A stretch of 64,000 nucleotides of DNA from Longimicrobiales bacterium (GCA_965202985.1 CBDBCF010000001.1:1664001-1728000); one strand, 5' to 3'. Counted from the first letter of the stretch, positions 1-64,000 are shown. Translations and numbers: made by a program. The notes: a model not told the origin generated them from the letters alone.

Positions 1-221
1 ATGTGATTCTCGTGCGTGACGGGCAAGTTCGTGAAGTCGTCAGGCAGATCGCCGATCTCCAGCCCGAGCCGCCCCACGGCGCGGAGAAGAGCCGGTTCCC
101 CGTGAGACGCGACGCCCGCCAAGATGTGGCGCGGCTCCACGGCCTGGGCACCGTCCCTGGCGGCCGCGGCGGCAGCCCGGTTCAGTGCGTGCACTGCTTC
201 TTCAGCGAGTTGGATGCTCAT
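1..221 (-). CDS. Clp N-terminal (Clp_N) domain-containing protein, runs off window start
   Basis: Manual translation from ATG at 221: MSIQLAEEAVHALNRAAAAAARDGAQAVEPRHILAGV, a Clp_N-like pattern; ATGA overlap with the stop of the upstream gene. Confidence 0.6.
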   Translation of the reverse strand, partial: MSIQLAEEAVHALNRAAAAAARDGAQAVEPRHILAGVASHGEPALLRAVGRLGLEIGDLPDDFTNLPVTHENH

Positions 222-922
222 GGTTCCGTAACGTAGAGAAGTGCCGTCGCGCCGGCGACGCCAGCGCCCGCGGATCCGGCGGAGGCCGCGGCTGCAGCGG
301 CGTGCACTGCGCCGCGGACGGCTCGGCCCACCGGATCGTGCCGGACAAGCTGCTTGATGTGGGCGCGCCGGCGCCAGATCGGCTTCCACCCGAACACGGG
401 GCGAAGGAGGCCGACGGCGTCCGCCAGGGCCAGCAGCGCGGTCGTCCGCGGATCGAGTCCGGGGTCGGCGTCCGAGCCGAAGATCGCCGTGTGCAATCGT
501 TCGACGGCTTCGCGCCTGGGGCGCCGGTCCATCTGCAAGTAGAGTCGGCGCGGGAAGACCCAGAGAACCCGCGTTTCCTTTGCGCGAAGAACGCCCCGGC
601 TGCGGAGGGGCTCGGCTACTTGGTGCGTCAGCTTCTTGGTCCGGGCAAAGGCAGCGACCCACGCCGCCGGCGCGCGCAACCGCTTGGCGTCGCGGACGAG
701 GGAGCGGCATTCGTCCAGCAGGGATCCGCCGTCGGCGGCGTCCTCGACCATAATCACGCGCTCCTTTCGCCCCGCGCCCTTGATGCCAACCTCCCCGCGC
801 AGCAGCAACTCGCCCAGGACGGCTCCGCCAAGGGCGTAGTTGGTGTGGAAGCCTCGGAGCGCTCCGGTGGAATGCAACGCCACCAACAGGACTTCCTCGG
901 GAAGGCTGGGCCGGCGCTTCAC
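218..922 (-). CDS. GPP34/GOLPH3/Vps74 family protein
   Basis: N-terminal LPEEVLLVAL...ALGGAVLGELLLRG and C-terminal DPRTTALLAL patterns. Confidence 0.8.
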   Translation of the reverse strand: MKRRPSLPEEVLLVALHSTGALRGFHTNYALGGAVLGELLLRGEVGIKGAGRKERVIMVEDAADGGSLLDECRSLVRDAKRLRAPAAWVAAFARTKKLTHQVAEPLRSRGVLRAKETRVLWVFPRRLYLQMDRRPRREAVERLHTAIFGSDADPGLDPRTTALLALADAVGLLRPVFGWKPIWRRRAHIKQLVRHDPVGRAVRGAVHAAAAAASAGSAGAGVAGATALLYVTEP

Positions 923-923
923 C

Positions 924-1712
924 TCACGCGCTCTTGGGCACGGGAACGGTGTAGTTGAGGGCCAAGCGTCCGCCGTCGGGGTAGACGGTCTGGCCCGTCA
1001 CGTACGAGGCGTAGTCGCTGGCCAGAAAGACGGCCACGCGGGCCACCTCGGCGGGTTCGGCGATGCGGCCCAGCGGCGTGCGCGACAGGACCGTCCGACG
1101 GGCGTCGTCGTCGTCCGCAACCGCGTCCAGCATGGCGGTGGCGACGCTTCCGGGGCCGATCGCGTTTACGCGCACGCCGTGCGGCGCCAGCGCCACGGCC
1201 ATCGCCTTGGTGAGCTGCGCGACGCCGCCCTTGGAGACGGCGTACGCAAGCTGGTCCGGAATCGCCACGACGGCGTTGGTGGAGGACATGTTCACGATCG
1301 CGCCCCCGTCGCCGCGGTCCACCATGTGGCGCGCCGCCAGCCGGCCCATCAGGAAGGCGCCCCGCAGGTTGACCGCCAGCACCCGGTCGAAGTCCTCGGG
1401 CGATGCGTCCAAGATGGAGCCCGGAACGATCACGCCCGCGTTGTTGACCAGAACGTTGCAGCGTCCGAACCGCTCCAGGCAGGCGTTCAGAACGGCGGCA
1501 CAGTCCTCTTCCCGGCTCGCGTCGGCTCGAACGGCCAGCGTGGCGGCGCCGGTTGCGGACGCGACGGACTCGGCGGTCTCGGCCACGCCGCGCTCCCGAA
1601 CATCGGCCAGCACCACGTCGGCTCCATGCTCAGCGAAGGCCTGCGCGCACGCTGCGCCGATGCCCCTGGCCGCCCCCGTCACGATTGCGGCCCTGCCCTC
1701 GAACGAGATCAT
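924..1712 (-). CDS. SDR family NAD(P)-dependent oxidoreductase
   Basis: TGAARGIG, NNAG, YAVSK, DGG motifs; start taken at MISFEG. Confidence 0.9.
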   Translation of the reverse strand: MISFEGRAAIVTGAARGIGAACAQAFAEHGADVVLADVRERGVAETAESVASATGAATLAVRADASREEDCAAVLNACLERFGRCNVLVNNAGVIVPGSILDASPEDFDRVLAVNLRGAFLMGRLAARHMVDRGDGGAIVNMSSTNAVVAIPDQLAYAVSKGGVAQLTKAMAVALAPHGVRVNAIGPGSVATAMLDAVADDDDARRTVLSRTPLGRIAEPAEVARVAVFLASDYASYVTGQTVYPDGGRLALNYTVPVPKSA

Positions 1713-1783
1713 TTCACCGGACAATATAAGCCGGCGCAACGTCGCCGGGATTCCGCCCCCGCCTGCCCCGGAGCGCAATCAGA

Positions 1784-3121
1784 GTGAAGAAGTCCACGGC
1801 CCGGTTCCTGGGCCCGTCCGTTGCGGGCATGCTGGTCTTTCTGGTTCCGATCCCCACGGCGGACGGCATCGACATCGGGATCGGGATCGTCACCGGGCTG
1901 GTCCGCGAGCTCGCGGGCGACGCCTTGCCCGCCGTCGTGACCGCGGTCGTGTGCGCGTCGGCGGCGACCTCGCTGTACGGGCTGCTCGCTCGTCCCCGAT
2001 GGCGGCGCGAACCGGGGGACTTGGCTCGGGCCTTCGCGGCCTCGCCCGTCGGCGCCGCGGTGCGGGTCGTCGGTGCCGCAGTCGCCTGCATGGTCCTCTT
2101 CGACGCGGGTCCAAACTGGATCACGTCGGGCGAGACCGGCGGCGTGATCCTGCGCGACCTGGCGACCGTGATCTTCGCCGTCTTTCTGTTCGCTTCCGTG
2201 CTGCTGCCGCTGCTGACCGAGTTCGGCCTCATGGAGTTCGTCGGGACCCTGGTGCAGCGGGCGTTCCGACCGCTCCTGACGCTGCCGGGGACCGCCGCCG
2301 TGGACTGCGCGGCGTCCTGGTTCGGTTCGTCCACGGTGGGCGTGGTCATCACCGCCAAGCAGTACGACGCGGGCCGCTACACGCAGCGAGAGGCCGCCGT
2401 CATCGCGCTCAACTTCTCGGTCGTGTCGGTGGCCTTCGCCAAGGTGATCGTCGACTTCGCGGGCCTGAGCGCGCACTTCTTCGCCTTCTACGGCGCGTTG
2501 CTCGTCAGCGGCGCGGCGGCGGCGATCGTCACGCCCCGCCTGCCTCCGCTGTCGCGCAAGCAGGACCGCTACGCGACCGCCGACGCCCACGCGCACCAAG
2601 ACGATCCGGCGGACCGCACCGGCAGCGGCCCGTTCTCTCTGGGCCTGCAACGGGCGCGCGCCCGGGCCGCGCAGTCGCTCTCGTGGACGGCGCTGCTGCG
2701 CGCCGGGGCCGCCACGACCTTCGACATCTGGTTCGGGCTGCTCCCGCTGGTCGTGACGGTCGGCACGCTGTCCCTTGCGGCGGCCACGCACACGCCGGTG
2801 TTCGACTGGCTGTCCTATCCGCTCGTCTTCCTGGCCGAACTCCTGGGCCTGCCCGAAGCCCGGGCCGCCGCGCCGGCGCTTCTCGTCGGTTTCGCCGACC
2901 AGTTCCTGCCGGTAGTGCTGGCGCAGGGCATCGACAGCGAATTGACCCGGTTCGTCGTCGCCTGCGCGTCGGCCACGCAGCTGGTGTACATGTCGGAGGT
3001 GGGCGCGTTCCTGATCCGCTCGAACCTGCCGGTCGGCTTCCGCGATCTGCTTGCCGTCTTCCTCCTGCGGACAGCGATCACGGTTCCGATCTGCGCCCTG
3101 GTGGGACACTGGGTGTTCTGA
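1784..3121 (+). CDS. YjiH family membrane transporter (nucleoside-recognition Gate domains)
   Basis: Polytopic protein with LTEFGLMEFVG, PGTAAVD..ASWFGS, YTQREAAVIA, GFADQFLP, YMSEVG motifs. Confidence 0.85.
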   Translation: MKKSTARFLGPSVAGMLVFLVPIPTADGIDIGIGIVTGLVRELAGDALPAVVTAVVCASAATSLYGLLARPRWRREPGDLARAFAASPVGAAVRVVGAAVACMVLFDAGPNWITSGETGGVILRDLATVIFAVFLFASVLLPLLTEFGLMEFVGTLVQRAFRPLLTLPGTAAVDCAASWFGSSTVGVVITAKQYDAGRYTQREAAVIALNFSVVSVAFAKVIVDFAGLSAHFFAFYGALLVSGAAAAIVTPRLPPLSRKQDRYATADAHAHQDDPADRTGSGPFSLGLQRARARAAQSLSWTALLRAGAATTFDIWFGLLPLVVTVGTLSLAAATHTPVFDWLSYPLVFLAELLGLPEARAAAPALLVGFADQFLPVVLAQGIDSELTRFVVACASATQLVYMSEVGAFLIRSNLPVGFRDLLAVFLLRTAITVPICALVGHWVF

Positions 3122-3153
3122 TCCCCCACGAGAACTCGCGCTGCGGGCCGTCG

Positions 3154-3639
3154 TCAGCCGTACGGCATGACCGGCGTCTTGCCCAAGAGGCGCGCGTACA
3201 CGGAGAGGGCGCCCCGGTGGTGGGCCGTGTGGTCCACGATCGCGGTCACGACGGCGGCCCGAGGCGCCCCGCCCATGATCCTGCGGTCGGGGATCGGCTC
3301 GCCCAGGGCACCGGCGGGCGCGGACTGGACGGCCTCCGCGGCGGCGCCGAACGCGCGCTCCAACCAAGCCGACGCCTCGGCAAGCGACGCCACTGCCCGA
3401 ACCTTGCTTTCCATGGTCGCGAAGTCCATGTCCCACCCTTTGCCGAAGGCCCCCTCCACGAACCAGTCGACGGAATCCGCCACATGGGCAACGTGGCCCG
3501 CCACCGTGAAGAGCTGCGGGTTGGGCGCGAACCCCGAGTCCTCTTCTCCGAACACGGAGAGCGTCTTCCGCAGGTACCCCAGGGACGTCTCGAGCTCCTT
3601 GACCAATGTCTTCGCGGGCGTTGCGTTCGTCGTCGTCAT
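3154..3639 (-). CDS. DinB family protein
   Basis: HVAHV and DHTAHHRG metal-binding His pattern; start taken at MTTTNA. Confidence 0.85.
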   Translation of the reverse strand: MTTTNATPAKTLVKELETSLGYLRKTLSVFGEEDSGFAPNPQLFTVAGHVAHVADSVDWFVEGAFGKGWDMDFATMESKVRAVASLAEASAWLERAFGAAAEAVQSAPAGALGEPIPDRRIMGGAPRAAVVTAIVDHTAHHRGALSVYARLLGKTPVMPYG

Positions 3640-3784
3640 GACTTCGGTCCTTTCGCAGGCGTGGCGGCTGCTTGCTGTTTGCGTCGCGACAGTCCACATT
3701 ATACGGTTCCAGCATATGGGCGCACACCGGGCGGCGCCCTCCCGGCAGCTGTCCCCGACGCCAAGGAGCCCTGCGTTGATCTCG

Positions 3785-4873
3785 ATGGAACGACTGAACC
3801 CGTGCGCCGACGGTCCCTTCCAGGCCGTCTTGCGGATCGAGCCTTCGGCGCGCTTCGACCTCATCGACGTGCGCGGCCGCGTGGAGCGCGAGTTCGGGAA
3901 GCTGTTCAGCCGGTTTCCCAAGGCCCTGTACGTGTCCGACCACACCACCGCCGGCTACTTGGACCAGCGCTTGGCGGAGCGTCTGAAGCACGACGGCCAG
4001 AACGTCCACAAGTTCCTGCAGCTCTTCCGCGAACTCTTCCCTCCCGGCGCCGGCTACGTTCACGACGAGCTTCACCTGCGCACGGAGCTTTCCGACGAGC
4101 AGCGCGCAAGCGAACCCAAGAACGCGGACTCCCACCTGACGTTCATGGGGGCGGGCCTGAAGAACTGCGTGTCGTACGAGCAGCGGGGCGACCTGCCCGT
4201 CTGGTTCGTGGAGCTGGACGGAGTGCACGACGCGGGCACCCGTTGTCGGCGGACGACGGTCGTGGGATACGGGGGCGAAGAGGAGGTCGCGCGGCTTACC
4301 GTAGAGGTCGAGGCGTCGCCCCACGCCATCGACGCGCGCAACCTGCGGGACCGCGAGTTCGGGTTCATGGACCGCCTGCGAGCGCTGGCCCGCGAGCACG
4401 ACGTGTCCTTCGGGCGGCTGGACGTGTCGCTTCCGCCCGAGGAAAGGCATGCCGGCCTGACGGTCAACGAGTACGAGACGCTGCTCATGACCCACGATCT
4501 GCGCGACGTGTTGGCCGACCCGTTGCGGTTCATGGCGGAGAGGGGCAAGAACGCGCTCCTCGACCCCAAAGCGATTCCCGCGAAGACGCTCAACTACGCC
4601 CAGTTCGACGCCGTCCTGATCCTGAACAAGCTCCTGGACCGCATGGGCGTGCGCCGCTCCGTCGTGGAGCGGATCGTGAATCGGGCCCTGGCGCTGCCCG
4701 TGTCGCACTTCCTGCGCATGAAGCGGCGGTTCAGCTTGCCCGTGCTGGACGCCCGTGGCGACGGAAACGGCATGATCCCCCGCGGCGCCTACCAGAGTCC
4801 GATCCTGGTCCAGTGGAGGGGCGCCGAGCGGCCCACGCGGGCCTTGGACGTGCGGCTGTACCGGTTTGTCTGA
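3785..4873 (+). CDS. Protein with two tandem YjbQ/UPF0047-like modules
   Basis: HTTAG...YVHD...NADSHL...ELDG..RR, then a second HAGLTVNE...GAYQSPILVQWRG module. Confidence 0.6.
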   Translation: MERLNPCADGPFQAVLRIEPSARFDLIDVRGRVEREFGKLFSRFPKALYVSDHTTAGYLDQRLAERLKHDGQNVHKFLQLFRELFPPGAGYVHDELHLRTELSDEQRASEPKNADSHLTFMGAGLKNCVSYEQRGDLPVWFVELDGVHDAGTRCRRTTVVGYGGEEEVARLTVEVEASPHAIDARNLRDREFGFMDRLRALAREHDVSFGRLDVSLPPEERHAGLTVNEYETLLMTHDLRDVLADPLRFMAERGKNALLDPKAIPAKTLNYAQFDAVLILNKLLDRMGVRRSVVERIVNRALALPVSHFLRMKRRFSLPVLDARGDGNGMIPRGAYQSPILVQWRGAERPTRALDVRLYRFV

Positions 4874-4882
4874 CGGCCCCTT

Positions 4883-5659
4883 TTAGATCAGCGATCTGCC
4901 CTGGGCGCCGTCCACGGCAATGCAGGCGCCCGTGATCAAGCTGGCTCGCTCGGACGCCAGGAACGCGACCACGTCTCCCACCTCTTCCGCCCGCCCGAAG
5001 CGGCCTAGGGGAAGGTTCGCGTCCACGAACTTCCTCATGCCGTCGGGGTCGGCCTTGACGCGCTTGTCCCAGCTCCCGCCCTCGAAGCGGATCGACCCCG
5101 GCGCCACGCAGTTCACGCGAATGCCTTCGGGGGCCAGCTCGAGCGCCATGATGCCGGCGGCGGAGATCAGCGCGGACTTCGTCGTGTTGTAGATCGACAG
5201 CCCCGGGCCTCCCTTCTCTCTGCCGAACACCGAAGACACGAAGACGATTGAGCCGCCGCCCTGCTTCCGCATCCACGGAATGGCGCAGCGGCTGGCGCGG
5301 AACGCCGACAGCACGTTGAGTTGAATCACGTCCAGCCAGTCCTGGTCCGTGGACTCGGCGAAGTTCCCCCGGCGGTTGCCCCCCACGTTGTTCACCAGGA
5401 TGTCCACGGCCCCGTAGCGATCGGCAGCCGCCTCCAAGAACGTCCCGGCGCCGTCCTCCTGGGCCACGTCCGTTGCGACCGGCAGCACCTCGGCGCCGCC
5501 GGCGCGCAGCTTCACGGCGGCCGCCTCGAGAGCGTTGCGGTTGCGGGCGCAAATCGCCACACTGGCCCCCTCGGCCGCCAAGGACCGAGCGATGGCGAAG
5601 CCCAGCCCCTGGCTTGCGCCCGTCACGGCGGCGACTTTGCCGGCCAGTCCCAGGTCCAC
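4883..5659 (-). CDS. SDR family oxidoreductase (3-oxoacyl-ACP reductase-like)
   Basis: TGASQGLG, NNVG, YNTTK motifs. Confidence 0.9.
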   Translation of the reverse strand: MDLGLAGKVAAVTGASQGLGFAIARSLAAEGASVAICARNRNALEAAAVKLRAGGAEVLPVATDVAQEDGAGTFLEAAADRYGAVDILVNNVGGNRRGNFAESTDQDWLDVIQLNVLSAFRASRCAIPWMRKQGGGSIVFVSSVFGREKGGPGLSIYNTTKSALISAAGIMALELAPEGIRVNCVAPGSIRFEGGSWDKRVKADPDGMRKFVDANLPLGRFGRAEEVGDVVAFLASERASLITGACIAVDGAQGRSLI

Positions 5660-5716
5660 GGTCCGCCTCCTACCTTCCCGGCCGTGCGGTGCGGACGCGG
5701 CCTTGCCCTGTGCCGA

Positions 5717-8700
5717 TCACGGCTCGCCGTCCGTCACGGCGGCGCGCAACAGGCGCTCCAGGGTGCGGATGTGCTCCTGCAACGCCGTGTTCAACTGGTC
5801 GTAGCGGCGAACGGCGTCACCGCCCGGTTCCTGGTCGGCCCGGGTCAGGTTCCCGTACAGGTACTGCAGCTGGTCGACCAACATGGGGCGCGAATAGCGG
5901 ATCGGCGCCGTCACCAGCTCGTGCCGGACGGCTTCGATCTCGGCGGCCAAGCTGCCCCCTCCGCGGCGCCGCGCCTCCTCGATCCGCTCCGCCGCCAGTC
6001 GGGCCTCGCTCAGCGCGTTGCGCACCTGCAGCGCCAGCGCCGTTTGGCGCTCCACTTCGTCCTCGCCGACCCCTTCGCTCGCGACCCGCGGGTCCATCCG
6101 CACCTGGAAGGTCCGAGAGGCGCTCCAGTCGCCCGCCGACAAGCGGGCCACGTAGGCGCCCGGCGGCACCATTGGACCGCCGCGGCCGGCGCGAGCGGGG
6201 TTCGCGTGCCACGGCCCCGGATACGCCAAGTCCCACGTGAAGCGATGCGCGCCCGGTTCCGCGGGCAGCGCCGGCGTGCCGAACCGTTCCAGCCGCCACT
6301 CCCTCATGCCCGGCTCCGCGGGCGGCGCCTCGTACTCGCCCGCCGACTCGCTGGAGAAGGAGCGCACCAGCGTGCCGTCCGCGTCCAGGATCTCCAGCGT
6401 CGCCGCCCCTTCCAGACCCTGTGGCAGCACGTAGTCGATCTGGGCGCCCGGGTCGGGGTAGACTGGTTCGTGAGGCAGCGCGGGGCCGCCGAAGCTTCCC
6501 CGGTACCGCAAGCGGTATGCGTCGCGAACCGGGTACAAGTACGCAGTCTCCGTGCGGGGGCCCGCGACGGCGTCGGCTTCTCCGTCGTGCAGCGGCGTCA
6601 GGTTGTCCATGATCCAGAAGCCCCGGCCCATGGTCGACAACGCCAAGTCCCCTTGCACCACCTTGATGTCGGTGACCGGCGTGACCGGCAGGTTTCGCTG
6701 GAAGGGCTCCCACTGCGCACCGTCGTCGAACGAGATCCACATGCCGAACTCGGTGCCCAGGTACAGCAGCCCCTCCCGCGCCGGGTCCTCGCGCACGACC
6801 CGCACCGGGTGGTTCGCCGGGACGCCGTTCGCGCCCGTGGTGATGCGCGTCCAAGTGGCGCCGTAGTCGTCGGTCCTGAACGCGTAGGGGGCGAAGTCGC
6901 CCAGTTGGTAGCGCAGAATCGCCACGTAGGCCTTGGCCGGATCGTGGGCGGACGTCTCGATCGTCTGGACGCGACCGTAGGGGCCGATCCCAGGCGGCGT
7001 CACGTCGGTCCAGGTTCCGCCGCCGTCGCGCGTGACGTGCACCGGCCCGTCGTTGGCCCCTGCCCAGACGACGCCCGGCTCCAGCAGCGACTCCTGAATG
7101 TCGTAGAGGACGGAGAAGTGCTCCTCGCCGGTCACGTCCAAGGTGATAGGCGTTCCGGACACGACCTGGGTCTCGGGCGTGAACGCCGTCAGATCCGACG
7201 AGATCGTCTCCCAGTGCTCGCCGCCGTCGGTGCTGACGTGAACGTACTGGGACCCGTGGTAGACCTTGTCGGGGTCGTGAGGCGAGACGTGGACGGGCGC
7301 CACGCGCTGGAAGCGGAACTCCAAGTCCTTCGGGTTGTGGCCGTAAAGGTTGGCGAAGCCCACGTAGTACTGCTTCTCTTGTCCCGTCCGGCGATTGTAG
7401 AGCCCGAACCGGCCCTTGCAGTTGGCATACACGATGTCGGGGTCGCCGGGCTTGGGGACCACCGGGCCGGTCTCGCACCCGCCGTGAGCCTCCCAGGCGG
7501 ACTGATGGCCGCCGGGCTCGGAGCGCTCGGGCAGGCCGGGCACCGAGATCGTGCTGTTGTCCTGCTGGCCCGCGTAGAGCCGGTACGGGAAGTCGTCCGA
7601 CACGTCCACTTGGTAGAGTTCGGCGGTGGGCTGGTTCAACTGGGTGGACCAAGTGGCCCCGCCGTCGAGCGACACGTTGGCCCCGCCGTCGTTGGACTGG
7701 ATCATGACGTCCGGGTTGTCCGGGTTGATCCACATGTCGTGGTTGTCCCCATGGGGCACGCGCTGGGGCGCCCAGCTCCGGCCGCCGTCGGTGGACTTCC
7801 AGTGGCCCTCGGTCATGCCCCAGAGCACGTCCGGGTCGGTCGGATGCGCCTCCAGGTTGGTGTAGTAGAAGGCTCGGGTCCTGATGGGACCGAAATCCGT
7901 GACTTGCCGCCACGTGACTCCCCGGTCGTCGGAGCGGTAGACGCCGCCCGTGTCCGCCGGCGCCTCCATGAGCACGTACACGCGGTCCGGATCGGCGGCG
8001 CTCACCGCCAAGTCCGATTTGCCCCGAAGCCCTGCGGGAAGGCCGTCCGTGGCCTGCTGCCAACTGTCGCCGCCGTCGTCGGAGCGGTAGACGCCGCCCT
8101 CCAAGCCGCCCGAGATGATCGTCCACGGCTTGCGCTCGCCTCGCCACATCGAAGCGTAGATCGTGGCGGGGTCGTCCGGGGCGAACTCCAGGTCCACGGC
8201 CCCGGTGCTGTCGGACACGAACAGGATGTTGTCCCAGGTGACGCCACCGTCCCGACTGCGGTAGACGCCGCGCTGCGGGTTCGGAGCAAAGGGATTTCCT
8301 ATTGCGGCAATATACACTAGATTAGGATCTTCCGGGTGGATCAGGATCGCCCCCGTGTTGCCGGTCTCTTCCAGGCCCATGTGCGTCCAGGATGCGCCGC
8401 CGTCGGTGGACTTGTAGACGCCCGTGCCGATGATCACGTTGCTGCGGATGCCGTCGGAGCCGGTGGACACGTACACGATGTTCGGGTCGGACTCCGCGAT
8501 GCGGATGGCCCCGATCGAACCGGTGCCCAGGTAGCCGTCGGACACGTTCCGCCAGACGTGGCCGTAGTCCTCCGTCTTCCAGACGCCGCCGCCCGTGGCC
8601 CCCATGTAGAAGGTAGACGGCAGGCTGCGGTGACCTGCTACGGCCGTGACGCGCCCGCCCCGCGAAGGACCGACGTAGCGGTACTCCAGGGCGCCGAAGA

Positions 8701-8845
8701 CGGCGGGCGAGCCGGCGGGGCTGTTCTGCGGACGCGAGTCCTGGGGAGCGGCGAGTACGGGACTGGAAGCCCAGGCGATAGCGGCGACGGCCACGAGGCC
8801 GCCGACCAAGGAAGTGGGGCGAACCAGACGGGCGAACCTGCTCAT
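5717..8845 (-). CDS. Secreted BNR/Asp-box (VPS10/sortilin-like) glycosyl hydrolase-like beta-propeller protein
   Basis: Signal peptide, GPSRGGRVTAV, many S.DGG.(T/S)W Asp-boxes, C-terminal coiled coil. Confidence 0.85.
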   Translation of the reverse strand: MSRFARLVRPTSLVGGLVAVAAIAWASSPVLAAPQDSRPQNSPAGSPAVFGALEYRYVGPSRGGRVTAVAGHRSLPSTFYMGATGGGVWKTEDYGHVWRNVSDGYLGTGSIGAIRIAESDPNIVYVSTGSDGIRSNVIIGTGVYKSTDGGASWTHMGLEETGNTGAILIHPEDPNLVYIAAIGNPFAPNPQRGVYRSRDGGVTWDNILFVSDSTGAVDLEFAPDDPATIYASMWRGERKPWTIISGGLEGGVYRSDDGGDSWQQATDGLPAGLRGKSDLAVSAADPDRVYVLMEAPADTGGVYRSDDRGVTWRQVTDFGPIRTRAFYYTNLEAHPTDPDVLWGMTEGHWKSTDGGRSWAPQRVPHGDNHDMWINPDNPDVMIQSNDGGANVSLDGGATWSTQLNQPTAELYQVDVSDDFPYRLYAGQQDNSTISVPGLPERSEPGGHQSAWEAHGGCETGPVVPKPGDPDIVYANCKGRFGLYNRRTGQEKQYYVGFANLYGHNPKDLEFRFQRVAPVHVSPHDPDKVYHGSQYVHVSTDGGEHWETISSDLTAFTPETQVVSGTPITLDVTGEEHFSVLYDIQESLLEPGVVWAGANDGPVHVTRDGGGTWTDVTPPGIGPYGRVQTIETSAHDPAKAYVAILRYQLGDFAPYAFRTDDYGATWTRITTGANGVPANHPVRVVREDPAREGLLYLGTEFGMWISFDDGAQWEPFQRNLPVTPVTDIKVVQGDLALSTMGRGFWIMDNLTPLHDGEADAVAGPRTETAYLYPVRDAYRLRYRGSFGGPALPHEPVYPDPGAQIDYVLPQGLEGAATLEILDADGTLVRSFSSESAGEYEAPPAEPGMREWRLERFGTPALPAEPGAHRFTWDLAYPGPWHANPARAGRGGPMVPPGAYVARLSAGDWSASRTFQVRMDPRVASEGVGEDEVERQTALALQVRNALSEARLAAERIEEARRRGGGSLAAEIEAVRHELVTAPIRYSRPMLVDQLQYLYGNLTRADQEPGGDAVRRYDQLNTALQEHIRTLERLLRAAVTDGEP

Positions 8846-9066
8846 GCGATGCCTTTGCGGTGGGTGACGAACGGAGACGCGAAGATCGTGGACCGCTGAA
8901 CGATACAGCCGCAGCACGACCGGGAACAGGAAGGACGACCCGGGAAGCTCCCGCGGCTGCCTTGGCCGCTGGTTGCCAACGGAAGCCGCTAGCGTATCTT
9001 TGGTGCGCGGGGCGGGCCGCGCCGTGGAATCGCACACTATCAATTCACCGTCAGAAAGGAGTCGCA

Positions 9067-9591
9067 ATGGGCAGAATCCAGAGCTTCATCGTGGCGAGCG
9101 TCCGCACGGGCGTCGCCGCCATCATCGCCGAGGAAGTCGGCGTACTCAGGGCCGAGATGGAGAAGATGAGGGCCGAGATGGAGAGGCAGCGGGCCGAGAT
9201 GGAGAGGCAGCGGGCCGAGATTGAAAAGCAGATCCGAGAACTCAGGGCCGACATGAACCGGTTGTTTGCCGAAGCCATGGCGCACACGGACCGGAAGTTC
9301 GAAGAGGCCAAGGCCCACGCGGACCAGCGGTTCGACGAAGCCAAGGCCTATACGAGGGAGCTGATCGAGCGGGCCGGGGTCGCGAACGATGCCGCCCACG
9401 CCGCCATCGGCCAGCGCATCGACGACCTCCGGAAATCGCATGCCGCGTTGGCCGACGAAGTTCGGGCCGTTCGGACCGATCTCGGCGGCCGAATCGAGAA
9501 GGTGGAGGAACGCGTGCATCAGGTCGGCGAGCGCTTCTCGGGCGTAGCCGAAAGGCTGGCCCGCATCGAGGCCGGCCAAGCCGCGAGCTGA
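9067..9591 (+). CDS. Repetitive coiled-coil protein, function unknown
   Basis: AAAGGAG RBS before ATG 9067; heptad (RAEMERQ) and 11-aa (EEAKAHADQRF) repeats. Confidence 0.75.
   Translation: MGRIQSFIVASVRTGVAAIIAEEVGVLRAEMEKMRAEMERQRAEMERQRAEIEKQIRELRADMNRLFAEAMAHTDRKFEEAKAHADQRFDEAKAYTRELIERAGVANDAAHAAIGQRIDDLRKSHAALADEVRAVRTDLGGRIEKVEERVHQVGERFSGVAERLARIEAGQAAS
9148..9231 (+). repeat. In-frame 21-bp tandem repeat, about 4 copies
   Basis: (A/C)GGGCCGAGATGGAGA(A/G)G(A/C)(T/A)G units. Confidence 0.85.
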
Positions 9592-9670
9592 ATAGGCGGG
9601 GAGCCGCGCACCGCCCGCCAGGGCGCGGCTCCCCCGAACGTTGCGCAAGCACTCTCTTGGAGATCCGCCG

Positions 9671-11260
9671 ATGAATCTGCCGTCCCGCATGTTCCGCACC
9701 CGGCCAGCCGGCTTCCCGCTGGTTGCGGCGGTCGCGCTGCTCTCCGGCCTGCCCTGCAGCGCGCCCGCCCAGGTCTTCCCGACCGACGACCCCGTGATCC
9801 GCGCCATGTGGGAAGAGGGCATGGGCGAGGGGAGCCAGGTCGTCCACTTGGCGCAAGCGCTCGTGGACTCGATAGGCCCGCGCCTCATGGGGTCGCCGGC
9901 GTTTTCTCGTTCCGCCGATTGGCTGGCCGGCAACTACGAGCGCTGGGGCATCGAGGCGGAACGCCAGGAGTACGGGACGTGGACCGGCTGGGACCGGGGC
10001 GTCACCCACGTCGACCTTCTCGAACCCCGCGTGCGGACGCTGGAGGGAATGATGCTCGCGTGGAGCCCGGGCACCCGTGGTCCCGTGGAAGGGGAGGTCG
10101 TGGCGCTGCCGGCGTTCGAGCGAGCGCAGGACTTGGAGGCATGGCTTCCGCAGGCCGAAGGCAAGTTCGTTGCGATCTCCTTCGCGGAGCCCACGTGCCG
10201 GGAGGACCAGTCCTGGCAGGACCACGCCACGGAAGCCTCGTTTCGACGCATGACGGAGGCGCGCGACGCCGCCCGGGCGTCGTGGAGCGCCGGCTTCGGG
10301 GTCCTGGCCCGTGCCGGCGGACCCGCGCGGTTGGAAGAAGCCGGGGTCTTGGGCGTGTTGACGGGTCGCTGGTCCCAAGGCTGGGGCGTGGACAAGATCT
10401 TCTCGTCTCCCACGAGACGGATGCCATCGGTGCACCTGTCGTGCGAGGACTATTCCCTCGTGCACCGGCTGGCTTCCCGGGGCCAATCGCCCCGAATTCG
10501 CCTCGACGCCCAAGCCGAGTTCCTGGGCGAAGTGCCGGCCTTCAACTTGGTGGCCCGCATTCCGGGCGCCGAACTCCCCGACGAGTACGTGGTTCTGAGC
10601 GCGCACCTGGACTCCTGGGACGGAGCCTCGGGCGCCACCGACAACGGCACCGGCACGATCATGATGCACGAGGCCATGCGCATTCTGAAGGCCGCCTATC
10701 CCAATCCTCGTCGCACAATCTTGGCAGGCCACTGGGGCGGCGAGGAGCAAGGACTTATCGGCTCCACGGCCTTCGTGGCCGACAACCCGGAGGTGGCGGA
10801 CGGGCTGCAAGCCGCTTTCAACCAGGACAACGGCACCTGGCGGATCGACTACGTCCGGATGCAGGGCTTTCTGGGCGCGGGAGCGCACTTCGCCAAGTGG
10901 ATGGAGGCGATCCCGCCCGAGATCGCCGGCCACGTCGAGCTGGACGTGCCGGGCGTGCCGGAGCGGGGCGGGTCGGACCACATGTCGTTCATCTGCAAGG
11001 GCGCCCCCGGCTTCAGGCTCCAGTCCAACTACCCGGACTACCGTCGGTACACGTGGCACACCAACCGGGACACCTTCGACAAGATCGTGTTCGACGATCT
11101 GCGCAACAACGCCACCCTGGCGGCGATGTTGGCCTACGCCGCGTCCGAGGACCCGGAGCGCGTCCGCGTCGCGCGCAGGGAGATGCCCGCCAACCCTCGG
11201 ACGGGCCGCCCGGAGCCTTGGCCCGAGTGCAGAGCGCCCCGGCGGAGTCCCGGCGAATAG
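9671..11260 (+). CDS. Secreted M28 family peptidase (carboxypeptidase Q-like)
   Basis: SIGPRLMGS, AHLDSW, GATDNGTG, GEEQGLIGS, SDH, WHT motifs; signal peptide. Confidence 0.9.
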   Translation: MNLPSRMFRTRPAGFPLVAAVALLSGLPCSAPAQVFPTDDPVIRAMWEEGMGEGSQVVHLAQALVDSIGPRLMGSPAFSRSADWLAGNYERWGIEAERQEYGTWTGWDRGVTHVDLLEPRVRTLEGMMLAWSPGTRGPVEGEVVALPAFERAQDLEAWLPQAEGKFVAISFAEPTCREDQSWQDHATEASFRRMTEARDAARASWSAGFGVLARAGGPARLEEAGVLGVLTGRWSQGWGVDKIFSSPTRRMPSVHLSCEDYSLVHRLASRGQSPRIRLDAQAEFLGEVPAFNLVARIPGAELPDEYVVLSAHLDSWDGASGATDNGTGTIMMHEAMRILKAAYPNPRRTILAGHWGGEEQGLIGSTAFVADNPEVADGLQAAFNQDNGTWRIDYVRMQGFLGAGAHFAKWMEAIPPEIAGHVELDVPGVPERGGSDHMSFICKGAPGFRLQSNYPDYRRYTWHTNRDTFDKIVFDDLRNNATLAAMLAYAASEDPERVRVARREMPANPRTGRPEPWPECRAPRRSPGE

Positions 11261-11275
11261 GTTCGGGAGCGCGAG

Positions 11276-11764
11276 TCAGACCACTCCGTCATCCAGAGCG
11301 AGCCGCAGCTTCCGGCGGAACCGGCCCTCGTTCGCGCGCCGTTCGTCAGCGGGGTCCGACAAGTCCAGCGGCGGGACCGGGGCCGGGCGTCGTCCGTCGT
11401 CCACGGCCACGAACGTCACCAGGCACGTGTTCGTGCGACGCTTCGTTCCGGTCAGCAGGTTCTCGGCCTCGACCTGGACCCCGATCTCCATGGAAGTGCG
11501 GCCCACGAAGTTGACCCGAGCCGCGCACGTCACGAGTTCGCCCGCGTAGATCGGCTCCTTGAAGTCCACGCGGTCGATGGCGACCGTCAGGCAGGGCCGC
11601 CCCGAGTGCCGCATGGCGCACACCGCAGCCACGCGGTCCACCATGGCCAGCAGCTCGCCGCCGAAGATGTTCCCCGCGTTGTTGACCTGGTGCGGCATCA
11701 TAAGTTCGGAGAGGACGGCCACCGAGTCCGCCGGCCTCTTGGCTTCGCTGAGCGTCGCGGTCAC
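11276..11764 (-). CDS. Acyl-CoA thioesterase (hotdog fold, YciA-like)
   Basis: N..GNIFGG.LL..VD and GRTSMEIGV motifs. Confidence 0.9.
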   Translation of the reverse strand: MTATLSEAKRPADSVAVLSELMMPHQVNNAGNIFGGELLAMVDRVAAVCAMRHSGRPCLTVAIDRVDFKEPIYAGELVTCAARVNFVGRTSMEIGVQVEAENLLTGTKRRTNTCLVTFVAVDDGRRPAPVPPLDLSDPADERRANEGRFRRKLRLALDDGVV

Positions 11765-12603
11765 CCGCCCGGCTTGACGGCCTGGATCGTGCCGCCGTGG
11801 ATCGAACCGGCAAAGGCGCGGGCTTCCGCCTCCCGACGGGGATCATTCTCCACCACGGCCTGGACCTGCGGGTCCCCGAAGATGTGGTCGGCCGGGTACG
11901 GACTGCCCTGTTCCACGCGAACCTCGGCGAAGCCGGCCTGGGACAGGTCGCGCTCGTACTCGGACACCATGACGGGCAGGCACCCGACCAGCGCCTCCTT
12001 GGAGGACGCGATGAACTCCGGCGGACGGCGCGCGGACACCAAGTCGGAGATCATGAGTCGGCCGCCGGGCTTGAGCACGCGCAGGGCCTCGGCCAGCACC
12101 CTCGGGCGGTCCGGCGACAGGTTGAGGACGCAGTTGGAGATGACCGCGTCGGCCATGCCGTCTCCCACGGGTAGGGCTTCGATCTCGCCCAGGCGGAACT
12201 CCACGTTGGCGTAGCCGCCGTCTTCGGCGTTGGCGCGGGCGCGTTCGATCATCTCCGGGGTCATGTCCACGCCCAAGACCCGTCCGTCGGGACCGACCCG
12301 GTCCGCCGCCAGAAAGCAGTCGAAGCCCGCGCCGGACCCCAGGTCCACCACGGTGTCGCCCGGCGACAGCGACGCCAGCGCCACCGGGTTGCCGCACCCC
12401 AGTCCCAGGTTGGCGCCGTCCGGCACGCTGGCCAGATCGCCCTCCTGATACCCCACGGCCCGGCTGATGTCCTGCGCCGTCGTCGCCTCGGCTTCTCCCG
12501 CGCAGCCGCACGCGGAAGGCCCGCAGCACCCGCCCGTCTCTACCGCCTTGCTCCCGTACCTCTCTCGAACCGCACGCCGAACTGTGCTCGCTTCCATCGC
12601 CAT
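11761..12603 (-). CDS. arsM: Arsenite methyltransferase
   Basis: N-terminal CC, LGLGCGNP, DLGSGAGFD, ISNCVLNL, VGC: the conserved ArsM Cys positions. Confidence 0.85.
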   Translation of the reverse strand: MAMEASTVRRAVRERYGSKAVETGGCCGPSACGCAGEAEATTAQDISRAVGYQEGDLASVPDGANLGLGCGNPVALASLSPGDTVVDLGSGAGFDCFLAADRVGPDGRVLGVDMTPEMIERARANAEDGGYANVEFRLGEIEALPVGDGMADAVISNCVLNLSPDRPRVLAEALRVLKPGGRLMISDLVSARRPPEFIASSKEALVGCLPVMVSEYERDLSQAGFAEVRVEQGSPYPADHIFGDPQVQAVVENDPRREAEARAFAGSIHGGTIQAVKPGG

Positions 12604-12797
12604 TTGGTGCCGCCCCCCTTCCCCTGTCTTAATGTCGCGTTCCTTGAAGCCGCCCCAATATACCACCATGTTCCAAGGGAGCGGGGCGCGTTGCTAGGCG
12701 CGCGCCACGCCCGACAGAACGGGGCGCGGGGACGGGGCCGAGCTGGTCGGTCGCCCGGCTTTGCACGACACAAAAAACACGCGGCGGAGGGGCACGA

Positions 12798-13934
12798 ATG
12801 GACTGGAAGGAACGGCTGGCGCAGATCCGCAACCGGCTCGAACGCGAGCGGGACGAACTTGGGCTCAAGGCTCGCTTGGCCAAGATGGACGCTCGCGACG
12901 AGATGGCCGGATTGGAGAAGAAGTGGGAGGCCTTCCGCGCCAGGATGGCCGACATCGAGATCGGAGAGGTGACCGAAGAGGTCCGGGACACGGCCGACCG
13001 GCTGGCCGGCGAACTCCGGCGCGGCTACGACCGGCTTCGGGAGCGGATGCGCGATCGCGCCGACGGGGCCGACTCGACGGACGCGGAGCCGGACGCCGGC
13101 GAACGATCGGGCGCGGCGGCGTCCGAAGACGGCGAGGGAGCCTACACGATGGGCTACGGGGAGGAGTTTCAGCAGGTGCTGGAACGCCGGAGCGCCCGGA
13201 CCCATGCGGCGCACCTCTTGCCGCGCTTGCGACGGGGGATGCGGGTGCTGGACTTCGGTTGCGGCCCGGGAACGATCTCGGTGGGCTTGGCGGAGGCGGT
13301 GGCGCCGGGAGAGCTTCACGGCATCGACATGGAGGAGTCGCAGGTGGAGATGGCCGTTGCCGCGGCTCGTGCCGGCGGCCACGAGAACGCCGTCTTCCGC
13401 ACCGGCGACGTGACGGAGCTGGCGTTCGAGGACGACTCGTTCGATGTCGTGCACTGCAACGCCGTGCTCATGCACGTGCCCGACACTGCGGCGGCTCTGG
13501 CCGAAGCGATGCGCGTGCTCAAGTCCGGCGGCCTCTTGTCCATGCAGGAACTGATCACCGATTCGTCGTTCCTGGAGCCGACGTTCGGCAACCTGGACGG
13601 CGCCTGGACCACGTTCGACAAGCTGCTTGCGGGCAACGGCGGGCATCCGCAGATGGGCAAGGAAGCCAAGGCCGTCCTCCAGGAGGCGGGGTTCGCCGAC
13701 GTCGAGGCCCACGCCTTCTTCGAGCTCTTCCACACCGAAGCCGACCGCGTGTTCTTCTACGGCTTCATCACCCAGTGGTTCTTCTCGCCCGAGGTCGTGG
13801 CGGCCGCGTCCAAGCACGGGCTGGCCACGGAGCAGGAGTTGGACGGATGGCGCGCGTCGCTGGACAGGTGGAAGAACCACTCGGCCGGTTGCGCGGCGTT
13901 CGCCTGGGGAGGAGCGCTGGGGCGCAAGCCGTAG
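12798..13934 (+). CDS. Class I SAM methyltransferase with an N-terminal ~85-aa helical domain
   Basis: VLDFGCGPG, FDVVHCNAVLMH, RVLKSGG; N-terminal ERERDELGLKARLAKMDARDE helical module. Confidence 0.85.
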   Translation: MDWKERLAQIRNRLERERDELGLKARLAKMDARDEMAGLEKKWEAFRARMADIEIGEVTEEVRDTADRLAGELRRGYDRLRERMRDRADGADSTDAEPDAGERSGAAASEDGEGAYTMGYGEEFQQVLERRSARTHAAHLLPRLRRGMRVLDFGCGPGTISVGLAEAVAPGELHGIDMEESQVEMAVAAARAGGHENAVFRTGDVTELAFEDDSFDVVHCNAVLMHVPDTAAALAEAMRVLKSGGLLSMQELITDSSFLEPTFGNLDGAWTTFDKLLAGNGGHPQMGKEAKAVLQEAGFADVEAHAFFELFHTEADRVFFYGFITQWFFSPEVVAAASKHGLATEQELDGWRASLDRWKNHSAGCAAFAWGGALGRKP

Positions 13935-13962
13935 CCCCGGGGTTGCTGTCGGGCGGTTGCGG

Positions 13963-15204
13963 TCAGGCTGGAGCGGCCGCCTTCGGGTCGCGGACCCGTT
14001 GCAGAAGCAGGGCGCCGATCACGAACAGGGCCGTGAGCGCCAGCATCGCTGGACGCTGGTTGCCGCCGAAAGCGAGGACGACGTACCCGAACAAGAGCGG
14101 CCCGATCACCGAGGACGACTTTCCGCACAGGGCGTAGAAGCCGAACAGCTTGGCTTCCTGGCCGTCCGGGATCAGCGAAGCCATGAGGGCGCGACTGGCC
14201 GACTGCACCGATCCCAGTCCGAAGCCGGCCACGACGGCCAGCACGTAGAACGCCCCCTGACTCTGGATGAAGTAGGAAGCGATGCCGGCGGCGGTCCACA
14301 GGACCAGCACTCCGGTCAACACCTTCTTGGGTCCCAGGACGTCCGTGGGCTTGGCAAGCGCGAAGGCCCCCGCAAGCGCCGAGAACTGCACGATGAAGAA
14401 GAGGATGATCGTGCCCGTCTGCGTGAAGCCGAAGCTTTCCGTGGCGATGAGGCTGGCCATGACGATGATCGTCAGGACCCCGTCGATGTAGAAGAAGAAG
14501 GCGAACAGGAAGTTTCGCAGGTCCTTGGTCCGCCATATGTAGACGACGACTTCCCAGAGGTCCCGGATGCCCAGAACGGCGGCGCTGGCCACGGACGTGC
14601 TCGCGCCCCGGCTCCCGGGCAGGTTCCGAAACGCCGGTATCGAGAACATCAGGAAGAAGGCGGCGGTCGCCAGCCACACGACGTCCAATCCGGTTCCGAG
14701 GAACGTGTAGAGGATCAAGGCGATGCCGAGGCCGATTGCCGACCCGACGTAGCCGAGTCCAAAGCCCAGTCCCGACACCCACCCCAGCCGCCTCTTCGGC
14801 GCAATGTCGGGCAAGTAGGCGTTGTAGAACACCAGTGCGCTCTCGAAGCCCACGTTGGCCACGACGAAGACGGCGAACCCGGCGGCGAGCATTCCCTCGC
14901 CCAGCAACGCCATGGCGGCCACCCCGGCAACGCAGACCAGCGTGTAGAAGACCATGAACTGCTTGCGGGCCCGGCTCCGGTCGGCGATGGCCCCGAGCAT
15001 CGGCGCCGTGACGGCGACGAAGAAGGCCGACGCCGAGACCGCCAAGCCCCACCAAAATTCGCCCTGGCCACCCTCCCCCCCCACGATGACATCCTTGAAG
15101 AACACCGGGAAGACGGCCGTGGTGATCACGGCCGGATAGGCCGAGTTGGCGAAGTCGAAGAGGGCCCACGACCACACCTGGGCCCGGTTGCCGCGGTCGG
15201 TCAA
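13963..15204 (-). CDS. MFS transporter, UMF1/Atg22 family
   Basis: WALFDFANSAY, FYNAYLPDI, SASRAL motifs; about 12 TM segments. Confidence 0.9.
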   Translation of the reverse strand: MTDRGNRAQVWSWALFDFANSAYPAVITTAVFPVFFKDVIVGGEGGQGEFWWGLAVSASAFFVAVTAPMLGAIADRSRARKQFMVFYTLVCVAGVAAMALLGEGMLAAGFAVFVVANVGFESALVFYNAYLPDIAPKRRLGWVSGLGFGLGYVGSAIGLGIALILYTFLGTGLDVVWLATAAFFLMFSIPAFRNLPGSRGASTSVASAAVLGIRDLWEVVVYIWRTKDLRNFLFAFFFYIDGVLTIIVMASLIATESFGFTQTGTIILFFIVQFSALAGAFALAKPTDVLGPKKVLTGVLVLWTAAGIASYFIQSQGAFYVLAVVAGFGLGSVQSASRALMASLIPDGQEAKLFGFYALCGKSSSVIGPLLFGYVVLAFGGNQRPAMLALTALFVIGALLLQRVRDPKAAAPA

Positions 15205-15491
15205 GACAAGTCTTCCGACGCCCCGCCCTTCCGCGCCTGCCTGACTCCCAGCGCCACGCCCGAGCCCACGCCCGCCGCCGTGATCAAGGCCGCGCTGGCG
15301 CCGATCACGGGCACGATGACCACCACGGGCGCCGCCGCCACCGCGGTCACAGCGCCGGCGGCCAGTCCCACCCTCACGCTCGACTTCTCCACCACGCGCG
15401 TGTACCGCAGCCTGCGCCGCACGAAGTCCTTCGACTTCCGGTGGCCGAAGAACCCTGCCACGCCGCCGACGATGAGTTCAAGCACAAACAT
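15201..15491 (-). CDS. Small membrane protein, hypothetical
   Basis: Hydrophobic 96-aa ORF overlapping the start of the MFS gene; FVRRRLRY motif. Confidence 0.7.
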   Translation of the reverse strand: MFVLELIVGGVAGFFGHRKSKDFVRRRLRYTRVVEKSSVRVGLAAGAVTAVAAAPVVVIVPVIGASAALITAAGVGSGVALGVRQARKGGASEDLS

Positions 15492-15568
15492 GAAAGGGCT
15501 CCTTGCTGTTGTGTGACCGGCTCATACGAAACGCGGCGCCCAACGGTTCCAACGCCTGGGGCTCCAAC

Positions 15569-16081
15569 TTACGACGGATGCCCCATCGCTGCCCAGACCC
15601 GGTTCACCTGCGTGGACACGTCCTGGAGGGCGTAGATCGAAGCGTCGTCCAGCTTGCGGCTGATCTCTGGCCCCACCAGCCGTCGCAAGAAGCGCAACGG
15701 CTCTGCGAACTCGGCCTCGAAGAGCGGTTCGGCGCCGCGGTTCAGGTTTTGGAGGATGCGCAGGGCCAAGTAGGTGTCGTCCAGCAGGCCGGCCAAGCCC
15801 TGGGTCATCTCCGGGATCAGGTCCACCGGGTCGACGAAGTAGTGGGCGGCGTGGTCCAGCAGGGGCATCACGACCACCGTCAGGCCCCGCTGGTTAGCGG
15901 CGTCGGCGGCGTTGGCCAGCAACACCGGCACCAGGTCGATGATCTCCACGGCCACAACGGCGGCCTCGGTCACGTCGGAGTTGCTGGAGCGGGGCGAACG
16001 GGAGCGGATGAACTCCTCCAGCTTGCCGCCGTCGCGCACCTTTGCACTGTCGATGACCGCCTGCACGTCGCCGATGTTCAT
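15569..16081 (-). CDS. YkvA/DUF1232-like protein
   Basis: YFVDPVDLIPE...GLLDD motif; start MNIGDV overlaps the upstream stop. Confidence 0.75.
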   Translation of the reverse strand: MNIGDVQAVIDSAKVRDGGKLEEFIRSRSPRSSNSDVTEAAVVAVEIIDLVPVLLANAADAANQRGLTVVVMPLLDHAAHYFVDPVDLIPEMTQGLAGLLDDTYLALRILQNLNRGAEPLFEAEFAEPLRFLRRLVGPEISRKLDDASIYALQDVSTQVNRVWAAMGHPS

Positions 16082-18063
16082 CGCGCGGCGCCGCCGTCGT
16101 TGCGCCGGTACGCCACCAGCCCGCCCCCTGCGCCGCCCAGGATCAAGTCCAGGTCCCCGTCGCCGTCCCAATCGGCGAAGGCGGGCGTCGCGAACGGGGG
16201 GACGTCGCGGGCGAACGGCGGGCCTTCCACGAAGACGGGCCCGGCGGCGGCGTGCGGTCCGCCGTCGGCGCCGCGTTCCGTTGCCGGGCCGCGGTCGGCT
16301 GCGTCGCTGTCGCCTCCGGTCTCGTTCAAGAACAATCGAAGTCCGTCGCTTTCGGAACCCACGGCCATGTCCAGGTCCCCGTCGCCGTCCAAGTCGGTGA
16401 ACGCGGGCGCGCTCCGGCGTCCCACGTCGATCTCCAGGAACCGGTCCGAGACCAGCCGAAAGTCGGGTGCGCGCGGTCCGCCGTCGTTCCGGTAGTAGTT
16501 GAGGACGCCCGACGCCTCGCCCACCATGAGGTCCAGGTCTCCGTCGCCGTCCAAGTCGGCCAGCGCCGGAGTCGTGTTGCGGCCGCGGGTCAGGACGGCC
16601 GCTGCCGAATCCACCAGGGTCCAGCGGGGCAGGAGGCCTTCGCCGGGGCCGTCGTTCCGGTAGTAGGCGATGCGGTCGCGCCACTCGCCCAGGAGCAGGT
16701 CCGGGTCGCCGTCGCCGTCCAGGTCTCCGAAGGCGGGGGCGTAATGGTACGCCTGGGGCAGTCCGGGCACGGCGCCGCGCGCGGCGAAGGCGGCTGCCCG
16801 CGGAGAGCCCGTGTTCTCGAAGACATAGAGTCCCCCCGTGCGCGGGTGGTCCGGCTCGATCTTGTTGGACACCAGCAGGTCCAAGTCGCCGTCGCCGTCC
16901 AGGTCCGAGAAGGCGGGGATCGACTCGCTGCCCACGTCCAACGTGCGGATCAGGCGGGTGGTCGCTGCGTGGAAGGCGCCGTCCTGGTCCTGGTCGAAGC
17001 GGTGCAGGTTCTCGATCGTGGTGCGGTTCGGGTTGAAGGCGCCGCCCAGCACGCCCATGACCAAGTCCACGTCGCCGTCCGCGTCCAGGTCGCCCAAGGC
17101 CGGCGCGTTGTAGCCCGACGTGCGCACCGGGTTCCCCGGCGGAAAGGGCTGCGGTTGTCCGCGCAGGACTGGCCGCGCGCACGACCCCGTGTTCTCGATG
17201 AACAGAAGGCCGGGTTCGAAGAAGTCCCCCCAGAACAGGTCCTGGTCGCCGTCCTGGTCCACGTCGCCCAAGGCCATCGTGTTGGCGCCGTGCAGGCTGC
17301 CGCCCTGAAGCGCCGCCACGATCTCGATGTCCTCGAACGAGTCGGTGACGTGCCGGAAGCGGGGCACGCCGTCCGGGTCCATGGTCTCGGCCTCGTACCG
17401 CGTGATCGTGCCGGTCAAGCGGCCCACCAAGAGGTCCAAGCGGCCGTCGCAGTCGATATCCGCCGCGTTCGGAATGTTCTGGCGGTCGGAGAAGACGGCG
17501 GCGCCGTCAACGTCGCGGAGCGTGTCGGTCGCCAGCACGTACGACGCCCGTCCCGCGCCTCCGTCGTTGCGGTAGTAGCGAATGTGGCTGAAGGGCTCTT
17601 CGGCCAGCAGGTCCAGGTCGCCGTCCAAGTCCACGTCGGCGAAGCGAAACCACTCGCCCACGGCCAAGTCCCCGAAGGCGTCGGTCGCCCATCGCCAGCG
17701 GACGCTCCCGGCTTCGGTCCCCTCGGCCTCGACGCCCTCGTTCTCGAAGTAGGCGACGCGGCCCGCGTACTCCTGAAGGAACAGGTCCAGGTCGCCGTCA
17801 CCGTCGGCGTCGGCCAACTGGGGTCGGGGCAGGTTGTAGCCGCCCAGGAAGGGGTGGTCGTGGGGCTGGCCGAGGCTGTCGAGAACTTGGACGCCGTAGA
17901 CCACGCGCTCCCAAGAGGGCGGGCCGGAAAGGGCCGGACCGGGGCCGGGCGACGAGGGTTCCGGGGCGCCCGAGCCGGCGGCGCACCCGCCGACCAGCGC
18001 AGTCGCGCACACCGCCAGGGCGGCCGTCGCGCGCTGCCGGACCGCCGGCCGCCCGAGCGTCAT
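16078..18063 (-). CDS. FG-GAP/VCBS repeat lipoprotein
   Basis: Lipobox LVGGC; many D(L/A)DGDGDLDL Ca-binding repeats with Y(Y/F)(R/E)N motifs. Confidence 0.85.
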   Translation of the reverse strand: MTLGRPAVRQRATAALAVCATALVGGCAAGSGAPEPSSPGPGPALSGPPSWERVVYGVQVLDSLGQPHDHPFLGGYNLPRPQLADADGDGDLDLFLQEYAGRVAYFENEGVEAEGTEAGSVRWRWATDAFGDLAVGEWFRFADVDLDGDLDLLAEEPFSHIRYYRNDGGAGRASYVLATDTLRDVDGAAVFSDRQNIPNAADIDCDGRLDLLVGRLTGTITRYEAETMDPDGVPRFRHVTDSFEDIEIVAALQGGSLHGANTMALGDVDQDGDQDLFWGDFFEPGLLFIENTGSCARPVLRGQPQPFPPGNPVRTSGYNAPALGDLDADGDVDLVMGVLGGAFNPNRTTIENLHRFDQDQDGAFHAATTRLIRTLDVGSESIPAFSDLDGDGDLDLLVSNKIEPDHPRTGGLYVFENTGSPRAAAFAARGAVPGLPQAYHYAPAFGDLDGDGDPDLLLGEWRDRIAYYRNDGPGEGLLPRWTLVDSAAAVLTRGRNTTPALADLDGDGDLDLMVGEASGVLNYYRNDGGPRAPDFRLVSDRFLEIDVGRRSAPAFTDLDGDGDLDMAVGSESDGLRLFLNETGGDSDAADRGPATERGADGGPHAAAGPVFVEGPPFARDVPPFATPAFADWDGDGDLDLILGGAGGGLVAYRRNDGGAAR

Positions 18064-19181
18064 CCGCCCGCCGGAGCCGGTCCTGCGGAGATGCCGGCCG
18101 GGTAGGCGCCGACCTCGATCGTCTGCACGACCTCCAGCGTGCGCGTGTCGATCTTCACGACCGTGCCCACCTGGGCGTTGTCTTCCACGGGCCGGATAGG
18201 AACATACGTTCCCTTCTGGTTCCGGTTGGACACGAAGAGCCAGCGACCGTCGCCAGCGATTGCGCTGCCGTGGGGCTCGGCGATACCCGGCGCCGTGATG
18301 CGCTTCGCGACCGTCCAGCCGTCCGTCTCCACCACGACCACGGCGTCGTCGTCCTTGGCGCCGAAGTAGACGCGCCCTCCGTCCGGGGAATAGGCGGGAT
18401 GCCACGGCTGGGCGCCGACATCGATCTCGCGGATCAGCCGAAGGTCGGGTTCTTCCGCGTCGAAGACGAGGAGCTTGCCGGTGAGCTGGGCGGTGGCGAC
18501 CAAGCGGCGGCCGTCCGGCGCCAGGGCGAACTGCACGAAGGTGTGGGCCGGGCCGTCCACGTCCACCAAGTTGATCTCGCCCGAGGCGGGGGCCAGCACG
18601 GCGATGCGGTTCTCGGCCAGGGAGGCCGCGAAGACGCGGTCGCGGCGGCCGTCCACGGCCAGGGCATGGGGTCGGGGGAAGAAAACGTCCAGCTCTTCCA
18701 CGTCCATCGTGGCGCGGTCCATGGCACCGATGCGGCGAGGGGGGCTCACCGCCATCATCGACCGTCCGACGTAGAGCGTGCCCGACGCCGGGTCGGCCAC
18801 GAGCAGGCCGGGCGTCTCGAACGGCGCGCGACCCGCCGGTTCGCCGTCGGCGGTGAAGCGCAGCACGTGGCCTCCGCCGATCAGAGACACGTACCAGTGG
18901 CCGCCGTCCGGATCCACGGCCGTGTCGTGAGGACGCGAGTCGGGACCGAAGCCGTGCTCCGCCAGGTCCACGGTGTAGGCGACTTGGCCCGACTCCACGT
19001 CGATCACCGAGACGCTGGCCGAAGCCTGGTTGGCGACGTAGAGCCGCTCGGCGCGCGCGGCTTGGCCCGTCGCGGCTTGGCCCGCCCAAGCCGGGGCCGG
19101 ACGGAGCACCGAGACGGCGAGCAGCGCGACGAGCGATCCGACGGCGGAAGCCGCCGCCGACAATGCCGGTCTGGGCGTCAC
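18060..19181 (-). CDS. YVTN/YncE family beta-propeller, secreted
   Basis: LYVANQ..SVSVID, PH..A..DG, IEVGAYP repeats; signal peptide. Confidence 0.85.
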   Translation of the reverse strand: MTPRPALSAAASAVGSLVALLAVSVLRPAPAWAGQAATGQAARAERLYVANQASASVSVIDVESGQVAYTVDLAEHGFGPDSRPHDTAVDPDGGHWYVSLIGGGHVLRFTADGEPAGRAPFETPGLLVADPASGTLYVGRSMMAVSPPRRIGAMDRATMDVEELDVFFPRPHALAVDGRRDRVFAASLAENRIAVLAPASGEINLVDVDGPAHTFVQFALAPDGRRLVATAQLTGKLLVFDAEEPDLRLIREIDVGAQPWHPAYSPDGGRVYFGAKDDDAVVVVETDGWTVAKRITAPGIAEPHGSAIAGDGRWLFVSNRNQKGTYVPIRPVEDNAQVGTVVKIDTRTLEVVQTIEVGAYPAGISAGPAPAGG

Positions 19182-20953
19182 TTGCCTTTCTCCTTGGTCT
19201 GGAGGGCCTTTTCCTTGGTCCGGACAAGGATATCCGACGCTTCCACCAAAAGGGCCATGACCTTGTTGATCTGCCGCTGAATCTCGGTCTTAAGGAACGG
19301 CACGCGCTCCGGGTCGTCCTCTTCCATGGCCGCCAGCTCGCGGATGCGCGCCAGCTTGGGGATCGGAACCTGGGGCAGGGCGGGATCGTGCTCGTAGCGC
19401 TCGCCCTCGGCGTAGCCCAAGTGGACGAGCACCCGCGACAAGCGCAAAAGCGTCTCGTTGGCGGCGGCGGGTTCGATCTTGGCGGCGGCAACGTCGTCGT
19501 AGAACTTCTTGAGGCGCTCGCGGAGGCCGTCCAGCTCCCGGCGCAAGGGCAGCAGGCCGAAGCGCTTGTCCACGAGGACTTCGTACGACTCCAAGGCTTC
19601 GCTCAGTTCGTCGGCGGTCTCCCGAAAGTCCAGGGGGACGACTTCGTCGGTCAAGAAGCGGCCGATGGCGGTTGCGTAGACCCGCAAGTCCCGCTCCAAG
19701 TTGGCCCGGTCGGCCACGTCCAGCCGGTCCTTCTCCGTGTGCCAGGCGATGTTGCCGCCGCAGCCGCCCACGGGGTAGAACCCCAAGCGCTTCCGTTCCG
19801 CTTCGGGAATATTGGACAGAAGCATGAAGAACGACGTGAGCCCCAGCTGGTTGAACGAGTAGTCGCCCGCTCGCAGGGGCCGCTGGCGCCTGGGCTTGAC
19901 TCCGGTTGCCGACTTGATCGACTCGCTGCAGACGGCGCCCGCCTCCGCCATCCACGGCACTTCGTCGTACTCGGTGGCCTGCCAGCAGCCGGGCGAGTCG
20001 ATGTTCACGGTGGCCACGCACCGGCGCGAGAGCTCCAAGGCGTGGGCGTCCGCGTACCAAGCGGAGCCGCCGTAGCGCCCCGTGGAGTGGCCGGGCCACC
20101 AGGCGATCCGCACCGAGCGCCGGAGCAAGCCCCGGTTCTCGTGGAAGATGCGGGCCAGCTCGAGGAGCGTCGCGTCGCCCGTGGCGTTGTCGCCGATCCC
20201 CACGTCCCACGAGTCGTAGTGACCGTGCACCAGCACGAAGTCCTCGTCTCGCCCGTCGATTCGGGCCACGGGGACCAGGCAAGGATACCAGCCTTTCTGC
20301 AGCTCCGTTCGAATCGTGATCTTGGCGGCACCGCTCCAGACCGACTTCAGGAGACGGTCGCCGTCGGGACGGTTGATGGCGGCGACTGGCGTTTTGGGCA
20401 GGCGCGAAAGCTGGGAGTCGCCCGGGGCGCCCCAGATGCGCGTGCAGATGCCCCAGTGGATGCGGCTGCCCGGGTTGATGTACACCTGACCTACTGCGCC
20501 CGCGTCTTCCAGACGAGCGACCGATGCCGGCATGGGGAAGCCCTCGGTGACGACGATCTTGCCCTCGACCTCGGGCGGCGGATCGTCTGGGGCGGCCTCG
20601 AACAGGCCCTCGGTGTCGCGGACCGGTTCGGCGCGGAGGTGGTACGGCGGAGCGGTCAAGCCGCTGGCCGGCGTCGATGCGGCGAAAGCGGGCGGCTTGG
20701 CGTCGTAGGTGTTCTTGCCGGAGGCGACCGAAGCGGACCGAGGGATCGACAGGTACAGGTCCGGCTCGTGCAGCTCGCACCGAATGCCCATCGACTCCAG
20801 GCGCGTCGCGATGAAGTTGGCCGCCGCTCGTTCTTCGGGAGTGCCCGATTCCCTGACGAGTATGGAGAAACGATCCAGCAGGCTCCAACCTTGGTCGAAG
20901 GATACGCTGGCAAGAAGGGATTCTATCGGGTTCTGCTCTGTTTCGTCTGACAT
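19178..20953 (-). CDS. M28 family peptidase
   Basis: HGHYDSW, GIGDNATG, NIDSPG, WHT motifs. Confidence 0.85.
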   Translation of the reverse strand: MSDETEQNPIESLLASVSFDQGWSLLDRFSILVRESGTPEERAAANFIATRLESMGIRCELHEPDLYLSIPRSASVASGKNTYDAKPPAFAASTPASGLTAPPYHLRAEPVRDTEGLFEAAPDDPPPEVEGKIVVTEGFPMPASVARLEDAGAVGQVYINPGSRIHWGICTRIWGAPGDSQLSRLPKTPVAAINRPDGDRLLKSVWSGAAKITIRTELQKGWYPCLVPVARIDGRDEDFVLVHGHYDSWDVGIGDNATGDATLLELARIFHENRGLLRRSVRIAWWPGHSTGRYGGSAWYADAHALELSRRCVATVNIDSPGCWQATEYDEVPWMAEAGAVCSESIKSATGVKPRRQRPLRAGDYSFNQLGLTSFFMLLSNIPEAERKRLGFYPVGGCGGNIAWHTEKDRLDVADRANLERDLRVYATAIGRFLTDEVVPLDFRETADELSEALESYEVLVDKRFGLLPLRRELDGLRERLKKFYDDVAAAKIEPAAANETLLRLSRVLVHLGYAEGERYEHDPALPQVPIPKLARIRELAAMEEDDPERVPFLKTEIQRQINKVMALLVEASDILVRTKEKALQTKEKGK

Positions 20954-20998
20954 GACCGTTGCCGCTGGCGGCGGATTGGGAGGAAAAAGGCGGCGGGT

Positions 20999-21484
20999 TC
21001 AGCCCGAAGGCGGAGGGCTCAGCCTGGAGAAGTGGTACTGCACGATCTTCCATCCGCCCTCGGCGTGCACGCGAGTCTCGGAGTAGCGCCACGTGCCCGA
21101 GATCGAAGGCTGGTCGCCGGGCAGGTGGAGGGTTCCGTCCACGTAGGCGACCGACGCGGCCGTGGCGCCGTGGACCTGCACGTCCAGATCGCGAACCGAG
21201 ACTTCGGCGCGCAAGCCGGCCTCGTAGGCCAACCGGAGGGCGGCGGCGTTGAAGCCGCGCGCCAGGGGAGCTCCCTGCAGGAAGAAGCCGCGAACGCCGT
21301 CGCGATAGTGGGCGGCCAGGCGCTCGAAGTCGCCGCTGGACCACGCGTCGAGCGTCTCCGACACGGCGGCGCGCACCTCGACGGCGGGCTGGGCGGACGC
21401 GGCTTGGGGCGTCGCGAGCCAGGCGAACGCCAGCAGCGTCGCGAGCCGTCCCGCGACGGTCGATCGCTGTCCAAGGGTCGTCAC
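20999..21484 (-). CDS. NTF2-like (SnoaL/DUF4440) secreted protein
   Basis: Signal peptide; C-terminal GGWKIVQYHFS; GTG start after GGAGAGGAGG. Confidence 0.75.
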   Translation of the reverse strand: MTTLGQRSTVAGRLATLLAFAWLATPQAASAQPAVEVRAAVSETLDAWSSGDFERLAAHYRDGVRGFFLQGAPLARGFNAAALRLAYEAGLRAEVSVRDLDVQVHGATAASVAYVDGTLHLPGDQPSISGTWRYSETRVHAEGGWKIVQYHFSRLSPPPSG

Positions 21485-21666
21485 CGCATCCTCCTCTCCG
21501 CTCCCGCTTGAGTTCGGGGGACCGGTTCGCACCCGTTCAAGCGGCCCATCTACTATAATCGTTCCCGCAACCCTTCTCGGCCCGCCCCCTTCGGCGTTCG
21601 GTCGGCGTCGCAAGACTTGGACCCGGTCCGAGCGCCTATTGCGGGCGGCGCGACCGCGACATTCGC

Positions 21667-23775
21667 ATGTCCCATTCCCGCTGGCGGCTTCCGAGCCTTA
21701 CCGTCGCGGTTTCGGCGCTCCTGGGCTGGGGCGTCGCCGCTTGGGTGGACTTGGCGCCCCGCGTGGAGGCCGACTTCTTCTTCGCGCCGGGAGACCCGCA
21801 GCTTCGGGAGTCGCGGGAGCTGATTGCGCGCTACCCCGGCGCGGGCACGGGAGACGCCGTGATCGTGCGGGCCGCGGCTCCGGCCACGGACTCGGAGTCG
21901 TACAGGGACCGGATCGACGCCCTGGGCCGGGCGCTGGCGGAAGTTCCCGGTGTCGCGAGCGTCTATTCGATTGCCGACCAAGACCGGACGAGCCCGTTCT
22001 GGAGCCGGATATTGGCCCCTGCGCCGGCGCGGGCGACGAACGTGATCGCCGTGCTGGAGGCGGAGCGGTCGGGGGGCGGCGTTGTGGATGCGGGCCCTGG
22101 TGCGGCCCCTGGCGTGGATGCGAGCGCCTTGATTCGGCGGCTCGAAGCGGTGTTGGAGGCTCACGAGGAAGACGACTTTGTGCTGCTGGCTTCGGGGACG
22201 CCGGTGGTCGTCGAACTCATCCGCAGGGGTTTGGCGCGGGACTTGGCGGTCTTCAGCACGGCGGCGCTCCTGCTGTTCGGTCTGGTGGCGATGGTGTTGT
22301 ACCGGGATGCGCGGCTCGTGGCCGGAACGCTGCTCTCGTGTCTCTGCGCCTGCGCCGGCACGTTGCTCGCGGCCCGGGCCTTCGGAATAGGGGTCGGGCT
22401 CCTGACGGCCAACATCGTGACGATCGTCTTCGTCCTTACGCTGTCGCACACGGTGTTCATCGTGGCCAACTGGCGGCGAGGGGGCGGCGCGGCCCAGGCC
22501 CTGGCGCGGACGATCGGGCCCTCGACGTGGTGCATGGCCACGACGGCCGCCGGGTTTCTCAGCCTGTGGACCACGTCGGCGCAGCCGCTTCGGGAGCTGG
22601 GCACCGCGGGCGCCCTGGGCACGGTCGTGGCGGCGGCGTCCGCGTTCGGCGTGCTGCCGGCGTGGCTGGGCGCGGCAAGGCGGTCGGCCTCGAAGGCGCG
22701 ACTGCCGCGTTCGCCGTTCGAGTCGAGGCTGCCCTTGATCCTTGGCGTAGTTGCCGTGGGCGTCGTTGGACTTGGGGTGCTTCGGCTGGACACCGACCCG
22801 AGCTTGCTGAGCTACTTCAACGCCGACGGACCGATCCGGTCGGGCCTGGAGGTCGTCGATCGGGAAGGGGGCAGCAGTCCGCTGTTGCTGGCTGTGGGCG
22901 CCGCAGACGGAGGGCGGTTGGACACGGGCGAAGGCTACGAGCGGATGTGGCGGTTCCAGGATTCGCTGGAAGCCGACCCGGCCACGGGAACCGTTCTGTC
23001 GCCGGCCCCGCTCCTTGCGCACGCGCGGACGCTGCCCCTTGCGGGGTTCCTGCCCGTGTCGTTGCTGGTGGACTTTCTGAACCGGCCCGAGTTCGGGGCC
23101 GTGGGGCGCGGGTTCGCGAGCGAGGACAGGACCGAGGTGCTGTATGCGGTCCGCATGAAGGAGGGCGGCAGGACGGAGCCGCGGGATTCGGTGGCCGCGC
23201 GGCTGGCGGCCCACGCGGGGGCGGCGGGGCTGGCCGTGAACGCGACCGGCGGGCTGTACGAGCTGCAGGATCGGCTGGGCACGCTGATCGCCGGAAGCCT
23301 CAAGGTCGGGCTCGGCGGGCTCTTGGCGCTGTTCCTGCTGGTCGGCGCGGGCGTGGCGCGCAACGCCGCGACGGCCCTGGCCATGCTCGCGTGCCTGTTG
23401 GCGGTGCCGTTGACCGTGCTGGGAACGTTCGGCCATGCCGGCGTGGCCGTGGACATCATCACGTCGCCCGCGGCGAGCGTAGCGCTCGCGATGGGCGTGG
23501 ACTCGATGATCCACCTGACCAGCAGGGTGCGCAGAATCGACGGAGGCGCGGCGCGTATCGGCGGCTCTTGGCAAGCGGCCAGGGCCGAACTCGCGGCCCC
23601 CGTAGCCACCGCGTGCGTGGTCATCTGCGCCGGGTTCGGCGTCTTTGCGTTCTCGGACTTTCCGCCGACGCGGCGCTTCGGGCTTGCGGTGGTGCTGGGC
23701 ACGGTTGCGGCCACGACCGCCGCGCTGGGCGCCTTGCCCAGGTTGATGACGCGGCAGCGGGTGGACGCAGCGTAG
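21667..23775 (+). CDS. MMPL/RND superfamily exporter
   Basis: Two TM blocks with TTAAGFLSL, GVDSMIH, GFGVFAFSDFPPTRRFG. Confidence 0.85.
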   Translation: MSHSRWRLPSLTVAVSALLGWGVAAWVDLAPRVEADFFFAPGDPQLRESRELIARYPGAGTGDAVIVRAAAPATDSESYRDRIDALGRALAEVPGVASVYSIADQDRTSPFWSRILAPAPARATNVIAVLEAERSGGGVVDAGPGAAPGVDASALIRRLEAVLEAHEEDDFVLLASGTPVVVELIRRGLARDLAVFSTAALLLFGLVAMVLYRDARLVAGTLLSCLCACAGTLLAARAFGIGVGLLTANIVTIVFVLTLSHTVFIVANWRRGGGAAQALARTIGPSTWCMATTAAGFLSLWTTSAQPLRELGTAGALGTVVAAASAFGVLPAWLGAARRSASKARLPRSPFESRLPLILGVVAVGVVGLGVLRLDTDPSLLSYFNADGPIRSGLEVVDREGGSSPLLLAVGAADGGRLDTGEGYERMWRFQDSLEADPATGTVLSPAPLLAHARTLPLAGFLPVSLLVDFLNRPEFGAVGRGFASEDRTEVLYAVRMKEGGRTEPRDSVAARLAAHAGAAGLAVNATGGLYELQDRLGTLIAGSLKVGLGGLLALFLLVGAGVARNAATALAMLACLLAVPLTVLGTFGHAGVAVDIITSPAASVALAMGVDSMIHLTSRVRRIDGGAARIGGSWQAARAELAAPVATACVVICAGFGVFAFSDFPPTRRFGLAVVLGTVAATTAALGALPRLMTRQRVDAA

Positions 23776-23782
23776 GGGTGGC

Positions 23783-24481
23783 CTACCGTTCCATCGCGTC
23801 GAGCTTGGGGTCGAAGTTGTCAAACGCCGACCGCACCAGCAGGAAGCCGACGCCCAAAGCGACGCCGGCGACGACGAGCACTGCGCCGGTCGCGAGCGCG
23901 ACGAGCCGACCCGGGCCAGCCTCGAGTGCCCAGCGCGCCCAGTCTTCCGGAGTGCTGAGCACCTCGTCGGCCACCAGTGTTGCAAATATCATTACCGTCG
24001 CGAAGGTGGCTACCCGTTGCGGGCTGTACTTTGCCACGGCGCCCGTGGCCAGGCAGGCCAAGGAACCACCGACCAACCACACGGACAGTGCCGCGCCCAG
24101 CCCCCATTCGAGCCGGTCTTCCAGGCCGAGGGAAGGCGCTGCGGTCCGGCCCATGAGCACGCCGGCGACGGCGGCCATGGGCAGAATGAAGAGAAAGTTT
24201 GCCATGAACCGGGCGCCTGCGACGGTAGCGCCGCGCACCGGCAACGACGCAACAAACTCCATCGTCCCTTCCAGCTTGTCTCTCAGGGTCGCGCCGACAA
24301 CGGCGCCAGCCGGCACCGCGGTAGCAACCATCAGAAAAAAGACTACGGCTTCGGACGTGGCTTTGCCGATCGCGACGAAGACGGCCAGACCGACCACCAG
24401 CAGGCCGTAGGAACGCAAGGTCGGCGTGGTGGCCCGGCGGATTTCCAGTCGCAGAAGGCGGCTAGTCTTGGGAGGGATCAT
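23783..24481 (-). CDS. ABC-2 type permease
   Basis: About 6 TM segments, D..EGTMEFVASLPV motif; overlaps the ATPase gene. Confidence 0.8.
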   Translation of the reverse strand: MIPPKTSRLLRLEIRRATTPTLRSYGLLVVGLAVFVAIGKATSEAVVFFLMVATAVPAGAVVGATLRDKLEGTMEFVASLPVRGATVAGARFMANFLFILPMAAVAGVLMGRTAAPSLGLEDRLEWGLGAALSVWLVGGSLACLATGAVAKYSPQRVATFATVMIFATLVADEVLSTPEDWARWALEAGPGRLVALATGAVLVVAGVALGVGFLLVRSAFDNFDPKLDAMER

Positions 24482-25187
24482 GGGACTCCAGCGCTTCGTA
24501 CAAGATGCGGGAAAGGGGACTGTCGGGGTCGCGCCCCTGCAGTTCCTCCACGGATGCGTCGTCGACGAGCAGACCACGGCGAATCAAGACCACGCGATCT
24601 GCGATCTGCTCAATGTCTTCCAGGATGTGGCTGGAGAATAGGACGAGTCGTTCGCCGCCGCGTGGAACACAGTCGTTGATCACCGCCAGGAGCTGTCCGC
24701 GCATCAGGGGATCGATCGCCGAAGTCGGCTCGTCCAGGATCAGCACCGGTGGACGGTGGGCTTCGGCCGCCACCAAGGACAGCTTCACGCCCATCCCCTT
24801 CGAGAGTGTGCCGACCTTGGAATCCGACGGGAGCTCCAGCCGCCGAAGAAGATCTTGCGCGTACTCGTGATCCCACGACGGAAAGAACGTAGACAGGAAA
24901 GTGAGGTGCTCGGCCACGGTCATCCAGCCAAAGCCCTGCGCCTTCTCGGGAAGGAAGCCGATCTTCTCCCGGATCTCGGGCAGCTGGGAACGCACTTCGG
25001 CGCCGCCGACCTCCACTCGGCCGTCGTACTCTCTCGAACGGCCCCCGATTGCTTTCAGCGTGGTGCTTTTCCCGGCCCCGTTCGCGCCGATCATAGCCAC
25101 GCGCTCCCCTTGCCGTATGTGCAGGTTCATCGGCTCCAGGAAGAAGTTCGGAAAACGAACGCTGAAGTCCTTCAGGCGAATGTCCAT
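24462..25187 (-). CDS. ABC transporter ATP-binding protein
   Basis: GANGAGKST, LSKGM, LILDEPT, SSH. Confidence 0.9.
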   Translation of the reverse strand: MDIRLKDFSVRFPNFFLEPMNLHIRQGERVAMIGANGAGKSTTLKAIGGRSREYDGRVEVGGAEVRSQLPEIREKIGFLPEKAQGFGWMTVAEHLTFLSTFFPSWDHEYAQDLLRRLELPSDSKVGTLSKGMGVKLSLVAAEAHRPPVLILDEPTSAIDPLMRGQLLAVINDCVPRGGERLVLFSSHILEDIEQIADRVVLIRRGLLVDDASVEELQGRDPDSPLSRILYEALESHDPSQD

Positions 25188-25212
25188 GCGAGCATCCGGC
25201 GCGCGCGCCGGT

Positions 25213-25881
25213 CTAGAGGAGGAAAAGGCGGGCCATGCCCAGAGCAACGAGAATGAACCATAACAACGCGGCCAGGCCCGCCGCCGACCATCGGCCCAGA
25301 TCGACGACGCGTCGGAAGCCCATAAACAGAAAGACGAACCAGGCCGCGTGAAGCAGCGTGACGCTCTGAGCGGCGGCGGCGAGAACCGGCTGACTCGGCG
25401 TAACCAGAGCCCCCAGACCAAGGCCGGCCTGCAGATCCTGGGGAGATGCGACCGCTCCATCGCTCGTGAAGCGAAGGAGCACGGCTGTGGCTATGCCATG
25501 AGCGGCCAGGATGGCCTCCCCGTAGAGCAAGAGAGAGAAGATGCGGCGGAAGGGCCGGTCTGTGTTGGTCAGTACCAAGATCGCCCACGCCAACGCTGCG
25601 AACAAGAGCGCCTTGATTCCGTTCAGAACGGGTCCGGCCAAGGCCCCCAGCCATATCAAGACCTCTGCGAATGCGGCTTGCTCTCCGGACGTCGCAACCG
25701 CGACGAACGGGAGCAAAGCATATGCCGACGCCAGCGACAACAGCCAGGCCGCCGCGAGCGGCGCAAACACGGGCCGATGCTGCCGTATCTCGCCCATGCC
25801 CGGCACCAGAAGACTTCCGAATCTCTTGGCGCCTGCACCGAATCGCGTTGCGCCGATTGCGTTCAGGATCGTCATGTTCAC
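25213..25881 (-). CDS. Yip1-like membrane protein
   Basis: About 5 TM segments with P.F...AAWLL, FRRIFSLLLY and a terminal LFMGFRRV helix pattern. Confidence 0.6.
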   Translation of the reverse strand: MNMTILNAIGATRFGAGAKRFGSLLVPGMGEIRQHRPVFAPLAAAWLLSLASAYALLPFVAVATSGEQAAFAEVLIWLGALAGPVLNGIKALLFAALAWAILVLTNTDRPFRRIFSLLLYGEAILAAHGIATAVLLRFTSDGAVASPQDLQAGLGLGALVTPSQPVLAAAAQSVTLLHAAWFVFLFMGFRRVVDLGRWSAAGLAALLWFILVALGMARLFLL

Positions 25882-26402
25882 TCCTTGTCGTACCAGTGGA
25901 TGGTGGATTGAAGGTTGGCGACGATGGCGTGCCGGACGCTTCGGCCAACCTCTACGAATCGGACCGTGTCGCGCGCGTCCACCCAGAACGTGGTCGGAAC
26001 CGCGATCACGCCGAGCGCCTCTGCCAGCTCGCCGTCAACGTCGCGAACCGTTCTTCGGCGAAGAGACGGCGGTATCCACCGAGCCGAGTCCATGGCCGAC
26101 TTCGGTGAAGCGACAATCCATCGCTCGATCCGGGTCATCTCGGGCGTCATCGCCTCCCAGAGGTCGAGTTCAGCCTTGCAGTGCACGCACGCGCGGTCCA
26201 CGTACATGATCGCTGCCGGTCCCGCGATGCGCAAGTCGGCGCCTAGGGTCGCATTCCAAGACCAAGGCGGCTCGTTCGATCCCGCCTCCGGTGCCGATCG
26301 CCTGGCAAGAGCCGCGGGCAACAAGATCGCCGCTGCAATGCATGGAAGGATCAACCATGCCAGCAGCTTCTTCTTCCACACCGAGTGTTCTCCTGAGGTC
26401 AT
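25878..26402 (-). CDS. Membrane-anchored thioredoxin-fold (TlpA/redoxin-like) protein
   Basis: N-terminal TM, CVHC motif, D.DGELAEALGV.AVPTTFWVD; start uncertain (26402 or 26480). Confidence 0.75.
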   Translation of the reverse strand: MTSGEHSVWKKKLLAWLILPCIAAAILLPAALARRSAPEAGSNEPPWSWNATLGADLRIAGPAAIMYVDRACVHCKAELDLWEAMTPEMTRIERWIVASPKSAMDSARWIPPSLRRRTVRDVDGELAEALGVIAVPTTFWVDARDTVRFVEVGRSVRHAIVANLQSTIHWYDKE

Positions 26403-26508
26403 TTCGAAAGTTCCTCCTGACCAGAATGGTTCGTTCCCTGTTGGCCTGGGCGCGTCCGAAAAACGCGCCCAGGCCAACAAATGTGCGGCTATCCGACCTG
26501 ACGATGCC

Positions 26509-26766
26509 CTAGGCCCTGCAGGCTCGCTTGGCGCAGAACTCGATCGGAATCGGCAGCGACGAGGTCAACGCAAAAGCGACGCACGTGCCACACCGAACTG
26601 CTCTCCAGAACGACGACCCTCGGCCAACCACTTCCTCTTGGTGACCCGTGCCGATGCTCGCGGCGGCCGGGTGGTTTCCAGAAGAAACCTCGGGCCTGGG
26701 CGCTGCGACGAGGATCGAGACAGCCAGAGTGGCCACGATTGCCTTGCGAGAGACAAGACGCTTCAT
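26509..26766 (-). CDS. Putative secreted peptide precursor 3 (85 aa)
   Basis: AAAGGAG RBS; MKRLVSRKAIVATLAVSILVAAP...EEVVGRG-SSFWRAVRCGTC...CAKRACRA. Confidence 0.75.
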   Translation of the reverse strand: MKRLVSRKAIVATLAVSILVAAPRPEVSSGNHPAAASIGTGHQEEVVGRGSSFWRAVRCGTCVAFALTSSLPIPIEFCAKRACRA

Positions 26767-26801
26767 GTTTTGCTCCTTTCGATTGGTGAAGTGCGACGGA
26801 A

Positions 26802-27095
26802 CTAGCCGTACGCGCGATAGCAGGCTATGCCGCAAAAAATGATGGCTTCGGGAGCGAAGAATGCGAGCATCGCCAATCCGAAGACGCTCCCGCCTCCTGC
26901 AAACAAGACGGCTGTCAGGCACGCTACGCAGACAAACTTGTCGGGACCGAAGCCAACCGGGTCCTCGACGTCCTGTTCGACCCGAGGTACGTCGTCCGCC
27001 GCGGATGCAACGGAGCGATCTCCGAAAGACGCAGCGTGCGCGACGGCCAAGATGCCCAGGAGAGCCGTCGTCTTGCGCATTATGTTCGAAGTCAT
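26802..27095 (-). CDS. Putative secreted peptide precursor 2 (97 aa)
   Basis: AAAGGAG RBS; signal peptide; EDPVGFG-PDKFVCVAC...CGIACYRAYG. Confidence 0.8.
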   Translation of the reverse strand: MTSNIMRKTTALLGILAVAHAASFGDRSVASAADDVPRVEQDVEDPVGFGPDKFVCVACLTAVLFAGGGSVFGLAMLAFFAPEAIIFCGIACYRAYG

Positions 27096-27110
27096 TTCTC
27101 TCTCCTTTCC

Positions 27111-27392
27111 TTATGAAAACGCGTCGACACAGGCTGCGATGCAGCCCGCAGCAACCATGGTAGAGCCCGGGCGAGCACTGGCAACCAAGATGGCGCCCCA
27201 GCCACCCCAAACAACGGCCGCGGCGCCAACCGCGCAGGCCGCGCATCCCAGGGCGCTCCAGATTCCCGCGCCCGTGAAGTCTTCTGCGGCAATGTCGGAG
27301 GGGCTTCGAGTCTCGAACGTGGAGCCGATCTCGGTGCTTCCAGCGGTCAGCAGGGCGCACAGAACGAAGGTCCAAAGACGTGATTTCTTCAT
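27111..27392 (-). CDS. Putative secreted peptide precursor 1 (93 aa)
   Basis: AAAGGAG RBS; signal peptide; EDFTGAG-IWSALGCAAC...CIAACVDAFS. Confidence 0.8.
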   Translation of the reverse strand: MKKSRLWTFVLCALLTAGSTEIGSTFETRSPSDIAAEDFTGAGIWSALGCAACAVGAAAVVWGGWGAILVASARPGSTMVAAGCIAACVDAFS

Positions 27393-27656
27393 GTTTCTCT
27401 CCTTTTGTTGTCGAGTTGCGTGTTCACCAAGTTGGCGATCACGAAAGCCTGGTAAGGGCCGTACGAACCAACAGGTACGCTTTGGAGATCAGAAGCACTT
27501 GCGTAAGGACTGCCATGGAGATGTACATTGCGCTTTCCTTTCATTTGAGGCGCTGAATCGGAGCGCGTCCAGGCGCTCCAGTTGGCGACGCCGGCGATTC
27601 CGGCGACCGCGGGGGGCCGAGGCCCGGTTTCGATCTTCCTGCCAAGTTTCTTCGCG

Positions 27657-28298
27657 TCAGTCCATGGGCTTCCTCCTTTCCAGGGAGCGGGGTTCCGCGA
27701 CGGCTGGCGCAGCGGACGATCCGGTGCTTTCGCGGAGGACGACGGCCTCGCCCGACCAGATCTTGCTGAATGCGGTGTCGCCGATCGTGTAACGACCCAC
27801 TTGGGGGTCCAGCACGGTTACCCGACCATCGGGCGTCCACTCCGTGACTGTCACGAAGTGGCTCCTGCGGACCCAGGCGATGAAGGGCTTCGGAGTCTCC
27901 GCTATGCCGCCGCGTCGTAGGCGGTTCAGGGTGAGAGAGAGACCGAAGACCTCGGCTGCCCGGATCAACCCGCGGGCCCTCGTGCCCGTCGGTCCCGTGC
28001 CTGCCAGCGCGCCGAGCGAATCCGTGGCCGGCGTGTCCAAGCCCAGCACCTGGAACATGTTGGCGAGAGCGGCAGGACCGCAGTCGCTCAGCGTGGATTG
28101 CAGCACCATGCCTTCGCGTCCTTGGTAGGAGCCCCCGTCGGCTGCTACTTGAATCCGCGCCGCCCACCTGCCCAGGCGGGCAGGGTCCACTGCCAGAAGA
28201 GCTGTGGCAGCGACCGTGAGGACCAACCCCAGAAGGGTCGAGGCGGCGAGAGTCCGGCGGCGGGCCGAACGCGGGGTCTGCGGCTTGGGAGCGGGCAT
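27657..28298 (-). CDS. Stand-alone C39 family cysteine peptidase with N-terminal signal/TM segment
   Basis: Q....DCGPAAL, PFIAW...HFVTV, VLDP..G, F..IWSG; oxyanion Q and catalytic C/H/D intact; no ABC domain. Confidence 0.9.
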   Translation of the reverse strand: MPAPKPQTPRSARRRTLAASTLLGLVLTVAATALLAVDPARLGRWAARIQVAADGGSYQGREGMVLQSTLSDCGPAALANMFQVLGLDTPATDSLGALAGTGPTGTRARGLIRAAEVFGLSLTLNRLRRGGIAETPKPFIAWVRRSHFVTVTEWTPDGRVTVLDPQVGRYTIGDTAFSKIWSGEAVVLRESTGSSAAPAVAEPRSLERRKPMD

Positions 28299-28712
28299 CC
28301 GGTGTCGGGTTGCGGGTCGTTCCACGATCGAACGAAGGAACGATGCACCCGGGAATTGGGCGCTTCCATGCTCAGATCGGCCCGACTTTTTTCGCCCCGC
28401 AAAAAGGGCCGAAAATCGGCGCTCCGGAGTCCCGAAAACGGGGGCTCACCCCCCGAGTGCACCCCCATCGGGGCACTTCGCACCCCCGCTGCCCCCCCGT
28501 CGTGCCGACCGAGGCGGCTTCCGGCCGGGCGAGGCGCCTGCGGCCGACGAGGGTCCCATGCCGACGGACGTTCCCACCGACGGACGCTTCCAACCGGCGG
28601 GTGCTTCCAGCCGACGGAAGCTCTCCCCGGCCAGGACGCTTCGGCTGGCGGCCGTCGCCCACCGCCAGGGCGCCTCCCTACCGCGAAGCGCGCTTCGGGT
28701 CCCGCCTTGCGG

Positions 28713-29378
28713 CTAGAGCGCCTCCAGCGCGGCGAGGATGTCGGCGTTGGTGGGGCGAACCCGGTAGTCTTCCTCCACGAACCCCCAGCGCACGATCCCC
28801 TCCTGGTCGATCACGTAGGTGGCCGGGTGGGGTACGGGGCGGTTCGGGGGCGCGTCCGGGTTCAACAGGCCGTAGCGGTCGATCACCCGGTGGTCGGGGT
28901 CGGACAGCATGACGAAGTCAGGGGCCTCGCCTCCGTCGGCGACGATGCGGTCGATCATCAGCTGCTGCTTCTCGCGGTCGTCCACGGAGACGGCGACGAT
29001 CACGGTCTGGGCGGCGATCGCCGGGGGCAGCAGGTCTCTCAGCTCGCCGAGCTGACGGGCGCAGTGCGGTCACCAGTGTCCACGGTAGAAGACGAGGACC
29101 ACGTTCGCTGTGCCGCGGAAACCTGCCAGCTCCACGGTCTCGCCCCCGAAAGACTCCAGGGCGAAGAGCGGAGCCTCCGTGCCGGCCGACACCCGCTCCA
29201 AGTCCGTCGCGGGAAGGTCGTGGCCGTCGGTCGGCCCCAGGCTGGAGACTTGGGCCGAAGCCGTGCCGAAGCCGGGGAGTGCCCCGAGCACCGCGGCCAG
29301 GACGAGAGCGCGGGCGCCGTCTCGAAGGAGGCGCCGTGCGCGGAGGCGGGAGGTACTGAAGCAACGGGTCGAGGTCAT
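28713..29378 (-). CDS. Exported AhpC/TSA (peroxiredoxin-like) selenoprotein, UxxC active site
   Basis: ORFs 29070-29450 and 28713-29003 are in one frame across TGA 29070-72: VFYRGHW-U-PHC-ARQLGEL...AVSVD...LSDPD...HPATYVID. Confidence 0.85.
29039..29055 (-). promoter_or_regulatory. Putative bacterial SECIS hairpin
   Basis: UCAGCUC-GGC-GAGCUGA perfect 7-bp stem starting 14 nt after the in-frame UGA. Confidence 0.65.
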
Positions 29379-29653
29379 GGTCCGGGGCTGTCGTGGTGGC
29401 GGGGGGTCAGGCCCGTGCGGGGACGCTCGCGTTCGCGGGGCGCTCTCCAAGTCCGGGCGCTCCCCTCAATTATATGGTCAAGCCGCGATCGGTGGGACGA
29501 ACCGGCTGTGGTCCGTCGGGCCGCGTGCCGCGGCTCTTCATCGGTCCGGAAGTCGTCCCGCGCAAACGAGTAGGCCGGCCGGGACGGACCGGAAGCGCGC
29601 CGCCGAATGCGCGCCTCCAGCCCGTCCATCGGCCGACCGCCTGCTGGCGGCTC

Positions 29654-30928
29654 CTACCGCGCCGCCGCCAGCGCTTGGTCCAGGTCCTCGACGATGTCGT
29701 CCACGTGCTCGATGCCGACGGACAGCCGCACCAAGTCCTCGGAGACGCCCGTGGCCTCGAGCTCTTCGTCCGACAGCTGGCGGTGCGTCGTGGTGGCCGG
29801 GTGGGTCGCCAGGGTCTTGGCGTCGCCGATGTTCACCAGCCGCGTGACCAGCTGCAGCGCGTCGATGAAGCGCGCCCCGGCGTCGCGACCGCCCTTGATG
29901 CCGAAGCTCAGGATGCCGGCCGCGCGGCCCCCGCAGTACTTGTCCAGCAGCGGCTTCTCGGGGCTGTCTTCGAGTCCGGCGTAGCGCACCCACTCGACTT
30001 GGTCGTGTTGGCGCAGGTGCTGGGCCACGGCGAGGGCGTTCTCGCAGATGCGGTCCATCCGCAGGGGAAGGGTCTCCAGCCCTTGCAGCGCCAAGAACGC
30101 GGTGTGGGGCGAGATCGCCGCCCCGATGTTGCGGAGCGGCACGACCCTGGCGCGGACGATGTACGCCAGCTCGCCCACCGCCTCGGTGTAGACCACGCCG
30201 TGGTACGACACGTCGGGCTCGGTCAGGCGGGGGAAGCGCGCGGCGTTGGCCTCCCAGTCGAAGGCGCCCGAGTCCACGATGGCGCCGCCGATGATCGTGC
30301 CGTGACCGCCGATGTACTTGGTGACCGAGTGGACCACGATGTCGGCCCCGTGCTCGAACGGACGGCACAGGTACGGTGTGGGCACCGTGTTGTCGGCGAT
30401 CACGGGCACCCCCCGAGCGTGGGCCGCTTCGGCGACGGCCTCCAAGTCCACCACGTTACCGGCCGGGTTGCCGATCGTCTCCAGGTACACAGCCTTCGTA
30501 CCGTCGTCGATCAGGCTTGCCAGGGCGTCCACGTCGCCTGGGGCGGCGAAGCGCGTCTCGATGCCGATCTGGGGGAACGTGTGCGCGAACAGGTTGTAGG
30601 TGCCTCCGTACAGCGTGGACGTGCTGACGATGTTGTCGCCCGCCTCGGCGATCGTGAGCACCGCGTAGGTCGTTGCCGCTTGGCCCGACGACAGCGCCAG
30701 CGCTCCCACGCCCCCTTCCATGGCGGCCAGCCGCTTCTCGAGCACCGCCGTGGTCGGGTTCATGATGCGGGTGTAGATGTTCCCCTCGACTTTGAGGTCG
30801 AAGAGGTCCGCACCGTGCTGGGTGTCGTCGAACGCGTACGCGGTGGTCTGGTAGACCGGGACCGCGACGGCCTTCGTGGTGGGTTCCGGCTCGTAGCCGG
30901 CGTGAACGGCCTTTGTTTCTATGCGCAT
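29654..30928 (-). CDS. metY: O-acetylhomoserine aminocarboxypropyltransferase/cysteine synthase
   Basis: PVYQTTAY, IYTRIMNPT, HSVTKYIGGHG (PLP lysine), NIGDAKTL..HPATTTH. Confidence 0.92.
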   Translation of the reverse strand: MRIETKAVHAGYEPEPTTKAVAVPVYQTTAYAFDDTQHGADLFDLKVEGNIYTRIMNPTTAVLEKRLAAMEGGVGALALSSGQAATTYAVLTIAEAGDNIVSTSTLYGGTYNLFAHTFPQIGIETRFAAPGDVDALASLIDDGTKAVYLETIGNPAGNVVDLEAVAEAAHARGVPVIADNTVPTPYLCRPFEHGADIVVHSVTKYIGGHGTIIGGAIVDSGAFDWEANAARFPRLTEPDVSYHGVVYTEAVGELAYIVRARVVPLRNIGAAISPHTAFLALQGLETLPLRMDRICENALAVAQHLRQHDQVEWVRYAGLEDSPEKPLLDKYCGGRAAGILSFGIKGGRDAGARFIDALQLVTRLVNIGDAKTLATHPATTTHRQLSDEELEATGVSEDLVRLSVGIEHVDDIVEDLDQALAAAR

Positions 30929-31282
30929 CTGACTTTCCTGTCTCTTGTTTGGGTTGGGTGGTGCTGGGATACGGCGGCGCCATGAAGTGGACGACGCCGG
31001 GGACATGCAGGGAAACGACGCGGGGGGATGCCCACCGCCGCCGCCGTTGCTCCGTCGCTAGGAAGCGATTCGTCCCTTCAATTTAGCGAAACGACGCCGG
31101 CCAGGCGACTGCTCGCGGGCGTCACTCCGGGTCGTCCTCGATCCAGGCGGAGATGAGCCCGGCCAGCGAGCCGATCAATCCCAGCGACAGCGTGCCAGCC
31201 AGATCGACACGATCCGCCCGCCCGTGGTGACGGTGTGGTGGTCGCCGAACCCGGCCTGCGCGGGACGCCTTGTCGGAGTCGC

Positions 31283-32451
31283 CTATTCTCGCGTGGCTCC
31301 TGCCAAGAAGTCGGCGACCGATACGACGGGCTTGCCGTAGCGCCGCGCCGCCCGGGCCTTGCTGGACTCGCTCGCCACGTCGGCGGCCACCAAGACGTCG
31401 CATCCCTTCTTGGTGACGTTGAGGACCGGCACGAGGCCTTGCGCGCCAGCGCCTGCAGGTCGTCCCGAACCCACGTCTTGCCGTCCACGAAGGCGGTCCC
31501 CGTGAAGCAGAGGCGGTCGCCGGGCGCGAGGTTCTCGACGACTGCCACGGGTGTCGGGTCGGGGATCTCCACGTCGGCGAGCTCCAGCTGGTCGGCGATG
31601 CGCGCGATGATCTCGTGCTCCGCCGGGCTCGCGACGCCGTCCCGCCTGGCCGCGGCCACGATGCAGTCGAAGTAGTCCCGGTGCGCCTTCAGCCTTTCGC
31701 GTTCCGGTATTCCCAGGTCCTGCGCCAGCCGCTTGATCTCGGCGCGCTCCCGCTGGTCGATGACGCTGTCGTCCAGCACCCAGTCCAATGCGTCCAGGTA
31801 GCCCAAGATCAGCTCGTCGCAGTGGGGGTAGTGGGAGCGGGCCACGACCCTGTGCATCGGACTCACGCCGGCGTCCACTAGACCCCGCCGAACGGTTCGC
31901 TGACTGGGCTTCTGCGCCACATACCCGACTCGGACCGGTTCCGCGCCCAAGTCCGCCTCGTCCCCCCACAATCGACGCGCAAGCTCGGCCGTGGCGCGCG
32001 CGTCGGCCAGGGCTCGGTGGGCGCAGGCCAGCTCGACTCCGCGCTCCTTGCAGGCGGCCTCGAGCTTCTGGCGCGTCTCCCGAAAGGTGCACAGACCGCT
32101 GCGCAGATCGACCTGCACGCCGTTTCGCTCGAACTCCTGCCGCAGCATGCGGGCGTCGAACGGCAAGTTGTGGCCGACCAGCAGTGCCCCGTTTACACGC
32201 CGCGATATGTCCGCGACCACGTCACTGAAGACCGGCGCCACCTCCACCATGGAGGCGCTGACCCCGTGCACGCCGATCGGTCCGATGTCCCGCTCCGGAT
32301 TAAGGAGGGTGTCGTATTCGTCCACCGTCTCCCACGACTCCGGGTCCATGGCGACGATGGCGATCTCGACCAGCCTGTCGTGCTTGCCGAAGCCGGTGGT
32401 CTCGACGTCGATTACGACGGGGGCGGCGGGCAGTTCCTGGGTTGGGCGCAT
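31283..32451 (-). pseudogene. DEDDh 3'-5' exonuclease + TerB-like + BRCT domain protein, frameshifted near 31440
   Basis: IDVETTG, HNLPFD, HRALADA; BRCT starts LCFTG and continues in another frame (NVTKKGCDVLVAAD...KARAARRYGKPVV) to the stop at 31283. Confidence 0.75.
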
Positions 32452-32467
32452 TTGGTCCGATCTATTG

Positions 32468-33676
32468 TCAGTGAGGTTTCCTGGCCGTAACCACGAACTC
32501 GAAGAGCTCCTTCTTGGAGTTGCGCTTCCTTATGACGCTAGCCCGGGCATCGACAAGTCCTTCAGCCCGAAAGATGCCCGCCAGTATGTCCTGCACGGGC
32601 ACCACCCAGTCGTAGAACTTCGAGTTGCCGACCACGTAGTGCAAAGAAGCTCCTTTTGCCAATCGAGGTGCCAAAGATCGCACATGAACGAGCATGTCGT
32701 GACAGTACTTGTGCACATATCTTCCGAGCGCCTCGCTGCGCTCCGCAATGCGTGCAACCAGCTCGCCGAAGCCCGGGTGAGGAATCTGCTCCGTAGTCTC
32801 CCACTTGGCGACTCGGCTTGTCGCTACGCCCCAGGTGCCGCCGATTGCCTGCCAGTCCAGTTCGCCGGCGTCGCGAGCGTCCTCCAGATATCCCAGCCAG
32901 TACATGTACGGTCGCAGTTCCCGAACGTAGCTCATCCGGTTTGGGTAGGGTGGCGATGTGACCACAATGTTGGGCGAGTGCTCGAACTTGGGAACGACTC
33001 GAGAATCGGCTCGTCGAACGGTTACGGACCCCGCCAGGGCACCACGGGCCGACTCGATTACGGCCGTTGCCGCAGATCGGAATTCCCCAAGCATGTAGTC
33101 GGTGTCCAAGGAGGCCAAGAAGCTGGCCTGGGGCTCCTTGAAGGAGATTGACTGGTGACCAAACGAAGCGTTCGACCACGCGATGACCTGGCGGCAGAAG
33201 GCGATCTTGATCAAATCCGAGGCGTGTTCGTCGCTGGCGGTTGCCGAGACAATGCGTGCCCACAACAACCCTAGCGTCCTGAGGGCCAAAGGCGACCACC
33301 ATCGGTCGATGTTTCGGATCGGGGGAACCCAGCAATCGTCGGCTTCGCCCGCTGCAGGAGTCCTTGCCATTCTATCCGCCAAGCTTACGGCCTGCTGCAA
33401 GGACTCGGCGGAATACTCTCGAACCTTGGCGCCGGCAAACCACACGAGAAACGGGTTGATGTCCAGCAAATCGCACCGGTGGCCACGTTCCGCGCATACC
33501 AAGCCTGTCGTTCCAGTGCCCGAAAACGGATCCAGCACCCGAGGCCGACCGCGAGAGGAAGCCAGCAAGTCGTCGACCAAGCGAACGGAATAAGCTGGCG
33601 TAAGGCGAAGCCAGCCGTGGCGACCAAGGCCGGCATTGTGCTTGAAGGTGTAGTCGCTGCGTTGCCTCACGCTCAT
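32468..33676 (-). CDS. DNA N4-cytosine-type methyltransferase of a type II RM system
   Basis: VLDPFSGTGTT (motif I) before VTSPPY (motif IV); overlaps the REase stop. Confidence 0.85.
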   Translation of the reverse strand: MSVRQRSDYTFKHNAGLGRHGWLRLTPAYSVRLVDDLLASSRGRPRVLDPFSGTGTTGLVCAERGHRCDLLDINPFLVWFAGAKVREYSAESLQQAVSLADRMARTPAAGEADDCWVPPIRNIDRWWSPLALRTLGLLWARIVSATASDEHASDLIKIAFCRQVIAWSNASFGHQSISFKEPQASFLASLDTDYMLGEFRSAATAVIESARGALAGSVTVRRADSRVVPKFEHSPNIVVTSPPYPNRMSYVRELRPYMYWLGYLEDARDAGELDWQAIGGTWGVATSRVAKWETTEQIPHPGFGELVARIAERSEALGRYVHKYCHDMLVHVRSLAPRLAKGASLHYVVGNSKFYDWVVPVQDILAGIFRAEGLVDARASVIRKRNSKKELFEFVVTARKPH

Positions 33677-34307
33677 GTGAACTTGGCGTCCGTGGCACCG
33701 AGCAGCGTATCCAGTACATCCATGACGGAGTCCCGAAGTCGATCCGAATTTCGCTCGAAGAAGGCGGCAAGGTCGTAGTCCAGCACTCGGCGCGCGAACG
33801 AATATGTCGAGGAAACCGCATCTCCCTCGATTGTTCCTCGAAGCAGCAGCCATCCTGCCTGACGATATCGCTCCGCGACATCTCCGTCGATTTGATTCGA
33901 CAGCATTGTCACTACGGGGAGGTATGCGTGTTTATAGGCGTTGCCTAGCTACGGCATCGACGACAGCATTCCGACTAATGCGAGCATCAAGAGACAGTGT
34001 TCGTTTCCGGCCCTCCGATGTTTCGACAGAGTAGGACCACTTCGCCTCGTCATCGCTCAATCCTAGCTGGTCTTGGAGTCCGATCTGCCGATACAACGAA
34101 GTGATGCCGCCGGCCGCCTTTGTGAGCTGCATATAGAAGGGGATTGTCCAGTCCAAACCAACGATAGAACGAGTCTGCACCATACAGCTGGCGAAATCGC
34201 TCCAAGTCGACCGACCGACCCTGGCCAAACTTGGGCTGATAGGTCCGGCAGACTTGAACCTTGTCCAACACGATCGACACGTAGCGCTCTTCGCTTGCCA
34301 TCGCCAC
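33673..34307 (-). pseudogene. Degraded type II restriction endonuclease
   Basis: Reading frame runs through three frames (YQPKFGQG...YAAHK / KAAGGITSLYRQIG...LSLDAR / NAYKHAYLPVVTMLSNQID); coupled to the MTase; lower GC. Confidence 0.65.
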
Positions 34308-34308
34308 G

Positions 34309-35676
34309 CTACGTCGCCGGTCGTCCTGCCTTCAGGTAGTCCAGGAGCAGGTGGGTCATGGCGCGAATGCCGACGGGCACGGCCGAGTTGTCGGCCTGGA
34401 AGTCCGGCGTGTGGTGGCCTCCGGAACGACCGCCGGGCACGACTTGGCCCAGGCGGAAGTAGAAGCCGGGGACCTCGTTGGCGAAGTAGGCGAAGTCCTC
34501 GCCCCCCATCGTGGGTTCCAGGTCGAGGACGTTCTGCTCGCCCAGCAGGCGCTTCAGCGTGGGAAGCATCTGGGCCGCCAGCGCGGCGTCGTTGATCGTG
34601 GCCGGCGTGCCCCGGTCGTAGTCCAGCTCGTAGCTGCCGCCTCCTGCGGCAGTGATCCCGGCCAGGATTTCGCCCATGCGGCGCTCGACCGCGTCCCGGA
34701 CATCCGGGTCGTAGGTGCGAACCGTTCCCTCCATCTCCACCACGTCGGGGATGATGTTGAAGCGCGTACCGCCGCGGATGATGCCCACGGTGATCACGCT
34801 AGGCTCCAAGGGGCTCAGGTTCCGCGACCGAATCGTCTGAAATGCGGCCACGGCCTGCGACGCCATGACCACCGGATCGACGCTCAAGTGGGGCGCGGCG
34901 CCGTGGGACTGCTTGCCCACGACCTTGATCTTGAAGTGGTCCACGGCGGCCAGCGCGGGTCCCACGGAGAATCCCACCTTGCCCACCTCCATCTCGGCGA
35001 AGCTGTGCAGCCCGAAGATGGCGCTGGGCGCGGGGTCCTGAAGCACGCCTTCGGCCACCATCATCCGCGCGCCTCCGTCTTCGCCGGGAGGCGGTCCTTC
35101 TTCCGCCGGCTGGAAGATGAACTTGACCGTGCCCGGAAGCTCGTCCCGCATCGACGCCAGGACCGACGCAACGCCCAGCTGCACCGCCACGTGGATGTCG
35201 TGTCCGCAAGCGTGCATTACGCCCACTTCCTGTCCCAGGTAAGTGGTGCGCACGGTGGACTTGAAGGAGTACGGCGTGTCCTCCGTGACGGGAAGCGCGT
35301 CCATGTCGGCGCGCACCGCCACCACCGGACCAGGCCGCCCGCCCCTCAAGAGGCCCACGACGCCCGTGTGCGCCACGCCAGTGCGCACCTCGTCGAAGCC
35401 CAGCGCGCGCAGGTGGTCCGCCACAAGCGCCGCCGTCTTGAACTCGCGGTTGCCCAGCTCCGGGTACTGATGGATGTGCTCCCGCAAGCGGATGATCGTG
35501 TCCTGGACTTGGGCGACAGCGGCGTCGACAAGGCGGGCGGGGTCTTGGGCGGCGGCTTGGGTCCCGAGCGCCGTCGCTGGCAACGCGGATTGAATGGCGA
35601 TTCCGGCGGCGATGCCCAAGGCGACGATCGGGCCGGCAGCGCGCCGACGGGAGGCGACGGGCGGTTCGGACGGCAT
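34309..35676 (-). CDS. M20 family amidohydrolase, secreted
   Basis: HQYPELG, RADMDALP, MHACGHD, FQPAEE, GEDF, HHTP. Confidence 0.92.
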   Translation of the reverse strand: MPSEPPVASRRRAAGPIVALGIAAGIAIQSALPATALGTQAAAQDPARLVDAAVAQVQDTIIRLREHIHQYPELGNREFKTAALVADHLRALGFDEVRTGVAHTGVVGLLRGGRPGPVVAVRADMDALPVTEDTPYSFKSTVRTTYLGQEVGVMHACGHDIHVAVQLGVASVLASMRDELPGTVKFIFQPAEEGPPPGEDGGARMMVAEGVLQDPAPSAIFGLHSFAEMEVGKVGFSVGPALAAVDHFKIKVVGKQSHGAAPHLSVDPVVMASQAVAAFQTIRSRNLSPLEPSVITVGIIRGGTRFNIIPDVVEMEGTVRTYDPDVRDAVERRMGEILAGITAAGGGSYELDYDRGTPATINDAALAAQMLPTLKRLLGEQNVLDLEPTMGGEDFAYFANEVPGFYFRLGQVVPGGRSGGHHTPDFQADNSAVPVGIRAMTHLLLDYLKAGRPAT

Positions 35677-35941
35677 GGTCGGACAAGGGCCGGCGGCAGG
35701 GTAGCGGCTAGCGGCAGGGCAGGGCAGCTTCGACATGGGGCAGGCCGGGAGTCGCGAGAACGGGGGGAAGGAAGTAGGGCAATCAAGATAAGCGAAACGT
35801 GCGCGACTTGGGGGGCGAGCCCCGCGACGCGAACGCGGGTCTGCGACCGGAGGGCGAGCCTGCGACCCGAAGGCGAGGTTGCGACCGATAACCGCGTCCT
35901 CCCGGACCCGCCAACCCTCCGGGCAAGCTATCATCTTCGAC

Positions 35942-36691
35942 ATGACCGAACCCTCCGTCACCTCCGTCCCCGCAGTCGAGCAGGCGCGCGCCGCCGCGCC
36001 CGTCCGGCCCGCGCTCCGGTTCGAGGCCGCGTCCAAGATCTACCCGCGAGCCGGCGGAAGCCCGCTGATTGCGTTGCGGTCCGCAAGCCTGACGCTCGAA
36101 CTGGGGACGACGACCGCCGTGGTCGGGCGGAGCGGCAGCGGCAAGACCACCCTGCTCCACCTAGCGGCTGGAATCGACGTGCCCAGCCGGGGCCGCGTCG
36201 AGGTGCTGGGCCGTGACCTGAGCCGTCTGCGCGACCGGGAGCGGGCCGTCTTCAGGCGTGACCATGTGGGCATGGTGTTCCAGTTCTTCCGCCTGCTGGA
36301 CCACTTGACGGTGGAGGAGAACGTCACGCTGCCCGCCCGCATCGCCGGCGACCTGGGGCGACACAAGCGCCGGGCGCGGGAGCTGCTGGAGCGCGTCGGG
36401 CTGGCGTCTCGCGCCGCCGACCGGATCGACGGCCTGAGCGGCGGCGAGCAGCAGCGCGTCGCGATCTGCCGCGCCCTGTTGCGCCGTCCCTCCCTGCTGC
36501 TGGCCGACGAGCCCACGGGGAACCTGGACGACGAGTCGGCGGCCGTGGTCATGGACTTGCTGCTCGGCATCGCCAAGGAAGAAGGGAAGACGCTCCTGTA
36601 CGCGACGCACAGCGCCGGCGCCGCCGCCCTGGCCGAACGCAGGCTGACGCTGGCCAGCGGAGTTCTCGGGACGACGCCTCCGCGCCCGTGA
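35942..36691 (+). CDS. ABC transporter ATP-binding protein (LolD/AttE-like)
   Basis: GRSGSGKT, LSGGEQQRV, ADEPTGNLD. Confidence 0.92.
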   Translation: MTEPSVTSVPAVEQARAAAPVRPALRFEAASKIYPRAGGSPLIALRSASLTLELGTTTAVVGRSGSGKTTLLHLAAGIDVPSRGRVEVLGRDLSRLRDRERAVFRRDHVGMVFQFFRLLDHLTVEENVTLPARIAGDLGRHKRRARELLERVGLASRAADRIDGLSGGEQQRVAICRALLRRPSLLLADEPTGNLDDESAAVVMDLLLGIAKEEGKTLLYATHSAGAAALAERRLTLASGVLGTTPPRP

Positions 36692-39600
36692 TCGGGTACC
36701 TTCGCTTCGTCTTGCGCCGTCGGTTCGCGCGGGAGCCCGCGATGAGCCTTCTGACCTTGGCCGGCGTGGCGCTGGGGACCGGCTCCGTGGTCACGGTGCA
36801 GGTGTTGACGGAAGGGGCGGTCGCGGCGTTCGACGCGACGGTGGACCTGCTGGCGGGAGACGCGGACGCCCTGGTGCTGGGTCACGGCGGCAAGCTGGAC
36901 GAGTCCCTCTATCCCGTCGTCCTGGGCACGGAAGGCGTCGATTGGGCGTCGCCCCTCCTGGAGGGATCGGTCGTCGCACGACGGGCGGACGGAGAGCGAC
37001 GGGCGGACGGACAGGATCTCCCGCGGCCCGTCCCCCTGTACGGCGTGGACCTGTTGTCCTCTGTCGATGGCCCCCTGCATCCGTCGCCGGCAAACGGCGT
37101 CCAGCCTCCGGATCGCGCCCAGCCCTCCTCTTCCGACCTGCTCCGCGCCGCCGCTTCCGCCGACCTTGCCCGCGCCCTCGGCGTCGGCGCCGGCGACACC
37201 GTTGAAGTGGCCCAGGGACCGGCGTGGACGCCCGTCGCCCTCGATCGTGTGCTGGACGCGACCTCCCGCGCTTCGGCCGAAGGTCCCCTGCTGGTGATGG
37301 ACATCGCCGACGCCCAGGACCTCTTGGGCAGAGCCGACTGGATCAGCCGCGTCAACGTTCGCTTCCGCCCCGACGTGCCCGCCGACACGGTTCGGCGCCG
37401 CCTCGCTTCTCGACTGGACGGCCGCGCGCTCGTTTCTTCGCCCGGGGGTCAGCGCGCCGAGGCCCGCCGGCTCCTGTCGGCGTTTCGCGTCAACCTGTCG
37501 GCGCTTGCCTTCACGTCGGTCTTCGTCGGTCTCTTCCTGGTGTACGGCACCACGCGCGCCTCCCTTTCCCGACGACGCCGCGAGACCGGCCTGCTTCGAA
37601 GCCTGGGAGCGACTCGAAGCCAAGTCCTGGGCGCAACGCTGGCGGAAGCGGGCGTCCTGGGCGTGGCGGGCGCGGCCCTGGGAGTGCCTTTGGGGTACGC
37701 CGCCGCCCTGGCCAACTTGGACTCGGTGAGCGGCACGGTGACCGACCTCTACCTGCTGTCGGCGATTCGGAGCTTGGAAGTGCCCCCGCACGTGTGGCTC
37801 CTGGCACTGGCGGGCGGATTGCTCGGGACGATCGCCGGCGCCGCAGGACCTGCCGCCGAGGTCTGCCTTGCCCCGGCGGCCGACCTGCTCTCCGACCAGC
37901 GAGCGCGCGTCCGCTGGCGGTCGGTCTCGAAGACGCTTTGGCGGGCGAGCTGGGCCGTGCTGGCGGTTCTGCTGACGTGGTTCGCCGTCGGAGGCCACCG
38001 CTGGCGCCACGCGGGGTTCGTGTTGGCGGCGGGGATCATGGTCTGGACGGCGTTGGCGGCGCCCGCCTTCGTGACGGGACTGTGCCGACTGGCGGGGCGT
38101 TCGCGGGGGTTCGGCTGGCGCTTCGCCCTGGGCGGCCTACCCGTTCGCCTTCACACTTCGGGCGTGGCGGTGGCCGGCGTGGCCGTCGCCTTCGCCATGC
38201 TGGTGGGGACCACCGTCATGGTCGGCAGCTTCCGCGACACCTTCCGGGCCTGGCTGGACGCCACGATGCTGGCCGACGTGTACGTGTCCGCGGCAGCGTG
38301 GACGGGCGCGACCGACCAGGGGGGCGTGCACGGCGACCTGCTGGACCAGCTCCGGCGGCTGCCCGGCGTGGCCGCCGTGGGTCGGCTGCGAGGTTTCCAC
38401 GGCTACGCGGACAACTTGCCGGTGGCGCTTCGCGGCATCGACGCCCGGCCAACCGGGCCGACCGGAGCGCGGCACAGGGACCGCCTACTACTAAAGGAGG
38501 GCGACCCGGAGACGGTGGCGGCGGAGCTGGCGGACGGGGCGGTTGCCGTCAGCGAGCCGCTGGCGCGCCGGGCGGGCGTCCGACGGGGCGACTCGATTGC
38601 GGTGCGGACGGCCTCGGGCGCCGTTCGAGCAGCGGTAGCCGGCGTCTACTACCAGTACGGCACGGACCGAGGTTCGATCTCCATGGACTTGGCCACGATG
38701 GAGGCGTGGTTCGGACCCGGCGCGCCTCATGGACTGGCGGTCTACCTGGACCGGGTCCGGCGAACGGACGCGGGCGACGACGACACAGACGCGGGCGGCG
38801 CGCAGGCCGGCGTCGTCCAAGCGGTTCGACAGGCGGCGACGCCGTACCCGGTCGTCGTGCGTACTCACGGCGCCCTGCGGACCGACGCGCTTCGCATCTT
38901 CGACCAGACCTTCGCGGTCACGCTGCTCCTGCAGGCGATGGCGCTGGCCGTGGCCGCCGCGGGCGTGGCCCTGTCGCTCTTGGTCATGGCCCGAGAGGAA
39001 GCTTGGGACACCGCCACCTGTCGGGCCCTGGGCGCCACCCGCGGCCAAGTCTTTCGGTTCCATCTGGGCAAGGGCGCGGGGTTGGCCGGCATCGGCGGCC
39101 TGCTGGGCTTGGCGGGCGGCGCCGGACTGGCCGCAGTTCTGATCTACGTGACCAACCGAGCCTACTTCGGCTGGACGGTGCAGTTCGGCGTGCCCGCGTT
39201 CAGCCTTGCCCAGCAGTGCGCCTTCCTGCTGCTGGCCGCCGTGGCGGCGTCTTGGTGGCCGGCCCTCCGAGCGTCCGGCGGAGGGGGCGCCCTGGCGCGA
39301 CGATCCGTCGTGGCGGCGGTCGTGGCTGCGCTGTCGCTCGCCGCGTGCTCGCCCCCGCCGGAGTCCGATTCCGATCCCCCAAACGGCCGCGGTCCTTCGG
39401 CGCTGCCCGATGCGGTCGCGGAAGGCTGGCTCGCGGCAGACCCCGACTACTCGTGGTCGTTCCCCGAAGACCACGGACCCCACTTCGGCTACAAGACCGA
39501 GTGGTGGTACTTCACCGGCGTGTTGTCCACACGGGCGCGAGAGTTGGGCTACCAGTTCACGATCTTCAAGATCGGGTTGCGCCCGCCCCGCCCGGAACGC

Positions 39601-40620
39601 GACGCGCCCCCACCGACGAGCGCGCCCGTCCCGCCCTCCCGCTGGACCGCGTCGGCGTTGCTCCTGGGGCACATGGCCGTCAGCGACCCCGCCGAAGGCA
39701 CGCACGTCTTCTCGGAGGTGCTGTACCGGGCCGGCCCTCTTGCGCCCGGCGCCCCCTCGCCTACCGCCGAGCCGACCCCCGACGCCCGTCCAAGCGACAA
39801 CTCGGCCAGCGCTGCAGGCGGCCCCCTCCTGGCCGGCTTCGGCGCGGCCCCTGGCGGATCGATCGACGCCTCCACCTCCCGCATCCCCGTCGCATGGAGT
39901 CGCGGCCCTCCCGGAACCTTCTCGCCATGGCGCCTGGACCTCCTGCGCGACGGCTTCGCGCTCGCGGCTGCCGACGATGCGGCGGACATCGCCCTCTCGC
40001 TCGTCGTCCGGCCCACGCGCCCCGTCGTGTTCCAAGGTCCCAACGGTTACAGCCGCAAGTCCGCCGAACCGGGCCGCGCCAGCATGTACTACAGCCGCCC
40101 GCGCCTGACCACGACCGGGACCGTCCGCTTGGGCGCCGCCCGCTATGCCGTCGCCGGCGTCAGTTGGATGGACCACGAGTTCAGCTCCGAACCCCTGGCG
40201 CCCGAGCAGGTCGGCTGGGACTGGCTGAGCCTGCGCCTGACCGACGGCGTCGACGTGACCGCGTTCCAGCTCCGCCGCTCCGACGGCCGCGCCGACTACC
40301 AAGCCGCGACCCTGGCCGCGTCCTCCGACCCGCCTCGTCACTTGGCGCGCAACGAATGGTCGATGACTCCCGGCGCGACGTGGACCAGCCCCGCCACCGG
40401 CGCGACCTACCCGGTCGAGTGGACCCTGGCGCTGCCGGGACGGATCGGGCGCATCGTCGTTCGCGCCGCCTTCCCGTCCCAAGAAAACGTGTCGCTCCGC
40501 GTGGCGAACCTTCACTACTGGGAAGGATTGGTCCGCGCGTTCGACCCCGACGGTCGACAGATAGGCGAAGGCTACTTGGAGATGACGGGCTACGGCGAGG
40601 GGAGCCGCCCGGCGCTGTGA
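36688..40620 (+). CDS. FtsX/MacB-like ABC permease (AttF/G-like) fused to a CrtC/AttH lipocalin-like domain
   Basis: Two RSLGATR/RALGATR FtsX motifs; then LAAC, FPEDHGPH..YKTEWWYFTG, SMYYS, WMDHEFS, GWDW, YWEG, GYLEMTGY. Confidence 0.85.
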   Translation: MIGYLRFVLRRRFAREPAMSLLTLAGVALGTGSVVTVQVLTEGAVAAFDATVDLLAGDADALVLGHGGKLDESLYPVVLGTEGVDWASPLLEGSVVARRADGERRADGQDLPRPVPLYGVDLLSSVDGPLHPSPANGVQPPDRAQPSSSDLLRAAASADLARALGVGAGDTVEVAQGPAWTPVALDRVLDATSRASAEGPLLVMDIADAQDLLGRADWISRVNVRFRPDVPADTVRRRLASRLDGRALVSSPGGQRAEARRLLSAFRVNLSALAFTSVFVGLFLVYGTTRASLSRRRRETGLLRSLGATRSQVLGATLAEAGVLGVAGAALGVPLGYAAALANLDSVSGTVTDLYLLSAIRSLEVPPHVWLLALAGGLLGTIAGAAGPAAEVCLAPAADLLSDQRARVRWRSVSKTLWRASWAVLAVLLTWFAVGGHRWRHAGFVLAAGIMVWTALAAPAFVTGLCRLAGRSRGFGWRFALGGLPVRLHTSGVAVAGVAVAFAMLVGTTVMVGSFRDTFRAWLDATMLADVYVSAAAWTGATDQGGVHGDLLDQLRRLPGVAAVGRLRGFHGYADNLPVALRGIDARPTGPTGARHRDRLLLKEGDPETVAAELADGAVAVSEPLARRAGVRRGDSIAVRTASGAVRAAVAGVYYQYGTDRGSISMDLATMEAWFGPGAPHGLAVYLDRVRRTDAGDDDTDAGGAQAGVVQAVRQAATPYPVVVRTHGALRTDALRIFDQTFAVTLLLQAMALAVAAAGVALSLLVMAREEAWDTATCRALGATRGQVFRFHLGKGAGLAGIGGLLGLAGGAGLAAVLIYVTNRAYFGWTVQFGVPAFSLAQQCAFLLLAAVAASWWPALRASGGGGALARRSVVAAVVAALSLAACSPPPESDSDPPNGRGPSALPDAVAEGWLAADPDYSWSFPEDHGPHFGYKTEWWYFTGVLSTRARELGYQFTIFKIGLRPPRPERDAPPPTSAPVPPSRWTASALLLGHMAVSDPAEGTHVFSEVLYRAGPLAPGAPSPTAEPTPDARPSDNSASAAGGPLLAGFGAAPGGSIDASTSRIPVAWSRGPPGTFSPWRLDLLRDGFALAAADDAADIALSLVVRPTRPVVFQGPNGYSRKSAEPGRASMYYSRPRLTTTGTVRLGAARYAVAGVSWMDHEFSSEPLAPEQVGWDWLSLRLTDGVDVTAFQLRRSDGRADYQAATLAASSDPPRHLARNEWSMTPGATWTSPATGATYPVEWTLALPGRIGRIVVRAAFPSQENVSLRVANLHYWEGLVRAFDPDGRQIGEGYLEMTGYGEGSRPAL

Positions 40621-40626
40621 GCGGCG
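40578..40626 (+). repeat. Direct repeat A, copy 1 (3' end of the permease-AttH gene)
   Basis: 49 bp matching 42283-42331 with 2 mismatches. Confidence 0.9.
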
Positions 40627-40700
40627 GGGGCTTGACGAGATGCCTGGCGACGCTGTCGCCGATCTACTTCAAGCCGAGCTTGTCGGGCTCCAGAAGTCTC

Positions 40701-40762
40701 GCCGAATCTTCCCCTGACTCTTTGCCGATCCTTCCCCTGCAAGTTCGCCGATCCTTCCCCTG
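40701..40762 (+). repeat. Three 16-bp direct repeats with a 23-bp period upstream of the AAA gene
   Basis: GCCGAATCTTCCCCTG at 40701; GCCGATCCTTCCCCTG at 40724 and 40747. Confidence 0.9.
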
Positions 40763-40814
40763 AATCTGCTGGAGGCCCTTGCGCAGCGGAAGGCGGAGCG
40801 CGTAGTTCCGTAGC

Positions 40815-42068
40815 ATGAAGTACATCCCCCGAATCGTCGACGCCGAGCTGGCCGACCGGCTCGCCGCCACCGGCGCGGTCGTCGTCGAGGGTCCCAAGGC
40901 CTGCGGGAAGACCGCGACGGCCGAATCGGTCGCGGCCAGCGCGGTGTTCCTGGACGTGGACGATACTGCCCGGGCCATGGTCGACCTGGACCCGGCGGCC
41001 GTGCTTGCAGGCGATACGCCGCGCCTGATCGACGAGTGGCAGACTGAGCCGGCGATCTGGAACCACATCCGAAGGGCCGTGGACAGGCGAGGCGCCCCCG
41101 GCCAGTTCATCCTCACCGGTTCGGCGGTGCCCACGGACGACATTACCCGCCACACCGGCGCCGGACGACTGACGCGGTTGCGGATGCGTCCGATGTCGCT
41201 CTTCGAGACCGGTCGCTCCACGGGCGAGATATCGCTGGCCGGCCTGTTGGCGGGGAACCCTCAGCGGTCCGCGCGTTCGCACATCGCGGTGCAAGAGCTG
41301 GCGGAGTTGGTGTGCGCCGGAGGCTGGCCCGGGCACCAGGGCCGCAACTTGGCGCAGGCCGTTCGGGCGAACCGCGACTACCTGTCGGAGGTGCAGCGCG
41401 TCGAGGTCCAGCGGCTGGAAGACAAGCGACGGGACCCCGTCAAGGTTGGAAGGTTGCTGCGGTCGCTGGCCCGAAACATCGCCACGCCGGCCACGGTGGC
41501 CACGCTGGCCAGGGATGTGCGCGGGACAGGGCCGTCCTTCAAGGCCAGCACCGCCGCCGAGTACATGGAGGCCTTGGAGCGGTTGATGATCGTCGAGGAT
41601 CAACCGGCGTGGTCGCCGCATCTGCGTTCCCGGACCACGCTGAGAACCACGCCCGTTCGACACTTCGCGGACCCTTCGCTGGCAGCCGCGGCGCTGCGGG
41701 CCACGCCGAACCGGCTACGGGGCGATCTGGAAGTGCTCGGCCTCCTGTTCGAGTCCATGGTGATCCGCGACCTGCGGGTCTACGCCCAGGCCGCCGACGC
41801 CCAAGTGTTCCACTACCGCGAGAAGGACGGCCTGGAGGTGGACGTCATCGTCGAAGACGCCGAAGGAAGGTGGGCGGCGTTCGAGGTGAAGATGGGCGCG
41901 CGGCGGGTCAAGGACGGGATGGCCAACCTGGAACGGGTCGCGGCCCGCATGAGGACCAGCAGCGGCTACGGCGAACCCGGCGCTCTCGCCGTCGTCGTCC
42001 CCAGCGGCTTAGGCGCGGTTCCGCAGGGGCGCGCAGGAGTGGTCCCGTTGGGGGCGCTGGGACCGTGA
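40815..42068 (+). CDS. AAA_14 ATPase with DUF4143 domain
   Basis: EGPKACGKT, LIDEWQ, FILTGS, RPMSL, FADPSL, LFE, EVD...EVK. Confidence 0.9.
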   Translation: MKYIPRIVDAELADRLAATGAVVVEGPKACGKTATAESVAASAVFLDVDDTARAMVDLDPAAVLAGDTPRLIDEWQTEPAIWNHIRRAVDRRGAPGQFILTGSAVPTDDITRHTGAGRLTRLRMRPMSLFETGRSTGEISLAGLLAGNPQRSARSHIAVQELAELVCAGGWPGHQGRNLAQAVRANRDYLSEVQRVEVQRLEDKRRDPVKVGRLLRSLARNIATPATVATLARDVRGTGPSFKASTAAEYMEALERLMIVEDQPAWSPHLRSRTTLRTTPVRHFADPSLAAAALRATPNRLRGDLEVLGLLFESMVIRDLRVYAQAADAQVFHYREKDGLEVDVIVEDAEGRWAAFEVKMGARRVKDGMANLERVAARMRTSSGYGEPGALAVVVPSGLGAVPQGRAGVVPLGALGP

Positions 42069-42148
42069 CGACGTTGACCGAGGCGGGCGTACCGGGCAAG
42101 GTGGCCGACGGGGCGTAGGCCTACCGTACCGAGTCGTCCGACTTCAAC

Positions 42149-42282
42149 CGTCAGCCCGAAGAACCACCGTCGCCGACCACTCCCGACAGGACCGTGCCGA
42201 TGTAGGAGTCGCGGTCCTATTTCTGGAAGACGACGTTTCGCTTCTTCAACCAGGACTTGTCGCGGTTCCAGCGTTTCTTGAC
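42149..42282 (-). repeat. Direct repeat B: decayed copy of the 3' end of type III res
   Basis: About 134 bp matching 43277-43410; a GAG>TAG nonsense change in the copy. Confidence 0.9.
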
Positions 42283-42331
42283 GGAGATGACGGACTACGG
42301 CGAGGGGAGCTGCCCGGCGCTGTGAGCGGCG
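42283..42331 (+). repeat. Direct repeat A, copy 2
   Basis: GGAGATGACGGACTACGGCGAGGGGAGCTGCCCGGCGCTGTGAGCGGCG; abuts repeat B. Confidence 0.9.
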
Positions 42332-42483
42332 CGGGTTCGACGATTGCCCGCCGAAGAGCTTGATGTCGCTCGGGAGGGGTCGCATCTTGTGACTAATGCC
42401 AGCAAGTCCTTCATGACCCGCGACTTCACCGGCAAGCGCAACCACTTTCCACTAGGGCCCACAAAACAGGAGAACAAAACAAC

Positions 42484-43134
42484 ATGGAAACCGCAATCAA
42501 GACCATCATCGAGTGGGGCCTGGAGCACTGGGTCATGCCCGTCTTCACAGCAATTGCAAGTGGACTGGCTTTTGCCTTCAAGAAGACAAGAGGCTTCATC
42601 TTCACAAGCGTGAAGTGGTTCGGCCCGACTCGTCGCCGCGAAAGGTTCGCCAAGCGCGTGAAGGCCGCGCTGCTCCTTGACGACGATTCTCGGGTTCCTC
42701 CGTCATCATCGGAGCCTTTGCCACCGCCGTCCCGAGAAGTGGTGATCCTCGCCAACCTTATCCATAGCATGTTGCAGTGTGTCGACATGCCGAACACAGC
42801 AAAGATGAAAGCGACGATGGCCGTGGACTACCTCGTAGAGCGGCACCATGACAACCGCCGGTCAACAACCCACAGCGTCTGGGCACCGTGGGTTGTTGAC
42901 CATGAGCTTTTCGGCCCTCTTGACAACATGGACATGTTCGTGAGCGACAACGCCTTTACGTTCCTCTTGGTTGAATCACCCGATCGACCCTGGGTTACCA
43001 TCGAAATCGCAAGGAGGCCGGACTGGCAACAGCGTGATGTTGTGGTGTGGAAAGGGATGAAGCGTCCACGAGATCCCTTCAAGGGCACGTTGGACCAAGC
43101 GTTCAAGTACTTCCAAGAAGTGCAAGCCCCATGA
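42484..43134 (+). CDS. Hypothetical protein with an N-terminal hydrophobic segment
   Basis: CAGGAG RBS; 216-aa ORF of visibly lower GC. Confidence 0.65.
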   Translation: METAIKTIIEWGLEHWVMPVFTAIASGLAFAFKKTRGFIFTSVKWFGPTRRRERFAKRVKAALLLDDDSRVPPSSSEPLPPPSREVVILANLIHSMLQCVDMPNTAKMKATMAVDYLVERHHDNRRSTTHSVWAPWVVDHELFGPLDNMDMFVSDNAFTFLLVESPDRPWVTIEIARRPDWQQRDVVVWKGMKRPRDPFKGTLDQAFKYFQEVQAP

Positions 43135-43278
43135 ACGCCAAGAACCGGACCAGGCTAGGCACCGGTCGCCGAGTTGTTTCGCGAGGACCAGTGGATGGGT
43201 TCTTGGCGGCCAACGGACTCCAACGGCCGTGATGGGGCCTTCCGAGTACGATCACTGTGCCGGGTCAACAGAAACTCG

Positions 43279-46200
43279 TCAGCCCGAAGAACCACCGTCG
43301 CCAACCACTCCCGACAGGATCGTGCCGATGTAGGAGTCGCGTTCCTCTTTCTGGAAGACGACGTTTCGCTTCTTCAACCAGGACTTTTCACGGCCCCAGC
43401 GCTTCTTGACCTCCCGAGAGGACGACACGGACACGATGTAGGAGTTCAGCACCATGTTCGGGTCGCCGAGGCGTTCCTCGATCTCCTTGATCGTCTTGTG
43501 GAATTCGACCTTCTCGTTGTCCACGCCCAGCTGAACAAGCCCCTTCGGGTCGACGAAGGTGACGTACTGCCGACCGCTGGCCAGCAGCCAGAGAATGAAG
43601 TCCGGGTGGAAGTTTCCCGCCTCGAAGAAGCCGATTCCCCGGCCCCGGCTCAAGTTGCGCAGCAGGTAGAGTTCCCTGTCCTTGAAGAAGTTCGAGTTGC
43701 CTTCGCAGTACGCCTTCAAGTCTTCTACGAAGCGGCGCTCGCCCCGATTGAGCGGCGCCGGCTCCACCTCCACCACTCCTGCGCCGTCCACTGCGAGCAA
43801 CGGCGTGTAGAGGTGACGGTCGAAGGACAGCCCGTGGAGACCGAGGCCGGGGAAGGCCCAATCCTTGAGGTCGCCCCTCTCTATCGCTGCTTCCACCTTC
43901 CTCAACGTCGCGACGATATCCTCCTTCGACTTGTCGACGGCGATCCGATAGCCGTACTCGCCGCTCTTCTCACGGACCATGGGAAAGTTGGCGTCGCTGG
44001 CGGTTACTTCAGCGTACTCCAAATGGCGTCGCTCCCAGTCGTTCTTGCGGAAGGTGTAGTAGCGCTCGACGTACTTCTTGAGCAGGGCGAGCGCAATCTG
44101 GTCCCAAAGCCGAACCTTGTCGAAGGAGTCGGCGACCATCTGGGATTCGGGGATCAGCAGGCGATACCATTTGCCGTCTTCAAGCAACTCGTGGATGGCC
44201 GTGCGGGACACGGACAGGTTGTGCCAGCCACGCTCGCTTTTGAAGCGTTCCAGTTCGAAGTAGAGGCGGTCCAGGTCGAGGAAGGCGGTGTGCACTTCCT
44301 CCAGTTTGGCCTCGTGCTTCTCGGCGACGGCCTCCACGTCGGACAGCTCCTCCGACTTCATCGCCTTGATCTTCGGATACCAGTCGAGGACGACCCGTTC
44401 GTGCAGGTAGCTCCTAGCCGGATCGTCCGACGCCATGCCGCCCAGGCTTCGCAGGACCGGCATCGGGCCCAGCTTGCGGAAGGCGTCGCCCGACTCGACC
44501 CTGACGCCGTTGATGACCTTCTTGAGCCGGATCGTCTTGAGCGGCTGCCTTCCGAGGTTCTTGACCACCGGGAACCAGAAGTCCTCCTGCTCGTTGTCGA
44601 CCGACAGTCCTTCCTCGGCGAGAAAGTCCCGAAACTGCGCCATGTAGTCGGCGCGGACTCCGAAGACGTGAAGCGTCTCCAGCGTCTCGACGAAGTCGGG
44701 CCGTTTCAGCCCCTCCGGCAGCTGCGCCCGTGCGCTCCGCTTGAGGCTCATGTCGCATCCCTTGAGCCGCACGCCGCGACCGAAGAGCTGGATGATCTGC
44801 GCCCCTTCCGACTTGCCGATGTGCATCAGCCCCATCGTGCTGACTCGCCAGCTGTTCCATCCTTCGGTGAACTTGCGGGAGCCGATGAGCAGGTTCACGG
44901 TTGAGCCGGGGTTGGCCAAGTCGTGAAAGAGAGAGTCCCCGAACTCCCGCTCGGCGACGGCGAACCCGCTCTGATCGCAGAGCTTCACGAGCTTGGCGTC
45001 GTCGCCCACGTTTACCACGCCGAAGGGGTCGTTGTCGCCCACGCGCAACGCCACTTCACCGGCGGCTCCCTTGAGGTTCTCCACATGCAGCAGCCCGCCG
45101 TTCGGGGCGTTGAAAAGCACCTCCAGCGTCTCGTCGAACACCTGCTCGGCCGACAAGCCAGCATCGTGGAGGTGAGCGAAGCGCCCGGTGAAGATCTCCT
45201 GCTGTTCCGAGTTGCCCAGTCCCTCGTCCAGAATCTCCCGGATGCGGCGGATGCTTTCCGAGCGGTCGGCCACGTAGTCGGCAAGGAAGCGCAGAATCGC
45301 CACCACGTCCGACGCCTCCCGCTTGGACAGGCTCTTGGTGACGCTGCCGCCCACGAACACCCACAGCGGCCGCTCCAAGTTGAAGCGCCGTAGCGTGGAC
45401 TCCTGGTCGCGGTAGAGTCGCTGCTGCTGAAAGAACACGAGCAGGCAGGCGGTAAGGTAGCCCGCCTGCCACTCGGCGTCGCGGTCGTCCTCCAAGTTTA
45501 GAATCCGGTAGTCCTTGCCGAATCCGTCGCCGTAGAACCACTGGTAGGAGTAGTCGAACAACGTGCTGCGGGCGTACAGGTTGGCCAGTTTCGCGCGATT
45601 CGTCCCCCTGACCGCTTGCCCGAACGTGGCCGAGTACTCGAAGGAGAACCCCTTCTCGCAGAGGCGCTCCCGGAAGCGCATCCAAGCGCCGCCCTTGCTG
45701 CTCGCGGCGGTCGCGGCGCCGCGATGCCCCTCGTCGACCAGCACCAAGTTGTTCCCCTCGAAGGCGTCGACGGCGACGGTCTTGTCTCCCATGTCGTCTT
45801 TCAGCTTGGTGACTTCCAGAATATCGACGGTCTGCCCGGTGAAGAGCCCCAAGGAGGCGTTCTTGTCGAAGATGCGGGCCGGGATGCCCGCCGTCTCGAA
45901 CTCGCGCAGGTGCTGGCGCGACAGCCCCTCGTTCGGCGTCAGCAAGATGACGCGGTTGAGGTCGCGTGCGCGGCCGTGGATGTCGAGCAGCTCCAAGTAC
46001 CGAAGAAGGTGAGCGTGCATGAGGAGCGTCTTGCCGCTGCCGGTGGCCATCCAGAACGCCACCTTGTTCAGCTGCTGCCGGGCGTCGGCGGCTTCGTCCA
46101 GCGGCTCCACGCGGTCTCGCTTTCGGACGCCTTCGTTGAACTGGGCGATGTGCCCGTTCACCGCCTCCAGCGTTTGCCGAGGCCGGTTGAAGTACCAGTC

Positions 46201-46554
46201 CAGGTATATCTCCGTGAAGAGCAGCGCGAGGTACTGGAAGTACTTCCACGAGATGGGGCGCAGGCCCCGCGTGATGCGACGTTCGTTGAGGTGCCGGGTC
46301 ACCGACGTGATCGCCTGGTCGTGCGCCAGGAGCACGTCGTCCGGCAGGTTCGGTCGGCGCCCCGCCGGCAGGTGCAGACACAGCGCACGGTGGAAGCGGT
46401 GGACGTTGTCTTCGTCCAACCCTTCAAGGGACTCGTCCCGCAGGTGGCTAGCGAGGTCGTCGAAGCGGTCGACGCCCAAGAGGCCCAGAAGCCACTGGTT
46501 CAGTACCAGTCGCTTGGGGAAGAGGGCGTGCTGGCGACGGCCCACGCCAGCCAT
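43279..46554 (-). CDS. res: Type III restriction-modification system Res subunit (SF2 helicase/nuclease)
   Basis: MATGSGKT, DEGH, YSAT, EGWN, QLFGRGVR, C-terminal PDF...DPK nuclease motif. Confidence 0.9.
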   Translation of the reverse strand: MAGVGRRQHALFPKRLVLNQWLLGLLGVDRFDDLASHLRDESLEGLDEDNVHRFHRALCLHLPAGRRPNLPDDVLLAHDQAITSVTRHLNERRITRGLRPISWKYFQYLALLFTEIYLDWYFNRPRQTLEAVNGHIAQFNEGVRKRDRVEPLDEAADARQQLNKVAFWMATGSGKTLLMHAHLLRYLELLDIHGRARDLNRVILLTPNEGLSRQHLREFETAGIPARIFDKNASLGLFTGQTVDILEVTKLKDDMGDKTVAVDAFEGNNLVLVDEGHRGAATAASSKGGAWMRFRERLCEKGFSFEYSATFGQAVRGTNRAKLANLYARSTLFDYSYQWFYGDGFGKDYRILNLEDDRDAEWQAGYLTACLLVFFQQQRLYRDQESTLRRFNLERPLWVFVGGSVTKSLSKREASDVVAILRFLADYVADRSESIRRIREILDEGLGNSEQQEIFTGRFAHLHDAGLSAEQVFDETLEVLFNAPNGGLLHVENLKGAAGEVALRVGDNDPFGVVNVGDDAKLVKLCDQSGFAVAEREFGDSLFHDLANPGSTVNLLIGSRKFTEGWNSWRVSTMGLMHIGKSEGAQIIQLFGRGVRLKGCDMSLKRSARAQLPEGLKRPDFVETLETLHVFGVRADYMAQFRDFLAEEGLSVDNEQEDFWFPVVKNLGRQPLKTIRLKKVINGVRVESGDAFRKLGPMPVLRSLGGMASDDPARSYLHERVVLDWYPKIKAMKSEELSDVEAVAEKHEAKLEEVHTAFLDLDRLYFELERFKSERGWHNLSVSRTAIHELLEDGKWYRLLIPESQMVADSFDKVRLWDQIALALLKKYVERYYTFRKNDWERRHLEYAEVTASDANFPMVREKSGEYGYRIAVDKSKEDIVATLRKVEAAIERGDLKDWAFPGLGLHGLSFDRHLYTPLLAVDGAGVVEVEPAPLNRGERRFVEDLKAYCEGNSNFFKDRELYLLRNLSRGRGIGFFEAGNFHPDFILWLLASGRQYVTFVDPKGLVQLGVDNEKVEFHKTIKEIEERLGDPNMVLNSYIVSVSSSREVKKRWGREKSWLKKRNVVFQKEERDSYIGTILSGVVGDGGSSG

Positions 46555-46599
46555 CAGCTGATGTCCGCTAGGCGGCCGACCGAACTCGCAGGGACCAGT

Positions 46600-47040
46600 T
46601 GACGGTCATCAATGACCGCCAAAGTAGTCTTGGCGGCCATGAAACGCCGCAAATGGCCGACAAGTTGATTTCGCGGCCATGCGTGACCGCCAAGACGGCT
46701 ACGCGGCCACGAAGCGTCGAAAGTGGCCGGCAAGCCAGCTTCGCGGCCATGCGTGACCGCCAAGAGCTGGAAGTGGCCATGAAACGCCGTAAGTGACTGC
46801 CGAACGAACTTCGCGGCCATCGGTGGCCACCAAGACGGCCGTGCGGTCACGAAACGCCAGAAATGACCGCAGAGCCGATTTCGCGGCCATCCATGACCGC
46901 CAAGACGGCCCAAGCGGTCACGAAGCGTCGAAAGTGGCCGGCAAGCCAGCTTCGCGGCCATGCGTGACCGCAAAGAGCCGGAAGCGGCCACGAAACGCCG
47001 CAAGCGACCGCCGAACGAACTTCGCGGCCATGCGCGACCG
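46600..47040. repeat. Intergenic tandem array of about 6.3 units of 70 bp, each with two inverted-repeat pairs
   Basis: TTCGCGGCCAT anchors at 46670, 46740, 46810, 46880, 46951, 47021; about 210-bp higher-order periodicity. Confidence 0.92.
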
Positions 47041-48153
47041 TCAGAAGACATCCTTTCCCTCGGCAGCGTTCAGGAGGTCCGGGAACATCAGAATGGTTCC
47101 CCGGCGACCATTGGAGGGATGGAGGACGCGCAGCACGCCGTGGTCAGCCAGCTTCGCCAGGAGCCGTCGGGCCGTGCGAGCCGGGATTTCCGCGTCGGCT
47201 GAGAACCGGGCGCTGTTAAATATCGGATGTTCGAAGATCCAGTCTAGTGTTCGAATGGCGTACTGGGAGCGAGTAACGTCCGCCACCCGCCCTTTCATCT
47301 TGTCGTAGAGGTCAAGGATGTCTCTGGCCTTCGCAAGGTTCTCCTCGGCCTGGGCGTGCACCGCTTTCAAGAAGAACCGACACCACCCCGTCCATTCGTC
47401 GTCGCGCGAAACGGCGAGCAGCCCTTCGTAGTACTCGGCACGACGAGCTTCAAAGTAGGCGCTGATGTAGAACATCGGCCGGCTGATCAGCCCCTGTTCC
47501 GACAAGAACAACGGCACCAACATGCGACCAAGGCGGCCATTGCCGTCCAGGAATGGGTGAAGAGACTCGAATTCGGCGTGGAGCACGGCGAGCTGCACCA
47601 GCTTATCGGGCACTTCGGTGTGGATGTAGCGCTCCCAAGCATCCATGGCCGCCGGCAGCAGCTCAGCGCCAATGGGCACAAAGGTGGCATCCTCTACCGT
47701 ACATCCGGGCCGACCGATCCAGTTAGGAATACGCCGATACTCGCCTGGCGCCTTGCCCTCGCCCCGCACGCTCGAGAGCAGCACTCGATGCGCTTCGCGT
47801 ATGACTCGCTGGCAAAGCGGAAGCTGCTGTAGCATCTGCTCGGCCCGCCTCATGGCGTTGCGATAGTTGATCACCTCGCGGATGTCGTCTCTTCGCCTTG
47901 GAGACGCCGCCTCCTTACCGGCCTCGAATTCGAAGACCTCGCCCATGCTTGCCTCGGTACCCTCGATCTTGGACGACAGAACCGCTTCTTGCATGGTCAA
48001 CGGCGTAAGCAGGACGCGCGGACTGGGAATAGCGGCCAGCATCCCGTCGTACCTGGCCACCGCGGCCACGGCCGGACCAATCAGCGGGAGCACAGCGGAC
48101 CAGTCAATTCGATTCTCGGGCGGAAACTTTCCTTCGTGATAGTGCGTCGCCAT
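47041..48153 (-). CDS. Fic family protein with N-terminal DUF4172-like region and C-terminal HTH
   Basis: EAVLSSKIEGT, HPFLDGNGRLGR. Confidence 0.92.
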   Translation of the reverse strand: MATHYHEGKFPPENRIDWSAVLPLIGPAVAAVARYDGMLAAIPSPRVLLTPLTMQEAVLSSKIEGTEASMGEVFEFEAGKEAASPRRRDDIREVINYRNAMRRAEQMLQQLPLCQRVIREAHRVLLSSVRGEGKAPGEYRRIPNWIGRPGCTVEDATFVPIGAELLPAAMDAWERYIHTEVPDKLVQLAVLHAEFESLHPFLDGNGRLGRMLVPLFLSEQGLISRPMFYISAYFEARRAEYYEGLLAVSRDDEWTGWCRFFLKAVHAQAEENLAKARDILDLYDKMKGRVADVTRSQYAIRTLDWIFEHPIFNSARFSADAEIPARTARRLLAKLADHGVLRVLHPSNGRRGTILMFPDLLNAAEGKDVF

Positions 48154-48155
48154 GA

Positions 48156-51100
48156 TCACTGCTCCCACATCAGTCGGTGAAAGTCGTCCTCAATAAGCCT
48201 CACTGTCCATGTGTCTGTCGGCAACTTGAGGTTTTCGAGGTTGTTGCTGCCGTTGACGTAGACCAGGTCGTACGCTTCATCGTCTCGGCATGATCTCTTC
48301 AGTCTAAACCACTCAGCAAGGACGAGATTGTCCCGCTCAATCCCATCTGGCGACTCTCCGCCAGGTCGATTGCGCCAGATCACGAGTATGCGCCGACCGT
48401 CGGGTGCGGTGCCCGCCACCGTTCGAAACCACCACGGCCCTTCATCCTGTTCCGTCAGGCCGCCCTTCAAGCGCAGACGGCCCTCCCCATCTCGCTCCGT
48501 TTCGGCCTGGTAGCTTCGAGGTGCCGCTATCCGGTGTGTAACAAGCCCGATCAGCCAGTTGAACGTCTCAAGCAAGTCAACATTGAGCTCCCGGCTCTGG
48601 TCAGTACCCGGCTGTCTGACCTTGAGCCGGTAGGCAGTGGGATCCGCAAATGCCGCCACGTTCAGCAACGACCGGCTTCCCCGGACATCTACGTCTAGCA
48701 TGTACGACAGAAAATGCTCTTTCCGAAAATCAGCCAATCGACGATCTGCCAAAGGTGCAAACGTGGGCTGCTCTTCGTCGCGCTGAGGCTCTACAATGTT
48801 GTTAAGAGCATCTTCGTAGGACTCTAGGCGCAGCACCTTAACAACCTGGGGTGATCTTTCAACTTCTTCGGGCGTTGACTCCCGCTTTGGTCTACCGTCC
48901 TTCCATTCCGGTGAGTACACTACTTTCTTGATTCGCTCCAGAAGAACCGATCCAAAATGGTTTCCCATCTCGACGAGAACGAACTTCCGCTTGCCGCCGT
49001 CGTTTCTGTTCATGCATATAACGGCGTGGCCAGTGGTGCCCGCTCCGGCAAAGAAGTCGAGAACCGTCGAATGCGCATCGCAGGATGCCGCTCGAAGGCA
49101 GTCCTCGACTAGCCCAACCGCCTTCGCGAAATCGAAGCGCTTTTCCCGAAACAAGGCCTTCAACGTCTTGGCACCAAGGTTCGCGGATGCATATCGCGTG
49201 TCATCCCACCAGCTCCTGGGCATCGCTTTGGCATCCATCCGAATCTTGAAGTCTATGTCGATTCCACTTCGTCCGTTATCAACTTTTGCCGTGCTACGGC
49301 GCACTCGATAATCACCGGGTGCTGCTGCAATCCGGCCTGGACCTCGATGCCACCTCTTCTCGACTCTGACGCTATCCTGAAGCTGTATTGGCCAAACAGG
49401 CGTCTCATCTGATCGTGGCTCATTGTGAATCAGGTATTCTTGTTTCGCGGAATCCCATTCCATCACTGGAACACGTATAGAGTCATTGTCGGAGACGTAG
49501 ATTGGGAAGAATAATTTGGGTCTGTCCTCTCGCCTATCCCCAGAACCGTGGCGAACGAGGTTGTTCCATGCATACCTGCCATCCTGGTCGTTGTGTGGAT
49601 ACCGCGCAAGTTCCGAACCTGTCTTCTGCAAAGACCCGGGGACGGCATCCGAATTGCCGAAGAACAGCGCATACTCATGAACCGGCGAAAATTGGCCTTG
49701 TGATTTTCGGCCGGCAGGATTCGACCGAACAGTGGCAATGCCTAGCTCTTTATCAAAGTAGTCTTGCAGGAGCAAGCGCAGAAGCGACACTTCTTCATCG
49801 TCGATCGCCACGCATGCAGAACCGTCGGATGTCAAGAGCTCCTGCGCTAGGGATAGCCGATTGGCCATCAATGAAAGCCACGACGAGTCTTTGTAATCGT
49901 TCTTGTAGAGAATCGCCGACGCATCCGTGTTGTAAGGTGGATCGATATAAACCGTCTTGATCGTTCTGCGATATCGTGCGTGCAACAACCTCAACGCTTG
50001 CAGGTTCTCGCCATGGACCAATATGCCGTCGCACTGGTCGTCCAGTGCTCTACGATCTGACAATGCTTCCAGCAGCCGGTCCGTGAACGCGCTGTCGTAA
50101 TGCCGCGTGTCTAGAAGCAAGCTAGGGTACTCCTCAATGCCGTTCGGTTGCGAGGGGCCGTGATGCTCCAGGAATGAGGGTATAGGTCCGTTTTGCGGCG
50201 CTTCCCCTGGCGCGGAACAGCCTAGCAGCTCCCTCCACTCCCTGCGCTGGCCGTCATTCGCTACTATCTCGGCATGGAACGCTTCTGGAATGCATCCCAA
50301 GCGAATGCAGTACGACGTTTCGACCACGAACTTCTTCTTCAACCACAGGGCCTTCTGGAAGTCTTCTAGTTGCGCCAAGAAGTCGATGATCTTCGTGCCG
50401 ATACGGCGGACGACCTTGATCTTCGACAGATGTTGCTTGACCTGAAGAGCGGCTGCGTGCTCGACGTCGCCCAGACGCATGACCTCGTTGTTGACGTAGA
50501 AGTCCAGCTCGCGACGCAGGAAGCCACCCAGGTCCTTGTGGATGAAGTAGTCGAACGTGTGGCGCGCTGTGTAGCGGTTGAGATGAAGACGGAAGCGGGA
50601 ATAGTCGGCCGGGTTGCCGTCCGCCGCGATGTGTGGTTGGCCAAGCGCTTGGAGCCAGCGAGCAAACGGACGACCCTTGGTCTGTCGCAAGCGATCCTCG
50701 GCCTGGGCGAGCAGATCTGTTTGTGCAGGGGGTCTCTTCTTTTCGTTGCGCTGTTTGTCGGGCCAATCGGCAAGGGTGACCGGACGGTATTCGAAGTTGA
50801 GGACCAGCTCCTTGCCTTGCTCGCCGTCCTGCTCGGCGATGAAGTCGGTGTCTCGAAGCACAAATACGCGTTTGCCGGCCGCGGACGGCTTCAGGTTTCC
50901 GTGTTCGCCTTCCGTGGCACCCACCAGTTGGAAGCGAACGCGCATCGGATCGCTCTCGCCGGGCCGGAGCCGAAACGCGTAGTCGCGCAGGTATTCCGTG
51001 GTCTTGATGTAGTACTGGTCCGCGTTCGCCCAGTGGAGCTTGACTTCCTCGCCCTCGTACGGAATGGCGTACACGCCGGGCTTGTACACGCGCTTGCTGA

Positions 51101-51566
51101 TAAAATCCCCGTCGGAGTAGTAGCGACGGAAGAATCCGTATAGATGGTCGTAGACCTCGACTTCGAGCGCTGCTACGTCGACGGCGTGGTCGAGCCGGGC
51201 CCTGAGCTCCTTGACGGTCGTAGAGTCGTCGGGGTTCACGCCTAGGGCTTCGGCGCTTCTCAAGGCGTCGGCCAATTCTCCTTCCAGTACGGCCCTGTCC
51301 GCCGACTGGTACTGAGACAGCGCGTCGCGCACTTGCGGCAACAGGTCCTGTTCCAGGAACTTCGTGATCTCGCCGCTCTTGGCGTGCATGATGCGATAGA
51401 ACCCGAAGTCCAAGTCGGGTTGGTCGAGCTGGAAGAGCTCTTTCAGGAGGGCAACCAGCTTGTCGAACTGCGGCGTGCGGCCGTCGGTGTCCGGCAGGCG
51501 AACCCTGGCCTCCTTGCGATAGAACTTCCCGACGCTCGCCTGGGAGAAGTCGTACTCGGACTTCAT
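48156..51566 (-). CDS. mod: Type III RM Mod subunit (N6-adenine MTase) with an N-terminal BrnA-antitoxin-like peptide
   Basis: LFQLDQPDLDFGFYRIM, YIDPPYNT, DFFAGAGTTG, LESYED; first ~25 aa are MKSEYDFSQASVGKFYR. Confidence 0.88.
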   Translation of the reverse strand: MKSEYDFSQASVGKFYRKEARVRLPDTDGRTPQFDKLVALLKELFQLDQPDLDFGFYRIMHAKSGEITKFLEQDLLPQVRDALSQYQSADRAVLEGELADALRSAEALGVNPDDSTTVKELRARLDHAVDVAALEVEVYDHLYGFFRRYYSDGDFISKRVYKPGVYAIPYEGEEVKLHWANADQYYIKTTEYLRDYAFRLRPGESDPMRVRFQLVGATEGEHGNLKPSAAGKRVFVLRDTDFIAEQDGEQGKELVLNFEYRPVTLADWPDKQRNEKKRPPAQTDLLAQAEDRLRQTKGRPFARWLQALGQPHIAADGNPADYSRFRLHLNRYTARHTFDYFIHKDLGGFLRRELDFYVNNEVMRLGDVEHAAALQVKQHLSKIKVVRRIGTKIIDFLAQLEDFQKALWLKKKFVVETSYCIRLGCIPEAFHAEIVANDGQRREWRELLGCSAPGEAPQNGPIPSFLEHHGPSQPNGIEEYPSLLLDTRHYDSAFTDRLLEALSDRRALDDQCDGILVHGENLQALRLLHARYRRTIKTVYIDPPYNTDASAILYKNDYKDSSWLSLMANRLSLAQELLTSDGSACVAIDDEEVSLLRLLLQDYFDKELGIATVRSNPAGRKSQGQFSPVHEYALFFGNSDAVPGSLQKTGSELARYPHNDQDGRYAWNNLVRHGSGDRREDRPKLFFPIYVSDNDSIRVPVMEWDSAKQEYLIHNEPRSDETPVWPIQLQDSVRVEKRWHRGPGRIAAAPGDYRVRRSTAKVDNGRSGIDIDFKIRMDAKAMPRSWWDDTRYASANLGAKTLKALFREKRFDFAKAVGLVEDCLRAASCDAHSTVLDFFAGAGTTGHAVICMNRNDGGKRKFVLVEMGNHFGSVLLERIKKVVYSPEWKDGRPKRESTPEEVERSPQVVKVLRLESYEDALNNIVEPQRDEEQPTFAPLADRRLADFRKEHFLSYMLDVDVRGSRSLLNVAAFADPTAYRLKVRQPGTDQSRELNVDLLETFNWLIGLVTHRIAAPRSYQAETERDGEGRLRLKGGLTEQDEGPWWFRTVAGTAPDGRRILVIWRNRPGGESPDGIERDNLVLAEWFRLKRSCRDDEAYDLVYVNGSNNLENLKLPTDTWTVRLIEDDFHRLMWEQ

Positions 51567-51943
51567 GTCGAGGACTTCTCGTACTGCCGACGTTCGGAGG
51601 GCGTGGATCGGCGGGCAGAGATGATTCGCAAGGTGGTCTCGTCAGGGCCGGAGTCGCGTTCGGTGTGGATCACAATCAGCACTTGTCCGTCTCGTGCGCG
51701 GCCCATCGTCACCCACCTTTCCTCGTGTTCGCTGTGGTCCTCGTCGGGAATCGACAAGGCGCCGGGGTCCTGGAACACGCTGGCGGCCAAGTCGAACGCG
51801 ATGCCGTGCTTGCGGCGGTTGGCGACGGCTTTGGCAGGGTCCCAGTCGAAGCGGAGCGACCAGCTCGCGCCGACGCCGGCACGGTCGTCACAATGACCGT
51901 TCGGGGCCGTGGAGTCAAGGTTCACCACAAGCTCCCCAGTCAT
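51563..51943 (-). CDS. brnT: BrnT family toxin (RelE-like RNase); start uncertain
   Basis: FDWDPAKAVANRRKHGIAF..A..VF.D, HS..EERW, RIISARR...ERRQYE. Confidence 0.88.
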   Translation of the reverse strand: MTGELVVNLDSTAPNGHCDDRAGVGASWSLRFDWDPAKAVANRRKHGIAFDLAASVFQDPGALSIPDEDHSEHEERWVTMGRARDGQVLIVIHTERDSGPDETTLRIISARRSTPSERRQYEKSST

Positions 51944-53066
51944 AAGCGCGCCGTCGCATCTCCATTGGGGTCAGGCCGAGGACTTCGGCGGCGCGTTCGA
52001 GCGACACGCGGTTGCTTTCCAGGGCCTGTCGCACGAGCCGGGACAGCCGGTCGTTCACGAAGTCGTGGGGCGAGACGCCGTCCGGTTCGCCGGATCGGAG
52101 CCAGTCCCAGGCGAACTCGCTGCGCTCCACGGCCGCCGGCTGATCTTCCGTGCGCAGCGTTCTGCCGAACCGCTCCTTGTACTGGTGCCGAAACGCCGGC
52201 CACGCGGCGCGAGTCGCTCGGCCCGACGCGACGAGCCGGAACAGAACCGTCTTGTAGCTGACCTTGAACATTCGCTTGACCTTCAAGACGCGAACGATCA
52301 GCGGCTGGCCGCGGGTTGCCGACCACTCGGGTCCGAACGCCGGTTCGGGCATCAAGAACTCGCTGGCGAACGCGTCGGCTTCCCGCTCGGCGTCGTGGGA
52401 AAGGTCGGTCGCGTTCCGGGCGTAGTCGGAGGGATGAAGCAGCAGGTGTCCCAGCTCGTGGGCCGCCGTGAAGATCCAGCGCTCCACCGAGAGGCGTCGC
52501 CACGTGTTCGCGACTACGGCCGGACCACTGCCTCCGGCTCCGACGCCGAGGCCGAAGAACGAGTCTCGCGGCTTGTCCAGCAGCAGCACCTTGACGCCGT
52601 TGTCTTCGAGGAGGCCGCAAACGTCGCGAATCGGCTCGCGGGGGCCAAGGCCGACGGCATGTCGTGCGCGCCTAGCGGCCTGGATCGGCGAACTGGCCCA
52701 CGCCGGGTCCCAGGACGCTCCGAACCGAAACGGCAGGCGCTCGTCGAGACGCGCTTCCATCTCCTCGTAGCCGGCCAGCCACTCCGAGACCTCCGCCAGA
52801 ATCTGGCCGCGGGAGTGGACCTTGGACCGTGGTCGGAACCTCACGTTGTCCAGCGGCGGCGCGACCGCCACCAGATCGGCGACCTGCACGCCGAGCGCTT
52901 CCGCCAGCGCCCGCAGGGTTCCCGCGCGCGGCAGAGTGGTCCCCCTCTCGGCCTTTCCCACCGTGACCCGAGAGAGCCCGGCGTTCTTGGCCAGCTCCTC
53001 CTGCGTGAGGTCCCGGCCCAGTCGCAACCGGGCCAGATTCGCGCCGATCCGGGCTTCGTCCGTCAT
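51915..53066 (-). CDS. XRE-family HTH fused to an ImmA/IrrE metallopeptidase
   Basis: LTQEELAKNAGLSR HTH; FTAAHELGH; E.EADAFASEFLMP. Confidence 0.92.
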   Translation of the reverse strand: MTDEARIGANLARLRLGRDLTQEELAKNAGLSRVTVGKAERGTTLPRAGTLRALAEALGVQVADLVAVAPPLDNVRFRPRSKVHSRGQILAEVSEWLAGYEEMEARLDERLPFRFGASWDPAWASSPIQAARRARHAVGLGPREPIRDVCGLLEDNGVKVLLLDKPRDSFFGLGVGAGGSGPAVVANTWRRLSVERWIFTAAHELGHLLLHPSDYARNATDLSHDAEREADAFASEFLMPEPAFGPEWSATRGQPLIVRVLKVKRMFKVSYKTVLFRLVASGRATRAAWPAFRHQYKERFGRTLRTEDQPAAVERSEFAWDWLRSGEPDGVSPHDFVNDRLSRLVRQALESNRVSLERAAEVLGLTPMEMRRRAYDWGACGEP

Positions 53067-53120
53067 GGGGGCTCTGGGGTCGGGGAGGGGCGACCCGCTC
53101 CGTTCTTGATGTGTTCAATC

Positions 53121-53135
53121 CTACATTCATTGTAG
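53121..53135. promoter_or_regulatory. Candidate operator palindrome CTACA-N5-TGTAG
   Basis: In an AT-rich stretch about 55 bp upstream of the XRE gene, overlapping a TACAAT -10-like box on the - strand. Confidence 0.4.
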
Positions 53136-53338
53136 AAATGATGCGAATACTTCGGAAGGAGAATCTATGAATTCGCCTTTCCCGCTCGGGGAATTCCGCC
53201 CCACCGGGGACGGCGCAGTGCCGGAAAAAGTCAGGCCGATCCAGCTATCCAAACGCCCAATTCTCGGCCACATCATTAAGGCGCAGGCGGACCGCGCCGC
53301 CCGTCGCACCCACCCATCGCCACCACAGGAGACGCCGA

Positions 53339-54502
53339 ATGAAGACAAGAACACTACGAGGAAGCCATTCCAAGGCACCCGTGACGAGGACGGTCGGCCG
53401 GGCGCGTTGCGGCCTCCGCGCTTCCTGCGCCCTCGTTCTAGCCTGGGCCGTCTTCGCCTTCGCGGCCTGCGGCGTGGAAGACGCTCCGCCCGGGTCGGCG
53501 GTCCTCTCCGAACCGTCGTCCGAAGCGACGGCCTCGAGCGCGTTGGGAGACGCCTTCGAGATCGTGGGCTCCTTCGAACTGGAGGAGAGCGACGAGGTCG
53601 TCACCGTTCGGCCGATGGTGACGGCGGGAGAACCCGGGGAGTTGCTGGTCACCGAGCCCATGGAGGGCCAGGTGCGCGTCTACGACGAGGACGGCCGGCT
53701 TCGGGCAAACCTCGGAAGGAAGGGAGACGGCCCCGGCGAGTTCACGGTCCCGATGACGGCGCACAGGGCTCGGGACGGCGACCTGCTGATCGCCGATCCC
53801 GTCCAGGCGCGCCTGACCTTTCTGGCCTCCGGCGCCCCCGATTCGGTCCAGGCCGCAGACGTGACCGGCATCGTCCTGGTCGGTGCGCACCATCTGGGCG
53901 GGGACCGCTACTTGCTGGCCGGCCACAGGATGGGTCCGGGCGGAGCGCCGGGAGAGTTCCTGCACCGGTGGAACCGCAGCACCGGCGAGATCGAGCAGAG
54001 CTTTCTGCCCATGAGGGTTCCGGAGGAGATGCGGGCTCTGGCCCTCAGCATGACCGGCGTGGCGGCGGTGGTGGAGGCCGACACGATCTGGGCGGCGTGG
54101 AGCATTCCGGACACGCTGTACAAGTTCACCACGGACGGCGACCGTCTTGCCGCGATCCCGCTTGCGTTGCCTCGCGTGGGAGCCGCGACTCCCAGGGGCG
54201 GCGAAGCGACCCGGGACCCCGTCTCGATGCAGGAAGAGTTCGACGCCGTCACGCAAATCATGAACATCTTTCTGCTCGGCGGTGGGGAGGTCGTGATTCA
54301 GTCGATGCAGACCCGGGGCAACGACGCGGTGTGGGACCTGCTGGTAGTGGACAGGGAAGGGAACGATCTGTGGAAGCGGACGGACACGCCCCGCCTGTAC
54401 GTCGTCGCGAACGACCTGTTCCACTTCCAGGATCCGTCGTCGGTGCACCCCAACAAGTGGATCGTCGCCAAGTGGGCCGGGGAAGCGGCCGGCGGCGGGT
54501 AA
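53339..54502 (+). CDS. 6-bladed beta-propeller (NHL-like) lipoprotein
   Basis: Lipobox FAAC; LGRKGDGPGEF motif; start uncertain. Confidence 0.75.
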   Translation: MKTRTLRGSHSKAPVTRTVGRARCGLRASCALVLAWAVFAFAACGVEDAPPGSAVLSEPSSEATASSALGDAFEIVGSFELEESDEVVTVRPMVTAGEPGELLVTEPMEGQVRVYDEDGRLRANLGRKGDGPGEFTVPMTAHRARDGDLLIADPVQARLTFLASGAPDSVQAADVTGIVLVGAHHLGGDRYLLAGHRMGPGGAPGEFLHRWNRSTGEIEQSFLPMRVPEEMRALALSMTGVAAVVEADTIWAAWSIPDTLYKFTTDGDRLAAIPLALPRVGAATPRGGEATRDPVSMQEEFDAVTQIMNIFLLGGGEVVIQSMQTRGNDAVWDLLVVDREGNDLWKRTDTPRLYVVANDLFHFQDPSSVHPNKWIVAKWAGEAAGGG

Positions 54503-54598
54503 GGCGTAGAGTATGACCCAAGTCGGCGGCCCGCTCGGGGCGGTCGACAGTCGAGAAGCAACAACACTGAGCAAACCAACCTCAAGGAGAAAACAACG

Positions 54599-54844
54599 AT
54601 GAGAACAACCAAGAGAACGAGCAGCACGAAGGCTGGAACGATCAGGGCGGTCAAGGTCGCGGGGTTCGCACTCGCGCTGCTGGCCGGGGCACCGGCGTCG
54701 GAGCCCTTCGTTACCGGGGGCCAAGGGACGCAACTGGCAGCCCAGGTGAAGGGCATGCAGGGTACCAAAGGCTTGTGGGTCTTCAAGTGGTGCGAGGGTA
54801 GCTGCCCCGGACGCGGGGCCTACTGCTGCGGCACCGCCGTGTAG
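54599..54844 (+). CDS. Small secreted Cys-rich peptide
   Basis: AAGGAG RBS; signal-like N-terminus; C-terminal WCEGSCPGRGAYCCG. Confidence 0.7.
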   Translation: MRTTKRTSSTKAGTIRAVKVAGFALALLAGAPASEPFVTGGQGTQLAAQVKGMQGTKGLWVFKWCEGSCPGRGAYCCGTAV

Positions 54845-55151
54845 CGCCGTTCGCGTTCAGCAGATGGATCGGCCACGGGCCGGGCTGGGCCCGGTTCCGA
54901 TTGGCTGAAGCCGGTTAGTTGAAGGGGGTCGTCGCAGAGGCCCCGACCCGGCGTAGAATGAGCAGACCCCCAAGGTCCTTCCCCGGCCCGAGCCGGCGGA
55001 CTCGTGGCTGGATCGTCACGGGTCCGTCGGCGTTTGGCTGCCGGTGCGCTCCGCTATTTGGTGCCCACAGCGGCGACCCCGCGAGCCGGGACGCCCGCCA
55101 ACCCATCCGGCAGACGGCCCCGCCCGCGGTTCGACGGCTGCTTGGCGCCGG

Positions 55152-55700
55152 CTACCCGAACCTGACCGCAGGTCTCTCGGGCGCCGAGGCCGCGACCTGC
55201 TTGGCCCCCGGATCGTCGTCGCGGTCGTCCTCGTCTTCCTCCACCTCCGGCGACGGCGGGCAGTAGGCGCGCCAAGCCGTCGCGACCGGAGTCGGCCCTT
55301 GGAGGACGAACGAGCCGCCGCTCCGGCACACGTCCTCCTGCAGCGCCCTGGCCATGCACTGCCGGAAGGCGTCGAGTTCGCCCCGGTTGCTGGGGTTCCC
55401 TATGGCGCACACGGCTTGGGAGGACTCGGGTCCGTCCTCGGGAACCGCCGAGCTCGGGTCCAGCTTGCCGACCCGGAAGGACCGGTCGGTGGCGCCGGCG
55501 AAGGTGACCGTGACCGGGCTGCCCAGCGCTTCGGCGGCCGCGAAGATCGACGTCCACGGGTTGTCCGTGGCGGGCTCGGGAGTCTCGGGGGTCCGCTCCG
55601 CGAGCTGCGTGGGCGAGCGGTCGTCCCCGCAGGCGGCGACCAGGATGGTCAGCGCCAGCGCGGCGAAGGCCGCCCGTCCGATGGTGGTGATGCGTCTCAT
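55152..55700 (-). CDS. Hypothetical lipoprotein
   Basis: CAGGAG RBS; MRRITT...LVAAC lipobox; four Cys in the mature region after the lipid Cys. Confidence 0.7.
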   Translation of the reverse strand: MRRITTIGRAAFAALALTILVAACGDDRSPTQLAERTPETPEPATDNPWTSIFAAAEALGSPVTVTFAGATDRSFRVGKLDPSSAVPEDGPESSQAVCAIGNPSNRGELDAFRQCMARALQEDVCRSGGSFVLQGPTPVATAWRAYCPPSPEVEEDEDDRDDDPGAKQVAASAPERPAVRFG

Positions 55701-55857
55701 GAGTTGCTCCTGGCGAGAGTCCGGCCGCTTCGCCCGCCCTCCCTGGCGAGCCCGCGCTCCGGTGTGTGCCAGTGGATACTCCAGAAATCGAGATTTGTTC
55801 CATTTGGCCCGAAGAGGGGTCCGAGCGACCCGCCTTGGAGCCGGCGCGGATGCGCGG

Positions 55858-56905
55858 TCAGCGGCCTCCCCGCAGCGTCCCGGGCAGCCGACGCACCACG
55901 ACGACCGGCACGTCGAACTCGTCGGCTTCCTCCCAGGCGACGAGCCCGCGGGGGCCGAACGCGTCGGGCATGGCAGGAGAGCCGGGGGCGAGGGTACCCA
56001 GGTACTGACCGTCCGCGGTCAGGATGTCGATGGGACCGTCTTCGCCCGGCACATCGCCGTTGCGCTGGATCCAGATCGCGCCCTCCCAGCCGGTCTTCAG
56101 CCCGCCAACGACCGGGAACTCGTGGTAGAACTCGGCATCCTGGGCCTCCTGCCGAAGGAAGCTGATTCCGATGGCGGCCAAGCCGCTCAACCCGGCTCGC
56201 TACGCGTTGCGCTCCATCCGGTCGGCCTGAGCCAGCAAGTCCTCCTTGTAGGCCGTGCGAACGCGGTCGGTCACGGACGCGGGCGGCATGGGCCTCGCGA
56301 GCACGCCGTATGGCGCGTTCGCGTCCCCCGGGGCGGCGATCTTGATTGAGTAGGCCGACGAGTCGGAGAACGCGACGCCGCCATCGGGAAGGACGCCTGC
56401 GAACAGCGCCGGCGCCAGGGCCAGATGGCCGTCGTCGGGTCGCCATGCTTCCGCAACGGCTTCGGAGGCGGCTTCCGGGCCGTCCAGAACAAAGCGCTCG
56501 ACGAAGCCGCGCTTTCCGGAAGACGGGCCTCCCTCTCCCCGCCTGACGCGGTCCACGGCGCCGGTCGAGATCACGTCCCTGTCGGCGGTGGCTTGCAGTC
56601 CGGGAATGCCGACCAACGCCCCGGTGCCTAGCGGCACCATTCGCTCGAAGTCGCCGGTGGGCCCGTAGACGTGGAACGCGCTCCGAACCATTTCGTACAC
56701 GACGACGCGACCGTTCCTCAAAACGGCGAGGTGCGCCCCCGCAGCGGAACGAAGTTCGCCCGGCCGTCGCCTTTCCCCCCGATCGCGCGGACGAAGCCGC
56801 CCTCGGGGTCGGCGACCACGATCTGGAGCGACCTCCCGTCGAACACATACAGCTTTCCCTCGTCGTCGAACGCCAGCCCGTCGATGCCGCCGAAGCTCGT
56901 TCCTC
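55858..56905 (-). pseudogene. Degraded 6-bladed beta-propeller gene
   Basis: FGGIDGLAFD...IGGKGDG / PGEL frameshift near 56763; in-frame TAG at 56200; C-terminal PDAFGP...DEFDVPVVVVRRLP; no intact N-terminus. Confidence 0.7.
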
Positions 56906-57054
56906 TCGGCCTCCGTCGCTTCGCACCCGTCCCGTCGCGCTCGGGCTCGCTCGCGCAGCCGGCGATCAAGCCGGTTTGACGAACCCCCGCAACGGGACTT
57001 ACCGTAGTTGTTACTGTCTGAACGCCGCAATCGCGAACACGGAGGCCGAGACTC

Positions 57055-57687
57055 ATGACCGAGCAGAAGACCAGCCGGAACCTAGCCCGCCCGACCCTGC
57101 TGGCGGGAGCCGCCCTTGCCGCCCTGGTGGCGTGCGACCCGCCCGCCTCCAACGGAAACTCCGAAAACAGCGTGGACGTGGAGGTCACCGTTTCGACCGC
57201 AACGCCGACGGCAGAGGCGACCACGGACGCGACCGGCGCCACGGCCGCGGATGCTCAGCGCAAGGCGGACGCAATCTCCATGACGAAGGTTCGGATCGTC
57301 GGCACCGACGTTGTCGCGGTGGGAGAAGCCGATATCGTGTACGTAGACGGAGTCCGCGTGCAGCCGGAAGCCGAGGCCGTCCCCGCGCAGCCGCTCCTGT
57401 ACGTGGACGGCGTCCGCGTGGACCACGGGGGCGCTAGCAGACAGGAAGTGCTGGACGCCTTGGACCCCGCAAGCATCGACCGCGTGGAGGTGCTCAAGGG
57501 CTCGGCCGCCGTGGAGCTTTATGGCGACGAGGCTTCGAACGGCGTCATCCAGATCTTCCTCAACGAAGAGGAGGACGCGGATGTCGTGCGGAAAGCCCTG
57601 GGCAGCGTCCTGACCGGAATCGGCCAAGGGATCAGCCGAACCGGCGAAGGGATCAAGAAGGCGGGGGAGCGCCTGCGGAAGAAGTAG
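57055..57687 (+). CDS. Lipoprotein with a TonB-dependent receptor plug-like domain and no beta-barrel
   Basis: LVAC lipobox; PLLYVDG...LDPASIDRVEVLKGSAAVELYGDEASNGVIQI. Confidence 0.75.
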   Translation: MTEQKTSRNLARPTLLAGAALAALVACDPPASNGNSENSVDVEVTVSTATPTAEATTDATGATAADAQRKADAISMTKVRIVGTDVVAVGEADIVYVDGVRVQPEAEAVPAQPLLYVDGVRVDHGGASRQEVLDALDPASIDRVEVLKGSAAVELYGDEASNGVIQIFLNEEEDADVVRKALGSVLTGIGQGISRTGEGIKKAGERLRKK

Positions 57688-57715
57688 GCAAGCCCCCAAC
57701 CGTGGCTCCCATGCT

Positions 57716-58224
57716 GTGACGACAACGCACTACACGGACGAGGCCCTTGAACGCCTCAAAAGGCTTCCGAAGAAAGTGACCAATCCGAAAACACAGTGGA
57801 TCGAAAAGCCGGGCGGCGAATTCGCGCATCGACAGCGGACCTTCAAGGCCGAGTCGGTAGAGCCGGGAAAGCAGCCGAAACGGTTCCATGTATATCTTCG
57901 CCAGAGCGTTGCCGACGCAAGTGATTTCTCATGCGGGATCGTTTACCAGTCACGAGACGGCAACAGGCGGTTCTGGCAAGGTACAATGGATCGAGTCACG
58001 CACATGGAATAGACATAAGGTACGAACCGCACATTCATCGCACAACAGCTGCCGCCATCGCAGCCAACAGGAAGCCGGACTCAACGGCCGAGGCGACCGA
58101 CAGGTACAGTACACTGGAGGATGCGTTTGAATGCTTGATCCACGATTATTGCATCACAGGGATTCATGACCGCGACCACGAGGAGATTCGCGACCGCCAG
58201 ATGGACTTGTTCAATGGCGCTTGA
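57716..58224 (+). pseudogene. Frameshifted conserved-hypothetical gene, partner of the DUF1828 gene
   Basis: RQS...DFSCGI frame switches near 57965 to LARYNGSSHAH...HIH...TDRYSTL; overlaps the next start. Confidence 0.6.
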
Positions 58225-59002
58225 CGTCGACAGCCTGCAGCGGACGTTGTGCAAAGAACTTTGCCGGGATGTTCGTCTTGAGCGCCGGCCGGACGGCGCC
58301 CTCATGCTCGCCACCTCCTTCGAGTTCCCCGATGGGGACCATTACCCGATCCATGTCTCGGAGGTGACGGGTGGCCTCCGGCTGTCGGATCGAGGACACA
58401 CATTGATGCGCATCAGCTACGATCACGATGTGGATGCATTTCTGGCCGGCAGTCGCGGACTCTTGCTGGAGCAGATCATGGCCGAGACCGGCTTGACGAG
58501 GAACGGCGGCGCGTTCGTGTTCGACACGACGACCGAGCAGTTCTCCGAGGCCGTCTTTCGCTACGGACAGGCCATGACTCGTGTCTTCGACTTGACAATG
58601 CTGTCTCGGTCGCGGGTTGTTTCCACTTTCTATGACGATCTGGCGGATCTGATCGGCGAGACGGTCGACTTCGAGAGAGTGCAGCGCGACTACCGGCCGA
58701 ACGAAGTGCCCAACGCCGATGCGTACTCGGTCGACTATAGAATCGAGGGGAAGGACGACGCTCCTCTCTTCTTGTATGGCGTGCCAAACCGAGACAAGGC
58801 GCGGCTCACCACCATTATGTTGGCCCACTTCCATCGACATGAGCTGTCCTTCGAGTCCATCATCGTATTCGAGGACCAGCAGAAGATACCTCGGCTGGAC
58901 TTGGCACGGTTGTCGGACGTTGGCGGCGATATGGTGTCGTCGTTGGAGTCAAGGGACGACTTGGCGCGAAAGGTTAGCAGGCGAATAGGGATCGCGGCGT
59001 AG
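58214..59002 (+). CDS. DUF1828 domain-containing protein
   Basis: TSFEFPDGDH.PI...LRLSDRGHTL; FYDDL; YSVDYRI. Confidence 0.75.
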   Translation: MALDVDSLQRTLCKELCRDVRLERRPDGALMLATSFEFPDGDHYPIHVSEVTGGLRLSDRGHTLMRISYDHDVDAFLAGSRGLLLEQIMAETGLTRNGGAFVFDTTTEQFSEAVFRYGQAMTRVFDLTMLSRSRVVSTFYDDLADLIGETVDFERVQRDYRPNEVPNADAYSVDYRIEGKDDAPLFLYGVPNRDKARLTTIMLAHFHRHELSFESIIVFEDQQKIPRLDLARLSDVGGDMVSSLESRDDLARKVSRRIGIAA

Positions 59003-59021
59003 CGGGACGCCTTGGACGGAC

Positions 59022-59294
59022 ATGGAGACCTACGAAGACTGGGCGAGGGGCCACGAGCAGCGGGGGTGGGAGCGGGGCCGAGCGCAAGGCCGGGCCGAGC
59101 AAGGCCGGTCGATGGTGCTGCGACTGGCTTCGCGGCGGTTCGGAGCGGAGACGGCGCAGCGGTTGGAGGGGCTGGTGGAGGGGATGGGCGCGAAGGAGTT
59201 GGCTCGGGTCGGGGACGCGGTCGTGGACTGCGACACCGGCGACGAGCTGCTGGAGACCGCGGAGAACGGAGCTGGCAAACGCCGTCCGCGCTAG
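59022..59294 (+). CDS. Rpn/DUF4351-like C-terminal module (remnant or small stand-alone protein)
   Basis: G(R/W)ERGRAQGRAEQ repeats then LRLASRRFGAE...L....D..LL. Confidence 0.55.
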   Translation: METYEDWARGHEQRGWERGRAQGRAEQGRSMVLRLASRRFGAETAQRLEGLVEGMGAKELARVGDAVVDCDTGDELLETAENGAGKRRPR

Positions 59295-59321
59295 CACAGC
59301 CCAGCTGGGCTGCGTTGCCAG

Positions 59322-60023
59322 CTAAACCAGCAGCTTCCTGAACGTCCAGCCGCCGTAGAGGAGACTCTTGTAGAAGCGGCGGGGCTCGCCGAAGCCCGCC
59401 TCCAGGGCCAGAGCGACCGTGCGCTCCGGCGACGCGAAGTGGATGCCGGTGCGGATCATTTCGTCGAAATGCGGCTTGTCCTTGGCGTTCATGCCCATGA
59501 GCGTCCAATAGCGCTGCCAGGCAGGCATGTAGCGTGCGTACTCGTCGGAATCGGGGTCGCCTTGGAGATCGAAGAAGACAAAGGCTCCTCCCGGCCTAAC
59601 CCGCTCCGCTATCGATCGGAGCAACGACGCCTTGCTGCCGTCGTCGGGGACGAAATGGAGCACGTTGACAAGCGTGGCGGCGTCGAACAGCGGCGGCACG
59701 ACCACGTCTTCCGCGTAGCCGAGCTGGTAGGTGATCCCGTTGACGTTGCCGGCCTCCTCGACGCGGCGCCGGGCCAAGTCCAGCATCTGTCGGGACGGAT
59801 CGACGCCGTGGAGCGTCAAGTCCGGTCGCGCCCACTTAAGCGTAACGAGCTCGATGCCGGTGCCCGCGCCGACCACTAGAACGCGGCCTCCCGCCGGCAG
59901 ATCGGGCTCAAGAAGCGCCGCGATCATGGGGAACAGCGTTTCGTACCCGGGCACGACCTGCCGGGCCAGTCCCTCGTACTCTTCCCCGTACCGACCCTCG
60001 AAGTCGAAGGCATCCTCGTTCAT
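59322..60023 (-). CDS. Class I SAM methyltransferase (CmoA-like)
   Basis: VPGYE, VLVVGAGTG, FDAATL.NVLHF, RPGG. Confidence 0.85.
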   Translation of the reverse strand: MNEDAFDFEGRYGEEYEGLARQVVPGYETLFPMIAALLEPDLPAGGRVLVVGAGTGIELVTLKWARPDLTLHGVDPSRQMLDLARRRVEEAGNVNGITYQLGYAEDVVVPPLFDAATLVNVLHFVPDDGSKASLLRSIAERVRPGGAFVFFDLQGDPDSDEYARYMPAWQRYWTLMGMNAKDKPHFDEMIRTGIHFASPERTVALALEAGFGEPRRFYKSLLYGGWTFRKLLV

Positions 60024-60043
60024 ACGGCGTTCTCCCGTCACCG

Positions 60044-61612
60044 TTAGAGAAGCGAAGGCTGCGCAGCGGAGCGCAACTCGGGCAAGTCGTCGAGGAGAGC
60101 GTCAGCAGGGAACCGAGCCAGCTCCCCAGGCTCCACCTTGTGCAAACCGCCTCCATAGGTTCGCCCTCCCCAGCGCCACTCTTGCTCCACGATCCGGCGA
60201 AGCGACGCCCAGGTCGCGTCTTGTACGGAGGCGTCCTGCGCCATTTGCGACAGCCTGCCCTTGGGATACAGCATCAGATAAACGTTGGTGGCGATCGCCT
60301 GCGACCGGTTGTGGATGACGCGAAACGGCGCCTTGCCGCACGACGAGCGACCCATGTAGGTGCAAAGAAACGGCGTCGGGTCGCGGTGTTCCTGTGCGTA
60401 CCACGGATTGCGCCGCAACGCCAAGTAGCCCTTGTGAAGGCCGGCGTCTTCACCGCTCGTCAGGTACGCCGCAGCCCCCGGCGCGTCTTTGGCCAAGTCG
60501 TCGTGACGCACGTGACAATCGAACAGAAAGAGTTTCCGGTCCAGCTGCGGGTTGCCGCGGTCGTCCCCGTTCACAACGTCCGTTCCCAGGTGGCGTGGGC
60601 TGGGCAAGACCGGCGTCAAGAAACGCGACGGAATCGACAGTGCCGCCGCTTTGGCTTCGTCCACTACAAAGAAGCGATTGGCGCCCGTGCCGATGCCGCG
60701 TCGGATCGAGAAGAAGTCGCCCAGCACTGTTCCCCGGTTCGTGTGCAGCGTTTCGGTAGCGCGAGTGTAGGGGTCGGGAAACCGTGTCCATTTCGGCTCA
60801 TCGCGCAGCTCTGCTGTGGTCACGCGGCATCGAGATCTCGGTTCCGCAATCGATCCGCCGAAGGTGAACTCGGGCCTGCCGTCTTGTCCTGAAGCTCTGT
60901 TGCGGAACCAAACGACCGCAGAGGACACGAGCGCGTCGCCGAACTGAACTTCAGCCGGATCGAAACGATGCACTCTCAGCAGATCGACATGCGCCAGCAG
61001 GTATCGCTTGACCGCGGAGCCGTAGTTCACGTCCATGAACTCGCTGGGCACCAGCCACGCGGACATTGCGTCCGGATTGAGCCACTTGTGGCCAAGAAGC
61101 ATGAAGTAGACGTAGAGCCCCGCCAGCCCGGACACGCGAATTCCCAGCTCCTTGTAGACCTGGGCTGCCAGGCGGGTCTTTGTCGCCGGCACGATATGGT
61201 GATGCCGAACGTAAGGCGGATTGCAGACGATCAAGTCCACCAGACCCATACCGTCGTCGCGCGGGGGCTCGACAGTTGTAAAGTCTCGGAAGTCCAGGGC
61301 GAGACCCGTCGGTTCCCACAGTTCGCGTGCGGGCGCACCGTAGTGAGCGTCGATCTCGTGACCTCGAGCCGTCTTGACCTCGCCCGGCGGAAAGACGCGA
61401 AGCAACGCCGAATAGAAGGCGCCCGTGCCAAACGCCGGGTCCAAGAACGCCAACTCGGCGTCCTCGTCCAGCATTCCCCGCGTGGCGCGGACGATCTCCA
61501 GTGCCAGTGGTCCCGGTGTGGCGAACTGGCCTAGAACGTTCCTCTCCCGCCGCGTCTTGAGATCGTCCAGCGCGATCTGAAGGCGGGATCGGCGGTCCTC
61601 AAGGTGGTTCAT
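60044..61612 (-). CDS. N6-adenine DNA methyltransferase of a XamI-like type II RM system
   Basis: LGQFATP, LDPAFGTG, CNPPYVRHH, PSEFMDVNYG, YGGGL.KVEP.EL. Confidence 0.9.
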   Translation of the reverse strand: MNHLEDRRSRLQIALDDLKTRRERNVLGQFATPGPLALEIVRATRGMLDEDAELAFLDPAFGTGAFYSALLRVFPPGEVKTARGHEIDAHYGAPARELWEPTGLALDFRDFTTVEPPRDDGMGLVDLIVCNPPYVRHHHIVPATKTRLAAQVYKELGIRVSGLAGLYVYFMLLGHKWLNPDAMSAWLVPSEFMDVNYGSAVKRYLLAHVDLLRVHRFDPAEVQFGDALVSSAVVWFRNRASGQDGRPEFTFGGSIAEPRSRCRVTTAELRDEPKWTRFPDPYTRATETLHTNRGTVLGDFFSIRRGIGTGANRFFVVDEAKAAALSIPSRFLTPVLPSPRHLGTDVVNGDDRGNPQLDRKLFLFDCHVRHDDLAKDAPGAAAYLTSGEDAGLHKGYLALRRNPWYAQEHRDPTPFLCTYMGRSSCGKAPFRVIHNRSQAIATNVYLMLYPKGRLSQMAQDASVQDATWASLRRIVEQEWRWGGRTYGGGLHKVEPGELARFPADALLDDLPELRSAAQPSLL

Positions 61613-62558
61613 AGGCCGAATTCTGCCAGGTCGTCGACGCGGTGCTCCCACACCCAGTCGATGCCCTCTGCCGCTTCATACCCCAGCTAGCCAGAGTCGA
61701 AGTAGCCCCCAAGAAACAGTACAAACCGAGTATCAGAGCCGTACCGATTGCAAAGATGCCGGGCCTTGGCTGCCTCTTCCTTTCGCCGCTTATTAACGTT
61801 CGCATAGTCGCCTGCTGATTTTGCTTCGACAAAGAGCGGCAGATCGTCGGGCCGACTGCGGCGAGGTTGAATCACTGCGTCAATCGGAATGTTGACTATC
61901 CCTGCACCCACGTTGTCCATCCAGCCCTGCACGCCCATGTGAAATGCGAAGGTTCCCGGAGGCATCGCCGTGGGCTCCGCAGTTTCACCGGGCCGAAGCA
62001 GCCGATAACCACGACCTTCAAGCCAACTACGTATTCGGCCAAGCTGTCTCTTCTCCTGCGCGTTTCGAATGATCGGATGCGCCATGACTCCACATAGCCT
62101 GTCCGCCACCACCATAGCTGTCCGGCGAACTTCCTCGTCCGTAGGGTTTCGTTGCTCTGGAATCCATGGACAGATCTCGCTGTCGATCAATCGTGCTATG
62201 ACGTTGCAGATGCGCGCCAAACCGTCTTCGAGATCACTGGCGGCTATTCGGACAGGCACAGCCGCCTTCTTTTCCATCGTCGCGACTAGATTCCTCGCTA
62301 CATCAGCAATTCCAGTGATACGATCTCGTGCGAGGGGAGGGCATGTGATCATCCGCAGTGTCGGCAGTATCCCCGGGTTGCTCTTGAGCACTGTTGGGTT
62401 GACGTAGGCGAATTTTCCCGTCTTGGTCATTGCGTCCCGTACGCGTGCTGCGGCTTCTGCGCGTTGTTCGCGAAAAGCCGCCGGTGCTCGCGCCAAGAAC
62501 CACCGGTTGTACGCATCGACAGACTCGGCGATGTCCGCCTTCCATCGCTCCGGTCTGT

Positions 62559-63950
62559 GGCGCTTCCCCATATGGTGTGGGCTGTGTAGGATCAGGGGCG
62601 ACATGGACCATGAACCGAGGAGGCGAGGATGGAGATGCGGAAGTGGGTGGAGAGCTTGATGGCGTTGGGGCCGGGCTGGGAGGTGAAGGGGGTCGAGGAG
62701 GACCCGGTGCTGATGGAGGCGCGGGTGCGCGTGGCGAGGCGGTCGGGCGAGCCTTTGACGTGTCCCGAGTGCGGCCGGCCGTGTCCGGGATACGACGCTC
62801 GGGAGCGGGAGTGGCGGCACCTGGACGCTTGGGGCTACAAGACGTTCGTCGTCTGCGACCTGCCTCGGGTCGAGTGTCCGGAGCACGGGGTGCGGACGGC
62901 ATCGATGCCCTGGGCGGCGGACAAGTCGAGGTACACGGCGGCGTTCGAGGAGGAGGTGACGGCGTGGCTCGGCGAGGCCAGCATCCTGGGGGTGTCGAAG
63001 CGCATGAGGATGAGCTGGAACGCCGTGAGCGGCATCATGGAGCGGGCGGTGCGCCGGGGGCTCGAGCGCCGGAAGGCGGAGCCGGTCCGGCGGCTGGCGG
63101 TGGACGAGACGTCGGTCAAGCGCGGACACCGGTACGCGACGATCGTGTCGGACACGGACACGGGGCGCGTGCTGCACGTGGCGAAGGGTCGGACCCGAGA
63201 GTCGCTGGCGCAGTTCTACCGGAGCAGGGACGGCGGCTGGCTGCCGGGTTGGAGAGCGTGTCGATGGACATGTGGGGCCCCTACGTGGCGGCGACGGGGG
63301 AGTGGGTGCCGGGCGCGGAGCTGAAGACGGCGTTCGACCGCTTCCACGTGGCCAAGCACCTGGCGGACGCGGTGGACAAGGTGCGGCGCGCCGAGCACCG
63401 CGAGCTGCTGGCGCAGGGCAGCGCCGTGCTCGCGAGGACGCGCTACCGGTGGCTGACCGGACGCGGCAAGATGAGTCACGCCGAGAAGCTGGCGTTCGCG
63501 GCGCTGCGCAAGAACGTGGACCGGACCGCCCGCGCCTGGGCGGTGAAGGAGGCGGCATCGAAGCTGTGGGACTACAAGCTCCGGGGCTCGGCCGAGAACG
63601 CCTGGCTGCACTGGCTGCAATGGGCGTCGGGCTGCGGGCTCGCGCCCGTCCACAAGGTCGCCGAGATGGTCGGCGCCCATCTGTGGGGCATACTCAACGC
63701 CGTCGTGCTGCGAGCGACCAACGGCCCGGCCGAGAGCATCAACAGCAGGATCCAGATGGTCAAGGCTCGCAGCCGCGGCTTCCGCAACTACGACCGCTTC
63801 GTCACCGCCATCCTCTTCCACCTCGGCGGCCTCGACCTCTCGCCCCGCACCGCCCGCCGTTGACCCCGTAGACCCCTCGGCCCGCCTTCCTCGACAAGCG
63901 ATGCTCAGCACACTGCCCAACCACGAACCCACTAGGTTAAGCGAAGAGCC
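62559..63950 (+). mobile_element. ISL3-family insertion sequence, 1392 bp
   Basis: Ends GGCGCTTC... and ...GAAGAGCC (imperfect IR); 8-bp TSD CGGTCTGT at 62551-58 and 63951-58. Confidence 0.93.
62629..63863 (+). pseudogene. ISL3 transposase, frameshifted near 63243
   Basis: CPEC..C..H zinc finger, AVDETS, then SMDMW, DRFHV, TNG..ESINS.I..K..SRGFRN in a different frame. Confidence 0.88.
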
Positions 63951-64000
63951 CGGTCTGTTCATGTTGACGGCCATAGGGTGGGGTTGCTCCAAGATGAGGT

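What the first reader, a model, noticed from the sequence alone, without database searches (positions are those of the whole stretch)
23783..28298. Candidate new disulfide-peptide (bacteriocin/RiPP-like) system: exported stand-alone C39 peptidase plus three signal-bearing CxxC...Cx3-4C precursors
Seen: a co-oriented - strand run of C39 peptidase, three 85-97 aa precursors each with its own AAAGGAG RBS, a CVHC thioredoxin-fold protein, a Yip1-like protein, an ABC ATPase and a permease. All three precursors have a signal-like N-terminus, a spacer ending E-[DE]-x-[VT]-G-x-G (EDFTGAG, EDPVGFG, EEVVGRG), and a hydrophobic core clamped by CxxC and Cx3-4C. Established: C39 domains cleave double-glycine leaders and normally sit on the cytoplasmic side of PCAT ABC exporters. 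Inference: the peptides leave via Sec, the redoxin handles two disulfides that close a helical hairpin, an exported C39 matures them at the GxG site, and Yip1/ABC give immunity or release. No radical SAM, YcaO or lanthipeptide enzyme is present.
Basis: partly seen in the sequence, partly recalled or inferred. Interest (0 to 1): 0.8.

Follow-up and report, generated by a model that had tools for sequence, protein, structure and literature searches.

The report
Exported disulfide-stapled peptides with outside peptidase
A conserved eight-gene cluster of Gemmatimonadota bacteria encodes small hydrophobic four-cysteine peptides next to a membrane-anchored protease that likely trims them outside the cytoplasm, and it is probably an undescribed family of bacteriocin-like antimicrobial peptides.

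Summary
The operon (C39 peptidase, 2-6 precursors, thioredoxin-fold protein, Yip1, ABC ATPase, permease) recurs in the same order across Gemmatimonadota: 33 of 41 loci are complete, and one Fidelibacterota genome has a similar kit. The precursors match no Pfam or NCBIfam family. Each has a Sec-type signal, an acidic spacer ending in a double-glycine-type site ([VIL]-x-G-x | G/Q) and a helical core with CxxC...Cx3C. The C39 has all catalytic residues and an N-terminal anchor whose charge bias points it outward. One genus gives a natural experiment. Where the two conserved peptides lost their leaders and now start about at the predicted cut, the C39 catalytic domain is deleted and only relics remain, while redoxin, Yip1 and ABC stay. 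This ties the peptidase to that site. Best reading: peptides exported by Sec, cut by a periplasm-facing C39 and stapled by two disulfides, acting as membrane-active bacteriocin-like peptides, with Yip1/ABC for release or immunity. Cleavage, disulfides and activity are untested. Leaderless forms show Sec is dispensable, and no outer-membrane exit is encoded. Periplasmic C39s are known (FapD); this peptide family and gene kit were not found in print.

The parts
27657..28298 (-). Stand-alone C39 cysteine peptidase, 213 aa. Arg-rich N-tail, hydrophobic anchor (about residues 19-37), amphipathic helix 39-53, then the C39 domain with Q67, C73, H147, D164
   Evidence: PF03412; the four residues invariant in 21 aligned homologues; anchor in 42 of 45 homologues, N-side more positive in 41 of 45; AlphaFold pLDDT 89, fold matches PCAT1/ComA/LahT peptidase domains
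27111..27392 (-). Precursor A (conserved type), 93 aa: signal, acidic spacer, predicted cut after Ala42 (core starts nt 27266), 51-aa neutral core with C50, C53, C84, C88
   Evidence: predicted helices 3-17, 43-63, 65-73, 77-92
26802..27095 (-). Precursor B (conserved type, always right after A), 97 aa: predicted cut after Phe49 (core starts nt 26948), 48-aa neutral core with C56, C59, C88, C92
   Evidence: A and B profiles homologous, hhalign probability 98%
26509..26766 (-). Precursor of the variable type, 85 aa: predicted cut after Arg49 (core starts nt 26619), 36-aa cationic (+4) core with C59, C62, C78, C83
26439..26479 (-). Perfect 17-bp RNA hairpin between the last precursor and the redoxin gene; likely stabilises or partly terminates the precursor transcript
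   Evidence: z -5.5; a stem of 10 bp or more follows the last precursor in 24 of 36 loci versus 2 of 88 positions after other precursors
25878..26402 (-). Membrane-anchored thioredoxin-fold protein (CVHC, Val-Pro cis-loop), 174 aa
   Evidence: CxxC found in 37 of 42 loci examined (4 without a redoxin hit, 1 without the motif), VP in 33 of 37
25213..25875 (-). Yip1/YknW-like multi-pass membrane protein, 220 aa
   Evidence: PF04893 E 5e-5 and NF052650 E 6e-8, both below cut-off
24462..25187 (-). ABC ATPase of the PmtA/DrrA (ABC-2 exporter) type, 241 aa
   Evidence: PF00005; best NCBIfam hit PmtA E 5e-40, below cut-off
23783..24481 (-). ABC-2-type permease, 232 aa
   Evidence: PF12698 E 9e-6, below cut-off
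26761..27405 (-). Three similar ribosome-binding/start segments (AAAGGAG...ATG) in front of the precursors, at 27387-27405, 27090-27108 and 26761-26779

Best explanation
The operon encodes small hydrophobic four-cysteine peptides that are likely sent across the inner membrane by their signal peptides, likely cut at a double-glycine-type site by a membrane-anchored, probably periplasm-facing C39 peptidase, and predicted to be stapled by two disulfides into membrane-active, probably antibacterial peptides. Steps: (1) shown in sequence: signal-like N-terminus, acidic spacer, [VIL]-x-G-x|[G/Q] site, CxxC...Cx3C core. (2) Inferred: Sec export and signal removal. (3) Strongly inferred from co-loss: the C39 removes the spacer after G-x. 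(4) Inferred: the anchored redoxin forms or shuffles nested disulfides (C1-C4, C2-C3) between the first and last helix. (5) Inferred: a conserved A+B pair acts together, and a variable, expanding set adds diversity. (6) Inferred: Yip1 plus the ABC-2 exporter pull the mature peptides out of the producer's inner membrane (release and/or self-protection). The exit across the outer membrane is not encoded in the locus. My separate odds: C39 cuts at this site 0.85; it acts outside the cytoplasm 0.75; disulfides 0.75; antibacterial role 0.6.
For: Synteny: 33 of 41 Gemmatimonadota loci have all five accessory genes and at least 2 precursors; 3 of the 8 others end at a contig edge. Co-occurrence: in one sample of 401 genomes of the order, 35 of the 37 genomes of family f1 with a precursor hit have the C39 within about 2 kb. 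The 3 f1 genomes with C39 but no listed precursor hit proved to have precursors. Natural experiment: G259 and G269 (single contig, about 95% complete) have no PF03412 match, keep 5' and 3' relics of the C39 gene, carry leaderless A and B starting within about 2 residues of the predicted cut, and keep redoxin/Yip1/ABC; their remaining signal-bearing peptides lack the motif. G141 is intermediate: A leaderless, B with leader, C39 intact. Motif, tested on a set not chosen for it: 28 of 32 versus a shuffled mean of 1.6, maximum 6 in 1,000. One B precursor has a canonical leader (LTRTELERIEGG) that hits the BlpC and lactococcin G-beta leaders below cut-off. Signal heuristic: 31 of 32 versus 125 of 618 background ORFs. 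Outward topology: anchor charge bias 41 of 45; sister loci pair anchored or lipoprotein C39s with signal plus canonical GG leaders, two of them with TolC/MFP/MacB genes; a fused TPR-C39-TM-basic loop-TM-GG protein puts enzyme and site on one side. Bacteriocin-like traits: Yip1 plus ABC recur in circular and leaderless bacteriocin clusters (PMC11580447, PMC8659200, PMC10707071; passages); tandem paralogues in G002 have leaders 88-93% and cores 38-49% identical; hairpin after the last precursor.
Against: No experiment; activity is inferred from context only. Leaderless A/B peptides persist without a signal, so Sec export is dispensable or the route differs. No outer-membrane channel, adaptor, small immunity gene or regulator is a conserved neighbour. 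A and B cores are about neutral (charges -3 to +3) and more conserved than their leaders (0.42 vs 0.33; 0.36 vs 0.29), unlike typical cationic, fast-changing bacteriocin cores. The -1 residue is G/A/S in only 88 of 129; R, Q, T and M are common, and the window's A and B have F or P at -4. The redoxin's best NCBIfam hit is the reductive DsbE type, so its direction is open. Topology and signals rest on hydropathy and charge heuristics, not SignalP/TMHMM.
Confidence: 0.55

Rival explanations
1. Same peptides, other side: the 'signal' only tethers the precursor, the C39 cuts on the cytoplasmic face, and the PmtA-like ABC exporter with Yip1 exports the mature amphipathic core, as for phenol-soluble modulins or leaderless bacteriocins.
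For: Leaderless A/B forms keep ABC, Yip1 and redoxin. The ATPase's best NCBIfam hit is PmtA. By sequence and fold the C39 is nearest to cytoplasmic PCAT domains.
Against: Anchor charge bias N-in in 41 of 45; the site lies behind an N-in hydrophobic segment; lipoprotein and fused forms place related C39s outside; signal-only Cys-rich peptides occur in the same operon in g59; FapD is a proven periplasmic C39.
Confidence: 0.15
2. The cores are structural subunits (a pilin-like, coat-like or envelope-lining helical protein), matured as in the Fap/Fil systems where periplasmic C39s serve fibre secretion.
For: The one characterised periplasmic C39, FapD, is needed for fibre secretion. A and B are constrained, neutral, always adjacent (33 of 33 loci with two long cores) and probably made in excess. 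Earlier scan notes link signal-plus-GG leaders to Fil fibres (unchecked).
Against: No outer-membrane barrel or assembly ATPase among conserved neighbours; Yip1/ABC-2 kit and diversifying cationic paralogues; patchy presence (21 of 51 genomes in genus g52); no pilin or coat match in fold searches, which are weak for short helices.
Confidence: 0.14
3. The four cysteines bind a soft metal (Cu, Zn, Hg); the redoxin keeps them reduced and the ABC/Yip1 module exports the loaded peptide.
For: CxxC and Cx3C on neighbouring helices can form metal sites (general knowledge); DsbE-type hit for the redoxin; 2 of 31 B members hit a copper-chaperone model far below cut-off (matched region not checked).
Against: 20 of 129 precursors have only two Cys, mostly one per helix; no metal-resistance genes among conserved neighbours; proteolytic maturation and paralogue diversification are not expected.
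Confidence: 0.08
4. The peptides are signals (pheromones) between cells or to a host.
For: Double-glycine leaders also mark pheromones such as BlpC and ComC (weak leader hits).
Against: No sensor kinase or regulator conserved nearby; cores are 33-56 aa and very hydrophobic (median GRAVY 1.33).
Confidence: 0.05

Closest known systems
Class II double-glycine bacteriocins and class IIa microcins (PCAT + MFP + TolC; PMC10233263, passages)
   Same: C39 Cys/His/Asp triad; GG/GA-type site; unmodified cores with disulfides; several precursors; thiol-disulfide oxidoreductases also occur in such clusters (thermophilin 13, PMC10059821, passages).
   Different: C39 is a separate anchored protein, not the cytoplasmic domain of a transporter; a Sec-type signal precedes the GG-type site; relaxed -1 residue; no MFP/TolC or small immunity gene; Yip1 + ABC-2 instead.
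Pseudomonas Fap system (FapD; PMC5557850, passages) and Acinetobacter Fil (FilB, NF050078)
   Same: Stand-alone extracytoplasmic C39 acting on Sec-exported substrates.
   Different: No FapF-type outer-membrane barrel; substrates are short hydrophobic Cys-stapled helices, not Asn/Gln-rich amyloid repeats; FilB model scores 16 bits against 42 for a PCAT model; redoxin, Yip1 and ABC are added.
Circular and leaderless bacteriocin clusters (PMC8659200, PMC11580447, PMC10707071; passages)
   Same: Yip1 plus ABC exporter; about 50-aa helical hydrophobic cores; leaderless forms occur in one genus; weak ESM Atlas lead to class IIc cyclic bacteriocins (0.76).
   Different: No SpoIIM/DUF95 or PH-domain protein; ends predicted to be joined by two disulfides, not a peptide bond; dedicated peptidase and redoxin; diderm host; A/B cores neutral.
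Sublancin/glycocin scaffold (recalled, no call)
   Same: Helix-loop-helix closed by two nested disulfides; cluster with C39 and thiol-disulfide oxidoreductase.
   Different: Cx2C/Cx3C instead of Cx6C spacing; no glycosyltransferase; no PCAT; Sec-type signal.
Class IIb two-peptide bacteriocins (recalled, no call)
   Same: Two homologous precursors always adjacent in fixed order; GxxxG motifs in about two thirds of cores.
   Different: Maturation route and disulfide clamp; joint action not shown.

Membership tests
Class II double-glycine bacteriocin / class IIa microcin system | Active C39 peptidase (Cys, His, Asp) | tested here: met
   Q67, C73, H147, D164 invariant in 21 of 21 aligned
Class II double-glycine bacteriocin / class IIa microcin system | C39 fused to an ABC exporter (PCAT) | tested here: not met
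   213-aa protein ending in a stop right after the domain; open frames of 209-517 aa in the 38 f1 hits, against more than 700 aa for PCATs
Class II double-glycine bacteriocin / class IIa microcin system | N-terminal 15-18 aa leader ending GG/GA | tested here: not met
   Site lies 28-73 aa from the start, behind a signal-like segment; -1 is G/A/S in 88 of 129
Class II double-glycine bacteriocin / class IIa microcin system | MFP and TolC with the exporter | tested here: not met
   None among conserved neighbours of 41 loci; TolC-type genes exist elsewhere in the genome
Class II double-glycine bacteriocin / class IIa microcin system | Antibacterial activity with cognate immunity | not testable with these tools
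   Needs bench assay
Fap/Fil fibre systems | Stand-alone C39 outside the cytoplasm | tested here: inconclusive
   Stand-alone shown; outward side inferred from charge bias 41 of 45
Fap/Fil fibre systems | Outer-membrane beta-barrel (FapF type) in the locus | tested here: not met
   Not among the eight genes or conserved neighbours
Fap/Fil fibre systems | Asn/Gln-rich amyloid-repeat substrates (Fap) | tested here: not met
   Cores are hydrophobic, helical, Cys-clamped
Circular (head-to-tail) bacteriocins | SpoIIM/DUF95 protein in the cluster | tested here: not met
   No such Pfam hit on the operon genes at E up to 1
Circular (head-to-tail) bacteriocins | Yip1 and ABC exporter in the cluster | tested here: met
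   (Yip1 below cut-off in the window, above it in L186)
Circular (head-to-tail) bacteriocins | Saposin-like fold | tested here: inconclusive
   Best Z 5.4 to unrelated helical bundles; no Foldseek match
Circular (head-to-tail) bacteriocins | Head-to-tail peptide bond | not testable with these tools
   Needs mass spectrometry
Leaderless bacteriocins | No leader | tested here: not met
   Window precursors have 42-49 aa leaders; met only by A/B in genus g59
Glycocins (sublancin type; features recalled) | Glycosyltransferase and Cx6C...Cx6C spacing | tested here: not met
   No glycosyltransferase among operon genes or conserved neighbours; spacing Cx2C...Cx3C in 108 of 108
Class IIb two-peptide bacteriocins (features recalled) | Two adjacent precursor genes in fixed order | tested here: met
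   A immediately followed by B in 33 of 33 loci that have two long cores (33 of 40 loci)
Class IIb two-peptide bacteriocins (features recalled) | The two peptides bind and act together | not tested

The most novel reading that the evidence does not exclude
A new class of ribosomal antimicrobial peptides of diderm bacteria: disulfide-closed counterparts of circular bacteriocins, made by a split pathway in which Sec does the export, a periplasm-facing C39 removes a double-glycine pro-peptide, and Yip1/ABC-2 handles release or immunity. It spans at least two phyla, and it shows in one genus how a leadered class turns leaderless by losing leader and peptidase together.
Probability: 0.45. Interest if true: 0.82.

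Novelty: new variant of a known kind. Interest (0 to 1): 0.7.

Why it matters
Rouse et al. 2017 state that the target of the periplasmic C39 FapD is unclear and that this class is uncharacterised. This operon gives such an enzyme a short, obvious substrate with a cut site backed by gene co-loss, so the question can be tested with one peptidase and one 90-residue peptide. It also adds more than a hundred natural peptide cores that Pfam and NCBIfam do not recognise, from a little-cultured phylum; they need no tailoring enzyme and can be synthesised and oxidised. The g59 series is a visible path from leadered to leaderless peptides and a handle on what Yip1 does in bacteriocin clusters.

Tried and rejected
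Family libraries: no Pfam or NCBIfam family for the three precursors; 32 A members against Pfam and 31 B members against Pfam and NCBIfam gave only scattered weak hits. PDB by sequence: nothing under E 0.04. Fold searches with the precursor model: Foldseek none, VIA-align best Z 5.4; this shows neither a new fold nor absence of a saposin-like one. ESM Atlas: only leads under 0.9 for A, no usable hit for B. Sequencing runs: no RNA holder listed. Promoter scan uninformative. Eight weak precursor hits in family f3 (E 2e-5 to 9e-4): two checked, no operon, treated as chance. The upstream selenoprotein and downstream MMPL gene are neighbours only in part of the loci and were rejected as members. 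The 51-codon ORF 27389-27544 has GC3 0.50 and no recognisable features; not counted as a gene. Lipoprotein signal for precursor A rejected (no lipobox at Cys12). Tat export of the C39 not excluded (RR near the anchor in 35 of 45), but no clear consensus. Gln at +1 in 44 of 129 cores and a glutaminyl cyclase in the genome suggest pyroglutamate, but the Q-rule abstract says it does not hold for the whole FCB group (listing only), so it is not used as evidence. C39 tree: the operon's enzymes form one side of a branch (87/98), not starred, so single origin is neither shown nor rejected. Literature: ten searches; none returned a description of this cluster, and three returned no paper at all. The library lacks most subscription journals, no supplements were read, and antiSMASH, BAGEL, SignalP and TMHMM could not be run.


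Full report
OBSERVATION. The region 23783-28298 holds eight co-oriented minus-strand genes as described: a 213-aa C39 peptidase (PF03412), three precursors of 93, 97 and 85 aa each behind AAAGGAG, a CVHC thioredoxin-fold protein, a Yip1/YknW-like protein, a PmtA/DrrA-type ABC ATPase and an ABC-2-type permease (the redoxin, Yip1 and permease hits are below curated cut-offs). The segment is lower in GC (0.62-0.64) than its flanks (0.70-0.72). None of the genes except the ATPase has a paralogue in the genome, and only about 12 distinct short ORFs in 3.86 Mb fit the cysteine pattern, three of them here.

CONSERVATION. A scan of GTDB genomes with the C39 alignment gave 46 loci, 41 titled as Gemmatimonadota lineages. 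Of these 41, 33 have C39, redoxin, Yip1, ATPase, permease and at least two precursors, in the window's order. Of the other 8, three end at a contig edge, four miss one gene at tblastn E 1e-3, and one had a single precursor by my filter. Flanking genes change between lineages, so the unit is these genes only; no outer-membrane channel, regulator or tailoring enzyme is a conserved neighbour. In one sample of 401 genomes of the order, the precursor-A profile hit 45 (37 in family f1, 8 weak in f3) and the C39 profile hit 40 at E 1e-25; 35 genomes have both within about 2 kb. The three f1 genomes with C39 only have precursors on inspection, and two of the eight weak f3 hits, checked, have no operon. 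Presence is patchy: 21 of 51 genomes in genus g52, 0 of 16 in g6. Across the phylum, 22 of 401 genomes in five families have the C39 at E 1e-22. Kin are not independent, so these are descriptions, not tests. A Fidelibacterota (Marinisomatota) contig, L186, carries a similar kit: redoxin (split in two ORFs), anchored C39, a signal-bearing two-Cys precursor with DVVGG, two membrane proteins, ABC ATPase and Yip1.

PRECURSORS. From 139 candidates I kept 129, dropping 10 as artefacts, mis-parsed, frameshifted or outside the phylum. The extraction required a signal-like start, at least two Cys and a [VILFT]-x-G pattern, so those traits are not independent in this set. The Cys spacing was not imposed: 108 of 108 four-Cys cores read CxxC...Cx3C, and 20 cores have two Cys. 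Cores are 33-56 aa and hydrophobic; spacers are acidic. The residue after G-x is G in 81 and Q in 44; the -1 residue is G/A/S in 88 of 129. On 32 homologues found by phmmer without any such filter, the [VILF]-x-G-x-[GQ] motif precedes the first core Cys in 28 (shuffled mean 1.6, maximum 6 of 1,000), and a basic-then-hydrophobic N-terminus is present in 31, against 125 of 618 background ORFs (a heuristic, not SignalP). One B precursor carries a textbook leader, LTRTELERIEGG, which hits the BlpC and lactococcin G-beta leaders below cut-off. Two long types, A then B, are adjacent in 33 of 33 loci that have two long cores (33 of 40 loci) and are homologous. The rest are shorter and variable; three tandem paralogues in G002 have leaders 88-93% but cores 38-49% identical. 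AlphaFold gives precursor A a signal helix, a loose spacer and three core helices, with CxxC in the first and Cx3C in the last (pLDDT 73, pTM 0.44). Nested pairing is inferred from helix geometry, not measured. No family or fold match was found.

PEPTIDASE. Gln67, Cys73, His147 and Asp164 are invariant in 21 aligned homologues. Sequence and fold are nearest to the peptidase domains of PCAT1, ComA and LahT. Of 48 homologues examined (one more lacking the Cys was left out), 45 have a full N-terminus. Of these, 42 have a hydrophobic segment 34-39 residues before the Cys, and 41 are more basic on its N-side, none on its C-side, which points the domain outward. The redoxin is anchored the same way; its CxxC was found in 37 of 42 loci, mostly C-x-[H/Y/F]-C with a Val-Pro loop. 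Whether it oxidises or reduces is open.

NATURAL EXPERIMENT. In genus g59, G141 has an intact C39, a leaderless 52-aa A and a leadered B. G259 and G269 have leaderless A and B (48-52 aa) and no PF03412 match in single-contig genomes about 95% complete. Both keep the 3' end of the C39 gene, and G269 also keeps the anchor-coding 5' part. Redoxin, Yip1 and ABC remain, and the remaining signal-bearing peptides lack the motif. The leaderless starts put the first Cys at position 9-10 (A) or 6-7 (B), against 8 and 8-9 after the predicted cut. Two further 52-aa leaderless proteins are in the database. This is one lineage, so one event, but it links peptidase, site and core. It also shows that the cores can do without a signal peptide, which my best model does not fully explain.

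WIDER ROUTE. Other loci from the same scans pair exported or anchored stand-alone C39s with proteins bearing a signal and then a canonical GG leader. These are amphipathic Cys-free peptides in family f2, two of the three loci with TolC, MFP and MacB genes (L159, L160, L024), a Cys-rich protein (L067), and an RHS protein beside a lipoprotein TPR-C39 (L137). A fused protein has C39, TM, basic loop, TM and the GG site, which places enzyme and site on the same side. No such protein was found in the PCAT loci scanned, but most of those stretches are only about 3 kb. After finding this I looked up earlier scan notes, which report the same pairing in Fap- and Fil-type loci (unchecked AI notes, one marked as partly fallen).

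REGULATION. A perfect 17-bp hairpin sits between the last precursor and the redoxin gene. A stem of at least 10 bp follows the last detected precursor in 24 of 36 loci, against 2 of 88 positions after other precursors (one locus skipped for a long gap, loci without a redoxin hit not examined). Its sequence varies and its position does not, which fits abundant peptide transcripts and scarcer machinery (inference).

MECHANISM AND RIVALS. I commit to Sec export, cleavage after G-x by a periplasm-facing C39, two disulfides, and a membrane-active antibacterial role with Yip1/ABC for release or immunity (0.55 overall). Yip1 with ABC exporters is typical of circular and leaderless bacteriocin clusters (PMC11580447, PMC8659200, PMC10707071; passages). 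Against: neutral, conserved A/B cores, leaderless forms, no outer-membrane exit in the locus, and no experiment. Rivals: cytoplasmic cleavage with ABC export (0.15), structural subunits as in Fap/Fil (0.14), metal binding (0.08), signalling (0.05).

COMPARISON AND NOVELTY. It works like a class II double-glycine system whose transporter has been taken apart, but it fails membership: no PCAT, no N-terminal leader, no MFP/TolC (definitions from PMC10233263, passages). It shares the periplasmic C39 with Fap, where FapD was shown to be active in the periplasm and its target left unclear (PMC5557850, passages), but lacks the barrel and amyloid substrates. A survey of marine Gemmatimonadota mentions lasso peptides, Nif11-type bacteriocins and microcins and has no occurrence of 'C39' in its main text (PMC11316326, passages; supplements not read). 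A thermophilin 13 paper notes a separate C39-like protein in some strains, described as likely non-proteolytic (PMC10059821, passages). Ten literature searches found no description of this cluster, within a library that lacks most subscription journals. Glycocin and two-peptide features are recalled. All parts are known; the peptide family and their combination appear new. Verdict: real, conserved, new variant of a known kind, interest 0.70.

Noticed in passing
window 28713-29378 (-): AhpC/TSA redoxin with an in-frame TGA in W-U-P-H-C, a likely selenoprotein (UxxC) with a signal peptide; the downstream part is conserved next to the operon in 21 of 41 loci, one lineage only.
   Followed up: partly
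L159 3073-10395 (G202), L160 (G213), L024 (G057): Sister system in family f2: anchored C39, signal plus canonical GG-leader precursors with a Cys-free amphipathic N-terminal helix and acidic tail; L159 and L160 are followed by TolC, MFP and MacB-type genes.
   Followed up: partly
L137 6001-9921; L138-L145, L148: RHS-type proteins with a GG-type leader behind a signal or TM segment, beside a lipoprotein TPR-C39 (L137) or fused to a TPR-C39 module (others), suggesting self-release at the GG site.
   Followed up: partly
L186 148-4513 (G470); L066 6833-9000: Fidelibacterota version of the kit with a two-Cys precursor ending its spacer in DVVGG; the redoxin gene is split in two ORFs in L186.
   Followed up: partly
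L044 8231-8804; L154 6804-7055; L155 about 6124-5890: In genus g59 a further peptide type sits in the operon: signal peptide, then Gln and a hydrophilic four-Cys core, with no GG-type site.
   Followed up: no
L067 72-629 and 1581-2312; L149, L150: Cys-rich or other exported proteins with signal plus canonical GG leader near exported C39s in unrelated organisms.
   Followed up: no
window 43282-53066: Lower-GC island with a type III restriction-modification pair (Res 43282-46554, methylase 48159-51566), a Fic protein and an HTH/IrrE-like protein; another methylase at 60047-61651.
   Followed up: no
window 36688-40617 (+): One 1310-aa frame joins MacB/FtsX permease domains to CrtC/lipocalin domains; possibly a true fusion.
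   Followed up: no
window 27393-27656: A 260-nt AT-richer gap between the C39 and the first precursor, where same-genus genomes carry extra precursors; it holds a 51-codon ORF with GC3 0.50.
   Followed up: partly
G000:C1:2494022-2494717 (L188): The genome encodes a glutaminyl cyclase (PF05096, 293 bits) with a lipoprotein-like N-terminus; many predicted mature cores start with Gln.
   Followed up: partly
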